A DNA stretch of 64,000 nucleotides from an uncultured Gammaproteobacteria bacterium (lineage in GTDB: Bacteria; Pseudomonadota; Gammaproteobacteria; Steroidobacterales; Steroidobacteraceae), in the NCBI GenBank assembly GCA_963747035.1, contig CAVVDL010000010.1, forward strand, positions 1,851 to 65,850. Direction: 5' to 3'. Under the pieces are notes generated by a model. That model did no database searches and was not told the origin of the DNA. It saw only the letters and a program-made list of their open reading frames with translations. Numbering within the stretch: position 1 is the first letter of the stretch; each line of letters opens with the position of its first letter. This document shows positions 1 to 64,000 of this stretch, piece after piece. The position numbers and the translations under genes were made by a program.

Positions 1-1226
1 AAGTCATGGGTTTGGCTCCCTATGGCGAGCCACGCTACGTGGACGCGATCAAGATGAACTTGATCGACATCAAAGACGATGGATCATTCCGCCTGAATCT
101 TGATTACTTTGATTACTGCACCGGGCTTCGCATGACAAACGAGCGATTCGATGCGGTGTTTGGCGGGCCGCCACGCAAGCCGGAGGACCGGCTAGCGCAG
201 CGTGAGATGGATCTGGCGGCAAGCGTGCAGGCGATCACGGAGGAAGTCGTGTTGAAACTTGCCGCCGGCGTTGCGAAAGTGACCGGCGAGCGCAATCTCT
301 GCCTGGCGGGTGGTGTCGCGCTCAACTGCGTCGCCAATGGCAAGCTGCTTCGCAGTGGGACGTTTGACCGTATCTGGATTCAACCAGCCGCCGGCGATGC
401 CGGAGGCGCCATCGGTGCTGCGCTGGGTGCCTATCATCTATTCAAAGGCGCACCCCGGCATGCGGTGAATCCAGGCAGTGATGGAATGAATGGTGGTTTT
501 CTGGGCCCAGCCTACGACGACGCGGAAATCCGCGATCGGCTGACCGCCAGCGGCGCGGTCTTCGAATTATTGGAGGAGGGCGAGCTTGTTGACCGCACTG
601 CACGTGCTTTGGCGGCGGGACTCGCCGTTGGATGGCACCAGGGGCGTATGGAATTCGGGCCGCGCGCGCTGGGAGCGCGGTCGATTCTCGGAGATGCGCG
701 GTCTTCGACGATGCAGAAACTGCTGAACCTGAAAGTCAAATTCCGTGAGTCTTTTCGCCCGTTTGCACCATCGGTCCTGCGAGAGCATGTCGGCGAGTGG
801 TTCGAACTCGATGAGGACAGCCCCTACATGCTGCTTGTCGCCGATGTCAGGCAGGAACACCGGGTTGCCATTACGGCCGAGCAGCGGAGTCTGTTCGGCA
901 TTGATCGGCTCAATGTCGCCCGCTCATCGATACCTGCCGTGACCCATGTAGATGACTCCGCGCGAATTCAGACCGTCCATCAGGAAACGAATCCCCGCTA
1001 TCACGCGCTGATATCGAAGTTTCACGAGCTGACCGGCTGTCCGGTCATAGTCAATACGAGTTTCAACGTCCGCGGCGAGCCGCTGGTCTGCACGCCGGAG
1101 GACAGTTTCCGCTGTTTCATGGGTACGGAAATCGATGTACTCGCGATTGGCAACGCCTACCTCGAAAAGAGCCGGCAACCCGAGCACCTCAAGCAGCGAT
1201 ACGAGGACCGCTTCGACTTGGATTGA
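1..1226 (+). CDS. carbamoyltransferase, NodU/CmcH family (C-terminal ~407 aa; 5' end outside the window)
   Basis: ORF 6..1226 stays open back to the window edge. The blocks LCLAGGVALNCVANGK, IQPAAGDAGGAIGAAL and VNTSFNVRGEP are characteristic of NodU/CmcH O-carbamoyltransferases. Confidence 0.85.
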   Translation, partial: VMGLAPYGEPRYVDAIKMNLIDIKDDGSFRLNLDYFDYCTGLRMTNERFDAVFGGPPRKPEDRLAQREMDLAASVQAITEEVVLKLAAGVAKVTGERNLCLAGGVALNCVANGKLLRSGTFDRIWIQPAAGDAGGAIGAALGAYHLFKGAPRHAVNPGSDGMNGGFLGPAYDDAEIRDRLTASGAVFELLEEGELVDRTARALAAGLAVGWHQGRMEFGPRALGARSILGDARSSTMQKLLNLKVKFRESFRPFAPSVLREHVGEWFELDEDSPYMLLVADVRQEHRVAITAEQRSLFGIDRLNVARSSIPAVTHVDDSARIQTVHQETNPRYHALISKFHELTGCPVIVNTSFNVRGEPLVCTPEDSFRCFMGTEIDVLAIGNAYLEKSRQPEHLKQRYEDRFDLD

Positions 1227-1247
1227 GGCGAGTCCGCAGCGTTCGTC

Positions 1248-1628
1248 CTACGCCCGCCGCCTTGCACCGGCACGCGGCGCCACCATCGCCCCTTCCTTCA
1301 GCCGCGTGCCGACCTTGACGATGGCATCGATCACGGGAAGAAGCTCGCGCCCGGTATTCGACAGCGAATACTCCACCGACGGAGGCGAGGTGTGCGCTAC
1401 CTTGCGGATCACCACACCTTTCTCTCCGAGCTCTTTCAATCGTGCCGTCAGCACTTTGGGCGAGATTCCGGGTATATCGCTGTAGAGTTCTCCGAACCTT
1501 CGCGGGCCGCCACTCAGCTTCCAGATCACGCTGGGGGCCCACGCGCCACCCAGCACTGCCATGCAGGCCGCCATCGGACAGCCGAAGGGCCGGGGAGGCG
1601 CCTTGCTCTTGCGTAACTTGAGTGCCAT
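1248..1628 (-). CDS. HxlR-family winged-helix transcriptional regulator
   Basis: 126-aa intact ORF. CPMAACMAVLGGAWAPSVIWKL..RRFGEL..ISPKVLTARLKELGEKGVV..EYSLS fits the HxlR HTH signature. It is divergent from a GST gene. Confidence 0.85.
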   Translation of the reverse strand: MALKLRKSKAPPRPFGCPMAACMAVLGGAWAPSVIWKLSGGPRRFGELYSDIPGISPKVLTARLKELGEKGVVIRKVAHTSPPSVEYSLSNTGRELLPVIDAIVKVGTRLKEGAMVAPRAGARRRA

Positions 1629-1758
1629 GTAGGACGACCCCCGGCCAGGTTGCAGCGAGTCTAGTGTATTCTAGCACTTACCACAAGAAATGTACTATCT
1701 AAAAGTAAGTAAATATGTTAACTTCACCCTCGAATCCAACGAGAAAACGGAGAAATAT
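1629..1758. promoter_or_regulatory. AT-rich divergent intergenic region (presumed promoters/operator for the HxlR regulator and GST)
   Basis: 130 bp that is much more AT-rich than its flanks. It has an inverted repeat AGTG-N8-CACT at 1663-1678 and a GGAGA Shine-Dalgarno 5 nt before ATG 1759. I could not assign a -35/-10 pair with confidence. Confidence 0.4.
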
Positions 1759-2382
1759 ATGAAGTTATTCTATTCACCAGGCACCAGCTCGCTGTCACCG
1801 CACATCGTTGCGCGTGAAGCAGGCATCGATCTGAAGCTTCAGAAAGTCGATCTCGCGACCAAGACCATGAAGGTCGACGGCGATTTCTGGAAGGTCAATC
1901 CGAAGGGCTTCGACCCTGCGCTCGAGCTCGACAATGGAGAAATCCTCACCGAGGGTGCGGTGATCGTCCAGTACCTGGCCGATCTCATGCCCAAGTCGAA
2001 GCTTGCCCCCCAGAACGGAACCTGGGAACGCACACGCCTTCAGGAAATGCTCAACTACATTGGTACCGAGATCCACAAGACTTTCAGCCCGTTGTGGAAC
2101 TCCAAGGTTTCGACGGAAGTTCGCAAGGAACGGACCGATATTCTGAACAGGCACTATGCGCTGCTCGACAAGCAGCTCGCAGGCAAGAAGTTCCTGTTCG
2201 GTGATCAGTTCACCATCGCCGATGCCTATCTGTTCGTCGTGACGAACTGGGCCAAATCGACCAAGGTGGACCTGTCCGAGTTCACCCACATCCAGGCTTT
2301 CCAGACCCGCGTCGCCGCAAGGCCCGCAGTGGTGGCCGCGATGACGGCAGAGGGATTGATCCCGGCGGTCAAAGCCGCGTAA
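1759..2382 (+). CDS. gstA: glutathione S-transferase, GstA-like
   Basis: Internal ATG (M24 of ORF 1690..2382) preceded by GGAGA. MKLFYSPGTSSLSPHIVAREAGIDL..VNPKG..PALELDNGEILTEGAVIVQYLAD..FTIADAYLFVV aligns along its length with my memory of E. coli GstA. Confidence 0.85.
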   Translation: MKLFYSPGTSSLSPHIVAREAGIDLKLQKVDLATKTMKVDGDFWKVNPKGFDPALELDNGEILTEGAVIVQYLADLMPKSKLAPQNGTWERTRLQEMLNYIGTEIHKTFSPLWNSKVSTEVRKERTDILNRHYALLDKQLAGKKFLFGDQFTIADAYLFVVTNWAKSTKVDLSEFTHIQAFQTRVAARPAVVAAMTAEGLIPAVKAA

Positions 2383-2407
2383 CGGCTTGTCGATCGAGTG
2401 CGATCAG

Positions 2408-2436
2408 AACGGGGCCGCAGGGCCCCGTTCGTTTGT
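2408..2436 (+). terminator. rho-independent terminator after the GST gene
   Basis: AACGGGGCC-gcag-GGCCCCGTT hairpin (9-bp stem) followed by a T-rich CGTTTGT, 26 nt after the stop codon. Confidence 0.6.
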
Positions 2437-2774
2437 ACGTGCCCCAATCGACCGCAAAACCGGCGCGCTGACCGTCGCCCTGACGGACAGCCAAGGGGCC
2501 TACGTCGTTTTCGGCCAGTGCAAGGTGACCGGGGCGAAGTAAGGCGTCAATCGTTCGGTCCGATATTTTTGAAGAGGTTGCGACGGACAATTAAGGTTGT
2601 GTCGAGCCCAGATTCGCGTGGACCCGCCTGAAAGGCCGAGCGTAGGCCCAAAGGGCGTGCTCGGAACCGCGACAGCAGTGTAAATTACGCGCTGTTAGGA
2701 CTCTGTTTTGCAGTATCTGGATTCTGCCCGTGACGCTCACGACGGGCGTATTCCAACAACGAGGAGGATTCAAA

Positions 2775-3239
2775 TTGAATAGCAAGAAGTGCGCGATGCT
2801 CGCCACCGCGATCGCCCTGCCGCTCTCGATTGCCGCGGCGCTCGCCGCTGAAAGTCCGATGGCATCGGATACGAAGATTGCCTGCAGCGAAATCAAGTAC
2901 AGCTCGGAATTCCTCGAGAAGTATCCGCACGCGCCGGCCGCGTGCCTGGAAGCGGTCGAGAAGGACGGCAAGCGTTACGCGAAGTTCACCGCCCGCGTGT
3001 TCCTCAACAGCCCTGACCGCACCACCGTCGAGTTGCTGAACGTGAAGGGCGATCCCCTGACCACGTTCAGCTTCAAGCCGGCCCCGGATGCGGGCGTCAT
3101 GATCGACGGCAAGAAGACCAAGTTCACGGACCTCAAGAAGGGCGAGAAGATCTCGTTCTATATCTCCGCGGATCGCCTGACGGCTTCAGAGCTGCCGGGT
3201 TCGACGGAGGATTCCTGGGCCGTGCTGCCGCCCCAGTAA
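2775..3239 (+). CDS. hypothetical secreted protein, duplicate copy 1 (154 aa)
   Basis: TTG start 7 nt after GAGGAGGA. Signal peptide NSKKCAMLATAIALPLSIAAALA. Protein-like composition. I recognise no family. Confidence 0.7.
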   Translation: MNSKKCAMLATAIALPLSIAAALAAESPMASDTKIACSEIKYSSEFLEKYPHAPAACLEAVEKDGKRYAKFTARVFLNSPDRTTVELLNVKGDPLTTFSFKPAPDAGVMIDGKKTKFTDLKKGEKISFYISADRLTASELPGSTEDSWAVLPPQ

Positions 3240-3262
3240 TCGGAATTTGACGCACTGCGAAG

Positions 3263-3293
3263 GGTCCGGCGCGCGGCGCCGGACCTTTTTTTT
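3263..3293 (+). terminator. rho-independent terminator of copy 1
   Basis: GGTCCGGCGC-gcg-GCGCCGGACC (10-bp perfect stem) followed by T8. Confidence 0.8.
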
Positions 3294-3347
3294 GTCAGTG
3301 GGCCGACGCTCACGACGGGCGTATTCCAACAACGAGGAGGATTCACA

Positions 3348-3926
3348 TTGAATAGCAAGAAGTGCGCGATGCTCGCCACCGCGATTGCCCTGCCGCTCTC
3401 GATCGCCGCGGCGCTCGCTGCCGAAAGCCCGATGGCGTCGGATACGAAGATCGCCTGCAGCGAAGTCAAGTACAGCTCGGAATTCCTGAGCAAGTATCCG
3501 GACGCGCCGGCCGCGTGCATCGAAGCGGTCGAGAAGGAAGGCAAGCGTTACGCGAAGTTCACCGCCCGCGTGTTCCTCAACAGCGCTGACCGCACCACGG
3601 TCGAGTTGCTGAACGCGCACGGCGACCCGCTGACGACATTCAGCTTCAAGCCGGCCCCGGATGCGGGCGTCATGATCGACGGCAAGAAGACCAAGTTCAC
3701 GGACCTCAAGAAGGGCGAGAAGATCTCGTTCTATGTCTCCGCGGATCGCCTGACGGCTTCAGAGCTGCCGGGTGCGACGGAAGACTCCTGGGCCGTGCTG
3801 CCGCCGCCAAGTAATCGGGTTCGAGGCATTCTCAAGGGTCCGGTGCGGTTGCACCGGACCCTTTTTCTTTGTCAGTCGGCGGCAGGCGCCGTCGTCGCGA
3901 CCGGCGTGATCTCGAGATCGTGGTAG
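3348..3926 (+). CDS. hypothetical secreted protein, duplicate copy 2 (ORF as read 192 aa; probably ends near 3814)
   Basis: Nearly identical to copy 1 up to AVLPP. A 2-nt length difference (CCGCCGCCAAGTAA versus CCGCCCCAGTAA) puts the copy-1 TAA out of frame. The ORF then reads through its own terminator hairpin and overlaps the convergent gene by 55 nt. Confidence 0.6.
   Translation: MNSKKCAMLATAIALPLSIAAALAAESPMASDTKIACSEVKYSSEFLSKYPDAPAACIEAVEKEGKRYAKFTARVFLNSADRTTVELLNAHGDPLTTFSFKPAPDAGVMIDGKKTKFTDLKKGEKISFYVSADRLTASELPGATEDSWAVLPPPSNRVRGILKGPVRLHRTLFLCQSAAGAVVATGVISRSW
3836..3870 (+). terminator. rho-independent terminator of copy 2
   Basis: GGGTCCGGTGC-ggtt-GCACCGGACCC (11-bp perfect stem) followed by TTTTTCTTT. 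Confidence 0.7.
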
Positions 3927-5456
3927 TCGAAGCTGAAGTCCGCGACCGGCGAATACGCCTTCATCGTGATGCGCGAGGGCTTCCCCGCGGCATCGAGCGC
4001 GAAGCTCACGAACGCCGGCTCGATCAGCGGATCCGGCCAGCGCGCGACGAAGGTGTCGTAGGCCCAGTGCTCGAGCGGCGCCACCATGCCGGGCGTCTGC
4101 TTGAAGTCGATCGAGAGCTGTCCATTCGATTCCGTCACGTCGATCGGCCCGTACCACGGGTCGGCGTAGTGGCCGGCGTAGCCGGCGGGCGGCAGCGAGG
4201 GCTTCGACTCGGGCCGTGACGCGCTTGCCGCGCGCTGTGCCTCGAGGCCGGCGGCGTTGCGCGCGTCGAAGAGTTCCTTGAAGGCCTTCGGCCAGTCGTG
4301 CTTCGGCAGGCCGAGATAGTGGTCGAGGAGCTCGTACTCGAGGCCCGGCACGAACTCGTTGTCCTCCGAGTTGTTGACGATCACGAAGCCGGTGTTCTTC
4401 TCGGGGATCAGCACGACCACCGTGCGGAAGCCCTGCGTGCCGCCGCCGTGCTGGATGATCTTGTGGCCGCGGTAGTCCTGGACGATCCAGCCGAGGGCGT
4501 AGCCGCGAAACTGCGGCGTGGCGTCCGCCAGGGACGGCGGGCAGCGGCGTCAGCGGCACCGGCACGACCGGCTGCCACATCTCGGCCGCGTTCGCGGCGG
4601 AGTACAGGTGCTTGTCCGAGCCCGGGATCTGGCCGGCCGCGAGCTGCACGAGCAGCCAGCGGCTCATGTCGTTGGCGCCGGCCGCGATCGCGCCGGCCGG
4701 GCCGCAGTTCGCGCCGAGCTTGACCCTCTGCTCGTCGAAGAGCTGCTGCGGTCCGACGCCGCGCAGCTCGCCGTTGCGGCCGTGCGGGAAGGCGCGGTCC
4801 GGGGCGACGAGACGGTCCACGTCGTTCGTGACGCTCTTCGTCATGCCGATCGGCTTCAGGATCCGCTCCTCGGTGAACTTCTCCCAGGTCTGGCCGGTGA
4901 CTTCCTCGATCAGCTGGCCGGCGACCATGTAGAGCACGTTGTCGTAGGCGAATGTCGAGCGGAAGCTGGTCGCGGGCTTCAGGAATTGCAGCCGGCGCAC
5001 GGAGTCGGCGCGCCCGAGGTTGTTGAACGGCACGAACAGCAGGTCGCCCTGGCCCTTGGCGAGGCCGGCGCGGTGCGTGAGCAGGTCCCGGATCGTGAGC
5101 TCGCGCGTGACCCAGGCGTCGTACATGCGAAAGCCGGGCAGGTGGTCGATCACCTTGTCGTCCCAGCCGATCTTGCCTTCCTCGACGAGGATGGCGAGCG
5201 CCGCGCTCACGAAGGCCTTCGTCGTCGAGCCGATCTGGAACAGCGTGTCCGCGTCCACCGGCTCGCTCGAGCCGAGCTTCCTGACGCCGTAGCCGCGCGC
5301 GAGCGTCACCTTGCCGTTCTCGACGATGGCGACGGCGGCGCCGGGCACCTCCGAGGCTTTCATGACCGCCTCGACGCGCGCGTCGAAATTCTTCGGCGGC
5401 GCGGCGAGCGCGAGGGACGGCAGTGCGGCGATCAGGACGGCGACGAAGATGCGCAT
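3872..5456 (-). pseudogene. secreted serine hydrolase, beta-lactamase/transpeptidase fold (one frame break; pseudogene or assembly indel)
   Basis: The N-terminal part is in the frame of ORF 3759..5456 and has a signal peptide, an SxxK motif (STTK) and YDN. The C-terminal domain is in ORF 3872..4420. The frames join at PLTPL|PPSLADATPQFRGYALGW. Deleting one G from GGG 4539-4541 restores the frame. Confidence 0.75.
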
Positions 5457-5474
5457 GAGAATCTCCGGGTCAGG

Positions 5475-6584
5475 TCAGGCGGCGGCTGCGGCGGGTCGTC
5501 TCGAGAGGCGCCAGACGCCGACGGTGAGGAGCGGCAGCAGGAAGGTCGCGATCAGCAGCCAGGCGAGCCACCGATAGCCGTTCGCGATCAGGGCCACGAG
5601 GCCGAACTGCTGCGCGGCGAAGATCGCGACGACGAGGATGGCAATGGTGCAGGCGAAGCGCTGTGCGGGCGGGAAGCCGCGGCCGCGCTCGGCGAGGCGC
5701 CCGCGATGCGCTCGTTGACCGCGTGCACGGAGCTCACGCTGCTCTGCAGGAGCGCCGCGAAGATCATGACCTGGAAGGCGCCGTGCAGGAGCGGCAGGCC
5801 CATCTGGCGCAGCATGAAGTCCGCCGGCAGCACCTCGGCGCCGATGCCGGGATAGAACGCCATCATGCAGCAGAAGAAGAGGAGTGCCGGGATGATCGCG
5901 AGCGGGCCGGCGAGCAGGCCCGAAACGACGGCGTCGCGGTCACTCGTCAGGTGCCGGAGCATCGGCAGCACCACCGCGGCGGCGACCGCGTTGTAGCTCG
6001 CGTACGTGATCCCGGCGCCGACCCAGCTGCCCGAGCCCGCGGCGTTGCGCGCTGGAAACTCGCTCCGATCTCCGTGCCGAAGCGCTGGAAGCCGAAGATC
6101 ACGAAGAGCGCATAGACGCCGTACAGGAAGAACGAGGCGTACTTGAAGAGCCACTCGACGCTCTTGTTGCCGAACGCCGTGAAGGCCGCGATGAGCGCCA
6201 TGAGGAGCGAGGACGCCCGCGATCGTCGGCCAGCCGAACATCGCCTCGCCGAGCGCGCCGGCGGCCGCGCCGTAGACCGCGAGGATCAGGATGAAGAAGA
6301 AGACGTAGCAGCCCTCGAAGGCGAACCAGGCGCGGCCCGAGGAGCGCGCGGAAGAAGGGACGGTAGTCATAGGCGCCGATCCTGCGCGCGAGCAGGAAGG
6401 CCACGACGCAGATGAGGCTCCACAGGCCCATCGCGAGCGCCATCGCGGCGACGCCGCCCCAGGGACCGAGCGGCACGAAGAATTCCGCGATCTCGCGGCC
6501 GGTGGAGTAGCCGCCGCCGATGACGACGGCCTTGAATGCGAATCCCGGGAGCAGGAAGCGCTGGAACCAGCTCGGGCGCGTCAC
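5475..6584 (-). pseudogene. YkvI-like polytopic inner-membrane protein / putative permease (about 4 frame breaks)
   Basis: Hydrophobic segments are spread over ORFs 6099..6584, 5588..6370 and 5947..6201, plus an unlisted tail ending ..GYRWLAWLLIATFLLPLLTVGVWRLSRRPAAAAA*. The N-terminus FKAVVIGGGYSTGREIAEFF resembles YkvI-type proteins. Its GTG start overlaps the DUF1611 stop (GTGA at 6581-6584). Confidence 0.55.
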
Positions 6585-7595
6585 GAGGCGAGGCAGGACT
6601 CGACGAGCCGCTCGAGGGCGGCGCCGCCGCGCATCGGGTCCGCGACCGGCAGGCCGAGCGATTGCGCGACGCCCTGCATCAGCGTCTCGGCCGCCGCAGG
6701 CCGCAGCGACGCGGTATTGAAGCTGACGCCCGCGCAGCGGATCTTTGCGTTCGTGAGCGAGCCCATCGCGACGTGGCGGGCAATCGCTTCAGGCAATGAC
6801 GGCGTCGGGAAGTCCGGGTAGCCGAGCAGGTGCTCGCGGCCCGGCTCGTGGCAGAGCACGAAGACGTCCGGCTGGCTGCCATGCAGGAGGCCGAGCGAGA
6901 CGCCCGCGTAGGCCGGGTGAAACAGCGAGCCCTGGCCCTCGATCACGTCCCAGTGGTCCGGAGCGGCGTCGGGGCTCAGGATTTCCGCGGCGCCCGCCAC
7001 GAAATCGGAGATCACGGCGTCGATCGGCATGCCGCTGCCCGCGATCATGATCCCGGTCTGGCCCGTCGCGCGGAATTCCGCGTCCACGCCGCGCCGGCGC
7101 ATCGCGCCCGTGATCGCAAGCGCGGTGTACTTCTTGCCGAGCGCGCAGTCCGTGCCGACGGTGAGCAGGCGCTTGCCGGTCCTCTTCCGGCCGGTGCCGA
7201 CCGGGAATGTTCGGCGGAGGCTGGCGCACGTCGATGAGGCGGCGTCCCAGCCGTTCGGCGGCGGCCTTGAGCTCGGGCGAGCCTGCCAGGCGCCCGTGCA
7301 TTCCCGAGACGATGTCGAGTCCCGCTTCGAGGGCCTCGACGAGGCTCGGGATCCAGTTCGGCTTCAGGACGCCGCCGGTGTTCGCGACGCCGATCACGAG
7401 CGAGCGGGCGCCTCGCGCCTGCGCCTCGCGCGGCGCGAGCCTCGGCAGGCCGGCGCTGACCGTCGCTTCGGGCAGCGCGAACTCGCCGATGCACAGGTCG
7501 CGCGCCCAGTCGCGCAGGCCAAACGCCGTCTTGGCGTACCCCGCCTCGGTCGTATCTCCCAGGAACAGGAGATACGGCGCGGGCAGGGTGACCAC
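6581..7595 (-). pseudogene. DUF1611-family protein (DgcN-like putative N-acetyltransferase), copy 1 (one frame break)
   Basis: It has PYLLFLGD..IGVANTGG..LEAGLDIVSGMH in one frame and GTGRKRTGKRLLTVGTDCALGKKYTA..FRATGQTGI..WDVIEGQGSLFHPAYAGV in another. Removing one G from GGG 7203-7205 joins them. It is ~65% identical by eye to the intact paralog at 28221..29225. The GTG start at 7595 was inferred from alignment to that paralog. Confidence 0.75.
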
Positions 7596-7672
7596 GAGCG
7601 ACGCGGATCCGGCGTCAGGGACGCTGGAGGTGCGGACTGCCGACAAGACGCTCTCCCTGCGCGGCCGGCCCG

Positions 7673-10028
<2,356 letters not shown>

Positions 10029-10054
10029 GTTCCCCCTCGGTGGTCGATTGGCGC

Positions 10055-11201
10055 TCAGGCCCAGATGGTGCCCAGGAGCCGCCGGAAATTGCCGCCCAGC
10101 ACGGACTCGATGTTCGAGTCGCCGTAGCCGCGGCGGATGAGTGCCTCGGTCAGGTCGAAAACCTTCTTCGGATGGTCGAAGCCGTCGGTGTCGAGCTTGT
10201 CGCGGAAGGCGTAGCTCGACTTGTACGACGCCATCAGCTCCTTGCGCTGGTCGGCCGGCATGTCGTCGTAGCCGTTGAGGTCGGAGTCCGAGCCGATGCC
10301 GACGTGCTCGATGCCGACCAGCTTCACGACGTGGTCGATGTGGTCGACGATGTGCTCGATGGTCGTCGGCTCGCGGTCGCGCACGAAGTTGCGCACGCCC
10401 GTGATGCCCATGACGCCGCCCCTGGCCGCGAGCTTCGTGATCGCCTCGTCGGTCTTCAGGCGCGGGTGGTTGTTGAGCGCGCGGCAGTTCGAGTGCGTGA
10501 TCGCGATCGGCTGCTTCGAGAGCTCGATCGCGTCGAGCGTCGTCTTGTCGCCGCAGTGCGAGGCGTCCACCAGCATGCCGGTCTCGTTCATCGCGGCGAT
10601 GATCTCGGCGCCGAAGTCGCTGACGCCGCCGTCCACGCGGTCGGTGCCGCCGGTGCCGAGGAAGTTCTGGCTGTTGTAGGTGAGCTGGGAGCACGCGCTG
10701 GCCGAGCTGGAAGAAGGCCTTCACGTCCTCGGCTTTCTGGAAATGCTCGGAGTTCTGCACGCCCATCATCACCGCGCACTTGCCGGCGGCCTTGGCGCGG
10801 TCGAGGTCGGCGGCCTTGTCCACGACAGAGAAGAGATCGGAGTTCCGCGCGCAGAATCCCTGCCACGCGGCGAGGAAGGTCAGCGTCTCCTCGACGGCCT
10901 GCGGGCCCCCGGTGCCGACGGAATTGTGGAAGCCGGTGATGCCGCAGGTCTTGAACTGCGCGATCTCGGCCTCGGTGAGCGGATTCGCGTAGGCCTCCGG
11001 CTTGAAGTTGATCTTGAGCACGGCCAGCATGTCGATCACGAGCGAGCGCTCGACGATCGCGATCGCGCGCGCGGAGTAGGCGGCGGGGCTGTCGGCGAAG
11101 AGGCGGAACGAGGCGAGGTTGAGCATCGGGAAACCGATGCCGAGCGCCGCGCCCTGGAGCACGCGCCGCCTCGAGACCTGACCCGCCCTGGACTGAGCCA
11201 T
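10055..11201 (-). pseudogene. membrane dipeptidase, peptidase family M19, Tat-exported (one frame break near 10687)
   Basis: The N-terminal part (ORF 9969..11201) has a twin-arginine motif SRRRVLQGAALG. The C-terminal part is ORF 10055..10636, with SHCGDKT, ITHSNCRAL and IGSDSDLNG. The junction reads GQR|CSQLTYNSQNFLGTGG. Confidence 0.8.
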
Positions 11202-11235
11202 CCCACCCCTTTCGGGAAAAATATCCCAGCCAGAG

Positions 11236-11263
11236 ATTTTAATCCTGATTGGAGAATTGTCAA
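11236..11263 (-). promoter_or_regulatory. sigma70-type promoter for the M19 dipeptidase-TBDR-DUF1611 operon
   Basis: Read on the minus strand: TTGACA (11263-11258), 16 nt, TAAAAT (11241-11236), ending 34 nt upstream of ATG 11201. It overlaps the perfect palindrome GAATTGTCAATTC (11254-11266). Confidence 0.55.
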
Positions 11264-11282
11264 TTCAGCGCGGAATCCGCGC

Positions 11283-12272
11283 TCAGGCTGCGGCGCCCCA
11301 GCCCGAGTCGGGATAGGAGACCTTGCCGTTCTCGAAAGCCATCGCGGGCGTGCGATCCCGCGTGATGAAGAGCGTGCCGTCGAGGTCATTGATGTCGCAG
11401 AGCTGGCCGAGGATCCAGGCCGGCGCCATCGCGAGGCTGGTTCCGACCATGTTGCCGACCATCACGCCGAGGCCCAGGCGTCGCGCCTCCGCGGCCATCG
11501 CGAGGCCTTCGGTGAGGCCGCCGCACTTGTCGAGCTTGATGTTGACGATGTCGAAGCGGCCGACGAGCGGCTCGATGTCCGAAAGCCCCTGCACGCTCTC
11601 GTCCGCGGCGACCGGGATCGGGCAGCGCAGGCCGTCGAGCTCCGCCTCGCGCCCGCGCGCGAAGGGCTGCTCCACGAGCTTCACCTTGCAGGCCACGAGA
11701 TCCGGCATGAGGGCGGAAAGGCTGTCGGCATTGAAGCCCTGGTTGGCGTCGACGCCGATCCAGGCGTCGGGGCGCGCCCTGCGCACGGCGCGCACGCGCT
11801 CCGCATCGAGCGGCAACTCGCCGGTCAGCTTCAGCTTCAGGGATTTCGCCTGGGCATAGGCGATCGCCTTTTCGGCCATCGCTCCCGGGTCGTTGGCCGG
11901 AATCGTGAACGTGGTGAGGAGCGGGCGAGGGCGCTCGAGACCGGCGATCCGCCAGACCGGCTGGCGGAGGCGCTTCGCCTCGAGGTCCCACAGCGCGCAG
12001 TCGAGGGCATTGCGCGCGCCGCCGGGCGGCAGCAGCCGGCGCAGCGACTCGCGGTCGACGCCGGCCTCGATGTCGCGGCGCACGTGCTCGATCGCCGTGC
12101 ACATGCGGTCGACGTCGTCGCCGAGGTAATAGACGCCCGCCGCCTCACCCTCGCCGGCCGCGCCGCGCTCGCTGATGCGAGCGACGACGGCCGACATGTC
12201 GGTGAACGTGTACCCCGTGATCGTGAACGGGGCCGAGAGCGGGATCAGTTCCCGCGTGACCGACAGCTGCAT
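11283..12272 (-). CDS. dipeptide epimerase (enolase superfamily, MLE subgroup; L-Ala-D/L-Glu epimerase-like)
   Basis: Starts at the internal ATG (M41 of ORF 11283..12392), which overlaps the upstream stop (TGATG at 12270-12274). It has KxK (SLKLKLTG), metal ligands in IGVDANQG / LVEQP / VAADES, a second catalytic Lys (NIKLDKCGG) and a DLD motif near the C-terminus. The ORF is intact. Confidence 0.8.
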   Translation of the reverse strand: MQLSVTRELIPLSAPFTITGYTFTDMSAVVARISERGAAGEGEAAGVYYLGDDVDRMCTAIEHVRRDIEAGVDRESLRRLLPPGGARNALDCALWDLEAKRLRQPVWRIAGLERPRPLLTTFTIPANDPGAMAEKAIAYAQAKSLKLKLTGELPLDAERVRAVRRARPDAWIGVDANQGFNADSLSALMPDLVACKVKLVEQPFARGREAELDGLRCPIPVAADESVQGLSDIEPLVGRFDIVNIKLDKCGGLTEGLAMAAEARRLGLGVMVGNMVGTSLAMAPAWILGQLCDINDLDGTLFITRDRTPAMAFENGKVSYPDSGWGAAA

Positions 12273-14270
12273 CAGTAGTTCGTGCTGATGCCGACCAGGT
12301 GGTAGGCGATCGCAACCCAGGCGCAGATCGCCGTCGCGAAGACGAGCGCGACCGCCCAGATCTTGCCGAGCCAGCGCTTGTTCGCCTTCCACACGACCGA
12401 CAGGTGCCAGAGCGCGAGCACGAGGCCCGCAAACACGGCGATCGTGCCGAACACGTGCACGAGCAGGACCAGCCAGTCGAGCCGGTCCGACAGCAGCTTG
12501 AGGTCGGCGAACATCGCGAGGATGGTGCCGATCCAGCCGCCCATGGCCGCGAGCGAGAGCAGCGCGCCGATGCGGCCCCAGCGGTAGGCCTTCGCCTCAC
12601 GTCCGGTATACGGCAGGGGCTTGCGGTAGCGGCGGCGCACGAGCGCCGCGACCGGCCAGAAGATCACGGTGAGCGCGAGCACGACGAGGCTCGCGACCGC
12701 CGCCGGCATCAGCCAGCCGACACCCTTCGCGCCGGAGGAGCGTTCCATGTACATGAACGGCGAGATCCACTCGGGTGCGAACCGCACGACCCGGCCGTCC
12801 TTGACCTCGGCGGCGAGCCGGCCCTTGCCGTCCACCTCGCGCCAGACGTAGGGCTGGATTTCGCGCCACTTCGTCGGCTCGCCATTGAGGTCCTTCAGCA
12901 CCGGGAAGGAAATCGTCCCGTCCTCGTTGACCGAGACTTTCACCGGCTGCAGCAGGTTGAGGACGCTCATGAAACTCGTTTCGGCGCGGCGCGAGCTGAT
13001 GTAGCTGCCCGCGATCTCGGCGGCATGCGCCTTCGCGGTCGCCTCATCGACCTTGCCTTCCTGCGCCGGGCCCGGGAAATAGCGGTCCGCGAAGCTGCGG
13101 TAGAACGCCTCGCGCAGCGGCCCCACGGCGCCTTCCTTGCCGGCGCTGCTGAACGAGATGAAGTAGCCGACGCCGTCGTCGACGAACAGGTGCAGGTCGC
13201 TGTGGAAGTACTGCGTGTCGCCGCCGTGGGAAATGATGCGGTGGCCGTTGGTGCTCGTCTCGTAGAACCCGAGCAGCATCCGGTTGACGTTCGGGAGGAT
13301 CGTGAGCGGCGTGCCGTGCATCTTCTTCGCGGTTTCCTCGGAGAGGATGCGCTGGTCGCCGAACGCGCCATTCTGCAGGTGCGCGATCATGAACTTCGCC
13401 ATGTCGGCGCCGGTGGCCGCGAGCGCGCCCGCGGGCGCGAGGTTGATCAGCTCGTAGCCCTGCGGCTTGCCGGTGGCGTTCTCGTAGCCATTCGCCATGC
13501 CGGCCATGAGCGATTGCGGCAGCGGCTGCCGAAACGAGGAATGAGCCATTCCCAGTGGGGAGAAGATGTGCTGGTCGAGGTAGTCGTCGAAGGTCTGGCC
13601 CGAGACGCGCTCGACGATGTAGCCGGCGAGGCCGGTCGCGTAGTTCGAGTAGGCGGGCATCGTGCCGGCCTTGAAGATGCGGACCGGCACCCAGCGCTTG
13701 ACCGTGGCGCCGAGCGGCACGAGCCTGGAAGGATCCTCGGAAATCAGCTCCTTGACCGCTTCCTCGAACCCGGCGGTGTGCGTCATGACGTCGCGCATGC
13801 GGATCGGCTCGCCGTCCGGGCCGGGCGGAATCTTGAAATCGAGGTACTGGTTGATGTCGGCGTCGAGGTCGATCTTGCCTTGCTCCACCAGCTGCATGAC
13901 CGCGGTCCAGGTGAAGAGCTTTGAAATCGAGCCCGGGCGGAACAGCGTCGCCTCGGGGTCGACCGGCTTCTTCTTCTCGACGTCGGCGTAGCCGAAGCCC
14001 TTCTCGAGCAGCACCTGGCCGTCCTTCACGACCACGACGACGCCGCCCGCGATGTTGCCCTTCGCGATCGCGAAGGGGATGAAGCCGTCGAGCCAGGCTT
14101 CGAGGTCCGCGCGGTTCAGCTGCGGGCCGGCCGGCGTTTCGAGCGGCGGCGGGTGCCACGGTCGCGGGAGGCGTAGCAGCCGCCTTCGCTGACGGCGGCA
14201 CCTGCGCGAACGCAGCAGCCGAGAGGAGGCAGGCAGACAGAAATGTCGCGATCGGAGAATAGACGCGCAT
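12272..14270 (-). pseudogene. serine hydrolase (beta-lactamase fold) with a C-terminal 4-TM membrane anchor (one frame break near 14145)
   Basis: The signal peptide MRVYSPIATFLSACLLSAAAFAQ is in the frame of ORF 13044..14270. The body is ORF 12272..14035, with SxxK (SISK), YSN and four hydrophobic helices in the last ~150 aa. The junction reads VAP|PPLETPAGPQLNRADLEAWLDGF. Confidence 0.75.
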
Positions 14271-14303
14271 GCGTAAGTCCCGGGTGGTTATCCTGATAAG
14301 GTC

Positions 14304-14333
14304 ATGGTAGTCCTAATTGGAGAATGACGTCAA
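14304..14333 (-). promoter_or_regulatory. sigma70-type promoter for the serine hydrolase-epimerase operon
   Basis: Minus-strand reading: TTGACG (14333-14328), 18 nt, TACCAT (14309-14304), about 34 nt upstream of ATG 14270. The spacer carries ATTCTCCAATTAGGA, a 14/15 match to the spacer of the 11236-11263 promoter. Confidence 0.45.
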
Positions 14334-14353
14334 AGGGTGCCTCGCCGTAAAAT
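14324..14353 (+). promoter_or_regulatory. candidate promoter of the XRE-cupin regulator (would give a leaderless mRNA)
   Basis: TAAAAT at 14348-14353 ends 6 nt before ATG 14360, and there is no Shine-Dalgarno. A -35-like ATGACG lies at 14324-14329 (18-nt spacer) inside the palindrome TGACGTCA (14325-14332). Confidence 0.4.
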
Positions 14354-14359
14354 CAGGGC

Positions 14360-15037
14360 ATGACACCCACCAAGCCGCACCGGCCGACGCTCGGAAGCCT
14401 CCTGCGTGGCCTGCGCCTGCGAAATCACTGGACGCTCAAGGAGATGAGCGAGCGCACCGGCATCCCGCTCTCGACGCTTGCGAAGGTGGAGCACGACCGG
14501 CTCACGCTGACCTACGACAAGCTGCTCCAGTTGAGCCAGCGCCTGAACCTGCGCATGTCCGATCTTTTCAGCGAGGCGGACGGGGCAGCCGATGCGCCCA
14601 TCACGGCGCGCCGCTCCATCGGGCGGCTGTCCGACGCGATCCGCGTCAACACGCCGAACTACGAATATTTCTACATGTGCCCGGAGCTGCGCCGCAAGCG
14701 CATGGTGCCGACCGTCACCCGGATCCGCGCGCGCAGCGTCGAGGAGTTCGGCGAGCTCGTCCATCATCCGGGCGAGGAGTACATCTACGTGCTCCAGGGC
14801 CCGGTCGAGATCCACACCGAGTTCTACGAGCCGATCCTGCTGCAGACGGGCGAGTCCATCTACATCGACAGCACGATGGGTCATGCCTACGTCGCGCCGA
14901 AGGGGCACGACGAGGCGCTGGTCCTCGGCGTCTGCTCGAGTGCGGAAGACGGCCTCATGGAATCGCTGATGACGCTGCACAGCGACCAGCCGCGGGCCAA
15001 GGCGAAGAATGCTAAGCGGCTGACGTCGAAACGCTGA
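14360..15037 (+). CDS. XRE-family HTH transcriptional regulator with a C-terminal cupin domain
   Basis: 225-aa intact ORF. The N-terminal HTH reads LRGLRLRNHWTLKEMSERTGIPLSTLAKVEH. The C-terminal cupin-like part reads HHPGEEYIYVLQGPVEIH..GESIYIDSTMGH. Confidence 0.85.
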   Translation: MTPTKPHRPTLGSLLRGLRLRNHWTLKEMSERTGIPLSTLAKVEHDRLTLTYDKLLQLSQRLNLRMSDLFSEADGAADAPITARRSIGRLSDAIRVNTPNYEYFYMCPELRRKRMVPTVTRIRARSVEEFGELVHHPGEEYIYVLQGPVEIHTEFYEPILLQTGESIYIDSTMGHAYVAPKGHDEALVLGVCSSAEDGLMESLMTLHSDQPRAKAKNAKRLTSKR

Positions 15038-15903
15038 GCGCGCGCCGGAACGTCTGCCAGTCGCGGATGTTCCAGTCGATGATCAGGAATCCGAGCACCC
15101 AGACGATCTCGTCCCAGAAGTACAGCACCTGGTCCTTGGAGCCCCAGTACGCGGCGATCGCGAGGATGAGCGCGTAGAGCGCGATCTTGCCGCGTTCGAG
15201 TCGGAGCGCGCGCTCCGTCGCTGCGGGAGCCCGCATGCTGCAGGCGCACGATCGCCTCCGTTGCAAACACGATGAGGAGCCAGGCAACACTCTCGACGAG
15301 GTCGGTCCAGGCGAGGATCGTGCCCTCCGCAAGCCCGGCCCGGTCGGTGAGCACCGCATCATCGCTGAGTGCGAAGAATTCGGGACCCTTGCCGATCGTC
15401 CTGCAGTTGTCCGCCGTGATGTCGATGTAATCGCGGTTCCGCAGGAAGCTCCAGTCGCCGGCGTAGGCGCAGACGTCCGCGGCCGCGGGCAGCTTCCTGG
15501 GATGGTGGAATTCGCTGAGCGCGATGTCGTAGGAAAAACTCGTGTGCAGGATCGCGACATAGCAGACGAGCCGCACGCCCTGGACCAGCCGCTTCGTGAG
15601 GCCGGTCCAGTCGCGATCCACGAGCACATAGGTCTCGAGCTCGAAGAGCAGGATCAGCGCGAACCAGGCGACCAGGTCGATCGAGGTGACGTAGGCCGCG
15701 AGGATCTCGAGCAGGTCCGACTTCGCGTCCAGCACGTAGTGCGCGTACTCGATGTCCTGGACGAGATAGAGGATGAAATCGACGAACAGCAGCGCGTAGA
15801 CGGTCCACTTGAACCGTTGGCGCCAGGGGCTCACGGGGTCCGGCGAATCGCGGCGTTCAATGTCGTAGGATGATAGCCAACTCGGGGGATCAACCGCATG
15901 CAA
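15012..15903 (-). pseudogene. hypothetical polytopic membrane protein (one frame break near 15225; start uncertain)
   Basis: Several hydrophobic helices (WTVYALLFVDFILYLV, IDLVAWFALILLFELETYVL, VAWLLIVFATEAI) lie in the frame of ORF 14887..16062. The tail ..KIALYALILAIAAYWG..VWVLGFLIIDW.. lies in ORF 15012..15629. I recognise no family. TTG 15903 is only a candidate start. Confidence 0.45.
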
Positions 15904-17944
15904 CGCCCACGCATCGCCTGGCTCGCCGTCCTCGCGCTCTTCGCGCCGCTCTCGCAGGCCGCCGAATCGGTCGCCGCGCCGCCGGTCGAGAGCTGTCCCG
16001 ACAACGCGAGCGCAAGCCGCGCCTACTCGTTCTTCCTCGCGGGCAACCGCGCGGGCTACCACCTCGAGTGCCGCATGCCGGACGGCTCGGGCCTCTATAT
16101 CTTCGAGTTCAACGACCGCGGCCGCGGCCCCTCGGTCCGTTCGCGCATCGTGCAGGACGCGGCCGGCATCCCGACCGTGATCACGGTCGACGGCAACGAC
16201 TATCTCAAGAACGAAATCGCAGAGCGCTTCTCGGTCGAGAAGGGCAAGGCCGCCTGGAAGAACAAGGTCGAGCAGGGCGACGCGGAATCTCGAGGCGCCT
16301 GCGTTCTACCTGAGCCAGTCGGGCACGCCGGCGGAGCTGCCGATGCTCGCGAAAGCCGCGTTCGCGGCGCCGGGGCACAAGTTGCCGCTCCTGCCCTCGG
16401 GCGAGGCGCGCGTCGAGGCGCTCGACGTGCGCACGGTCCGGAATGGCGATGCATCGAAGCAGGTCCAGCTCTACGCGGTCTACGGCCTCGGCTACCAGCC
16501 GACGACGGTGTGGCTCGACGACAAGGGCGAATTCTTCGCGAGCCTCGACAGCTGGGTCGTGATGGTGCCGGAAGGCTGGGAGCCGGTGGCGCCGGAACTC
16601 CTCGAGATACAGGAAGCGCGGCTGACGGCGCTGCGCAGCGAGCAGGCAAGGCGCCTGCGCCAGGTTCCGGCCGGCCCGGTCCTCATCGAACACGCGAATC
16701 TCTTCGATGCCGAGGCGCGCGTGATGAAGCCGGGCAGCAGCGTTCTCCTCGAGGGCAACCTGATCCGCGCCGTCGGCGCAGACGGATCTTTCCCGGTGCC
16801 GGAAGGCGCATCGCGCATCGACGCCGCGGGACGCGCGCTCGTGCCGGGCCTCTGGGACATGCACAGCCACCCGGAACCGTCCGATGGCCTGCTGCTGCTC
16901 GCCGCCGGCGTGACCGGCGTGCGCGACATGGCGGCGGAGCCCGCCAAGCGCGAGCGCATGAAGACCTGGGAGAGCGACACGCTCGGGCCGCGCATCGTGT
17001 ACGCGGGCATCGTGGACGGGCCCGGCCCGTTCCAGGGCCCGACGCAGGTGCTCGTCGCGAACGAAGCCGAGGCGCGCGCCGCGGTCGACGCCATGGCGGA
17101 CGCCGGCTTCATCCTCGTCAAGATCTACAGCTCGGTGAAGCCCGAGCTCGTGCCCATTCTCGTGGACGAGGCGAGGAAGCGCGGCCTTCGCGTCGGCGGG
17201 CACATCCCGGCCGGGATGACGGCGGAGCGCGCGGTGCGCGCCGGGTACAACGAAATCCAGCACATGAACATGCTGTTCCTCAACTTCATGTTCGACCAGG
17301 TGCCGGATACGCGCACCCCGGCGCGACTGACCGCGGTCGCCGAGCACGCGGCGGAGCTCGACTTCAATGACCCGAAGACGAAGGACTTCGTCGCGCTGCT
17401 CGTCGCGAAACACATCACGGTGGACCCGACGCTGCAGGTCTTCGAGAACCTGATCCTCGACCGCGCCGGCGAGATGGCGACCGCCTACAAGCCCATCGCG
17501 GACCGGCTGCCGCCGGTCGTGCGCCGCGGCCTGCTCGAGGGCGGGCTGCCGGTGACGGCTGACAAGGAGAAACGCTATCAGGATTCCTTTGCCGCGATGC
17601 TGCACATGCTGACCGTGCTGCACGACGCCGGCGTGCCCATCGTCGCGGGCACGGACGGGAGCGGCTTTGCGCTCATCCGCGAGCTCGAGCTCTACGTGAA
17701 GGCGGGCATCCCGGCGCCCGAGGTGCTGCAGATGGCGACGCTCGGCGCCGCACGCGCGGCGGGGCAGGGCGAACGCCTCGGCTCGATCGCGCCGGGCAAG
17801 CTCGCCGACCTCATCCTCGTGGACGGCGACCCGAGCACGGATCCCGGTGCGCTTCGTAACCTGCGCCTCGTCGTGAAGGACGGCGTGCCGATCGATCCGG
17901 AGGCGATGTGGCGCGAACTCGGGATCCAGCCGCTGCCGAAGTGA
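15898..17944 (+). pseudogene. secreted amidohydrolase-family protein with an N-terminal extra domain (one frame break near 16287)
   Basis: The signal peptide MQRPRIAWLAVLALFAPLSQA is in ORF 15898. The rest is ORF 16343..17944, with the metal motif PGLWDMHSHP and a C-terminal GTDGSG..GSIAPGKLADLILVDGDP. The junction reads GDA.NLEAPAFYLSQSGTPAELPMLAK. Confidence 0.75.
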
Positions 17945-17968
17945 GGACCGGGCTGGTGCGCGCGCCGC

Positions 17969-19187
17969 TCAGGCGAGCAGGTTCAGGAACAGCGTGATGA
18001 TGAGCGCGTTCGTGAAGTCGATGAAGAACGCGCCGACGATCGGCGCGACGAGGAACGCGCGCGGCGCGGGACCATAGCGCTCGGTCAGCGCGCGCATGAC
18101 GGCCATCGCATTCGCGGTCGTCCCCAGCATGAAGCCGATGAACCCGCCGCTCATCACGGCCGCTTCGTAATTGCCCCCCATCAACCGGAACACCGGGCCC
18201 GCGGCGGCGAGCGCCGCGATCACGACCTGCACCACGAGGATCGCGAGGAGCGGCAGCACGAGGCCCGGTCAGTTCCCAGAGCTTCAGCGTCATGAGCGCC
18301 ATGACGAGGAACAGGGTCAGCGACACGATCCCGAACGTGTTGATGAAACGATGCGAGAGGCTGAACCAGCCGGTCGCGTTGTCGATGTTGCGGATGACGG
18401 CCGCGACCAGCATCGCGCCGATGTAAGCGGGCAGCGTCATGCCGAGCGCGGCGAATCCCTTGCTGACCCAGAAGCCGATCCACATGGCGACCAGGATCGC
18501 GACGAGGTTCTTGATGATCGGCCATTCGTCGTCGTCCTCCTCCGACGCGGTGACCCGTGTCGTGACTTCGGCCTCGAAGAGTTCGATCTCGCCGGTTCCG
18601 CTCCCGGGGCGTCGCGGCGTCCTGAGGTTCCTGCGCTCGACCAGGACCGTGCTGACCGGGCCGCCGACCAGGCCGCCGAAGACGATGCCGCCGATCGCGA
18701 CCGCGATCGCGACGGAGGATGCTCCGGCGACGCCCGCCTGCTCGAAGAGCGGCGCGAAGGCGAGGCCCGTCGCAGGACCTCCTGTCAGCGTGACGGAGCC
18801 CGCGAGCACGCCGAAGAGCGGGTGCAGGCCGAATGCGATCGCCATCAGCATGCCGACGACGTTCTGCAAGACCGCGAACACGGTCGCGGCCAGGAAGAAA
18901 CGCAGCACCTGCGGCCCGCCGATCTTGAGGAGCGACAGGCTCGCGCCGAAGCCGATCGTCGTGAAGAAGGCGATCATGAGCGGGCTCTGCAGCGTCGTAT
19001 CGAACGTCACGAGCGTGACGCCCTGGCCGCGCGCGATCAGCACCGCGACCGCGACGAGCAGCCCGCCGAGCACGGGCGCCGGCAGGTTGTAGCGGCCGAG
19101 GACCGGGACGAGGCGCCGGAGCCAGTGCCCGAGGAGGAGCGCGACGCCCGCGAAGGCGAGCGTCTGTACGAAATCTAGTTCAAACAC
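17969..19187 (-). pseudogene. gltS: sodium/glutamate symporter GltS (one frame break near 18262)
   Basis: A GTG start sits 7 nt after AGGAG. The sequence aligns along its length with my memory of E. coli GltS (..GSVTLTGGPATGLAFAPLFE.., ..LFLVMALMTLKLWEL.., ..LVAPIVGAFFIDFTNALIITLFLNLL). The C-terminal 96 aa are in ORF 17969..18259. Confidence 0.8.
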
Positions 19188-20406
19188 CGATCGAGCTCCT
19201 GCATCAGGCGATCCACCTCGTCCTTCGACGTGTAGTGCACGAACGAGACAGCGGACGGCGCCATCCTCGGTGTCGATGCCGAGCGCCTGGATCAGCCGGT
19301 ACGCGTAGAAGTTGCCGACGCCGACACCGAGCCGCGCAGCGGCGAGCCGCGCCGCGACGTCCGCCGAGCTTTGTCCCTTGACCGTGAAGGAGACGGTCGG
19401 CGCCCGCTCGGCGGCGCGCGTGCGGCCGATCAGCCGCACTTTCGGGTGCTTCACGAGGAAATCGAGCAGCGGCTGCAGGAGTGCCGTCTCGTGCGCGCGG
19501 AACAGGTCGCGCACGGCCGCGGCGCGCGACTCGACCGGCTTGCCCTGCTGGCCGTGGCGGTCCGCGATGGCGTCCATGTAGTCGAGGACGCCGTTGACGG
19601 CGGCGATCTGCGCGTGGTCGGGGCCGGCCGGCGTGAACCGCGCGCCCGGCTTGCCGTCGTTGAAGAAATGGCCCTGGTTCGGCAGCGCCGCGTTGACCTC
19701 GCGCCGCAGGAACATCGTGCCGAGGTGCGGGCCGTACACCTTGTACAGGGAGAAATAGTAGGCGTCGACGCCCAGCGCCGCGAGGTCCGGCATGCCGTGC
19801 GGCGCGAACGCGACGCCGTCCACGAACGCCCAGGCGCCGGCCCGGTGGGCGAGATCCGTGAACTCCCGGACCGCGTTGATGCTGCCGACGACATTCGAGC
19901 AGTGCGTGAATGCGACGAGCTTCGTGCGCGGGCCGAGCAGCGCCTCGAGGCCCTGGCGCTCGAGCTCGGCGGTCTCGGGGTTGATCTTCCATTCACGCAC
20001 CGTGATGCCGTCCTCCGCCAGGCGCGAGTAGGCGCCGACGTTCGCCTCGTGGTCCTGGTTCGTCACGATGACTTCGTCGCCCGCCTTCAGGTGGCGCCGC
20101 AGCGCCTGCGCGAGCACGATAGGTGTTCTGCGACGTCGAGGGACCGAAGTGGATTTCGTCCTTGCCGACGTTGAGCCAGGCCGCCATGCGGGCCTTGGCC
20201 GCATCCATCTGCTCGCCCGCCGTGGCGGAGGCGGCGAACGCGTAGTAGGGCTGGACCTTGGTCTGCCGGTAATAGCGGTCGAGCCAGCCGATCGTCTGCC
20301 CCGCGGCATAGGATCCGCCGGCATTCTCGAAGTGCGCAAAACCCGCAAGCGTCGGCTCGCGGAATGCCGGGAACTGCGCGCGGACGAAATCCAGGTCCAG
20401 GTTCAT
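19175..20406 (-). pseudogene. class-V (fold type I) PLP-dependent aminotransferase / desulfurase-like enzyme (two frame breaks, near 20118 and 19240)
   Basis: The N-terminus is in ORF 19993..20406. The core is in the 845-aa ORF frame (..VTNQDHEANV..FTHCSNVVGSINAV..DAYYFSLYKVYGPH..). The last residues SFVHYTSKDEVDRLMQELDRCLN* are in a third frame. Its stop at 19175 overlaps the gltS start by 13 nt. Confidence 0.7.
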
Positions 20407-20488
20407 GAACGGGCCTCCCTTGATGGCCCCGGGATCATCACTCGCAGGTCCGACCCTGTAAACTAATGGCTTGTGAATGCGTCAAAGG

Positions 20489-20513
20489 ACGGGGCCACTG
20501 GGCCCCGTTTTTT
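20489..20513 (+). terminator. intrinsic-terminator-like hairpin inside the 5' leader of the S15 hydrolase gene (possible attenuator)
   Basis: ACGGGGCC-actg-GGCCCCGT followed by TTTTT, ending 24 nt before ATG 20538. There is no plus-strand gene upstream for it to terminate. Confidence 0.5.
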
Positions 20514-20537
20514 GATGCCCGTTCCCGGAGAAGCCGC

Positions 20538-22453
20538 ATGACGATCGCCCGCCATCTCGTTCACGCTGCCCAAGGTCCTCGCGCTCGGACTCCTGGTCTC
20601 AGGCCAGGCCACCGCACAGTCGACCGCGCCGGCCTTCACGCCGAAGACGGACGAGTTCGACTTCGTCAAGCGCGAGGAGATGATCCCGATGCGCGACGGG
20701 GTGAAGCTCAAGACCTTCATCCTCGTGCCGAAAGGCGCCTCGGGCGCGCCCATGCTCCTGTCGCGCACGCCGTACAACGCCTCGAGCAGCGTCGCGCGCT
20801 TTGCGAGTCCGCACCTCGCGTCCGTCGTGCCGCAGATGTTCGACACCGCGGTCGCCGCCGGCTACATCATCGTGATCCAGGACGTGCGCGGTAAGTACGG
20901 CTCCGAGGGCGACTACGTCATGACGCGCCCGCTGCGCGGTCCCTACAACCCGACGGCGACCGACCATGCCACGGATACCTGGGACACGATCGACTGGCTC
21001 GTCAAGAACGTGCCCGAGAGCAATGGCCGCGTCGGCACGACCGGCGGTTCCTACGGCGGGTTCACCACCCTCATGTCCACGATCCATCCGCACCCGGCGC
21101 TCAAGGTCGCGGTGCCGTTCGCGCCCATGGTGGACGGCTGGATGGGCGACGACTGGTTCCACAACGGCGCCTTCCGGCAGGACGGCTCGCTCGAGTACAC
21201 CTACGAACAGGAAGCGAGCCGCAAGAACGAGCTGCCGTGGTGGACCGGCAACTACGACACCTATGAGTTCTACCTGCGCGCGGGCAATGCCGGCAATCTC
21301 GCGGCCTCTCACGGCCTCGAGCAGCTCGAGTACTGGAAAGCGCTCAGCGAACACCAGAGCTACGACGACTTCTGGCAGTCACAGGCGATGGACAAGGTCC
21401 TTGCGAAGGAACCGCTCACCGTCCCGATGCTGATCGTGAGCGGCCTGTTCGACCAGGAAGACATCTACGGCGGGCCCGCGCTTTTCAAGGCGCTCGCGCC
21501 GAAGGATCCGGACGGCAGGTTCATCCACCTCGTGCTCGGTCCCTGGAATCACGGGCAGGGCCGCCGCGAGGGGCGCGGCATCGGGATGGTGCAATTCGAG
21601 GGCGACACCGCCGGCTGGTTCCGGCGCACGGTGATGCAGCCCTTCCTCGATCACTATCTGAAGGATGGGCCGCAGCCGGATACACCGCGCGTGCTCGCCT
21701 ACGAGACGGGCGCCGACGTCTGGCAGCGCTACGACAACTGGCCGCGCTCCTGCGAGAGTGGTTGCAGCGCGAAGCCGAAGAATCTTTACCTGCAGGCGAA
21801 GGGACAGCTCGGCTTCGATCGTCCGGCGGATGCGAAGCAGGCCTTCGACGAGTACCTCGCCGATCCCGCGAAGCCCGTGCCGTACCGGAACCGTCCGACG
21901 CTGAACTCCGGCGCGCGCCGAATCCACCTGGGACGAGTGGCTGATGGATGACCAGCGCCAGGCCGCCTCGCGGCCGGACGTTCTCGTCTACGAGACAGAG
22001 CCGCTTTCGGCGCCGGTGCGCGTCGCAGGCGAACCCTGGGCAAGGCTCTTCGCGTCCACGACCGGCAGCGACGCCGACTGGGTCGTGAAGATCATCGACG
22101 TGTGGCCGGCGGAATTCCCGGACAATCCGAAGCTGGGCGGTTACCAGCAGATGATTTCCGCGGACATCTTCCGCGGGCGCTATCGCGAGGACTTCTCGAC
22201 GCCGAAGGCGATCGAGCCCGGCAAGGTGCTCGAGTACCGGATCCGGCTGCCGCAGGCGAACCACACCTTCGAGCCGGGCCATCGCATCATGGTGCAGATC
22301 CAGTCGAGCTGGTTCCCGCTCTACGACCGCAATCCGCAGTCCTTCGTCCCGAACATCGTGTTTGCGCCGCCGGAGAGCTACATCAAGGCGACGCAGCGGA
22401 TCTGGCGCACGTCGGGGCAGCCTTCGGCGATCGAACTGCCGGTCATCAACTGA
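20538..22453 (+). pseudogene. CocE/NonD-family hydrolase (peptidase S15, Xaa-Pro dipeptidyl-peptidase-like), secreted (two frame breaks, near 20559 and 21920)
   Basis: GGAGA SD followed by ATG 20538. The signal peptide ..FTLPKVLALGLLVSGQATAQS is in the next frame. The core is ORF 20680..21951, with MIPMRDGVKL and the nucleophile GGSYGGF. The C-terminal beta-sandwich is ORF 21944..22453 (RPDVLVYETEPL..SSWFPLYDRNP). Confidence 0.8.
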
Positions 22454-22470
22454 GCGCGGATTGCGCATCG

Positions 22471-23037
22471 TCACAGGGGGACTGTCTCCACGATCTTCAG
22501 GCTCGCGAAAGCGAGGCCGCCGCCGAGCAGCGCGCCTGCGGCGACGTCGGTCGGGTAGTGCAGGCCGAGCACGACGCGCGAGAGCGCGACGAGGAAGGCG
22601 AATGCCGCGAGCGGTACCGCGAGCGCAGGCAGGTAGTGCGCGCCGAGGATCGCGAACGACACGGCGTGCAGCGTGTGGCCGGACGGAAAGCTGTAGCGGT
22701 CGAGCGGCGCCGCGGCGCAGCTGATCGCCGCGTGCGTGATGAACGGGCGCTCGCGCACGGCGTGCCGCTTGATCAGCTTGTAGGCGAGGAGGCCCGCGGC
22801 CCCCGTCAGCGCGAGGTGTTCGGCGGCGAACGCGCCCCCGGGCAACAGGAGCTGCGCCAGGATGAGCGCGTACCAGATCCAGCCGTCACCGAGCCGGCTG
22901 ACGCCCTGGAAAAATACGCGCGACGTCGGCAGGACGCTCGAGCGATTCAGGTACCGGCAGAAACGCAATTCCGCCTGGTCGAAATGCTGGAAGGTCGTGG
23001 CGAGCCGAAGTCCCATGTCCCGCACCTCTCGATGCAT
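22471..23037 (-). CDS. PAP2-family phosphatase (membrane)
   Basis: 188-aa intact ORF with the three PAP2 motifs KLIKRHAVRERP, PSGH and SRVVLGLHYPTD. Confidence 0.85.
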   Translation of the reverse strand: MHREVRDMGLRLATTFQHFDQAELRFCRYLNRSSVLPTSRVFFQGVSRLGDGWIWYALILAQLLLPGGAFAAEHLALTGAAGLLAYKLIKRHAVRERPFITHAAISCAAAPLDRYSFPSGHTLHAVSFAILGAHYLPALAVPLAAFAFLVALSRVVLGLHYPTDVAAGALLGGGLAFASLKIVETVPL

Positions 23038-23195
23038 GGTCGAAAGGATGGGCCTGCCACATTGCAGTTCGATGAAAGTTCGATGAACTTACGATGTTAG
23101 ATCAATGGGTTATGTCACTAACCGAAGGCGTAACGTGAAATTCTGCGGGCCAGTTCCGATAGAGTTGCGAACAACATGGTCGCTTTAGCCAAGCC

Positions 23196-24361
23196 GTGAG
23201 CTCTGACAAGGCTGCAAAGCCGGCGCCCGCGCCCGGCGTCGGGGCGACGCCGTTTCGCTTCTACGACAACCGCCAGAAATACCTCGCATTCGTCAACACC
23301 TGCAACGAGAAGTCCGTGGTCGCGCAACGGGCCGCGACCGAGCTCAGGCATGTGCGGCCGACGCCCCCGCGCTTCGCGTCTTCGATGCCGGCATGGGCGA
23401 CGCGACGGCACTCGCGCGCATCATGCGCCATGCGCACGCGCTGTTCCCGACCGTGCCGCTCATGGTCGTCGCCAAGGAAATCAGCCTCGAGGACGTCCGA
23501 CTCGGCCTCGAGAAAATGCCGGACCGCTTCCTCGAGCACCCGGCGACGGTGCTCGTGATCACGAACCTGCATTATTCCGAGGCGCCGCGGCTGATGGCGC
23601 GCGACATTCAATCGCCCGACGCGCTCAATTGGCACGAAGTCCGGCTCAAGGGCCAGACCTCCACTGAATATGCCGAGCAGATCGAGGAGCTCGCGGCGAC
23701 GCTGGCCTTTGGCTGGCAGACGAAGCCGAGCGCGAAGACCGGCAATCCCGTCTACGTCCGCGCCTCCGTCCTCGTCGTCTACCGCGAGGACCACGAGTTC
23801 ATGCTCGACCGCGTGATTCCGAAGCCGGGGCAGGCGTTCGAATCCTACGATCTGATCCTCGCGTCGCAGCCCTGGCGGGCGCGCATGTCGGCGAAATTCA
23901 AGGCGGAGAAGGTGCTCGCGCCGCTCTCCCGGAGCCTCGCGCCGAACGGCCGGCTGCTCGTGGTCCAGTCCTACGGCCACGATCCCTCGCTCGAGATCGT
24001 CCAGAAGCTCTGGCCTGATGAGAACCCGTTCCAGGTGGATCGCCGGCAGTTGCTTGCGGCGCTCAAGGCGGAGCTCGGCCCCGAGGCGGGCGATTTCTCG
24101 CTCGCGGTGCCGGCCGACGACAAGTCGATCTTTCGCTACGAGATGCACACGCTGCCGACCGAGATCGGAGATCGCATCGGCACCTCGACGCTGTTCGCTG
24201 CCTGGAACGCGGCAATCTACGTCAACCAGATCGAGGAGGAGCGCCTTGACGAGGTCGTCACGAACGGCGCGTACCGGGACGCCACGCAGTCCGTGCTGCA
24301 GAAACATGGCGGCCTCTGGTTCAACGACGAGTCCTTTGTCGTGACGCGGCGGCAGAAATAA
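23196..24361 (+). pseudogene. hypothetical protein with a class-I SAM-methyltransferase-like fold (one frame break near 23360)
   Basis: The first ~55 aa are in ORF 23196..23558 and the rest is ORF 23393..24361. The motif-I-like RVFDAGMGDATAL and the later ..DLILASQ.. and ..LAPNGRLLVVQS resemble Rossmann methyltransferase motifs. The family call is tentative. Confidence 0.5.
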
Positions 24362-25287
24362 TGGCCGGCGAATCCGCGGCCGACGGCGGCGCCGACGTGA
24401 AGGCCCGGATCGCCGCCTTTGCGGGGCGGGCATCGCTCGAGATCACTGCGAACGACCGCGACCTGGCCGCCTCGCTCACGGGCCGCCTGCCGGCCGGCAG
24501 CACGCTTTATGTCGCGCACACGCCGAACGCGAAGCTCGCGGATGTCGCCGAGACCGCCTGTGCCGTCGAGCGCGCCGGATTTCGCGGCTGCCCGCATGTC
24601 GTCGCGCGGCGGATCGCCTCGCGCGCCGAGCTCGACTCCGCGCTCGCGCGACTGAAGGAGGGCGGCGTCACCCGCGTGCTGCTCGTCGCCGGCGACCAGA
24701 CGCCGCCCGCGGGCGAATTCTCGAGCACGCTCGAGATTCTCGACTCGGGCGCACTCGACGCGGCGGGCATCGAGTCGATCGGCGTCGCGGGCCACCCGGA
24801 AGGCAATCCGAACATCCCGTCGGCCGCGCTCTGGAACGCGCTCGCGCGCAAGCAGGCGTATGCGGCGCAAACCGGCACGCGCGTGCACATCGTGAGCCAG
24901 TTCGGCTTCGAGCCGGCGGCCCTCGTCGCCTGGGACCACGAACTCGCGAGCCACGGCATCGGCCTGCCGGTTCACGTCGGCGTCGCGGGCCCAGCCTCGC
25001 TCAAGGCGCTCGCGAAGTTCGCGATGATGTGCGGCCTCGGCGCGTCGCTCGGCGCGCTGTTTTCGAACCCCACTGCGCTCGGCAGCCTCAAGAGTCTCGT
25101 CAAGACGGTGGACGAGATCTTTCCGGCCATCGTGCGCCTGCGCGAGGGCGCGCTGGCGCGGCGCCTGGTGCAGCCGCATTTTTTCGCATTCGGCGGCGTG
25201 CTGAAAACCGTGGAATGGCTCGAGGCCGTCCGTGCCGGACGCTTCGACGTGGACGCGGCCACGGGTGCGCTCACCATCCGGGCATGA
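24361..25287 (+). CDS. methylenetetrahydrofolate reductase (MetF)-family protein
   Basis: 308-aa intact ORF whose ATG overlaps the upstream stop (TAATG). ..VAHTPNAKL..RVLLVAGDQ..IGVAGHPEG..IVSQFGFE.. resembles the MTHFR TIM-barrel pattern. Confidence 0.6.
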   Translation: MAGESAADGGADVKARIAAFAGRASLEITANDRDLAASLTGRLPAGSTLYVAHTPNAKLADVAETACAVERAGFRGCPHVVARRIASRAELDSALARLKEGGVTRVLLVAGDQTPPAGEFSSTLEILDSGALDAAGIESIGVAGHPEGNPNIPSAALWNALARKQAYAAQTGTRVHIVSQFGFEPAALVAWDHELASHGIGLPVHVGVAGPASLKALAKFAMMCGLGASLGALFSNPTALGSLKSLVKTVDEIFPAIVRLREGALARRLVQPHFFAFGGVLKTVEWLEAVRAGRFDVDAATGALTIRA

Positions 25288-26157
25288 ATGAGCCGATTGC
25301 GGTGAGCGGCCTGCTTTCCACGTCGCAGCTCGCGCAATACCGGCGCGACGGGTTTCTCGTGCTGCCCGGATTCGTGCCGGCGGAGCGCTGCCTCGCGCTT
25401 CGCGAACGCGCCATCGCGCTTGCGCGCCAGCACGTCCCGCCGCCGGGCCAGGCGACCGTGTTCACCGCGGACGGCCGCGCGCTCCATGCCGCCGAGCAGT
25501 ATTTCCTGACGAGCGGCGAGGCGATCCGCGGATTTTTCGAGAGCGGCGCTTTCGACGCCGGCGGGCGCCTCAGGGCCGACGCCCACCTCGCCCTCAACAA
25601 GCTCGGCCATGCGATGCACGACCTCGATCCGGTGTTCGACGCCTTCAGCCGCACGCCGGCGCTCGCGGCGATCGCGGCCGACATCGGCCTGCGGCGCGCC
25701 GCTCCTGCTGCAGTCGATGTACATCTTCAAGCAGGCGCGGATCGGCGGCGAGGTCGTGTGCCACACGGATCACACCTACCTCTGGACCGAGCCGCAGAGC
25801 GTCGTCGGCTTCTGGTTCGCGATCGACGACGCGACGACCGAGAACGGCTGCATGTGGGCGCTGCCCGGCGGCCATCGGCTGCCGGTCAAGGCGCGCTCGA
25901 AGCTGAATGCGGCGCGCACGGCGACGGAACTGGAGGTCTTCGACGCCGAGCCGTATCCGACGGACGGCCTCGTGCCGCTCGAGGCCGCGCGCGGCACGCT
26001 CGTGCTGCTCGATGGCGCGCTGCCGCACCGCTCAGGCCCGAACCTGAGCGACAAGCCGCGACACGCCTATACGCTGCACGCGATCGACGGCAGCGCGAAG
26101 TACCTGGACGACAACTGGTTGCAGCGGCCGCACCTGCCGCTCCGGGGATTTGCCTAG
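25284..26157 (+). pseudogene. phytanoyl-CoA dioxygenase (PhyH)-family Fe(II)/2-oxoglutarate oxygenase (one frame break near 25698)
   Basis: The ATG overlaps the upstream TGA (ATGA). The N-terminal half is in the ORF 25029 frame (LAQYRRDGFLVLPGFV). The C-terminal half is ORF 25609..26157 (..VCHTDHTYLWTEP..FWFAIDDATTENGCMW..LPHRSGPN..). Confidence 0.75.
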
Positions 26158-26176
26158 CCCGGCGATTCGGCGCCGT

Positions 26177-26626
26177 TCAGGCGCCTGCGCGTCGTTCGAG
26201 CAAGTGGTCGAGCGAAACGCGCCCGGCTCCCGCGATGGCGAGCCAGAGGAACAGGGCGAGGTACATCACTTCGTCGAGGCCGAGGAGCGACTGCAGCGAA
26301 TCGACTTCCTCCCACTGCGCGGACTTGACGGCGACGATCATGACGACGCCGAGCGCGCCCGCCGAAATCCGCGTCATGAGCCCGAGCACGAGGAGAATGC
26401 CGCCGAAGAACTCGACGCCCGAGACGAAAGGCGCGAGCAGCTGGGGCGCGGGGATGCCCCAGTTCACGAAATTCTCGGTGACGAGCGGCAGGTGCGTGAG
26501 CTTGCCCCAGCCGGTCCACAGGAACACCCAGCCGGTCACGATGCGGGCGAAGAGCGGCCCGAGCCACACGAGGTGGCGCGCCACGCTGCGCGGCCATTCG
26601 ATCAACGCATTGACGAGAAAACTCAT
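26177..26626 (-). CDS. DoxX-family membrane protein
   Basis: 149-aa intact ORF with four hydrophobic segments. ARIVTGWVFLWTGWGKL and FFGGILLVLGLMTR are DoxX-like. Confidence 0.8.
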   Translation of the reverse strand: MSFLVNALIEWPRSVARHLVWLGPLFARIVTGWVFLWTGWGKLTHLPLVTENFVNWGIPAPQLLAPFVSGVEFFGGILLVLGLMTRISAGALGVVMIVAVKSAQWEEVDSLQSLLGLDEVMYLALFLWLAIAGAGRVSLDHLLERRAGA

Positions 26627-26685
26627 GACACCCCCCTGATGGATGCCAGTAGACCGGGCAGGTCATGAGAATGTGACAGCCGCCC

Positions 26686-26719
26686 GGGGTGGCGCAAGCG
26701 AAAACGCCTGCGCCACCCC
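26686..26719 (-). terminator. GC-rich hairpin between the di-heme gene and doxX (weak terminator/processing-site candidate)
   Basis: GGGGTGGCGCA / TGCGCCACCCC form an 11-bp perfect stem with a 12-nt loop, 12 nt after the di-heme gene stop. No U-tract follows on the minus strand. Confidence 0.3.
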
Positions 26720-26730
26720 GACGCCCCTCG

Positions 26731-28089
26731 TCAGAGCGAATCCAGGAACTCGAGCATCAAGGCCTGGTCCTGCGCCGTCAGCGCCTTGAAGGCCGCCGTC
26801 ACCGGCGCGGCCTGCCCGCCATGGCGCTCGATCGCTTCCTCCTTGGTCGAGGAGAGGCCGTCGTGCATCAGGCGGTTGCGCGTGCGCAGGGCCCAGAGCG
26901 GCGCGGTCTTGATCTGGCTCGCGGTCGCCGCGAATTCCGGCGTCGGCAGGAACGGGATGCCATCGCCCGTCCCGACGTCGTGCATCAGGAAGTCGCTGTA
27001 CGGGTGGATCACCTTGTTCCCGAGCGCTTTCGCGACCCGGAGTGCGTTGCCATTGATGGGCGTGCCGGGCGGCGCCGTCGTGATCGACGGCACGTGGCAG
27101 TTCGCGCAACCGATGCGCGAGAAGACCTGCTCGCCCGCGCGCACGTTCGCGGTGATCGGGCCGCGCGAGGGCGCCTTCGTCGCGCGCATGAAGTCCGCGA
27201 ACGCGACGACATCGACGCCGTCGTCTTCGGGATCGGCCACCCGGTCGTAGGCCGTGCCGAAGCCGATGTATTCATCGGCCGACTGGTTCTCCTCCGGGAA
27301 CAGCGGCGTCGTGATGCCCATCTCGTTGAGGTAGGCGTCCGCGGCGAAGGACTCGAGGCTCGCGTGCTGCGCCTTCCAGCCGAAGCGCCCGATGCGCGCG
27401 AAACTGCCGGCCTCGAGCACGGGCACCTCGAGCGCCGTGCCGCGAAGCGCCGCGGGCTGGCGGTCGCGGATCGCGAGCAGGGTGCTGTTCGCGATCGCCT
27501 CCACGTAGCCGGCGCCGAGCGTGTTGGTCGAAATGCGGAACGTGCGGACGGTGTCCTCGAACGCGACGCGCTCGACGATGTCCTGGTGCGTGGCGCGGCT
27601 CTGGATCAGCGAGCCGCCGAGCGACTCGAAGAACACCTGGCCGTCCATGCGCCCGGTGCGGTGCTCCGCGATCTGGCTCGCGCCGCCCGTCACGACGTTC
27701 TGGTGGCATTCGCGGCAGCTTTGGGCGTTGTAGGTCGGGCCGAGCCCGTCCGCGATCAGCTCGACTTCCTCGAAGATGAAGCGGTTGTCGTTGAACGAGC
27801 GCCGCGGCACGACCGTGTCTTCATCGAGGGATTCGTAGGGCGGCCCTTGCGGCGAGAATCCGTTGGTCCTGTTGTCGAAGCCGGTCAGCGCCTCGGAGAC
27901 GCCGGGAAAAAATGAAGAGAATGATTCCGTGCCGGGCGCGCGTTGCGACAGCGCCGGCGCCGCTTCGGGAAGAGCCGTGCCGCGCGTGCGGAATCGCTCC
28001 ATGCGCGCGGAATCGGCCAGGAGTCCCGCGGGAAATGCGAGTGCGGCGATGACGGCGCTCGTGACGAGCGGCGAGTGGTTGCGTTCCAT
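26731..28089 (-). CDS. di-heme oxidoreductase-family protein (DUF1111, putative peroxidase/thiol oxidoreductase)
   Basis: Internal ATG (M24 of ORF 26731..28158) preceded by GGAAGGGGGG. It has a signal peptide, two CxxCH haem motifs (CRECH, CANCH) and GLGPTYNAQSC typical of DUF1111. The ORF is intact. Confidence 0.8.
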   Translation of the reverse strand: MERNHSPLVTSAVIAALAFPAGLLADSARMERFRTRGTALPEAAPALSQRAPGTESFSSFFPGVSEALTGFDNRTNGFSPQGPPYESLDEDTVVPRRSFNDNRFIFEEVELIADGLGPTYNAQSCRECHQNVVTGGASQIAEHRTGRMDGQVFFESLGGSLIQSRATHQDIVERVAFEDTVRTFRISTNTLGAGYVEAIANSTLLAIRDRQPAALRGTALEVPVLEAGSFARIGRFGWKAQHASLESFAADAYLNEMGITTPLFPEENQSADEYIGFGTAYDRVADPEDDGVDVVAFADFMRATKAPSRGPITANVRAGEQVFSRIGCANCHVPSITTAPPGTPINGNALRVAKALGNKVIHPYSDFLMHDVGTGDGIPFLPTPEFAATASQIKTAPLWALRTRNRLMHDGLSSTKEEAIERHGGQAAPVTAAFKALTAQDQALMLEFLDSL

Positions 28090-28220
28090 GAGGCCCCCCT
28101 TCCATAGGTGACTGCGAATGCGATGCGAGGAACACCACTCCCTGTGTTCCGCGTGCATGACATTCCGGGCGCGCGAGGCCTACAAGGCCTGAGACGTCGG
28201 TGATCGGAGACGAAGTCGCT

Positions 28221-29225
28221 TCAGGCGGGAGACATAATGCGATCGACGATCGCCGCGACGCCGTGCCGGATGGGATCGCAGCAGGGCAATGACACGCGCT
28301 TCGAAACGTCGGCCGTCGCGCGCGCGGCGGCCGTCTCGTCGAGCTGCGAGGTGTTGAGGCTGACGCCCACGAATCGCGCCGCGGGATTCGTCAGGCGCGC
28401 CGCGGCGAGGTAGGCCTCGAAGCAGGCTTCGTAGGAAGGGATCGCAAAGCCCTCGTAGTCGGCGATGCCGGTGCGCGCAACGTCGTGGCAGAGCACCATC
28501 GCATCGGGCTGGCTGCCGTGGATGAGCCCGAGCGTCACGCCGGCGTAGGCCGGATGAAACAGCGAGCCCTGGCCCTCGATCACGTCCCAGTGTTGCGGTG
28601 CAGCAGGCGGGGAGAGCCATTCGGCCGCGCCCGAGACGAAATCGGAGACGACGGAATCCACGGCGATGCCGCGGCCCGAGATGAAGATGCCGGTCTGGCC
28701 GGTGGCGCGGAAATCGGCATCCACGCCGCGCGCGCGCAATTCCTTCTCGATCGCGAGCGCCGTGTATTTCTTCCCGACCGCGCAATCGGTGCCGACCGTG
28801 AGCAGGCGCTTGCCGCTGCGCTTCTGCCCGGTGCCGGGCATGAACGACTCGGCGGGCTGGCGCACCTCGATGAGCTGCCTGCCCGTGCGCCGTGCCGCTG
28901 CGGCAAGCTCCGGCACGCCCGCAAGCGGCTCGTGCAGGCCCGAAGCGACGTCAAGGCCGGCCTCGAGCGCGTCGACGATCGTCGTGACCCACTGCGGCGC
29001 GATGAAACCGCCGTCGTTCGCGATGCCGATGATGAGCGTCTTGATGCCGCGGCCGGCCGCTTCGCGCGGCGTGAGGTCCGGGAGCCCGAGGTCCACGCGG
29101 CATCCGGGCAGGCGCAGTTGCCCCGCGCACAGCTCGCCGCGCCACTGGCGGATGCCGGCTGCGGTCTTTGCCGTCGCGATGTCCGGCGCATCGCCGAGGA
29201 AGAGGAGATAGGGGCTCTGGATCAT
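28221..29225 (-). CDS. DUF1611-family protein (DgcN-like putative N-acetyltransferase), copy 2, intact
   Basis: Starts at the internal ATG (M32 of ORF 28221..29318): MIQSPYLLFLGD..IGIANDGG..LEAGLDVASGLH..GKRLLTVGTDCAVGKKYTA..FRATGQTGI..WDVIEGQGSLFHPAYAGV. Confidence 0.8.
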   Translation of the reverse strand: MIQSPYLLFLGDAPDIATAKTAAGIRQWRGELCAGQLRLPGCRVDLGLPDLTPREAAGRGIKTLIIGIANDGGFIAPQWVTTIVDALEAGLDVASGLHEPLAGVPELAAAARRTGRQLIEVRQPAESFMPGTGQKRSGKRLLTVGTDCAVGKKYTALAIEKELRARGVDADFRATGQTGIFISGRGIAVDSVVSDFVSGAAEWLSPPAAPQHWDVIEGQGSLFHPAYAGVTLGLIHGSQPDAMVLCHDVARTGIADYEGFAIPSYEACFEAYLAAARLTNPAARFVGVSLNTSQLDETAAARATADVSKRVSLPCCDPIRHGVAAIVDRIMSPA

Positions 29226-29292
29226 GGATTGCCGTTGCTTAGGCCTAACAGTTTGAATCAAAATCAGAATCTTGTCCCACCCGAGAATCCAG

Positions 29293-30709
29293 ATGACTCC
29301 CAGCGCGACCCGCTTCATCGCCTTCGCGGCGCTTGCCCTCGCGTCCTGCGATCGGCCTCGCAGCCGAGGATCCGGCCGACCGCGCGATTGCCGGGGTCAT
29401 CAACGGATTCGTCAAGCCGAACGAACCGGGCTGCACGGTCGGCGTCGCTGCAGGGCGGCGCGCTGACGCATGCGAGTCGCGTTTGGCCTCGCCGACCTCG
29501 CGCGCGGAAAACCGCTCGACACGCACTCGGCCTTCAACCTGGCCTCGGTCTCGAAGCAGTTCACGGCCTTCGCGCTCCTGCTGCTCGAGCAGGAGGGCAA
29601 GCTGAAACTCGACGATCCGGTCGTGAAATTCCTGCCGGAGCTGTCGGCGAGCGCGCAGGGCGTGACGCTTCGCCACCTCATGCATCACACGGGCGGCCTG
29701 CGCGACTACATCGAGCTCCTGACGATGAAGGAGCGCGGCGACGCCGACGGCGCGACGATCAACGAGGCGGTGCTCGCGCTCGCCCGGCAGACGAAGCCGA
29801 ACGAGGCGCCGGGCGTCGAGTTCGACTACAGCAACACCGGCTACTTCCTGCTCGGCGTCGTGGTTGCGCGCGTCAGCGGCGAGTCGCTGGCCGAGTTTTC
29901 GCGGCAGCGGATCTTCGGGCCGCTCGGCATGAAGAACACGAGCATCGTCGACCGCTACCCGGACGGCATCGCGGCGCTCGCGCGCGGCTACCGGAAGGAA
30001 GGGACGGGCTTCGTCATCGACGAGACGGGCTGGGAGCAGGTCGGCGACGGCCAGGTGCACAGCGACATCCACGACCTCGCGCTCTGGGACGAGAATTTCT
30101 ACACCGCAAGCTCGGCGGCCGCGCGCTCGTCGACCGGATGTACGAGGTCGGGTACCTCAATTCGGGCGAGTCCACGGAGTACGCGGCCGGGCTCAACGTC
30201 AGCCGAGTCGCGCGGGCTCACCTGGGTCACGCACGGCGGGTCCTGGGTCGGCTACCGCTCGAACATCACGCGCGTCCCCGCCGAGCACTTCTCGGTGATC
30301 GTGCTCTGCAACCGCGAGGACGCGGACACGGGAGCGCTCGCGAACTCGGTCGCGGAGATCTTCCTCAAGGACAAGCTCGGCCCGCCCGAGCCCGAGGAAG
30401 AAGAGGCGGAGACGAAGCCGGTCGTCGCCGAATGGCAGCCGAAGGACCTCTCGCGCTATGCCGGCGCCTATTTCAGCGAAGAAGCCAACGCGCGCTGCGT
30501 GATCGACGAGCGCGGCGGGAAGCTCGTGCTCGAGACCTGCGCCGGCCGGCGAGCTCCTGAAGCCCCGGCAAGCCGGCGAATTCGTCACCGGCGGCGGCGC
30601 TCAGCCTGCAGTTCGCCGCTCGGCGGCGGACGACACCGACGGGTTCATCTACTGGTCGCCGGGCCTGCGCGGCCTGCCGTTCAAGAAGCTCAAGGAGTCA
30701 TTCGAGTGA
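29293..30709 (+). pseudogene. secreted/lipoprotein serine hydrolase, beta-lactamase fold (at least 5 frame breaks)
   Basis: MTPSATRFIAFAALALASC is a lipobox-like signal. The core is ORF 29470 (SxxK SVSK; YSN; HHTGGL). The pieces LGGRALVDRMYEVGYLNSGESTEYAAGLNVS and the tail ..GFIYWSPGLRGLPFKKLKESFE* are in other frames. Breaks lie near 29360, 29445, 29468, 30105, 30200 and 30545. Confidence 0.7.
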
Positions 30710-32221
30710 TGCATTCAAGATTCGGCCGCGGCGCCGCGCTCGGGGCGGCACTTTTCCTCGGACTCACCGCCTGCGTCGGCGCAGGGGCCGAGACGACGCT
30801 GATCGTCAATGCCTCGATCGTGGACGGCACGGGAAGCCCCGCGCGCGGCGGGCGCGGTGCGCATCGACGGCGACCGGATCGCCGAGGTCGGAGCGCTCTC
30901 GCCGAAGAACGGCGAACGCGTCGTGGATGCGAAGGGGCGGACGCTCTCGCCCGGCTTCATCGACGTGCACAGCCACCACGAGGACGGCCTGTTCGAGATG
31001 CGGGACGCCGCGCCGGTCGTGAGCCAGGGCGTGACGACGATCATCGCCGGCCAGGACGGGTCCGAGACCTATCCCATCCCGGAGCTCTTCGAGCGGATGG
31101 AAAAGACGCCGCCGGCGATCAACGTCGCGGCCTACGTCGGCCACGGCAACATCCGCAGCGCCGTCATGGGCAAGGACGGCTTCCGGCGTCATGCGACGCC
31201 GGAGGAAATCGAGAAGATGCGCAAGCTCGTCGAGGCGGAAATGCAGGCCGGCGCGCTCGGGCTCTCCACCGGCCTCGAGTACGACCCGGGCATCTACTCG
31301 GCGCCCGAGGAGATCGTCGAGCTCGCGAAGGTGGCGCAGCGCTACAACGGGCGCTACATCAGCCACATCCGCAGCGAAGACGTCTATTTCTGGAAGGCGA
31401 TCGACGAGATCGTGAACATCGGCCGCGAGGCGAAGCTCCCGGTCGAAGTGACGCACATGAAGCTCGCCATGAAGGACTGGTGGGGCCAGTCGGCGAAGCT
31501 GCTCGGCATTCTGAACGCGGCGCGCGCGGAGGGCATCGACGTCACGGCCGACGTCTACCCGTATGACGCCTGGCACTCGGACCTCACCGTCCTGTTCCCC
31601 GACCGCCAGTTCAACCTGGAGAAGGCGCAGTTCGCGCTCGACCACGTTTCGCCGCCGGACGGCATCATCCTTTCGAATTTCAGCCCGGAACCCGCGCTCG
31701 TCGGCAAGACGCTTGCCGAGATTGCGGCGGCGAGGGGCAAGAGTCCGGCACAGACGCTGCTCGACCTGATCGCGCAATCGAGCGGGCCCGACGACGAGCA
31801 ATCGATCATCGGCCGGAGCATGGTCGACCCGGACATCGATGCGCTCCTCACCTGGCCGTATTCCGCGATCTGTTCCGACGGCTCGCTGGAGAGCCTGCAT
31901 CCGCGGGGTCGCGGCGCGTTTCCGAAAGTGCTGCGGGTCTACGTGCGCGAGAAGAAGCTCCTGACGCTGGAGGAGGCGGTCCGCAAGATGACGGGCCTCG
32001 CCGCCGCGAATGTCGGCATCAAGGACCGCGGCGTGATCAGGCCCGGCGCATTCGCGGACCTCGTGCTCTTCGATCCTGCGACTGTCGCCGACCGTTCCAC
32101 CTGGCAGGACCCGACCGCACTTGCAACCGGTATCGACGAGGTATGGGTCAACGGCACCACCGTCTGGATGGACGGGCACGTGACCGGCGCCTATCCCGGC
32201 AAGGGCATTCACCGGCCATGA
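30709..32221 (+). pseudogene. N-acyl-D-amino-acid deacylase (D-aminoacylase) family amidohydrolase, secreted (one frame break at about 30850)
   Basis: The ATG overlaps the upstream stop (TGATG at 30707-30711). The signal peptide MHSRFGRGAALGAALFLGLTACVGAGA is in one frame. The rest is ORF 30809..32221 (GFIDVHSHHE, STGLEYDPG, ISHIRSE, VTADVYPY, SDG). Removing one G from GGG 30850-30852 joins the frames. Confidence 0.8.
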
Positions 32222-34189
32222 AGGCGGGATCCTGGATCGCTGCGGCGACCGCCGCTCTCTCCGCGTTCGCCGCATTCGCAGCCGACACGGTGCCAGCGGC
32301 GCCTCGCAGCCTCGCGCTCGAGGACAGCGAGGCAATCGAGTCCCTGGGCGATCCCGTGATCTCGCGCGACGGAAAGCTCGTCGCCTACCAGCAGGAAGAC
32401 CAGGTCTTCGTCGTGCCGGTCGCCGGCGGCGAGCCGCGCGCGGTGACGACCAAGGGATCGAAGGCCTGGTCGCCTTACTGGTCGCGGGACGGCAAGTCGC
32501 TGTTTTTCCTTTCCGACCGTTCGAAGACGAGCCAGCTCTGGAAGCTTCCGCTCGCCGGGTTCGGCGAGGCGCAGCAGCTCACCGAGCTGACGCCGTCCGT
32601 CCGGCGCCTCGACCTGTCGCCGGACGAATCGCGGCTGCTCCTGCGCTTCACCGACCCGGATCTCGCGCCGAAGGACGGCAAGCCCGAGGAGGAGACGAAG
32701 AAGCCCTTCGTGATGACGCGCCTCGAGTTCAAGGAAGACGCGGGCGAGGGATACCTCTCGGGAGATCTCGCCCAGCACCTGCAGGTGCTCGACCTCGCGA
32801 CCGGCAAGCTGACGCAGGTGACTTCGGGCAACTATTCCGAAGACGACCCGAGCTGGTCGCCGGACGGTCGGCGCATCGTGTTCGCGAGCAACCGCGAGGC
32901 CGACCCCGACGAGAGCTACAAGACGGACCTCTGGCTCGTCGCGGCGGACAATACCGACAAGGGCGCGAGCCTCGTCAGGCTCACCAACGACGACCGCGTC
33001 AAGAGTTCGCCCGTGTTCAGCCCGGACGGCGGCACGATCGCCTTCCTCTCCGCCGTCGACGGCGTCTACGGCGCGCCGCAGGTCGCCGTCATGCCGGCGG
33101 GCGGCGGCGAGGCGCGGATTCTCACGGCGAAGCTCGATCGCTGGGTCAACGACTTCCGTTTTTCGGCGGACGGCCAGTGGATCTATTTCATCTACGAGAA
33201 CCTCGGCGGCACGCGCATCGCACGCGTGCGCACGAAGGACGGCCGTATCGAGCCGCTGCTCGAGGGCGACGAGTCGATCGATGCCGCCGACTTCGCGAAG
33301 GACGGCGCGATCGTGGCCCAGGTCCAGGCCGGCAACCGCGGCCCCGAGCTCTTCGCCTTCTCGGGCGGCAAGCGCAGGCAGCTCACGCACGTGAACGACG
33401 CCTTCCTCGCGAAGGTCGCGATCGGCGCGAAGGAGTCGGTCAGCTTCAAGAGCCCGGACGGCACTGAAGTGCAGGCCTTCGTGACGAAGCCGCCCGGCTT
33501 CGTCGCGGGCCGCCGCTATCCGACGATCCTGCACATCCACGGCGGCCCGGTCGGCCAGTTCGGCTGGGGCTTCGATTTCAAGCCGCAGTACTTCGCCTCG
33601 AAAGGCTACGTCGTGATCGAGCCGAATCCGCGCGGCTCGACCGGCCGCGGCCAGGACTTCGTGCGCGCGATCTACCAGACCTGGGGCATCACCGACTACG
33701 ACGACCTGATCGCCGCGGTGGACTATGCCGTCGCCGCCGGCTACGCCGACCCCGACCGCCTCGCCGTCACCGGCTATTCCTATGGCGGCTACATGACGAA
33801 CACCGTCATCACGCGCACCGGCCGCTTCAAGGCGGCGGCGACGGGTGCGGGCCACAGCTTCATCGCCGCGAACTACGGCCATGACATTTACCAGAAGTGG
33901 TACAACTGGGAACTCGGCGTGCCCTGGGAAAACCGCGAGAAGTACGACCGGCTCTCGCCGCTGCTGCAGGCCGGGAAAGTGACGACGCCGACGATCTTCC
34001 TCGGCGGCCGCGACGACTGGAACGTCCCGCTGCTCAATGCCGAGCTCTTCTACCAGGCGCTGCGCAAGCGCGGCATCGCCGACCGAGCTCGTCGCCTATC
34101 CCGGCATGCACCACGGCGGCTGGACCCCGGAATTCGAGCGCGATTACCTCGAGCGCGTCGTCGCGTGGTTCGACAAGTACCTGAAGTAG
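32218..34189 (+). pseudogene. S9-family serine peptidase (prolyl oligopeptidase / acylaminoacyl-peptidase-like) with an N-terminal beta-propeller (one frame break near 34083)
   Basis: The ATG overlaps the upstream TGA (ATGA). It has a signal peptide, propeller repeats and the nucleophile VTGYSYGGYMT. The last ~35 aa, ..ELVAYPGMHHGGWTPEFERDYLERVVAWFDKYLK*, are in another frame. Confidence 0.8.
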
Positions 34190-36195
34190 CGCCCGCCGGC
34201 CGCGTCGCGGCCGCGCTCGCGGCGCTGCAGGGAGGCGAGGCGCGGCGCGCCGAGGCGCTCGCACGCGAGGCGCTCGCGCGAAGAGCCGGGCTCCGTCGAC
34301 CATCTGCGCCTGCTCGGCGCGCGCGCTCGCGATGCAATCGCGGCCCGCCGAGGCGGAAGAGGTCCTGCGCGAGGCGCTCGCGCTCGGCGCTCGGATCGGC
34401 GCCCTTGCTCGAGGACCTCGGCGGCGTGCTTGCGATGCAGCGGCGCTTCGAGGAGGCGGTCGCGGCTTTCCGGGAGGCGCTGCGCCTCGACCCGGACCTG
34501 CCGCTTGCGCCAGGAAGAAGCTGGGCAGGCGCTCGCGGCGCTCGGGCGCGGCGCCGAGGCCGACAAGGCATTCGAGGGCTGGTTCGAGCAGGATGCGCTG
34601 CGGGCCAGGTCGCGATCGCGCTCGATCACCTGCGCGCCGGGCGCAAGGAGGAGGCGATCCGGACGCTGCGCACGGTGCTCGGCTCGACCCGACAACGTCG
34701 ACGCGCTGCATACGCTCGCGCAGGCGTACTGGGGCGACGACCAGCGCGCTGTCCGACATCGAGGCGCTGTTGCGCCGGGTGACGAGCTCGCGCCCGGGCA
34801 CGCCGCCGCCTGGGTGCTGCTCGGCTCGCTGCTGCACGAACCGACCGCAGCCGAGGAGGCGATCGCCTGCTATCGAACGTGCCGTGGAGCTCGAGCCCGG
34901 CGAATGTCGGCGGCCTGGTCAGGCCTCGGCGCCGGCTACGCGCAGATCGGCGACATGGCGAGGAGCGCGCGGCCTACGCGCGCTCGATCGACCTGCAACC
35001 CGGCCTGCCGGGCATCCACATGAGCTACGCGCACGCGCTGAAGGCGCTCGGCCAGCAGCCGGAGGCGCTGCGCGAATACCGCGCCGCGATCGCGCTGAAG
35101 CCCGAGTTCGGCGAGGTGTACTGGAGCATGGCGAACCTCAAGGTCTTCCGCTTCGAGCCGGCCGAGGTCGCCGCCATGGAGGAGCAGCTGAAGCGCGAGG
35201 ACCTGTCACGAGAGCGCCGACATCCATTTCCGCTTCGCGCTCGGCAAGGCCTACGAGGACGCCGGCGACTACGACCGCGCCTGGGAGCACTATCACGCCG
35301 GCAACCAGCGCCAGCGGCCGCTGGTGTCCTACGACCCGGTGGGCTTCGAGGCGCGCCACGAGGAGATCGCGGAGGTCTTCAGCCGCGAGTTCCTCGAGCA
35401 GCACGCGGGCGAGGGATTCGAGTCGGACGCGCCGATCTTCATCGTCGGCCTGCCGCGCTCGGGCTCGACGCTGATCGAGCAGATCCTCGCGAGCCACAGC
35501 CAGGTGGAGGGCACGCTCGAGCTGCCGACGCTCGGCGAAATCGCGTTCTCGACCGGGCGCTACCGCCGCGACAGCCGCGAGTATCCGGAGGCCGTCCGCG
35601 AGCTGCGCGGCCGCGACTTCCGCGCCTACGGCCAGCAGTACATCGAGGAGACGCGGATCTACCGGACGACCGGCAGGCCGCGCTTCACGGACAAGCTGCC
35701 GAACAACTTCTCGCACATCGGCTTCGCGCACCTGATCCTGCCGAACGCGACGGATCATCAACGCGCGGCGCCACCCGCTCGACAGCTTCCTCGGCAGCTA
35801 CAAGCAGCTCTTCGGCAAGGGCCAGAACTTCACCTACGACATGAACGAGCTCGCGCTGTACTACCGCCAGTACCACGAGACGATGAAGCACTGGCACCGC
35901 GTGCTGCCCGGCAAGGTGCTGGACGTGCACTACGAGGAGACGGTCGGCGACTTCGAGGCGCAGGTGCGGCGCATCCTCGCGCACTGCGGCCTGCCGTTCG
36001 AGGAGGCCTGCCTGCGGTTCCACGAGACCGAGCGGCCGGTGCGGACCGCGAGCTCCGAGCAGGTGCGCCAGCCGCTCTACACGCGCGCGCTCGGCACCTG
36101 GCGGCGCTACGAGAAGCACCTCGCGCCCGTGGCAGGAGGAGCTCGCCGACATCATCGCGGAGCTGCCGGAGAGCGTCCGGAACGCCGGGCTCTAG
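34165..36195 (+). pseudogene. TPR-repeat protein fused to a sulfotransferase domain (about 13 frame breaks; start uncertain)
   Basis: TPR-like segments alternate among all three frames (..AEEVLREALAL.., ..FEEAVAAFREALRLDPD.., ..EEAIACYRT.VELEPG.., ..EALREYRAAIALKPEF..). A sulfotransferase domain follows (PIFIVGLPRSGSTLIEQILASH; ..RFTDKLPNNF..; ..ARRHPLDSFLGSYKQLF..; ..RTASSEQVRQPLY..). It ends at TAG 36193-36195. Confidence 0.65.
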
Positions 36196-37118
36196 TAGGG
36201 CCAGACCTCGAGGCCGTGGATGGCGTTTCGCACGTCCATCGTCAGGTTGACGGACAGCAGCGCGCTCGTTGCGCGGCAGGTCGTAGACCGAGACGGTCGA
36301 CGGCGAGGAGCCGCCGGCCACGAGCGAGTCGGAGAGCACGGCGAGCCCGCGCGCGAAGCCCTGGCGCGCGATGCCGCTCTGGTCCATGCTCGCGGTTCAG
36401 CAGCGACTCGGCCGGGTAGGTCGGCACGCGCATCGCGCGGTCCTCGCGGCCGTCGCCGCGGCCGGCGTAGCGCAGCGCGTTGGCCTCCGTGTCGTTGAAC
36501 AGCACGCCGTCGCGGAACGGCCGCGCGTTGTGCGTGCCCGGCGGCAGCTCGACCGCCATCTGCACCTCGCGGCCGTTGAACAGCAGCATGCCGCCGGTCT
36601 TGAGGCCCGTGAGGTACATGCCGCCCTTCGTGCAGTGGACGTTGTTGAGGTGCAGCTTGTTGAGCATCAGCGGCCCGTCGTCCTTGCGCGGGTCGAAGGC
36701 GATGCCCTTGAAGCGGAACTGGTGCGTCGACGACGTGCATCGCCCAGTCGAACTCCCTGCGGTCGAGGTCGAAGCCGAGGATGCTGTCGCAGCCGGTCGA
36801 GGTCAGGAACAGCCTCCGCTCCCAGACGGCGATCTCGTGGCAGTGCTTGAGGTAGGGATTGCGCCAGGAGCCGATGGGACGGAAGTCGGGCGTGTAGGCG
36901 AAGAGCTCGTCGCTGGCGGCGATGTAGACCGTCTCGCCGTCGAAGGCGATGCCGCGCAGGCCCGCGGTCCCAGCCGCGGCCCTGCCAGTCGATGCCGGCG
37001 CGTGTTCCAGTCGAGCGTCTGGCGTGACCTCGCGCGCCTCGAGGTCGATGAGGTAGACGCCGCCATGGCTCTCGCCCTGGTGGCTGCCGCGCACCACCGA
37101 GGTCGTGACGAGCTTCAA
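36192..37118 (-). pseudogene. hypothetical protein, possibly beta-propeller-like (at least 4 frame breaks)
   Basis: Protein-like stretches lie in ORF 36192..37118 (MKLVTTSVVRGSHQGESHGGVYLIDL.., ..GLRGIAFDGETVYIAASDELFAY..LKHCHEIAVWERRLFLTSTG..) and in ORF 36242..36667 (MLNKLHLNNVHCTKGGMYLTGLKTGGMLLFNGREV..). It may be TIGR03032/DUF4915-like, but I cannot verify that. Confidence 0.4.
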
Positions 37119-37148
37119 CGCTCAGGCGCGCGCTCAGGCGGCGCGGCG

Positions 37149-39599
37149 TCACCACTTCTTGCTGAACGAGAGGTGCGACGTTCTGCGGCCGCTGCAGGTT
37201 CCGGACGTGCCGCCAGCGCGGGTCGCCAAGAGCCTGCGCCGTAAGTCTCGAGCTGCTGCTCAGGTAGCTGTAGCTCGTCGTCGTCGAAGACGTTGCGCAC
37301 GATGAGCGCCGCGTCCCAGCCGTTGTCGCTCGTGAAGCCGACCTGGAACGTGCCGGACTTCCACGTCGGGATCAGGAATTCGAGCGCATCGGCCCGCTCC
37401 TCCGGATCGTCTCGGCCAGCTCGAAGTCCTCGATCGCCCACAGGCTGTCCCAGATCTTGCCCTGGTAGGAGTACGAGAACCGCGTCCAGAGATCGCCCTG
37501 CATCGGCAGGAAGTCGGGGAAGGTGTATTCGACCGCGGCCCAGTACTTTTCCTTCGGCGAGATCGGCATCGTCGAGCCTTTGGCGATGTAGACGTCGTGC
37601 CGGATCGTTCGGATACGAACGTGTCCTCGGTGAACTCGGGCTCGCGAGGAACGCGCTCCACTGGAAGTTGAGCCGGTCGGTCGCGTACCAGCTGGCCGCT
37701 GAACTCGACGCCCTTCTGCTCGGCCTTGCCGCCGTTGATGTTGCCTTCGATCCAGAAGGCGCCGCCGTTGCCTCGCGATCGTGCTGCTGACGTGGATCTG
37801 GATGTCGTCCCACTCCATGAGGAAGGCGGACAGGTTGAGCTGGAGCTGGTGGTCGAACCATTCGCTCTTGAGGCCCGACCTCGTAGTTCTCGAGGTGTCC
37901 GGCCCGTAGGTGAGCGGCACCACGCCGGTGTCGGCCGCGCGCTGGCGAGTTCTCGCCGCCGAGGCGGAAGCCCTCGCTGTAGAGCGCGTAGAGCCATGAC
38001 GTCCGGGGTGAAGTGGTACTCGGTCGCGAACTTGAAGGTCGTGTCGCTGTCCGTGCCCTTGCTCGACCAGGCCGTTCGCGTCCGGATCGCTGTTGGCCGG
38101 CAGGCCGAGCGGAATCTGGTACATGTCGAACAGGTCGCGGTCGAACTCGAACCAGCGCGCGCCGCCGGTGACCGACCACTTGTCGGTCAGGTCGTAGGTC
38201 ATCTCGCCGAAGAAGGCGAGCTGCTTCACCTCGTTGTGGTACTTGTTGAAGTAGTAGATGTCGGTCGGCGCGAGCGGGCAGGTCGAGTCCTGGCGATCGG
38301 CTGCAATGCATCGCAGGCAATCCGCGTTGGCCTGCGTCCCACGCCGGCGTGCTGGTCAGGCCGCCGGCTGCTCTGGCGCCGTATTGCCACCAGTCGTACA
38401 CGTCCTCGTAGAAGGCGCCGGCCATCCACTGCAGCTTGCTGTCGCCCTGCGACGTCAGGCGCGCCTCGTAGGACCAGCGATTCTGCTTCTGGCAGTTGAA
38501 GGTCGTCGAGTGCAGCGTGCCGGTGTCGTAGAGGGCGTAAGCGCGTAGTAGACCCGTAGTCGTACGACGGTACTGGGCGTAGTTGGTGTTGTCCCACTGG
38601 TAGTCGATCTTGCGGTCGAAGTAGGACCCGGTCAGCGACAGCTCGGCGAAGCCGAGGTCGCCCTTGAGCGTCGCGGACGTCGTGTACCACTCGTCGTCGC
38701 GCCACTCGTCGAAGAAGCGCGTGATCTTGTTGTCGCCGAGGAAGGGGTCGGTCTCCCAGGTGCCCATCGTGTCGCCGCGCTGGTAGATGCCGGTCGCGAG
38801 CAGGTTCCAGTTCTCGTTGATCGTCCACAGGCCCGACACGCGGCCGCCGGTCGTCCGGTAGACGTTCTGGTTGTCCTCGGCGACGTCGGCATTGTCGTCG
38901 ATTCGCCCATCAGTTGCGCTCAGCGTCTCGCCGAGGACGTTGTCCACGTAGCCGCCTTCTTCCGACCAGAAGCCGACGACCCGCATCGCGAAGTTGTCGG
39001 AGACCGGGATGTTGACCCAGCCGCTGACGTCGTAGCTCGGGTCGCCGCCCTTGGTCGTGCCGATCTCGGCCGCGACCTCGCTCGAGAAGCCGCTGATGTC
39101 CGGCTTGTTGGTGACGTAGTGAATCGTGCCCGCCTGCGCGCTCGAGCCGAACAGCGTGCCCTGCGGGCCCGGCAGCGACTTCGACGCGCTCGATGTCGAT
39201 CAGGCGCACGTCCGCCTGCTGCGAGATCGCGGTCATCGGCTGGTCGTCGAGGTAGACCGAGACCTGGCTGTCGATGCGGAATTCGCCGGTGCCGGTCGCG
39301 ATGCCGCGCATCACGATGTTGTTCTGGCCCGGGTACGTAGCTGACGATGTTGACGGAGGGCAGGGCGCCGACGAGGTCGTACATGTTCGTCAGCGCCTGC
39401 TTCTCGATGAACTCGGTCGAGAGCGCCGTGACGCTCTGCGCGACGTCCTGCATGTTTTCGCTGCGCCGCGTCGCCGTGACGGTGACGGGCTCGAGGCGCG
39501 TCGTCGGCTTCGCTGGCGCTGTCCTGGGCCAGCGTCTGGCGAAGCCGGATACAGCGTCGCGAAAATGGCTGCGGCCAGCGGCGTCTTCTGGTCAATCAT
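37149..39599 (-). pseudogene. TonB-dependent outer-membrane receptor #2 (at least 10 frame breaks)
   Basis: The N-terminus is MIDQKTPLAAAIFATLYPAS... The plug reads VTATRRSENMQDVAQSVTALS..LVGALPSVN.. / RGIATGTGEFRIDSQVSVYLDDQPM. Many barrel fragments lie in ORFs 37115..38986, 37372..38229 and 37260..37997. The C-terminus ..LSFSKKW* is recovered only after a frame change. Confidence 0.8.
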
Positions 39600-39695
39600 T
39601 CGTGATCCCCCCAAGTCGCCTCGTCACCCTGACAAGGCGATGCTAACGACGATTGAGCGTATATCAGTAATCGGCCGTTTGCCAACCGGCGCCGC

Positions 39696-40730
39696 TCAGT
39701 AGATCTCGCCGCGCGACGATTGCAGCACGCCCGCCGTCACGCGAAGCTCGTAGGAAATGCCGCCGGTTCCCTGCCAGGCGGCGAGGTCGAAGTGCCCGCC
39801 GGGGCCGATGCGGTACACGGCGATCGCGCCGGTCGTGAGCGGCTTGCCGCGCTCGCAAACGACGGGCGGACCGGCCGGCGTCATGAAATAGACATAAGGC
39901 GTGGGATGATCTGCGGTTGCAAAAACCTCGGCCATGCCGCTCGCCGGATCGATGTGCAGCGCCGTCTCGCGGTCCGCGGCGATCGCGTGCGGCATGGGCG
40001 CCCAGCCGTCCTGTTGCAGGCGCGAGAGCAGGGCGATGGTGCGCCCGATCCGGTCGCGCTCCTGCAGGTGCTGGTCGGTGATGACGTTCTCGAGCCGCGG
40101 CAGCGCGAGGAAGCCGCGCGCCAGCGTGAGATCCGGCGTGTAGGGGTCCTTGAGCGCGTCCGCTGTCGTGAGGCTGTCCTTGCCTTCCGCTGAGTAGACA
40201 TACTCGCCGAGGACCGCCATGCCGGCGCTGGTGCCGCCGATCGGGGCGGGCTTGGCCGCCACGAAGTTGATCGCGTCCTCGACCGGCGTGTCCTTCCAGT
40301 AGCGGATGTAATTCGACTGATCGCCGCCCGCGATGAAGACGGCCTCGGCATTCCGGATGGTCTGGATCACGAACGGATCCGAGGTCGCGGCGCCCTTGTC
40401 GAACACGATCGTCTCGACCGAGTCGCAGTGGCACAGCTTGAAGATGTAGTCGTTGTAGTCGTCGGCGCCCGAGGCGCGCAGCACGACGAAATCGCCGCCG
40501 CCGCCGAATTCGCCCATGCGGGCGTAGTTCGCGTCCACGTCGTCGCCGCCGCCCTGCGGGACCCAGAGCCCGCGCGTCGGCTTCACGACGTCCTCGGGAT
40601 TGCCCACGACGTAGTACTTGAAGCCGGGGCCGCTGCGGGCGACCGGGGCGCTGTGGCAGGCCGCGAGCGCAAGGCAGGCAAGGGCCAGGGCCGCCGCGAG
40701 CGGGCGGCGAATTCGCGATCTGTGGTTCAT
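39696..40730 (-). CDS. peptidase S51 / cyanophycinase-like lipoprotein (class-I glutamine-amidotransferase-like fold)
   Basis: Starts at the internal ATG (M26 of ORF 39696..40805). It has the lipobox LALAAC, ..AVFIAGGDQSNY.. and the nucleophile-like IGGTSAGMAVLG. The ORF is intact. Confidence 0.65.
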   Translation of the reverse strand: MNHRSRIRRPLAAALALACLALAACHSAPVARSGPGFKYYVVGNPEDVVKPTRGLWVPQGGGDDVDANYARMGEFGGGGDFVVLRASGADDYNDYIFKLCHCDSVETIVFDKGAATSDPFVIQTIRNAEAVFIAGGDQSNYIRYWKDTPVEDAINFVAAKPAPIGGTSAGMAVLGEYVYSAEGKDSLTTADALKDPYTPDLTLARGFLALPRLENVITDQHLQERDRIGRTIALLSRLQQDGWAPMPHAIAADRETALHIDPASGMAEVFATADHPTPYVYFMTPAGPPVVCERGKPLTTGAIAVYRIGPGGHFDLAAWQGTGGISYELRVTAGVLQSSRGEIY

Positions 40731-40819
40731 CAACGACTCGACTGGGTGGTGCTGGCTGATTGCAGCGCCCGATAGTGTACTCTCGCGCGTCAGCGACTTC
40801 GTCACCGCGGAGCACTCCC

Positions 40820-42494
40820 ATGCGATGCCTGCTCGCCTGCCTGGTCCTGTTGCCCACGCTTTCGCTGGCCGAGGACATGCGGCTTCCCCCGGAAACCGCG
40901 CGCCTGAACCAGATGGCGGCGCGCTTCGCGCCGGTCGAGGTCCGCGTCGACCTCTCGGGAGTTCCCGAGAACGAGCGCCACGCGCTCGCGGACCTCGTCA
41001 AGGCCGCGCGCATCGTCGATGCGCTGTTCATGCGCCAGCTGTGGGCCGGCAACGAGGCGATGATGCTGCGCCTCATGGAAGACACGACGCCGCTCGGCCG
41101 CGCGCGCTTCGACTATTTCATGATCAATCGCGGTCCCTGGTCGCGGCTGGACGACAATGCGATCTTCGTGCCCGGGGCGCCGGCCAAGCCGGAGGCCGCC
41201 AATTTCTACCCGGCGGGCGCGACGAAGGCCGACGTCGAGGCCTGGCTCAAGGCGCTGCCCGAGGCCGAGCGGACCGCAGCCACCGGATTTTTCACGACGA
41301 TCCGGCGCGATGCGGCCGGCAAGTTCTCGTCCGTGCCCTACAGTCTCGAGTACCAGGGTGAGCTCGCGGAAATGGCGCAATTGCTGCGCGATGCGGCAGC
41401 GAGCGACCGCCGAGCCCTCGTTGAAGGCGTTTCTCGATTCGCGCGCGGCGGCTTTCGCGTCCAACGACTACTACGCGAGCGACGTCGCCTGGATGAAGCT
41501 CGACTCCGCGATCGACCCGACCATCGGGCCGTACGAGGTCTACGAGGACGGCTGGTTCAACTACAAGGCGGCCTTCGAGGCCTTCATCACGGTGCGCGAC
41601 GCCGCGGAGACCGCGAAGCTCGACCGCTTCGGCGGCGAGCTGCAGTGGCTCGAGGACCGGCTGCCGATCGACCCGGCCTACCGCCGCAAGAAGCTCGGCG
41701 GCCTCGCGCCGATGCGCGTCGTCAACGTCGTCTTTTCCGCGGGTGACGGCAACCACGACGTGCAGACCGCGGCCTACAACCTGCCGAACGACGAACGCAT
41801 CGTCGCGGAGATGGGCTCGAAGCGGATCCTGCTCAAGAATTTCCAGCAGGCGAAATTCGACAAGACGCTGGTGCCCATCTCGAAGGTCGCGCTCGCGGCC
41901 GAGGACCAGGCTTACGTGGATTTCGAGGCCTTCTTCACGCACATCCTGATGCACGAGGTCATGCACGGCCTCGGGCCGACGAACACCGGCCCGAACGGAT
42001 CGGGCGGCGGCGTGCGCCAGGCGATCCGCGAGCTCTACAGCACGGTCGAGGAAGCCAAGGCCGACATCACGGGCCTGTGGGCGCTGCAGAAGCTGATGGA
42101 CAAGGGCGTGATCGACCGCGCCGGCGAGCGGCGCATGTACACGACCTACCTCGCGTCGGCATTTCGTACGCTGCGTTTCGGCATGGACGACTCGCACGCG
42201 CGCGGCATGGCGATGCAGGTCAACTACCTGCTGGACGCCGGCGCCTACGGCGTCAATGCCGACGGCACGTTCAGCGTGAACACCGCCAGGGCGAAGAAAG
42301 CGGTCGCGGGCCTGTCGCACGAGTTGCTGACGCTCGAGGCCACCGGCGACTACGACGCCGCCAAGCGCTTCCTCGACAAGATGGTCGTGATGCGGCCCGA
42401 GGTGAAGGCGGTGCTCGACCGCCTGGGCGAGGTCCCGGTGGACATCCGCCCGCGCTTCGTCACCGCGGACGATCTCGAGCGCGAATTTCCCTGA
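40820..42494 (+). pseudogene. dipeptidyl-peptidase III (M49)-like zinc peptidase, secreted (one frame break near 41402)
   Basis: The signal peptide is MRCLLACLVLLPTLSLA. HEVMHGLGP (HExxH variant) and EEAKAD match the two M49 zinc-binding motifs as I remember them. The N-terminal third is in ORF 40760..41746 and the rest in ORF 41157..42494. Confidence 0.6.
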
Positions 42495-42607
42495 CACGAC
42501 CGCCTCGAGCTTGCCAAGGGCTGGTCCAGGCTGTTTCACGGGCATGGCGATGCCGGTGATTCACGGGCAATGTAGGCCACGGCATGGTCCGTGACCGGAG
42601 TGGAATC

Positions 42608-43372
42608 ATGCGGATCAGCCCCTGGCTTGCTTGCCTTGCGCTGGCATGCGCCGAGGCGGGCGCCGTGACGCTCGAGGAAGCCGCGCAGCGCTTCGAGGCG
42701 AAAGACTGGCCCGCGGCCGCGGCCGCGTACCAGGAGATCGTGGATCGCGAGCCTGCCAACCAGCTCGCGCTCATCCGGCTTGCGCGCTCGCGCGCGGCGA
42801 ATGGCGAGGCGACTGAAGCGATTGCCGCGCTCTCGGGCTGGTTCGCGACGGGCGGCGGCTCCTACCAGGTCGCCATGAACCTGCCGGAGTTCGCGCTGCT
42901 GCGCTCCGACCCGCGCTTCGTCGCGCTGGTCGAGCCCATGAAGCCCTGCAATACGCCGGAGTTCCGGCAATTCGACTTCTGGGTCGGCGACTGGAACGTC
43001 GAATCGGCGGCCGCGCCCGGCACCGTGAGCCATAACCGCATTACGCTCATCAATGACGGCTGCACGCTCCGCGAGGAGTACACGACGCCCTACGGCTATG
43101 CGGGCACGAGCCTCAATTTCTACGACGCGACGCGAAAGGTCTGGCACCAGACCTGGATCGACAACCAGGGCGGCGGGCTCTTCCTCGAGGGCGGGCTCCA
43201 GGGCAAGTCCATGGTGCTCTCGACCGTGACGGATCCGGTTGTCGTGCAGCGGATCACCTGGACGCCGCTCGACGACGGCCGCGTCCGGCAGCATTGGGAG
43301 TCCACCACCGACGGCGGCAAGACCTGGACCACGGCCTTCGACGGCTACTACGCGCGGCGCGAAGGCGGCTGA
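42608..43372 (+). CDS. hypothetical secreted protein (N-terminal TPR-like helix pair + C-terminal FDFWVGDW domain)
   Basis: Starts at the internal ATG (M9 of ORF 42584..43372). It has the signal peptide MRISPWLACLALACAEA and is intact. I am confident of no family. Confidence 0.55.
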   Translation: MRISPWLACLALACAEAGAVTLEEAAQRFEAKDWPAAAAAYQEIVDREPANQLALIRLARSRAANGEATEAIAALSGWFATGGGSYQVAMNLPEFALLRSDPRFVALVEPMKPCNTPEFRQFDFWVGDWNVESAAAPGTVSHNRITLINDGCTLREEYTTPYGYAGTSLNFYDATRKVWHQTWIDNQGGGLFLEGGLQGKSMVLSTVTDPVVVQRITWTPLDDGRVRQHWESTTDGGKTWTTAFDGYYARREGG

Positions 43373-43451
43373 ATCTCGATCCGGCAATTGTGAAACCGGC
43401 GGTCAGCGATTCCGGTTGATGCCGGACGCGTTCCGACGTACAAGCGCGGAC

Positions 43452-43781
43452 ATGAGCGATCTCGGGATTCACCTCTGGACGGGGCAATCCGGCCAGAAGT
43501 ATCGCTACACCGTGTACATGTTCGGCACCGTCTTCGGGCCGGGTCCCGCCAACTACATTTTCGCGCGCGAGGGCAGGCCGGGACATTTCCTCCCGCTCTA
43601 CTTCGGCCAGACGGACGACCTGTCCGAACCCTTCGACGATCACATCGCGCTCGAATGCCTGAAGCAGAACCGCGTGACGCACATCCACGTGCGCCACTCG
43701 GACGCGCGCGAGGAAATCCGGCGCGCCGAGCGCTCCGACCTGATTTCGGCCTGGGACCCGGACTGCAACGCGATGCGCTGA
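43452..43781 (+). CDS. small hypothetical protein (109 aa)
   Basis: ATG at 43452, in frame within ORF 43239..43781. The Arg/Pro-rich part upstream of the ATG looks non-coding. It has no signal peptide. YRYTVY..NYIFAR..LYFGQTDDLSEPFDDH is faintly GIY-YIG-like. Confidence 0.45.
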   Translation: MSDLGIHLWTGQSGQKYRYTVYMFGTVFGPGPANYIFAREGRPGHFLPLYFGQTDDLSEPFDDHIALECLKQNRVTHIHVRHSDAREEIRRAERSDLISAWDPDCNAMR

Positions 43782-43782
43782 G

Positions 43783-45057
43783 CTACTCGAGCGGCTGCAT
43801 CAGCGCCTTGAAGCGCGGCAGCTCGCGCAATGAAGCCAGGTCCGGATCGGACTCGTACTGCGCGCGCTTCCTGAAGCCCGCGCCGATGGCGCGTTCGACG
43901 TTGTCGAGCGCAGCGTCAGGCTGGCCGGCCAGTGCGTGGGCACAGGCGAGGTTGTAGAAGTCGACGGGCGTGCCGCCGCCGATCTCGATGCCGCGCGCGA
44001 GGCTCTTCACGGCATCGGCATATTTCTTCTGCTGGACCTGACTCGTCCCCAGGCGATTCCAAGCAAATGCGTTCGAGGGATTCGCGTCCAGATACTGGCG
44101 GTAGGCGGTCTCGGCCTCGGCCCAGCGGCCCTCGAGATACGGCTCCTCCGCCTTCATCAGCTCGGCCGTGAGCGGCTTCGTGCCGGCCGGCACGGGACTC
44201 ACGGTGTCCATGACGATGCGCCAGTCGCCTTTCGCGTCCTTCTTCCAGACGCGCGCGTAGTAGCCGGCCTCGGGCAGCTCGCCCGCGCGTTCGTAATTGC
44301 CGTAGGCGTAGCCGAGGTCGCCCGACTTCGAGACGTCGGCGAACAGCGGTTCGCCCGTCAGTTTCGCAACCTGGGTATCGGCCCATTCGCCGAGCGCAAC
44401 GCGGCCGACGACGGGCATCGCGCCCGGGCGATGCACGCGCGCCTCGTCCGAGAGCCGGCTGCCATAGGCGCGGCCGGCGCTTTCGTTCGCGGCCGTCGCA
44501 AGGAAGGCCCGTTCGACGCCGATCAGGCTGTCCCTCGGCGCGGCGACATCGACGGCGCGCGGGCGCAGGGCCGGAGTGCGCGATAGGACGTCTGCGCCGG
44601 TTCGTCGAGCGGCACGACGGCGGCGGGCGTGTCGCTGCCGACGTCGAGAACGACCTTGAACTGGCCGTCCGCCTGGCGCTTCCAGATCGAAAAGAACATG
44701 CCGTGACGGTCCGGCGCGCCGTTCTTGCCCTGGAACACGAGCGGCCCCGTGTCCCAGCCGAGGTCGCCCGCTCTCGAGATGTCGCCGTACACGGGCGCCC
44801 AGGCGGCGCCCATCGGGTCCCGGCGACGGCGGCGCGCCTGCGAGCGCGGTGCGCACGCGGAAGGGATGCGGATTGAATGCGATGCCGGTGTCGGCGAAAT
44901 ACGCATAGAAGGAGTCGCGGAATCCTTTCTCCGCCGCGAGCCGCACGAAGGCGCGCTCGGTGTCGTAGAGCTCCTGCTGCGCCGGCGGCAGGCCGGCGTC
45001 GGCTGCGAGCGCCGCGGCGGCCGGGAGGAGGGCGAGCGACGCGAGGATGGCTTTCAT
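43783..45057 (-). pseudogene. hypothetical secreted protein with C-terminal TPR repeats (two frame breaks, near 44820 and 44595)
   Basis: The signal peptide is MKAILASLALLPAAAALA. The middle segment DPMGAAWAPVYGDISRAGDLGWDTGPLVF..WKRQADGQFKVVLDVG is in ORF 44523..44906 and repeats the later ..DLGYAYGNYE..VWKKDAKGDWRIVMDT.. module. The C-terminal TPRs read (AETAYRQYLDANPSN.., ..YADAVKSLARGIEI..). Confidence 0.5.
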
Positions 45058-45193
45058 GGACGGTTTACCGCGAGGGTTGCAAGGGTCCCCGGAGGCTAGC
45101 GCCTGCCCGGGCCCGCGTTCAATACGTGAGTTTGGGATCGGTTAAAGTGGATGGCGGACAGGGTCGGAGCGCCGCGCGCTCAGGGAGTTCACG

Positions 45194-45629
45194 ATGTCCT
45201 GGTGGGCCTGGCTGGTGTTGGGCATCGGCTTGCTCGGTGCCGAGATGTTCGTGATCGACGCCCAGTTCTACCTCGTCTTCATCGGCCTCTCGGCGGCGGT
45301 CGTGGGGCTTCTCGGCCTCCTCGGGCGTGGACCTGCCGCAGTGGGCGCAATGGCTCGTGTTCTCCGCGCTCGCGGTTGTCGCGATGTTCACGTTTCGCCG
45401 CCGTCTCTACGAGATGGTCCGCAACCGCGGCGGACACGTGGACGAGCGCCTGACCGTCGGCGACCGGGTTGTCGTCGCCGATCGCCTCGAGCCGGGCCAG
45501 AGCGGCCGCGTCGACTACCGAGGCACCAGCTGGTCGGCGCGCAATATCGGCGAGGCGCCGATCGAGGCGGGTCGCGAAGTGATCATCTCGCAGGTGGACG
45601 GCCTCACCCTGCACGTCAAGGCGGAGTAA
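45194..45629 (+). pseudogene. NfeD-family membrane protein (one frame break near 45325)
   Basis: Two or three N-terminal TM helices are split between ORF 45194 and ORF 45327..45629. The C-terminal OB-fold-like part reads GRVDYRGTSWSARN. It lies directly upstream of an SPFH gene, the classic NfeD-stomatin pairing. Confidence 0.75.
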
Positions 45630-45635
45630 GCAGCC

Positions 45636-46562
45636 ATGGGTTCCATGTACGTCGTCTTCGTGGTCGCGATCCTCGTCCTCATCGTCCTCGCCAAGACGGC
45701 GGTGGTCGTCCCGCAGCAGAGCGGCTATGTCGTCGAGACGCTCGGGCGCTACAACCGGACGATCCAGGCGGGCTTCCACATCCTGGTGCCGTTCATCGAC
45801 CGCATCGCCTACAAGCACAACCTCAAGGAAGAGGCGATGGACATTCCGGAGCAGGTCTGCATCACGCGCGACAACGTGCAGGTCGGCGTCGACGGCGTGC
45901 TGTACCTGCAGGTGCTGGATGCGAGCAAGGCCTCCTACGGCATCACGAACTACCGCTTCGCGATCATCCAGCTCGCGCAGACGACGCTGCGCAGCGAAAT
46001 CGGCAAGATCGAGCTCGACCGCACGTTCGAGGAGCGGCAGACGATCAACGCGCATGTCGTCGCCGAGCTCGACAAGGCGTCGGCGCCCTGGGGCGTCAAG
46101 GTGCTGCGCTACGAGATCAAGAACATCAATCCGCCCAAGGACATCCTGGGAGCCATGGAAAAGCAGATGCGCGCGGAGCGCGAAAAGCGCGCCGTCGTGC
46201 TGAACTCCGAAGGCGAGCGCGACGCGAAGATCAACCAGGCGGAAGGCGACAAGCAGCGCGTCATCAAGGAATCAGAAGGGACCAAGCAGCGGCAGATCAA
46301 CGAGGCGCAGGGCCAGGCATCGGCGATCCTCGCGGTCGCGACCGCGACCGCCGAGGGATTGAAGCAGGTCGGCGAGGCGCTTGCCGGCCGCGGCGGCCCC
46401 GAGGCGATGCAGCTGCGGATTGCCGAGGCGTACGTCAAGCAGTTCGGCACGCTCGCAAGCGAGGCCTCGAGCACGCTCGTCGTACCCGCGAACCTGTCGG
46501 ACGTCGCCTCGATGATCGCGCTTGCGACGAACGTCATCAAGAACCAGAAAGCCTCGACCTGA
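45636..46562 (+). CDS. SPFH/band-7 (stomatin/paraslipin-like) protein
   Basis: 308-aa intact ORF with an N-terminal TM helix, ..VVPQQSGYVVETLGRY..ITRDNVQVGVDGVLYLQV..LRSEIGKIELD..WGVKVLRYEIKNI.. and a coiled-coil tail. Confidence 0.9.
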   Translation: MGSMYVVFVVAILVLIVLAKTAVVVPQQSGYVVETLGRYNRTIQAGFHILVPFIDRIAYKHNLKEEAMDIPEQVCITRDNVQVGVDGVLYLQVLDASKASYGITNYRFAIIQLAQTTLRSEIGKIELDRTFEERQTINAHVVAELDKASAPWGVKVLRYEIKNINPPKDILGAMEKQMRAEREKRAVVLNSEGERDAKINQAEGDKQRVIKESEGTKQRQINEAQGQASAILAVATATAEGLKQVGEALAGRGGPEAMQLRIAEAYVKQFGTLASEASSTLVVPANLSDVASMIALATNVIKNQKAST

Positions 46563-46563
46563 C

Positions 46564-48303
46564 ATGTTGCGGGCGTTCCTGTTGCGCAGCCTGGGCGCAG
46601 CCGCAGCGTGCCTCGCGTTCGCGGCCGTGGCCGCCGATGCGCCGCCGGCGCTCCTGCTGCATGGCGGCACGATCTACACGGGCAATCCGTCGCAGCCGAA
46701 GGTCGAGGCCGTGCTCGCCGTCAGCGGGCGGATCGCCTATGTCGGCGACAAGGCGAGCGCCCTCATGCGCGCGCCGAAAGGCGCCCGCATCGTCGACCTC
46801 GCGGGCAAGACGATGCTCCCTGGCCTCACGGATTCCCACGCCCACCTCGCCGACATCGGCGAGCGCGAGCTCGGCTTCGATCTCACGGGCATCGAGGGCG
46901 TCGAGGCGATGAAGCAGCGGCTCGCCGAGCGCGCCGCGGCGGACCGGTCGCCGTGGGTCGTCGGCGCGAACTGGATCGAATCGAAGTGGAAGCCGGCCGT
47001 GTTCCCGTCGCGGCAGGATCTCGACGCCGTCGTTCGCGACCGCCCCGTGGTCCTGCAGCGCGTGGACGGGCACGCCGTCGTCGTGAACTCGAAGGCGCTC
47101 GAGATCGCCGGCATCACGCGGGCAACGCCCGACCCCGAGGGCGGCCAGATCCTGCGGGATCCTGCGACCGGCGAGCCGACGGGCATCCTGGTCGACAACG
47201 CGATGGATCTCGTCTGGAAACACGTCCCGCCCGAAACGGACGAGATGCTGGCGCGCCATCTCGAGGCAGGCGCCGCATCCTACGTCCGGCTCGGCTGGAC
47301 CGAGATGCAGTACGCGGGGACCAGCTGGCGTGCGATCGACCAGCTCTGCCAGCTTTACGCGGCGGGCAAGGTGAAGTTGCGTGTCTATGCGGCGATCGGC
47401 GGGCCGGGCGAAGACGCCGAGAAGCTGCTCGCCGCCGGTCGCGACTACAAGTCCTGCGACCCGCGGCTGACCGTCCGGACGATCAAGCTCTTCATGGACG
47501 GCGCGCTCGGCTCGCGCGGAGCGGCGCTCGATGAGCCGTACAGCGATTCGCCGGGCAATCGCGGCCTGTACGTGACGCCGCCCGAGGAGATCCTGCGCAT
47601 CGCGACCGCGGCCCTCAGGCGCGGCATCCAGGTCGAGACGCATGCGATCGGCGACCGCGGCAATCGCGTGGTCCTCGACCAGTACGAGAAGGCGTTTGCC
47701 GCCGTGCCGGCGGCCGAGCGCCCGGTCGCCGACCCGCGCTTTCGCATCGAGCATGCCCAGGTCGTCGCGGATGCCGACATCCCGCGCTTCGCGAAGCTCG
47801 GCGTGATCGCCTCGATGCAGACCTCGCACGCGATCAGCGACATGCTGTTCGCGCCGGCGCGGCTCGGGCCTGCGCGCATCGGCGGCGCCTACGCCTGGCG
47901 GAAGTTCCTGGACGCCGGCGCCACGATCGCGGGCGGCACCGATGCGCCGGTCGAGGCCGGCGACCCGCGGGTCGAGTTCTACGCCGCCGTCGCGCGCCGC
48001 ACGCTCGAGGGTTTCGCGGGTCCGGACTGGGGCCTCGATCAGCGGCTGACTCGCGATGAAGCGCTCGCGATCCTGACGAAGGGTGCGGCCTACGCCGCAT
48101 TCCAGGAGCAGGACCGCGGCACGATCGAGCCCGGCAAGCTTGCCGATTTCAGCGTGTACTCGGCGGACTGGATGCAGATCCCGGAGGCGGAGATCCCGCG
48201 CTCGCAGGCGGTCATGACGGTGATTGCGGGCGAGATCGCCTGGCAGGCGACGGAGGGGACAGTCCCCTTTGCGCCCGAGCGCGCAAAGGTGACAGTCCCC
48301 TAA
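46564..48303 (+). CDS. amidohydrolase-family metallohydrolase (YtcJ-like, amidohydrolase_3), secreted
   Basis: Starts at the internal ATG (M15 of ORF 46522..48303), 2 nt after the SPFH stop. It has a signal peptide, [10 protein letters not shown], ..HAIGDRGN.., ..FRIEHAQ.. and ..GGTDAPVE... The ORF is intact. Confidence 0.85.
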
Positions 48304-51110
48304 GCGACCGACCGCGCCTTCACGTTGCTGGCGACATTGAAGCGGCCGGTGGCGGTCAGCCGGTCGCCCTGCGCCTGGGCATTCCGGAGTTCCGCGCGGC
48401 GCGCCGCGAACGGCATCTCGGACACGTCCTTGAGCGGAGCCGAGCGGGCGAACAGGAAACCCTGGGCTGCGACGCAGCCGAGTTCGAGCAGCTTCGCCAC
48501 CTGCTCCTCGTGCTCGACGCCTTCCGCGACGGTTTCGAGGCCGAGCGTCTCGCCGAGCATCACGACCGCGCGCGCGAGCTCCGGCCCGTCGTCCTGCTCG
48601 GTCAGCCGGCCGACGAACGAGCGGTCGATCTTCAGGATGTCGATCGGGAAGCGGTGGAGGTAGGACAGCGACGAATAGCCCATGCCGAAGTCGTCGATCG
48701 CGAGGCGGACGCCGAGCGCCTTCAGCTCGCGGAAGCGTTCGAGGTTGACCTCGGTGTTGTGCATGATCGTGCTCTCGGTGAGCTCGATGACGAGGTTTTC
48801 GGGCTCGAGCCCGGACGATTCGAGGGCGCTCCTGACGTCGGCCACGAGGTCCGCGTGCTGCAGGTGGCGGCCCGAGATGTTGACCGCGACGCGCAGGCCG
48901 TCGCCCGCCGCGATCGAATCGCGCCAGGCCCGGACCGCGCGGCAGGCCTCGGTCAGCACCCAGCGGCCGAGTTCGACGATCTGGCCGGATTCCTCGGCGG
49001 TCGGGATGAACGCGCCCGGCATGACGAGCCCCTGTTCGGGGTGGTTCCAGCGCACCAGCGCCTCGATGCCGAGGAGCTCCCGCTTCGCGAGGTCCACGAC
49101 CGGCTGGTACTCCAGGAAGAACTCGCCGCGCTCGAGCGCGCGGTTGATGTCCTCTTCGAGGCGCAGCCGCTCGCGCAGCTGCTCCTGCATCCGCGGCTGG
49201 AACACGACGAAGCGCGCCTTGCCGGCCGCTTTCGCGCTGTACATCGCGATGTCGGCGTTGCGCAGCAGCTGCTCGGTGTCGTCGCCGGGCTGCGAAAACG
49301 CGATGCCGATGCTGGCCGCCATGTAGGTGTCGCCGCCGTCGAGCTGCAGCGGCTCGTCGAATGAGCGCGTGATCGTCGCGGCGATCCGCTCGACGTCGGA
49401 CGACTCGTTGATGCCCTCGAGCAGGATCGCGAACTCGTCGCCGCCGAGGCGGGCGACGGTATCGGACGGGCGCGTGGATTTCACGAGGCGCTGGGCCGCG
49501 GCCTGCAGCAGGCGGTCGCCCGCGTCATGCCCGAGCGAGTCGTTGACGTTCTTGAAGTTGTCGAGGTCCAGGAACATCACGGCCACGCGCTGGCGCGAAC
49601 GGTGCGTCAGCGTCAGCGCGTGCTGCACGCGATTGCGGAACAGGCTGCGGTTCGCAAGCAGCGTCAGGGGGTCGTGGAACGCGAGCTGGCGCAGCTGTTC
49701 CTCCAGCGCCTTGCGTTCGCTGACGTCGCGGAAATTGAGGGCAAGGCCGGCGATCGCCGGGTCCTCGAGCAGGTTGCTGCCGACGCTCTCGAGCGTGCTG
49801 CGCCGGGCGCCGTTGCCGACGGTCACCTCGACCGGGCCGACCGAGCGGCCATGCGTCGCCGCGACCTCCGCGAGGAAGGCCGCCAGCCGTTCGCGATCCG
49901 CCTCGCCCCAGAGGTCGAGCAGGTTGCGGCCCACGAGGTCATCCGGGTTCATGCCGAAGGTGCGCTCGGCGGCAGGGGAGGCGAAGCGCAGGCGCCCGTC
50001 CACGTCCGCGATCATGATCACGTCGGAGGCGTTCTTGATGAGCGAGGCATAGCGCGCCTCGACGATGCCGGCGGCGCGCTGCTCGCGCAGCAGCGCGTCA
50101 TCGCGCGACAGCACGCCCTGTCGCAGCATCACGAGGAGCGTCAACGCGAAGATGATGACCGTCATCGCGGTCGCCGGGCTCGACATCGAGCTGCTCTCGA
50201 CATAGACGAGCACGAGGAAGGAAACCAGCATCGCGACGTAGGGCATGCCCTGCACGAGCGCGCTGCCGAATGCCGTCGGTTCCTGCCGCTCGGCGGGCGC
50301 GCCGCGCAGCTGCTCGCGCGCGGCCGCGATGAGCGCCGCGTAGCAGGACAGGTAGATCGCGTCGGACATGCCGCCGGGCAGGTAGCTGCCCGAAATCTTC
50401 GCCATCGCCCAGACGATGTCGGCGAGTTGCATCGTCGCAAAGCCGATCGTCAGCAGGATCAGCGTGCGCCTTGCGATCGCGCCAGTGCCGGCGTGCATCA
50501 GCAGCACGCCGAAGGCGAGCAGCACCAGGCAGTTGAGCGCGATGTAGGTCTGCGTGAGGACGTACTTGATGACGTCCGGGTCACGGTCGGCCGAGGCGCT
50601 CGGCCCGATCACGAAGAACCAGAAGAAGGCGCCGAAGCCGAGCATCAGGATCGTCGCGTCGAGCGCGAGGCGGGCCCATTGCACGCGCACGGCCGCGGCG
50701 CGGATCGCGATGAAGATGGCCGTGAAGAGGAGCGGATAGAAACCGAGGAAGAAGACGTCGCCGACGGAAGGGAAGGGGTCGACGCCGAACAGCCACCAGG
50801 TCGAATTCAGCAGGTTCCCGATCGTGTAGACCCACATCGTGGCCGCGAGGAAGGACCAGGTTCGCTTGACGGCGGGTTCGGTCGCCCGCCGGGCCGCGAT
50901 CGTCGCCAGCACGGCCGAGCCGACGCTGGCCGGGAAGTCCGAGAACAGCTTGAAGATCTCGAAAGCCGGGCCCCCGCTGCCGTCCGCAAAGGTCAGCAGC
51001 AGGGTGATCGGTATATAGATGAAGAGGCCGACGACCAGCGCCCCGGTCCAGCCGGCGACGAATGGCTCGCGTGCGGTCTTCATTTCCAGTTTGTCCGGGA
51101 CCGGCGACAT
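48300..51110 (-). CDS. membrane-bound c-di-GMP signalling protein: ~10-TM N-terminal domain, PAS, GGDEF, EAL
   Basis: Starts at the internal ATG 51110 (MSPVPDKLEMK..). The 234 aa upstream in ORF 48300..51812 are Arg-rich and not protein-like. It has about 10 hydrophobic helices, a PAS-like segment, RLGGDEFAILLE, and the EAL motifs EALVRW, DDFGMGYSSL and LKIDRSF. It is intact over 2.8 kb. Confidence 0.85.
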   Translation of the reverse strand: MSPVPDKLEMKTAREPFVAGWTGALVVGLFIYIPITLLLTFADGSGGPAFEIFKLFSDFPASVGSAVLATIAARRATEPAVKRTWSFLAATMWVYTIGNLLNSTWWLFGVDPFPSVGDVFFLGFYPLLFTAIFIAIRAAAVRVQWARLALDATILMLGFGAFFWFFVIGPSASADRDPDVIKYVLTQTYIALNCLVLLAFGVLLMHAGTGAIARRTLILLTIGFATMQLADIVWAMAKISGSYLPGGMSDAIYLSCYAALIAAAREQLRGAPAERQEPTAFGSALVQGMPYVAMLVSFLVLVYVESSSMSSPATAMTVIIFALTLLVMLRQGVLSRDDALLREQRAAGIVEARYASLIKNASDVIMIADVDGRLRFASPAAERTFGMNPDDLVGRNLLDLWGEADRERLAAFLAEVAATHGRSVGPVEVTVGNGARRSTLESVGSNLLEDPAIAGLALNFRDVSERKALEEQLRQLAFHDPLTLLANRSLFRNRVQHALTLTHRSRQRVAVMFLDLDNFKNVNDSLGHDAGDRLLQAAAQRLVKSTRPSDTVARLGGDEFAILLEGINESSDVERIAATITRSFDEPLQLDGGDTYMAASIGIAFSQPGDDTEQLLRNADIAMYSAKAAGKARFVVFQPRMQEQLRERLRLEEDINRALERGEFFLEYQPVVDLAKRELLGIEALVRWNHPEQGLVMPGAFIPTAEESGQIVELGRWVLTEACRAVRAWRDSIAAGDGLRVAVNISGRHLQHADLVADVRSALESSGLEPENLVIELTESTIMHNTEVNLERFRELKALGVRLAIDDFGMGYSSLSYLHRFPIDILKIDRSFVGRLTEQDDGPELARAVVMLGETLGLETVAEGVEHEEQVAKLLELGCVAAQGFLFARSAPLKDVSEMPFAARRAELRNAQAQGDRLTATGRFNVASNVKARSVA

Positions 51111-51316
51111 GTCGTTGACGCAAACTCCCCGCGCAGCCCACCCCTCTTGGCGGGCTTTCGAGTGGACATATGTAGCCTCAGGCGGCCGGGGCCTAACTGT
51201 GAAGCGAGTCTGTATTCGGGGCCGGCCGAGTGACCGGTTCCACACTCCGGCCGCAAACTCAGGGTGGATTGGGGCGTTTGCCCCCGCAGGAGCCGTCCGC
51301 GGGCGGACCAGGCAGG

Positions 51317-52282
51317 TTACTTCCAGACCGCGTCCGCGACGCGCAGCAGGTTCTCGCCGAGGATTCCGCGAATGCTTGCGGCCGGATAGCCGAGGCGTGC
51401 AAGGCCGGCCGCGATCTCCGGAATGACTTCGGGCGGCGCGAAGCCCGTGCCGCGCCCGTAGCCCCATTCGCGCGGCCAGATCTCCGGGCCGCCGCGCCCG
51501 GGCTCGTCGAGCTCCGAGCTCTTGAACATGTAGTCGAGGCCGAGGCCCGCGTGTTCGGCGCCGACGAGCTGCGCGACGTAGTCGATGTTCCGCACGATCA
51601 CTTCGGCGGTCGGCGGCCCGGTGCCGAGGAAAAGCCCGACGCCGTTGATGCCGACGACGCCGCCGGTCGCGGCGCAGGCCTTGATGAGCTCGTCGGGGAT
51701 GTTCCGCGGATGGTCGCGGAGCGCCCTCGGGTTCGAGTGCGAGAAGATCACCGGCCGGTCGGTCGAATCGAGGATTTCCCGCGCGCTGCGATAGCCCGTG
51801 TGCGAGCAGCACTTGATCATCCCGACGCGGTCCATCTCCGCGAGGATCGCGCGCCCGAGATCCGTGAGCCCCTCATCCTCGGGGTCGTGGCATCCGCTGG
51901 CGGCGAGGTTGCGGCGGTTGTAGACCATGAGCATCCAGCGCACGCCGATGTCGTAGAGGAACTCGACGAGCGAGACCTGCGGGCCGAGCGCCTGCACGCC
52001 CTCGACGTCCATGCAGACCGCGAGCCGGCCGCTTGCCTTGGCGGCCCGAAGATCGGCCGTCGTCCGGCCGAGCAGGTACTGGTCGGGGTGCGCCTTCACG
52101 AAGTGCCGGATGCTCGCCGCGGTCCGGATCATGCGCTCGAGCGGCACGAGGCTGTCGCCGATGTTCACCGTGACGACGTCCGCGCCGGCATTCCGGTAGC
52201 GCGAGAGCTGCGGCAGGTACTCGTCGATGTCCCGGAGCGGGAGGCAGGCGTGATTGTCCCAGACGAGGCCGGCCTGATTCAT
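51317..52282 (-). CDS. membrane dipeptidase, peptidase family M19 (cytoplasmic-type, no signal peptide)
   Basis: 321-aa intact ORF: VWDNHACLP.., ..CSHTGYRSA.., ..IFSHSNPRAL.., ..GLGLDYMF... Confidence 0.85.
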   Translation of the reverse strand: MNQAGLVWDNHACLPLRDIDEYLPQLSRYRNAGADVVTVNIGDSLVPLERMIRTAASIRHFVKAHPDQYLLGRTTADLRAAKASGRLAVCMDVEGVQALGPQVSLVEFLYDIGVRWMLMVYNRRNLAASGCHDPEDEGLTDLGRAILAEMDRVGMIKCCSHTGYRSAREILDSTDRPVIFSHSNPRALRDHPRNIPDELIKACAATGGVVGINGVGLFLGTGPPTAEVIVRNIDYVAQLVGAEHAGLGLDYMFKSSELDEPGRGGPEIWPREWGYGRGTGFAPPEVIPEIAAGLARLGYPAASIRGILGENLLRVADAVWK

Positions 52283-52320
52283 AATGGCCGCATTCTAGGT
52301 GAAACACTCCGGAGCCAACG

Positions 52321-52839
52321 ATGAAGATTTCGATGTATGACGCAGCCGTGAAGACGGGCCTGCGCATGATGACGAACCTCGGGGCGATCCTCGAGAAAGC
52401 CGCGCAGCATGCCGAGGCGAAGAAGATCGATCCGGCGGTCTTCGTGGGCGCGCGGCTTGCGCCCGACATGTTCCCGCTCTCGCGCCAGGTGCAGATCGCC
52501 TCCGACACGGCCAAGATCGGCGCAGCGCGCCTCGCGGGCGTCGAGTCTCCTGCATTCGAAGACAACGAGAAGACGCTGCCCGAGCTGATCGAACGGGCCC
52601 GGAAGACCGTGGAATACCTGAAGACGCTGAAGCCGGAGCAGTTCGAAGGCGCCGAGGACCGCATGATCCGCTGGAGTTCGCCGAGGGCCGGCGAGCGCTC
52701 GATGATCGGCCTGTCCTACGCGCTGCACCAGGTGCTGCCGAACGTGCATTTCCACTGCACGACGACCTATGACATCCTGCGCCACAACGGCGTCGAACTC
52801 GGGAAGATGGATTACCTCGGGCGCGAGCCGCCGGCCTGA
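52321..52839 (+). CDS. DUF1993-family protein
   Basis: 172-aa intact ORF. MKISMYDAAVKTGLRMMTNL..LAPDMFPLSRQVQIASD..HFHCTTTYDILRHNGVELGKMDYLG matches my memory of DUF1993. Confidence 0.7.
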   Translation: MKISMYDAAVKTGLRMMTNLGAILEKAAQHAEAKKIDPAVFVGARLAPDMFPLSRQVQIASDTAKIGAARLAGVESPAFEDNEKTLPELIERARKTVEYLKTLKPEQFEGAEDRMIRWSSPRAGERSMIGLSYALHQVLPNVHFHCTTTYDILRHNGVELGKMDYLGREPPA

Positions 52840-52852
52840 GCAGGGCACAAGA

Positions 52853-53207
52853 TTGAGACCGCGTTTCAAATCCCGTTGGGTTGCCGGGCTGCTGCTGCCG
52901 GCGATCCTGTTTCGCGCACTGATTCCGGCGGGCTTCATGCCGGCGCCGGATGGCGCCGGCGCCATGAGCGTTCATTTCTGCGATGGAATGGCCAAGGCGC
53001 CGGCGGACGATCCGGTCAAGCCGGGACACGAGCATCGCAAGTGCCCGTATTCCGCGACCTCGAGCCCGGCTCCGCCACCGGCCTTCGTTGCGCTCTCGCC
53101 AGACTCCTGTGCCATCCGGCCGGCGCGCATCATTCTCGTCCGGCCGCGATGCCGTTCCGACGATTGTTCGAGTCCAGGCTGCCCGCGCACCTCCCGCTCT
53201 CGGCTGA
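52853..53207 (+). CDS. DUF2946-like small exported protein (3' end and frame uncertain)
   Basis: From the TTG start: RPRFKSRWVAGLLLPAILFRALIPAGFMP..HFCDG..HEHRKCPY resembles DUF2946. A family-typical C-terminus ..AARAPPALG* exists only in the frame of ORF 52983..53207, which implies a frame change near 53100. As read, the first frame runs without a stop into the next gene. Confidence 0.4.
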
Positions 53208-53287
53208 TTCACGCGAACCGGTCGTGCGGATCTCCGGCTAGCGCCGGCATCCGCCGCGTTGGTGAACCTGATTCGGGAGTGACCGAC

Positions 53288-54214
53288 ATGATCTACTTGA
53301 ATCGGCTTGGCGCCGTGATTCTTGGCGCCGTATTCGCCGTCCCCTCGTGGGGCTGCTCCATTTGCCGCTGTGGCGATCCTACGTTTAATGCCCTGGGCCA
53401 TGAGGGTGTCGCACAAACGGGCCTGCGACTCGCGCTGGACTGGGACCAGCTTGAGAAGTCGCAGGGATCGCCTGACGGGGAATTCTCCTCAGTTCGCGAA
53501 GAGCGCATTACATTTCTGGCAGCCTACGGTTTATCGGACCGCTTTGGCGTGTTTGTGCGGTTGCCGTTCAGCGATCGCAAACTCTCGGAAACCGAGGACG
53601 GCGTGGTTGAGCAGTCGACAGCCTCCGGCCTCTCGGATCCCGAGTTCTACGGCCAGGCACGCTTGTGGTCATCAAAGTTCGAAGGCGATGTCGGAATCCG
53701 CTCGAGCATCTACGCCATCTTCGGCGTGAAGACCGATTGGGGTGACAACGAAGCGTCGAGCGGCGGTGAGCGGCTGGATGAGCACGTGCAGCCGGGCACT
53801 GGATCGACCGACTGGTTTGCCGGCCTGTCCGGTTCCTACCAGATCGACCCGCACTCGGCACTCTTCGCTTCGGTCCAGTACCGGCACACGGGCCGCAACG
53901 ACTTCGGGTACCGGTACGGTCGGATCAACCTCTTCAATCTCGCCTATGAGCGAAAATTGAGCCCGAAGTGGGACGGCGTGATCGAGGCTAATTATCGGAA
54001 TTCCGGTCGAGATGAGATCGACAGCACCGGCGTTACCGATCCGGACACGGGGGGCTCGATCGCCTACCTGACTCCGCGCCTGCTGTTTGACGCAGGTGGC
54101 GGATGGGTGTTGCGGGTCGCCGCGCAGATCCCCCTGTCCGACTCAGGCTTGAATGGGATCCAGCACGAGCAGACCGTCCTGAATGTTGGCGTGACGCGTC
54201 TTTTCGGGAAGTAG
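53288..54214 (+). CDS. outer-membrane beta-barrel protein (MetA/transporter-like) with an N-terminal CxxCxC motif
   Basis: ATG 53288. The signal peptide MIYLNRLGAVILGAVFAVPSWG is followed directly by CSICRCGDP. It has alternating beta-strand pattern and a terminal ..LNVGVTRLFGK. GC is lower than in its neighbours (~57-60% by hand count). The ORF is intact. Confidence 0.6.
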   Translation: MIYLNRLGAVILGAVFAVPSWGCSICRCGDPTFNALGHEGVAQTGLRLALDWDQLEKSQGSPDGEFSSVREERITFLAAYGLSDRFGVFVRLPFSDRKLSETEDGVVEQSTASGLSDPEFYGQARLWSSKFEGDVGIRSSIYAIFGVKTDWGDNEASSGGERLDEHVQPGTGSTDWFAGLSGSYQIDPHSALFASVQYRHTGRNDFGYRYGRINLFNLAYERKLSPKWDGVIEANYRNSGRDEIDSTGVTDPDTGGSIAYLTPRLLFDAGGGWVLRVAAQIPLSDSGLNGIQHEQTVLNVGVTRLFGK

Positions 54215-54233
54215 TTGCCGCCCGGCGAATCCG

Positions 54234-55107
54234 TCAGGACGCCGACATGCTGCCGAAGCGCCCGCTCTGGAAATCGGCGAATGCCGCCGCGATCTCGCGT
54301 TCGCTGTTCATGACGAAGGGGCCGTAGCCGACGACCGGCTCCGCGATCGGCTCGCCCGCGAGCACGAGCGCCGCGAGTTCGCCTGTCGGCGGTGACCGTG
54401 AATTCGCCGCCCTCGCGCGCGAGTTGCGCGATCTGGGACGGGCCGGCCGGGTCGCCGCCATTGATGAGCGCACGGCCCTGCATCGGCACGACCGCGGTCG
54501 TGTGGCCTTCGGGCGTCTTGAGCGTCACCGTCCTGCCCGCTGCGACGCGAAGGTCCCAGACCTCGATCGGCGTGAAGGTTTCCGCGGGCCCTTTCTTGCC
54601 GTCGTATTCGCCCGCGATGACGCGCAGCGTCCCGGCGTCGCCGTCGAGTGCGATCCGCGGGATCGAGGCATCGAGGATCGTCTGGTAGCGCGGCTTCGCC
54701 ATCTTGTGCCGCGCCGGCAGGTTCACCCAGAGCTGCATCATGGACATCATCCCGCCCTCGCGGGTGAAGCGCTCGGAGTGGAATTCCTCGTGCAGGATCC
54801 CGGACGCGGCCGTCATCCACTGCACGTCGCCGGGACCGATGCGCCCGCCGTTGCCCGTGGAGTCGCGATGCTCGAGTTCGCCTGAGTAGACGATGGTCAC
54901 CGTCTCGAATCCGCGGTGCGGATGCACGCCGACGCCGCGGCGCCGCGCCGCCGGGTCGAAGTGCCGCGGCGCCGCATAGTCGAGCATCAGGAACGGGGAC
55001 AGCGCCTCGCGGCCGAGGCCGTCGTAGGAGAAGATCGAGCGGACGGGAAAGCCATCGCCGACCCAGTGGGGCGGGGCGGCTTCGTGCACGGCAAGTACCT
55101 TGCGCAT
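54234..55107 (-). pseudogene. pirin-family protein (one frame break near 54390)
   Basis: The N-terminal cupin reads ..GFPVRSIF..GVGVHPHRGFETVTIVYSGELEHRDS..MTAASGILHEE.. in ORF 54064..55107. The last ~55 aa, ..[31 protein letters not shown], are in ORF 54234..54473. Confidence 0.8.
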
Positions 55108-55119
55108 CGCCGGTTTCCT

Positions 55120-55518
55120 CTATTCTCGCGTCGTCGTGATCGTGGCGCCGGCGCTCACGGTCTTCGTGACCGGCGTCTTCCCGGCGATCTCGATCAGCTT
55201 GTCCCATTGCGCCGCTTCGAGCGATGCATCGGATGACAGCCGGCGCGCGATGAAGGTGTTGCCGTCGTCGTCCTTGTGCAGCGTGAGCGCGACGCGGAGC
55301 GGTTCGATCGCCCAGCCCTTGCGATCGGCGTACATCTTGAGCGTGATCGCGGTGCAGGCCCCGAGGCCGGCAAGCAGCAGGTTGTAGGGTGCGGGACCGC
55401 CATTCTGACCGCCCGCGCCGACGGTCTCGTCGGCAGCGAGCGTAAAGCCGCCCGTCTCGATGACCTGGGTGTAGTTGGGGCCGGTCGGTGCGACCGTCGC
55501 CGAGGCGATCCGCTTCAT
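55120..55518 (-). CDS. OsmC/Ohr-family peroxiredoxin-like protein
   Basis: Starts at the internal ATG (M50 of ORF 55120..55665), overlapping the upstream stop (ATGA). ..GPAPYNLLLAGLGACTAITLKMYA.. is typical of OsmC. The ORF is intact. Confidence 0.8.
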   Translation of the reverse strand: MKRIASATVAPTGPNYTQVIETGGFTLAADETVGAGGQNGGPAPYNLLLAGLGACTAITLKMYADRKGWAIEPLRVALTLHKDDDGNTFIARRLSSDASLEAAQWDKLIEIAGKTPVTKTVSAGATITTTRE

Positions 55519-56405
55519 CGCACGCCCCGCATGCGCAGCCCCCGAAGGTCCGGCGCCACGAGCGGTGCGCCCCGGGCCCCCTCGACCTTGCCGAAACGGT
55601 CGGTCTCGAGCCAGTCGCGTGTGGCCCGTTCCATGTCGTCGAAGCTCCGCCCGACGAAGTTCCACCAGAGCAGGATTTCCTCGCCGAAAGGACGGCCGCC
55701 GATGAGCAGCAGGCGCGCCGCCGCCGGCGTCTCGATCGCAAGCTTGTCGCCGCCCGTGCCGAAATAGAGGAGCGCGCCGGGCGCGAGTGGCTCGCCGCCG
55801 ACGGTCGCCGTGCCTTCGAGCGTCATCACGCCGTATTCGAATGCCGGATCGAGATCGAGTTCCGTGCGCGCGGGACCCTGTGACGCGAGGTCGAGTCCGA
55901 CGAGCGGCGAGAAGACTTCCGCCGGGGCGCGCTCGCCCGCGAACGTGCCGGCGAGCACCGTCAAGCGAAAGCCGCCGCGCTCGAGGATCGGGAGGTCCGG
56001 ATAGTGGTGGAACGACGGCTCACGCCCGCTCTCGGCCTTCGGCAACGCGATCCAGAGCTGCGCGAGCTGGAAGCGGCCGGGCGCGTCGGCGGGCGATTCC
56101 TCCGCGTGCGATATGCCGCGGCCGGCCGTCATCAGGTTGACCTGGCCGGGCTCGATCCACTGGCGATAGCCGAGGCTGTCCGTGTGCAGGATCCTGCCTT
56201 CGATCATCCAGCTGAAGGTCTGCAGTCCGATGTGCGGGTGCGGCCCGATCGTGATGCCCTGGCCCGCGGCATAGTTCGCAGGCCCCGCGTGATCGAAGAA
56301 GCACCAGGCGCCGATCATCCGGCGATGGTGGTTCGGCAGCGCGCGGCGGATTTCGAAGCCATCGCCGACGACGGCGCGCTGCGACTCGAGCTTTTCGACA
56401 TTCAT
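55515..56405 (-). CDS. pirin-family protein, second paralog
   Basis: Starts at the internal ATG 56405 (MNVEKLES..). ..IGPHPHIGLQTFSWMIEGRILHTDSLG..MTAGRGISHAEE.. The ORF is intact. Confidence 0.85.
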   Translation of the reverse strand: MNVEKLESQRAVVGDGFEIRRALPNHHRRMIGAWCFFDHAGPANYAAGQGITIGPHPHIGLQTFSWMIEGRILHTDSLGYRQWIEPGQVNLMTAGRGISHAEESPADAPGRFQLAQLWIALPKAESGREPSFHHYPDLPILERGGFRLTVLAGTFAGERAPAEVFSPLVGLDLASQGPARTELDLDPAFEYGVMTLEGTATVGGEPLAPGALLYFGTGGDKLAIETPAAARLLLIGGRPFGEEILLWWNFVGRSFDDMERATRDWLETDRFGKVEGARGAPLVAPDLRGLRMRGVR

Positions 56406-56599
56406 CGGGGAATCATGCTCCGGCTGGGTCCGGCCGCCAAGTACGCACCGGAATGCGGGAAGATGGTGCTTGCCGCGCCCGATTTCAAGCCGTGGTCGCG
56501 CGTACGCCCGACGCGTCGGCCGGGCCGGGCGTGTATCATTCCGCTGCCCCGAAAAGGCGCCATACGGAGCCCGCCCAGACAGCCGTGACAATACGAGCG

Positions 56600-57549
56600 A
56601 TGAGCGGAAACCCGGCCCACGGCCTCTGGATCACGGCGCTTCTGCTGACTTCGGGCTGCTCCGTCGAGCGCCTCGCCACGAACCGGATTGCGGACACGCT
56701 GGCCGGATCCGGCACGACGTATGCGAGCGACGACGACCCTCGAGCTGGTCGAGGCCGCGCTGCCATTCAGCCTGAAGCTGATGGAGAGCGTGCTCGCCGA
56801 GACGCCCGAGCACCGCGGCCTGCTGTCGGCGACCGCCGCCGGGTTCACGCAATACGCCTATGCCTTCGTGCAGCAGGAAGGCGACAGGCTCGCGCTCGAC
56901 GACTCCGATGCCGCCTGGGTGTCCTGGAACCGCGCGCGAAAGCTCTACCTGCGCGCGCGCGATTACGGTCTTCGCGGCCTCGAGGTCGCGCATCCCGGAT
57001 TCCGGCAGGCACTTGCCGCGGATCGCGCCGCGGCGGTCGCGCAGGCGGGCCCGGAGGACGTGGACTTGCTGTACTGGACCGCCGTGTCCTGGGCCGCCGC
57101 GATCTCGCTCGGCAAGGATGATCCGCAACTCGTCGCGGACCTGCCCGACGTCTCGGCCCTGATCGACCGTGCGCTTGCGGTCGACGAGGGCTGGGACGGC
57201 GGTGCGATCCATTCCTTCCTCATCACTTACACGATGGCGCGGCCCGATGAGCCCGAAGACCGCGAAGCCAAGGCCAAAGTTCACTTTGACCGGGCGGTCC
57301 AGTTGACGCAGGGCAAGGCCACGGGGCCCTACGTTTCATGGGCGGAAGCCATCTGCCTGCCGAAGGAAGACCGCGCCTGCTTCGACCGGGCGATCGGCGC
57401 GGCGCTCGCGATCGACCCGGACGCGGATCCCTCGATGCGCCTCGTCAACTACGGTGATGCAGCGGCGCGCCGCGTGGCTGCGCGACCACGTGGATCACTG
57501 GATCCTGCCGCCGCTCGAAGACGGAACGGACACGGAGCCCTCGACATGA
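56600..57549 (+). pseudogene. TRAP-transporter TatT (T-component, TPR-like) lipoprotein (two frame breaks, near 56738 and 57452)
   Basis: The lipobox is LLLTSGC. The core is in ORF 56688 (..LLYWTAVSWAAAISLGKDDPQLVADLP..LAVDEGWDGGAIH..HFDRAVQLTQG..RLVN..). The tail ..VMQRRARWLRDHVDHWILPPLEDGTDTEPST* is in another frame. Its stop overlaps the dctP ATG (ATGA). Confidence 0.7.
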
Positions 57550-58556
57550 ACCTGACCCGCCGTCAATTCGCGCTCGCGGCGGCGGCGCTGCCGATGGCGA
57601 TGACCGAAGCCCGCGCGGCGGACGCCGCACAGCTTCGCGTCGCGACCGTCGCGCCCGCGGGCTCGTCGTTCCACAAGCGGCTGCAGGCGCTCGGCAACGA
57701 GTGGGCCAAGGGACCGGGCGGCGTCTCGATGAACATCTACGCGGGCACGCAGGGCGGCGAGCTGCAGATCGTGCGCCGCATGCGCGTCGGGCAGCTGCAA
57801 GGCGCGATGCTGAGCTCGGTCGGCCTCTCGCAGATCGACCGCTCGGTGACGGCGCTGCAGTACCTGCCGCTCCTGTTCCGCGACTGGGACGACGTGGACG
57901 CCGTGCGCGACAAGCTCCGGCCGCAGCTCGAGGCGTCGTTGCAGAAGGCGGGCTACGTCGAACTCTTCTGGGGCGATGGCGGCTGGGTCCGGTACTTCTC
58001 GAAGAAGCCGATCACGAAGATCGGCGACCTCAAGTCCATGCGCGTGTACGCGAGCTCCGGCGAGCCCGAGACGACGGAGATCTTCAAGAACTTCTATACG
58101 CCGGTCGTGCTCGAGCCGGACCAGATCCTGCTGGGACTGCGAAACGGCATGATCGACGCGCTGCCGATCCCGGCCTTTCTCGCCAACCTCAGCCAGGTCC
58201 CGACCTACGCGCCGTACATGCTCGACTTGCGCTGGGCGCCGATCACGGGCGCCCTCGTCCTGACCGAGCGCGCCTGGAAGCAGCTCGACCCGAAAGCACA
58301 GGCCTGGTTCCGCGAGTCGTCGGACAAGGCGGGCGTCGAGATCCGTCGCGCCGGCCGCCTCGAAGACGACCAGACCATCCAGGCCATGAAGGACAAGCAG
58401 GGCCTCAAGGTCACGACGCTGACGCCGGAGGCGGAGCGGGAGTGGCGGGCCGAGATCGCGCGCTTCTACCCGCGCGTGCGCGGCACGGTCATACCCGCGC
58501 CGATGTACGACCTGACCGTGGAAACCCTGAAAGCCAGGCACGCCGCCGGATCGTGA
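57546..58556 (+). CDS. TRAP transporter substrate-binding protein (DctP family), Tat/Sec-exported
   Basis: Starts MNLTRRQFALAAAALPMAMTEARA. It lies in frame inside ORF 56688..58556, has a DctP-like length (336 aa) and composition, and is intact. Confidence 0.75.
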   Translation: MNLTRRQFALAAAALPMAMTEARAADAAQLRVATVAPAGSSFHKRLQALGNEWAKGPGGVSMNIYAGTQGGELQIVRRMRVGQLQGAMLSSVGLSQIDRSVTALQYLPLLFRDWDDVDAVRDKLRPQLEASLQKAGYVELFWGDGGWVRYFSKKPITKIGDLKSMRVYASSGEPETTEIFKNFYTPVVLEPDQILLGLRNGMIDALPIPAFLANLSQVPTYAPYMLDLRWAPITGALVLTERAWKQLDPKAQAWFRESSDKAGVEIRRAGRLEDDQTIQAMKDKQGLKVTTLTPEAEREWRAEIARFYPRVRGTVIPAPMYDLTVETLKARHAAGS

Positions 58557-60343
58557 GGGATTTCGTCCACCGCCTCGAGGACCGGCTGCTTGCCGCCGTG
58601 CTGGTGCTGCTCGTCGTCCTCGGCGTCGCCGCGGCCGAGCCAGCGATTCTCGGACACCGATGAGCTGATCCGTCACCTGACGCTCGTCATCGGCATGCTG
58701 GGCGGCATGGTCGCCGCCCGCGAGGGCCGGCTGCTCGCGATGGGCACATTCGCGCAGATCGTGCCGCCGCAATGGCAGTCGACCGTCCATGCGTTCGCCG
58801 GCCTGGTCGCCACGACCGTTTCCGCGGTCCTGACGCTTGCGGCCTGGCAGTTCGTCTCCGCAGGAAGCGGCCACCTCGGGTTCGCTCGCCTTCGGGGTGC
58901 CGCGCATCGCGCTCGAGGGCGTCATGCCGGCGGGCTTTGCATTCATCACGCTGCGGCTCGCGATGCATGCGGCAGCCGGCGGCTTCGCGCGTGCGGTCGT
59001 CCTCGCGATCGCCGTCGCCGCGGCAGCCTGTGTCGCAGGGCTCGACGTCGCCTGGCCCGCGATCCGCACGCCCGCGTTCATCGCGCTCGGCGTCGCGATC
59101 CTCTTCGGCGCGCCGCTCTTCACGGGGCTCGCCGGAATCGCACTCATCTTTTTCATCAGCACCGGCGACCCGATCGCCTCGGTGCCGCTCGATCACTACG
59201 AGCAGGTCGTCAATCCGCTGCTTTCGACGCTGCCGCTCTTCACGCTCGCGGGCTTCATCGTCACCGCGACGGGCGCGGCCAGGCGCCTGGTGCGCCTGCT
59301 GCGCGCCTGGACCGGGCACCTGCGCGGCGGGCCGGCGGTGGTCACGGTCTTCGCCTGCGCATTCTTCACCGCGTTCACCGGCGGCTCCGGCATCACGATC
59401 CTCGCGCTCGGCGGCCTCCTGATGCCGATCCTGATGGCCTCGCGCTACGGCGATCGCACCGCGCTCGGCCTCGTGACGGGCGCCGGCTCGCTCGGCGTGC
59501 TGTTCGCACCCTGCCTGCCGCTCATCCTCTATTCGATCGTCGCGGAGGTCTCGATCGAGTCCATGTTCCTCGGCGGCGCGCTGCCGGGCCTCCTGATGGT
59601 GGCGCTCGCCTGCGCCTGGGGCATATCGAAGTCGCCGCCTGCGAGTCTGCGCCGCCGGTTCAGCGCGCGCCGCGCCTGCGCCGCGACCTGGCGCGCGAAG
59701 TGGGACCTGCTGCTCCCGGTCGTGCCGATCGTCCTGATCTTCGGCGGCTTCGTGCTGCCGGTGCCGGCGGCCGCGATCACCGCGGCCTATGCGATCCTGG
59801 TCGCAGCGATCGTCAATCGGGACCTGCCGCGCGGGGAACGGCTGGTCGAGGTCCTGACCGAATGCGGCCTGCTGGTCGGCGGCGTGCTCCTGATTCTCGG
59901 CACGGCCATGGGCCTCACGAACCTCCTGATCACGGAGCACGTGCCCGACCGGCTCACGGTGTGGATGGACGCGACGATCAGCTCGCCCTGGATCTTCCTG
60001 ATGATCCTGAATGTCGTCATGGTCGTGCTCGGCTGCGTGATCGAGATCTTCTCCGCGATCATCGTCGTCGCGCCGCTCATCGTGCCGGTCGCGCGCGCTT
60101 TCGGCGTGGACCCCGTGCACCTCGGCGTGATCATGCTGGCGAGCCTCGAGCTCGGTTACCTGATGCCGCCGATCGGGCTCAATCTCCTGATGTCGGCTTC
60201 GCGATTCCGCCGTCCCATGTTCGAGGTCGCCTCGGCGACGCTGCCCGATGCTCGCGGTCCTCGCGGTCGGTGTCGCGCTGATCAACCTGTTTCCGCAACT
60301 GAGCTTGTGGCTGCCGCAGTGGTTCGCGGGCGGCGCGCCCTAG
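58553..60343 (+). pseudogene. TRAP transporter fused small/large permease (DctQM) (at least 3 frame breaks, near 58640, 58860 and 60248)
   Basis: The GTG start overlaps the dctP stop (GTGA). DctQ-like helices (..DELIRHLTLVIGMLGGMVAAREG..) continue without a stop into the DctM-like ORF 58837 (..FFTAFTGGSGITILALGG..VAPLIVPVARAFGVDPVHLGVIM..). The tail ..MLAVLAVGVALINLFPQLSLWLPQWF..* is in another frame. Confidence 0.75.
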
Positions 60344-61998
60344 GGCAAAGGGATTTGGCCAGCGAGGCGTGCCAGCGACTCGCCGGTGGACGCGGCATCG
60401 GGTCCCACGAGGACGTGAATGCTGCCGAGCGACGGCCTCGCAAAGCCGCGCGGGGACGCAGCCGCAAGCGCGCGCGAATCGACGCGCGCATCATCGGCGA
60501 CCGTCACGAGCAGGCGCGTCGAGAAGTTTTCGATTGTCGCGACGTTGCCGGCACCGCCGAGCGCTGCAAGCATCGCGGCAGGATCGGCGCCGGTCGCGCG
60601 TGATGGCGCGGATGCGCGCAGGCTTCGCCGCATCTGTCCTGCGAGCTGGTCCGCCACCGGGCCGACCACGACCTGCAGCGTGTCCGCGGTCGGGCGAACC
60701 AGCCCGCGCGCGCCGAGCTGGCGAAGCGCCGCTTCGTTCACGGCGTCCTGGCTCGCAACCGTGACGCGAAGTCGCGTCATGCAGGCATCGAGCGCGCGGA
60801 TATTCGCAGGCGCCGCCGAGCGCATCGAGGAATGCGGCGGCATCGCCGGTGTCGCAGTCGCCGCGGCGCCCGCCGGCGCGACGGATTCCTCGGCGTCGCG
60901 TCCCGGTGTCCTGAGGTCGAAGCGCGCGATCATGTAGCGGAACGCGAAGTAATAGACCGTCGCGTAGGCGAGCCCCACGGGAATCAGGACCAGCGGCTCC
61001 GTGGCCTTTCCGTAGTTCAGCAGGTAGTCGAACAGCCCGGCCGAAAAGCCGAAGCCGAGTTTCACGCCGAGCAGGTCCATGAGCACCATGGCCGTCCCGG
61101 TCAGCACGGCGTGCAGCGCGTAGAGAGCCGGCGCCAGGAAGACGAACGTGAATTCGATGGGTTCGGTCACGCCGGTGAGGAAAGACGTCAGCGCCATGGA
61201 CAGCATCAGCCCGGCCACGGCGCGGCGCCGGCCGGCGGGTGCGGCGTGGTACATCGCGAGGCAGGCCGCCGGCAGCCCGAACATCATCACCGGGAAGAAC
61301 CCGGACATGAAGGCGCCGGCACTCGGGTCGCCGGCGAAGAAGCGGTTGAGGTCGCCCGTCACCCCGCCGTACTCGCCGACGATGAACCAGGCGAGGTTGT
61401 TCAGGACGTGGTGCAGGCCCGTGATGATCAGGATGCGGTTCAGCACGCCATAGACGAAGAGGCCGATTTCGCCGGAGCCGAGGACGGCGCGGCTCAACGT
61501 GTCCATGCCCTGTTCGAGTGACGGCCAGCCCCAGCCGAAGACACAGGCGAGGGCGAGCCCGGCGAGGCCGGCGACGATCGGCACGAAGCGCCGGCCGCCG
61601 AAGAACGCGAGGTAGCTTGGGAGCTTGAGCTCGCTGTACCGGTTGTAGAGGTATCCCGCGATGCATCCCGACAGGAGGCCGGCGGGCACCGAAAGCTTCA
61701 CCATCGACCCGGCCGCGACACCGGCAAGCGTCTCGGCGCCCCGCGTCGCGACGAAGTAGCAGACGACGGCCGCGAGACCCGCGGCGCCGTGATTCTCCCG
61801 CGCGATGCCGACCGCGATTCCGATCGCAAACAGGATGCCGAGATTCGCGAAGATCGACTGGCCGGCGGCAGCGACGGCCGGCAGGTCGAGCAGGTCCGGC
61901 TGGCCGAGCCTCAGCAGCAGTCCCGCGATCGGCAGCACCGCAATCGGCAGCATCAGTGCGCGCCCGAACTGCTGCATGCCCGCGAACCAGTGTTTCAT
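60340..61998 (-). CDS. nagE: PTS N-acetylglucosamine-type transporter, EIIC-EIIB, with a second degenerate EIIB-like repeat
   Basis: Starts at the internal ATG 61998. MKHWFAGMQQFGRALMLPIAVLPIAGLLLRLGQPDLL.. and the whole EIIC align with my memory of E. coli NagE. EIIB reads NIRALDACMTRLRV. A second repeat reads LAALGGAGNVATIENFSTRLLVTV, with no Cys. About 60 nt before the first EIIB read better in another frame (AAAFLDALGGA). Confidence 0.8.
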   Translation of the reverse strand: MKHWFAGMQQFGRALMLPIAVLPIAGLLLRLGQPDLLDLPAVAAAGQSIFANLGILFAIGIAVGIARENHGAAGLAAVVCYFVATRGAETLAGVAAGSMVKLSVPAGLLSGCIAGYLYNRYSELKLPSYLAFFGGRRFVPIVAGLAGLALACVFGWGWPSLEQGMDTLSRAVLGSGEIGLFVYGVLNRILIITGLHHVLNNLAWFIVGEYGGVTGDLNRFFAGDPSAGAFMSGFFPVMMFGLPAACLAMYHAAPAGRRRAVAGLMLSMALTSFLTGVTEPIEFTFVFLAPALYALHAVLTGTAMVLMDLLGVKLGFGFSAGLFDYLLNYGKATEPLVLIPVGLAYATVYYFAFRYMIARFDLRTPGRDAEESVAPAGAAATATPAMPPHSSMRSAAPANIRALDACMTRLRVTVASQDAVNEAALRQLGARGLVRPTADTLQVVVGPVADQLAGQMRRSLRASAPSRATGADPAAMLAALGGAGNVATIENFSTRLLVTVADDARVDSRALAAASPRGFARPSLGSIHVLVGPDAASTGESLARLAGQIPLP

Positions 61999-64000
61999 GG
62001 TCGTTCCCCGGTGTCGCATTCGGCGAGCAGAGCGCGGACCGCCGCCGCGCTCTCGAGCGTGAGTGCGCGCTCCGCGAGTGCGCGGCATTCGGCGAGCGTG
62101 CGCCGCCGCACGGCGTCCTTGATCGCCGGGATCGCGCCAGGAACCGCGGAGAGTTCGCCGACACCGAGCCCGACGAGGAGCGGGGCGGCGAACGATTCAG
62201 ATGCGAGCCCGCCGCAGACGGCGACGCCGCGTCCGGCCCCGCGGGCTGCCGAAGCTACAAGCTCGATCAGGTGGAGCACGACGGGATGCATCGCGTCGAG
62301 GCTGTCGGCGAGCAGCGGGTGCGTGCGGTCAATCGCAAAAGCGTACTGCGTGAGGTCATTGGTGCCGATCGAGAAGAAATCGGCGTGCGCCGCGAGGCGG
62401 GCCGCAGTGATGGCAGCGGCCGGAGTCTCGACCATGATGCCGACGGGAATGTCTGCATTCCCGTGCAATCCGGGTGCGATCTCGCGGATCATCGCACGCA
62501 CCGCCTCGATTTCCGCGGGTTCGTTGACCATCGGCAACAGGATGCGGCAGCGGTTCGCGGGCCGCACCGACAGGATCGCCGTGATCTGCGCGCGCAGGTG
62601 CTCCGGACGCCACAGGCTCGCGCGGATGCCGCGCAGGCCGAGCGCGGGGTTGTCCTGGGCGGGCATGGCGAGGAATGGAATCGGCTTGTCGCTGCCGGCA
62701 TCAAGCGTGCGCACGACGACGGGCCGGCCGGAGAACGTGTCGACCACCGCCTGGTATTGCGCCAACTGATCGGATATCTCCGGCGGCTCGAGCCGGTCCA
62801 GGAACAGGAATTCGGTGCGCAGCAGGCCGCAGCCTTCGGCCCCCGAGGCGACCGCTGCCGCCGCCTCGGCGGTCGATCCGACATTCGCGAAGACCTCGAT
62901 GCGCTCGCCGTCTGCCGTGCGGCAGTCGAGCGCGGCGGCCGTCCGCAGGCGCGCGCGGCTGCGACTGCGCGCCGCGATGCGCGACTCCACTTCCGCGACT
63001 TCCGGCGCGCCGGGCGCGACCGCCACGCGGCCTTGTTCGGCGTCGACCAGCAGCTGCGTCCCGTCGGGCAACGAGAGCAGCTGCGCATCGACGCCGGCGA
63101 GCATCGGGATGCCGCTCGCGCCGGCCAGGATTGCGACATGCGAAGTCGCAGCACGGCTCACCGTGCAGATTCCTGCGATGCGGGCGGCGTCGAGCGCGAG
63201 GAACTGGGAGGGCAGCAGGTCACGGGCGACGAGGATCGCGCCCGCGGGGAGCACGACCGGTGCGGGTTCGGCGGATCCCGCGAGGGTTTCGAGCAGTTGC
63301 AGTTCGAGGTCGCGCAGGTCGTCGGCCCGTGCCGCGAGATGTCCGTCATCGAGCGACCCAAGGACGCCCACGGCTTCACTGATCGCCGCGCGCCATGCGT
63401 AGCCGGCGCCCTTGCCCTGGGCGACGTGGCGATAGGCAGCGGCCAGCAGCTCGGGGTCCTCCAGGAACTCGAGGTGTGCCCCGACGATTCCTGCACCTGC
63501 GCCGCCGTCCGCGGGCGCAAGCCGGAGGAGCTTCGCCGCGAGGCGCATGCGCGCAGCGTCGAATCGCTCCATTTCCACCGTCGCACCCGCACCCTGTTCG
63601 GGAACCACGGGCTCGCCGCGCGCAATCCGCACGGCGGGGCCGAGCGCGAGTCCCTCGGAGGCGACGACCGGACGGGACGTTGACCGCCGCGGCGCATTCG
63701 AGCCGCGAGGGCCTACGGCCGGGCCAGCGCCCGTATGCGCGGCAGCGCGTGCGAGCGCCTGCTCGAGCGCACCCGGCACGATTGCAGCGTCGGCGCCGTG
63801 TGCCGAGAGTTCGAGAACGTCGCCGCGCCGCGCGCCGAGCGTGAGCAGGGCAACGGCGCTTCGCGCGTTGGCAGTTTTCCCGCGCAAGGACAGCGAGACC
63901 TCGGCGCGCAGGCTCTTCAGGCCCTGCGCGAGGATCGCTGCGGGCCGTGCATGCAAACCGTGCGGCAGCGCGATCGTCAGCGTTGCCCGCGTCTCCGTGC
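61995..64000 (-). CDS. multiphosphoryl transfer protein: HPr domain + enzyme I (PEP-protein phosphotransferase); N-terminus outside the window
   Basis: The frame stays open to the window end (..TLTIALPHGLHARPAAILAQ.. is the HPr His motif). EI motifs are ATSHVAILA, GTNDLTQY and VAVCGGLASE. Its stop overlaps the nagE ATG (ATGA at 61995-61998). Confidence 0.85.
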   Translation of the reverse strand, partial: TETRATLTIALPHGLHARPAAILAQGLKSLRAEVSLSLRGKTANARSAVALLTLGARRGDVLELSAHGADAAIVPGALEQALARAAAHTGAGPAVGPRGSNAPRRSTSRPVVASEGLALGPAVRIARGEPVVPEQGAGATVEMERFDAARMRLAAKLLRLAPADGGAGAGIVGAHLEFLEDPELLAAAYRHVAQGKGAGYAWRAAISEAVGVLGSLDDGHLAARADDLRDLELQLLETLAGSAEPAPVVLPAGAILVARDLLPSQFLALDAARIAGICTVSRAATSHVAILAGASGIPMLAGVDAQLLSLPDGTQLLVDAEQGRVAVAPGAPEVAEVESRIAARSRSRARLRTAAALDCRTADGERIEVFANVGSTAEAAAAVASGAEGCGLLRTEFLFLDRLEPPEISDQLAQYQAVVDTFSGRPVVVRTLDAGSDKPIPFLAMPAQDNPALGLRGIRASLWRPEHLRAQITAILSVRPANRCRILLPMVNEPAEIEAVRAMIREIAPGLHGNADIPVGIMVETPAAAITAARLAAHADFFSIGTNDLTQYAFAIDRTHPLLADSLDAMHPVVLHLIELVASAARGAGRGVAVCGGLASESFAAPLLVGLGVGELSAVPGAIPAIKDAVRRRTLAECRALAERALTLESAAAVRALLAECDTGERP

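Follow-up and report, generated by a model that had tools for sequence, protein, structure and literature searches.

What does a bacterium do with a TonB-dependent receptor (TBDR) that is encoded among serine hydrolases, an enolase-superfamily enzyme and a DUF1611 protein? The question is raised by a locus in the 64-kb stretch of DNA analysed here (the window), for which a preliminary description had proposed the scavenging of peptides containing D-amino acids.

Genes and promoters of the locus

Open reading frames and profile searches recovered all seven minus-strand genes of that description, together with the divergent XRE-cupin regulator, at or near the positions given to them, and the predicted locations of the products agree with the compartments assigned earlier. 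BL1 (12272..14270; Pfam Beta-lactamase, 2e-59) is an S12-type serine hydrolase with a Sec signal peptide, SISK, YSN and HGG motifs and four C-terminal transmembrane helices, and its closest PDB entries are Pab87 (2QMI), Flp, alkaline D-peptidase and ClbP. BL2 (3872..5456; Pfam matches in two frames) is a secreted S12-type serine hydrolase with a DUF3471 domain and the motifs STTK, YDN and HGG; it is 86% identical to its counterpart in a related locus, L087, and is closest to IS11, ClbP, the R61 DD-peptidase and a D-amino-acid amidase in the PDB. Both hydrolases thus retain the SxxK, YxN and HxG motifs. The nearest solved relatives of the two enzymes include D-stereospecific peptidases as well as class C beta-lactamases; the former favour the earlier idea of a system for peptides containing D-amino acids. 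Esterases and true beta-lactamases are also members of the beta-lactamase fold.

The start of EPI (11283..12272), a DgcA-like enolase-superfamily racemase/epimerase, overlaps the BL1 stop in TGATG, as follows from the coordinates of the reading frames. Downstream lies the gene for a Tat-signal M19-family protein (10055..11201; Pfam Peptidase_M19 in two frames), which belongs to a divergent 2I5G-like subgroup; IDMLA replaces its HxD ligands and VQN, with Gln, the bridging Glu. The TBDR (approximately 7676..10022), whose plug and barrel Pfam matches fall in different frames, is of the plug and 22-strand barrel type and ends in a C-terminal Phe once repaired. It is followed by the DgcN-like DUF1611 protein (DUF1611_N and DUF1611_C; 6581..7646), whose stop overlaps the GTG start of the permease in GTGA, again as the coordinates require. 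The permease (5457..6584) is a YkvI-family (COG3949) inner-membrane transporter and, when repaired, shows 89% identity to intact proteins of 368 aa named YkvI by JGI, NCBI and UniRef. It has a predicted LeuT/APC, amino-acid-transporter fold, based on an AF2 model of a homolog (pLDDT 86) that Foldseek aligned to AdiC, BasC and LAT1 with TM scores of 0.6-0.7. A GC-rich 13-bp hairpin (3834..3863) lies between the end of BL2 and a convergent plus-strand gene, and is followed by a T-run on the plus strand only.

The regulator (14360..15037, plus strand) is intact, with Pfam HTH_3/HTH_19 and Cupin_2 matches, and is 89% identical over 197 aa to the L087 regulator with no frameshifts. It shares the two-domain architecture of PuuR-type XRE-HTH and cupin repressors, but its match to the PuuR NCBIfam model is weak (26 bits; cut-off 211), and it is therefore not a PuuR ortholog; the PuuR operator also differs from the ATTyTCyrATyAGGA boxes of the locus. 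These boxes precede both transcription units. Upstream of BL1, the first promoter-operator (14286..14333, minus strand) comprises a -35 element TTGACG (14333-14328), a -10 element TACCAT (14309-14304), the box ATTCTCCAATTAGGA at 14325-14311 and a second half-box TTATCAGGATA at 14299-14289. Upstream of the M19 gene, the second (11225..11263, minus strand) has TTGACA at 11263-11258, TAAAAT at 11241-11236 and the box ATTCTCCAATCAGGA at 11257-11243; the near-consensus promoter reported here previously is indeed present (TTGACA-16-TAAAAT, 11/12). Within the 64 kb, the only exact copies of the 15-nt box are the two at these promoters. The BL1-upstream layout, TTGACA followed by ATTyTCyrATyAGGA, is repeated in 23 related loci, and equivalents of the second promoter-operator lie upstream of M19 in 9 and of the TBDR in 9; in 29 loci the box, always gene-oriented, stands upstream of BL1 as well as of M19 or the TBDR. 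The overlap of the predicted boxes with the promoters fits a repressor role for the XRE-cupin protein.

Frame breaks

Frameshift-aware alignment detected about 31 frame breaks across six of the seven minus-strand genes (one each in BL1, M19, DUF1611 and BL2, 22-24 in the TBDR, 4-5 in the permease and none in EPI), compared with 0-2 when the same aligner was run on intact relatives. Such a number of breaks would favour true mutations in a decaying, non-functional locus, as would the divergence of the TBDR region from L089, a 96%-identical contig from the same population: 9.4%, compared with about 1% in the flanking sequence. However, no in-frame stop codons remain after repair, and the repaired TBDR shares 69-72% identity with intact orthologs, while its identities to outgroups (68% and 49%) compare with those of the intact L087 TBDR (66% and 48%). 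Against 231 mismatches, the TBDR region shows 77 indel positions, more than natural mutation would produce, and the mismatches still prefer third codon positions (112/219). L089 itself is free of nearly all the breaks, having an intact M19 gene and a TBDR in two pieces only; the M19 break (about 10692-10694) is one extra G relative to that contig, and the DUF1611 break at 7205 is read through by a 97%-identical protein. The BL2 break lies at about 4535-4541. Because stops and extra amino-acid divergence are lacking, L089 is nearly break-free, and splits also affect unrelated genes in other parts of the window, the breaks are probably sequencing or assembly artefacts, and the dead locus that the preliminary description had allowed for is extremely unlikely. 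The BL1 break (about 14147, between signal peptide and mature domain) could be real, as it is common to the locus and the independent contig L089, although L087 does not have it.

Conservation and kinship of the gene set

A gene-neighbourhood search across 60 related loci with adequate flanks confirmed that the gene set recurs. All six core partners of the DUF1611 gene are present in 24 of these loci and at least five in 38 (EPI in 52, BL1 in 48, TBDR in 43, YkvI in 41, XRE in 40 and BL2 in 39), and the TBDR lies directly upstream of the DUF1611 gene in 32, an arrangement far beyond chance. The set is found in Alpha-, Beta- and Gammaproteobacteria (Steroidobacteraceae, Sphingomonadales, Caulobacter, Xanthomonadales and Oxalobacteraceae) and in one Verrucomicrobiota MAG, and the entire locus occurs in intact form on a 1.1-Mb contig, where amino-acid identity is 81-88% (72% for the TBDR). 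Together these data support a conserved, co-regulated unit around the TBDR. The M19 dipeptidase, previously counted among its parts, is not a fixed member, with an ortholog in only 17 of the 60 loci and without the canonical metal ligands; its gene is often replaced by one for a POT peptide transporter. A POT oligopeptide:H+ symporter gene lies within 26 of the 60 loci, and about half encode a PRK09061-like cytoplasmic amidohydrolase, though neither this gene nor one for an L-specific deacylase was found in the present locus.

DgcA is an N-acetyl-D-Glu racemase and DgcN a D-Glu N-acetyltransferase. EPI matches the NCBIfam model racemase_DgcA end to end at 361 bits (cut-off 400) and that of L-Ala-D/L-Glu epimerase at 230 bits (cut-off 343); it is closer to DgcA and passes neither cut-off, and its earlier reading as a dipeptide epimerase is in need of correction. 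The repaired DUF1611 protein, which has a Rossmann-like N-terminal domain and a P-loop C-terminal domain with the motif GTDCALGKKYT, matches NCBIfam DgcN end to end at 455.6 bits (cut-off 480) and PDB 7XRJ at 342 bits. The DgcN/DgcA link made in the preliminary description therefore stands at the level of the family but not of the equivalog. In sequence comparisons the two proteins form a sister clade of DgcA and DgcN, in which internal identity (DUF1611 64-72%, EPI 55-68%) exceeds that to the canonical proteins (about 50% and 37-46%). EPI, which has a 99%-identical protein elsewhere, is far from NSAR and OSBS (47-64 bits), and JGI calls close homologs 'D-glutamate N-acetyltransferase' or 'L-Ala-D/L-Glu epimerase / N-acetyl-D-glutamate racemase'.

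EPI retains KxK, K246 and the metal ligands D175, E201 and D224. Its DLD motif, formerly taken as a dipeptide signature, is uninformative on a dipeptide substrate, since canonical DgcA, YcjG and 4GFI carry it too. The substrate-capping 20s and 50s loops are clade-specific: the Arg/Lys residues that DgcA and L-Ala-D/L-Glu epimerase have in the 20s loop are replaced, and so is the 50s loop in its entirety. It is thus not assured that the substrate is N-acetyl-D-Glu or L-Ala-D-Glu, and the D-residue need not be D-Glu.

Possible function and comparison with known systems

We consider it about an even chance that the locus serves the substrate-inducible, TonB-dependent salvage of D-amino-acid oligopeptides by a DgcN/DgcA-like route, a scheme suggested by families, folds, signal sequences and gene context. 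The most plausible source of such peptides is the debris of bacterial cell walls. The TBDR would carry the peptide through the outer membrane, and in the periplasm membrane-anchored BL1 and soluble BL2 would trim it, with the divergent Tat-exported M19-family hydrolase as a possible accessory. The YkvI-family LeuT-fold carrier would move the product over the inner membrane, a step that in many relatives might fall to a POT di/tripeptide symporter beside or in place of YkvI. Since loci L011, L037, L050 and L067 have POT only and no YkvI, a peptide rather than a free D-amino acid may enter the cytoplasm. There the DgcN-like DUF1611 enzyme would N-acylate the D-residue, the DgcA-like enzyme would then invert the alpha-carbon of the acylated residue, and a deacylase, for which the PRK09061-like amidohydrolase is a candidate, would free the L-amino acid. 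The XRE-cupin protein probably represses the two promoters through the overlapping boxes, and could release them when its cupin domain takes up a pathway metabolite. The scavenging first proposed is thus partly supported, by the conserved TBDR unit, the DgcN/DgcA family and the hydrolase relatives, but not in its dipeptide or D-Glu specificity, nor in the part given to M19.

It is also possible, but unlikely, that the locus performs classical murein-peptide scavenging, with EPI as a YcjG/YkfB-like dipeptide epimerase. The TBDR and the periplasmic DD-/LD-type hydrolases would then deliver fragments of stem peptide that contain L-Ala-gamma-D-Glu for import by POT or YkvI, ordinary peptidases would finish the process, and the DUF1611 protein would only mop up free D-Glu. 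EPI does belong to the YcjG/YkfB enolase-superfamily subgroup, with KxK, the second Lys, the D/E/D ligands and DxD kept; it matches E. coli YcjG (1JPD) at 205 bits, in addition to its 230-bit epimerase score, PGAP names its orthologs 'dipeptide epimerase', POT transporters are common in related loci, and the S12 hydrolases resemble AmpH and DD-carboxypeptidases. However, the DgcA score is the higher of two sub-threshold scores, ISRGSR and GEC.PY.RYGES become I[ST]G[YHF]xF and GEAxGVYY in the EPI clade, and all its members have Phe where YcjG has Arg24, which we take to bind the Glu gamma-carboxylate. The locus also lacks an MpaA/YkfC-type partner, as well as an amidase, an LD-carboxypeptidase and a gamma-D-Glu-DAP peptidase, and the tight DUF1611-enolase pairing, kept in both the canonical and the present clade, speaks for a reaction sequence that the two enzymes share. 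D-stereospecific peptidases of the S12 family are known to confer resistance to non-ribosomal peptides, and the locus might instead serve defence or detoxification. Its beta-lactamase-fold hydrolases would inactivate molecules taken up by the TBDR, either beta-lactams or non-ribosomal peptide antibiotics or siderophores containing D-amino acids, and the cytoplasmic enzymes would dispose of freed D-residues. The weak matches to ClbP-type peptidases and class C beta-lactamases would suit such a role, as would the best NCBIfam match of the TBDR, a siderophore-receptor subfamily; yet that match (178 bits) is below its cut-off of 223.5, and all the beta-lactamase models score far too low, 56-83 bits against cut-offs of at least 415. 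Nutrient-type POT/YkvI transporters and a stereo-inversion pair suit catabolism better, the regulator is of the small-molecule-sensing XRE-cupin type, and the locus has no efflux component, making this explanation very unlikely.

The searchable literature yielded no description of the ensemble, in agreement with the earlier impression that no TBDR-organised system of this kind had been characterised. The three steps of the proposed salvage route, with an enolase-superfamily racemase among them, match those of the Geobacillus kaustophilus N-succinylamino-acid racemase (NSAR) pathway for irreversible D-to-L conversion (Sakai et al. 2006), which reportedly acylates a D-amino acid, racemises the N-acyl form and deacylates it L-specifically; that pathway differs in using a GNAT acyltransferase instead of DUF1611, and in the absence of outer-membrane uptake and periplasmic peptidases. 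In Xanthomonas CUT loci and Bacteroidota PULs a TBDR gene is co-transcribed with genes for periplasmic hydrolysis, inner-membrane transport, cytoplasmic catabolism and local regulation, the same layout as here, but these loci act on glycans with glycoside hydrolases, whereas the substrate class proposed here is peptide and the hydrolases are S12 enzymes; in addition, SusD is absent and the TBDR is not of the SusC type (37 bits vs 368). In Pseudoalteromonas sp. CF6-2, conversion of D- to L-glutamate is said to be irreversible, via an N-acyl intermediate and under a dedicated regulator (Yu et al. 2023, ISME J 17:537). This DgcR-DgcN-DgcA system, described as a D-glutamate catabolic pathway in PMC12363236 and PMC10845958, likewise joins an acetyltransferase of the DUF1611 family to an enolase-superfamily racemase under its own regulator. 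In canonical DgcN/DgcA loci the transporter is of the ABC or DAACS type, and one of these loci has a LysR regulator; the present context is one of TBDR, two S12 hydrolases, YkvI/POT and XRE-cupin regulator, and the DUF1611 and EPI genes are usually not adjacent but parted by the TBDR. The BAR cluster of Pyrococcus horikoshii is archaeal, with a PLP racemase and an FFRP regulator, and is without an outer membrane, TBDR, peptidases or N-acyl intermediate (PMC13628549). It resembles the present locus in co-regulating a YkvI-family carrier, a stereo-inverting enzyme (a broad-specificity racemase) and a ligand-sensing repressor responsive to D-amino acids, and D-allo-Ile co-induces its YkvI gene and racemase (PMC13628549).

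Gene content and conservation of the locus

The locus consists of seven genes on the minus strand, running from 14270 to 3872 in a window with a G+C content of ~68%, and a regulator gene that diverges from them (HTH_3 and Cupin_2 domains, 14360-15037). According to Pfam and NCBIfam, the seven genes encode, in order, a Beta-lactamase-fold serine hydrolase (BL1), an enolase-superfamily enzyme (the putative epimerase EPI), a Peptidase_M19 protein (10055-11201), a TonB-dependent receptor (TBDR) seen as plug and barrel pieces, a protein with DUF1611_N and DUF1611_C domains, a membrane protein that is a candidate permease, and a second hydrolase with Beta-lactamase and DUF3471 domains (BL2). The gene overlaps reported in the preliminary description, TGATG and GTGA, are present.

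The nearest named relatives belong to the Steroidobacteraceae. We gathered related loci with a DUF1611 alignment scan, using one genome per species, and recovered 79 loci whose DUF1611 proteins are all 62-79% identical to that of the window. With the window's pieces as tblastn queries, the same gene set was found in Steroidobacteraceae including Povalibacter uvarum, in many Sphingomonadales, in Caulobacter, Brevundimonas, Xanthomonas, Pseudoxanthomonas, Rudaea, Massilia and Duganella, and in one Verrucomicrobiota MAG. Component counts were taken over the 60 loci with adequate flanks: EPI is present in 52, BL1 in 48, the TBDR in 43, the YkvI permease in 41, the XRE-cupin regulator in 40 and BL2 in 39. 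The proposed gene set recurs in relatives, with all six components in 24 of the 60 loci and at least five in 38, and the TBDR gene lies directly upstream of the DUF1611 gene in 32/60. Gene order is modular, and the commonest arrangements are XRE< BL1> EPI> [POT|M19]> TBDR> DUF1611> YkvI> BL2> [amidohydrolase] and XRE< [M19]> TBDR> DUF1611> BL1> EPI> [POT]> YkvI> BL2>.

Three genes are accessory: the M19 gene (17/60 loci), a cytoplasmic PRK09061-like amidohydrolase gene (29/60) and a gene for a POT oligopeptide:H+ symporter (26/60; TIGR00924, 261 bits), which at times takes the place of YkvI, with POT found without YkvI at L011, L037, L050 and L067. The window's own copy of the locus has neither the POT symporter nor the PRK09061-like amidohydrolase; elsewhere, genes of these two kinds lie at 7093-8442 and 14811-16442 of L082 and at 7268-8557 of L084. 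Plasmid-borne copies carry generic PGAP names (XRE regulator, serine hydrolase, dipeptide epimerase, peptide MFS transporter, TonB-dependent receptor, DUF1611 protein, hypothetical protein, serine hydrolase and amidohydrolase). A fully intact relative of the whole locus (L087) is located on a 1.1-Mb contig, with 81-88% amino-acid identity to the window's proteins and 72% for the TBDR.

Origin of the frame breaks

Frame shifts were counted by frameshift-aware protein-to-DNA alignment against intact orthologs. The count is zero for EPI, one each for BL1, M19, DUF1611 and BL2, four to five for the permease and 22-24 for the TBDR; intact loci gave 0-2 frame shifts with the same aligner. When the frames are joined along the intact orthologs there are zero stop codons, and the repaired TBDR is no further from those of the outgroup loci L028 and L010 (68% and 49%) than is the intact TBDR of L087 (66% and 48%). 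Genes outside the locus are also split. A TPR and Sulfotransfer_3 gene (34960-36131, plus strand) extends over three frames with junctions at 35205/35207 and 35746/35754, which is independent evidence that indel errors are not confined to the locus; a second TBDR plug is broken at 39335/39337 (also given as the "35335-equivalent position"). A contig from a 96%-identical population (L089) shows zero indels relative to the window in the XRE, BL1 and EPI genes, and relative to it the M19 break of the window is a single extra G. In the TBDR region the same comparison gives 77 indel positions and 231 mismatches, a proportion out of line with natural mutation. The DUF1611 break is read straight through in a 97%-identical protein. 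Because the joined frames hold no stops, the outgroup distances are equal, genes elsewhere are split, and both L089 and the 97%-identical protein point the same way, we read the frame breaks of the locus as technical in origin. Locus-specific pseudogenisation was rejected on the split genes elsewhere, the equal outgroup distances, the L089 comparison and the existence of an intact relative. Homopolymer collapse was also rejected as the cause of the breaks, since homopolymers are as frequent here as in relatives assembled from Illumina reads.

The TBDR region differs from its surroundings in another respect. Between 7593 and 10054 the window diverges from L089 by 9.4%, while the flanks diverge by ~1%, and third codon positions take a disproportionate share of the mismatches (112/219), so the window's TBDR seems to be a truly divergent allele. 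The region resembles a receptor allele that is hypervariable or has been exchanged. The same stretch holds most of the indels, and this pile-up could plausibly have arisen from a long-read consensus over mixed alleles. The BL1 break at ~14147 falls in a GC-rich Ala/Pro linker between the signal peptide and the mature domain; it is common to the window and L089, which represent the same population, and absent from L087 and L028, and reflects either systematic error or a genuine feature of the lineage.

Envelope proteins and the cytoplasmic pair

The TBDR has a plug (1.3e-18) and barrel pieces in Pfam, aligns end to end after repair with receptors of 758-777 amino acids, and ends in ...GVRF, with the C-terminal aromatic residue of a TonB-dependent receptor. 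It differs from receptors of Bacteroidota-type polysaccharide utilisation loci (37 bits against the 368-bit cut-off of the SusC/RagA model), and the locus has no SusD-like gene. BL1 (SISK, YSN, HGG) and BL2 (STTK, YDN, HGG) both carry the S12 motif set SxxK, YxN and HxG and the PF00144 fold, with E-values of ~1e-59, in agreement with their description as beta-lactamase-fold hydrolases. Among their closest relatives of solved structure are the D-stereospecific S12 enzymes Pab87, alkaline D-peptidase, R61 DD-peptidase, D-amino-acid amidase and ClbP, along with Flp and IS11. BL1 combines a Sec signal peptide with four transmembrane helices at the C-terminus, a layout resembling that of ClbP.

The M19 protein, previously called a dipeptidase, has a twin-arginine leader and belongs to the PF01244 family (38 and 188 bits in two frames), but it lacks the N-terminal HxD and the bridging Glu, which we take to be the binuclear-zinc ligand positions. 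In the window, L028, L046 and L087 these positions read IDMLA and VQN, respectively, and classical renal-type dipeptidase activity is thus not to be assumed. The protein of PDB 2I5G (GFQNA) likewise has Gln for the bridging Glu and no HxD. The window's second M19 protein (51320-52282) keeps the bridging Glu.

Since the permease matched no Pfam or NCBIfam model, even at E = 1, it was placed by source names and fold. After repair the protein shares 89% identity with intact 368-aa proteins named YkvI by JGI, NCBI and UniRef, and the same three sources attach the name YkvI (COG3949) to proteins 60-89% identical to it. For a homolog modelled with AlphaFold (pLDDT 86), Foldseek gave TM scores of 0.6-0.7 to AdiC, BasC and LAT1, which are LeuT/APC amino-acid carriers. 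The homology and the predicted multi-pass fold both agree with the earlier suggestion of a YkvI-like permease. D-allo-Ile induces a YkvI gene together with a racemase in Pyrococcus horikoshii (PMC13628549).

The preliminary description had linked the DUF1611 protein and EPI to DgcN and DgcA. The link is borne out in that both match the corresponding NCBIfam equivalogs end to end, but both fall under the curated cut-offs. Against the D-glutamate N-acetyltransferase DgcN (NF041892, cut-off 480 bits) the repaired DUF1611 protein reaches 455.6 bits over profile positions 1-320 of 326, and its intact orthologs score 449-460. It has the Rossmann-like DUF1611_N and P-loop DUF1611_C parts in Pfam, with the P-loop GTDCALGKKYT, and PDB 7XRJ matches it with 342 bits. 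Against the N-acetyl-D-Glu racemase DgcA (racemase_DgcA, NF042940, cut-off 400 bits) EPI scores 361.2 bits and the Povalibacter ortholog 383.4 bits. In canonical dgcN-dgcA pairs (Vibrio, Pantoea, Sphingobium) the two genes are adjacent, and canonical DgcN and DgcA are ~50% and 37-46% identical to the locus proteins, whereas the DUF1611 proteins and EPIs of TBDR loci form their own group, in which members from different bacterial classes are 64-72% and 55-68% identical. A canonical pair on Sphingobium yanoikuyae plasmid p-A-Sy (L086, 2165-11282) lies beside genes for a LysR regulator, an amidohydrolase, a TonB-dependent receptor and a dicarboxylate/amino-acid symporter. The TBDR-locus type is found in a further strain of S. 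yanoikuyae (H3), indicating that the canonical and TBDR-locus systems can coexist within one species.

Aligned with canonical DgcA, EPI keeps the enolase-superfamily catalytic set, with K146/K148 (KxK), the second Lys K246 and the metal ligands D175/E201/D224. Its C-terminal DLD motif (DxD), which had been taken as a dipeptide signature, is present, but canonical DgcA, YcjG and 4GFI carry DLD too, and the motif therefore does not point to a dipeptide substrate. The clade departs in its two capping loops. Its 20s loop reads PF[RT]I[ST]G[YHF]xF, against ISRGS[RK] (canonical DgcA form ISRG[ST/V][KR]), and its 50s loop GEAxGVYY (GE[AG][AG]GV[YF][YF]), against GEC.PY.RYGES (canonical DgcA form GEC.P..RY[GD]E); these forms occur in the window's EPI and nearly all of the 63 orthologs inspected. 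EPI has Phe at the position aligned with Arg24 in the 20s loop of YcjG, a residue that we take to bind the Glu side chain in L-Ala-D/L-Glu epimerases. This replacement makes a non-acidic substrate for EPI possible.

Regulation and possible function

The near-consensus promoter noted earlier in front of the M19 gene reads TTGACA-16-TAAAAT. A box, ATTCTCCAAT[TC]AGGA, is common to the BL1 and M19 promoters and lies between -35 and -10; in the BL1 promoter it is followed, some two helical turns downstream, by another ATCAGGA. The exact 15-mer occurs at only these two places in the 64 kb, and a search for operator sites elsewhere in the window found none. Among related loci, 29 contain the motif TTGACA..ATTyTCyrATyAGGA, with 41 occurrences in all, each in the orientation of the genes and upstream of BL1 (23 times), M19 (9 times) or the TBDR (9 times); these positions support two co-regulated transcription units. 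We infer that the XRE-cupin protein is a repressor of both, and the predicted operator makes this regulator easy to test.

The best supported reading of the locus, to which we give roughly even credence, is the salvage of peptides that contain D-amino acids, each step being read from protein family, fold, signals and gene context. Oligopeptides containing D-amino acids would be imported in a TonB-dependent manner and trimmed in the periplasm by the S12 hydrolases, and the products would cross the inner membrane via YkvI and/or POT. In the cytoplasm, a DgcN-like enzyme may carry out N-acylation, followed by inversion at the alpha-carbon by a DgcA-like enzyme. The classical murein-peptide route, with EPI as a dipeptide epimerase, is kept alive by the loci that have only POT and by the PGAP name "dipeptide epimerase", but it is unlikely, as EPI has Phe in place of the YcjG arginine and scores 229.6 bits against the 343-bit cut-off for L-Ala-D/L-Glu epimerases (PRK15129/YcjG). 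Detoxification of beta-lactams or D-peptide antibiotics is very unlikely, given that BL1 and BL2 are far under every beta-lactamase cut-off (56-83 bits for NCBIfam bla_class_C, which asks for at least 415). That the locus is dead, as the preliminary description allowed should the breaks be real, is very improbable: the breaks are read as technical, the repaired genes are free of stops, the repaired TBDR is as close to the outgroups as that of L087, and this relative is intact.

Within the salvage reading, a more specific proposal can be made tentatively. The DUF1611/enolase pair may be a separate orthologous group with re-tooled loops whose target for stereo-inversion is some D-amino acid besides D-Glu, or else a D-residue that still forms part of a short peptide. 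Joined by the TBDR, two S12 D-peptidases, YkvI/POT and the XRE-cupin operator, the pair could constitute an undescribed "D-peptide utilisation locus", which would be for peptides what polysaccharide utilisation loci are for glycans and would be widespread among Proteobacteria of soil and freshwater. The core enzymes are of a kind already described in 2023. As the preliminary description had surmised, no description of the TonB-centred ensemble, its operator or the re-tooled epimerase loops was found in the searchable literature on DUF1611, DgcN/DgcA, TonB and D-amino-acid peptides, and YkvI, with some overlap possible with the figures of the primary DgcN/DgcA paper; publications on SAR86, marine TonB-dependent transporters and Caulobacter peptidoglycan recycling had no bearing on the ensemble. 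Much of the organic nitrogen in soils and oceans consists of D-amino acids and peptidoglycan remnants, which turn over slowly, and to our knowledge the known DgcN/DgcA route accounts only for the cytoplasmic fate of free D-Glu. TonB-powered uptake and D-specific periplasmic trimming, if coupled to DgcN/DgcA-like inversion in one conserved regulon, would show how abundant lineages, among them the Steroidobacteraceae, sphingomonads and xanthomonads, can harvest D-peptides directly. Testable roles would also follow for YkvI carriers, DUF3471-tailed S12 hydrolases, 2I5G-like M19 variants and a sub-threshold DgcN/DgcA sister clade, families that as far as we know are poorly understood.

The window holds a second, intact DUF1611 gene (28221-29318, minus strand), which scores 485.2 bits against DgcN NF041892, over the 480 cut-off, and shares 58% identity with the copy in the locus. 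No enolase partner adjoins it, and the search of the window found no operator box near it. It diverges from plus-strand genes for a D-aminopeptidase-like S12 hydrolase (29470-30560), a PRK09061-like amidohydrolase (30809-32221) and an S9/PD40 peptidase (32143-34782). An amidohydrolase gene (16343-17944) and a GltS symporter gene (17975-19200) were considered as members of the locus and rejected, neither being conserved with it in relatives; the amidohydrolase is shared only by the close relative L005. A single long ORF (17811-20348, minus strand) joins a class-V aminotransferase piece to the GltS sodium/glutamate symporter and is probably two genes fused by an indel; the aminotransferase piece, like GltS, is not conserved beside the locus in relatives. 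The window is rich in peptide-degradation genes (Peptidase_S15, S51, M49-like, Amidohydro_3, the second M19 and the second, broken TBDR), located at 20554-21930, 39699-40760, 41454-42479, 46561-48255, 51320-52282 (the second M19) and ~37700-39510. Other genes encode a PAS-GGDEF-EAL protein (48306-51119, minus strand), a TRAP transporter with TAtT and DctP parts in one ORF (56739-60192, plus strand), and a PTS EIIC with a PEP-utilising enzyme (60913-63476, minus strand).
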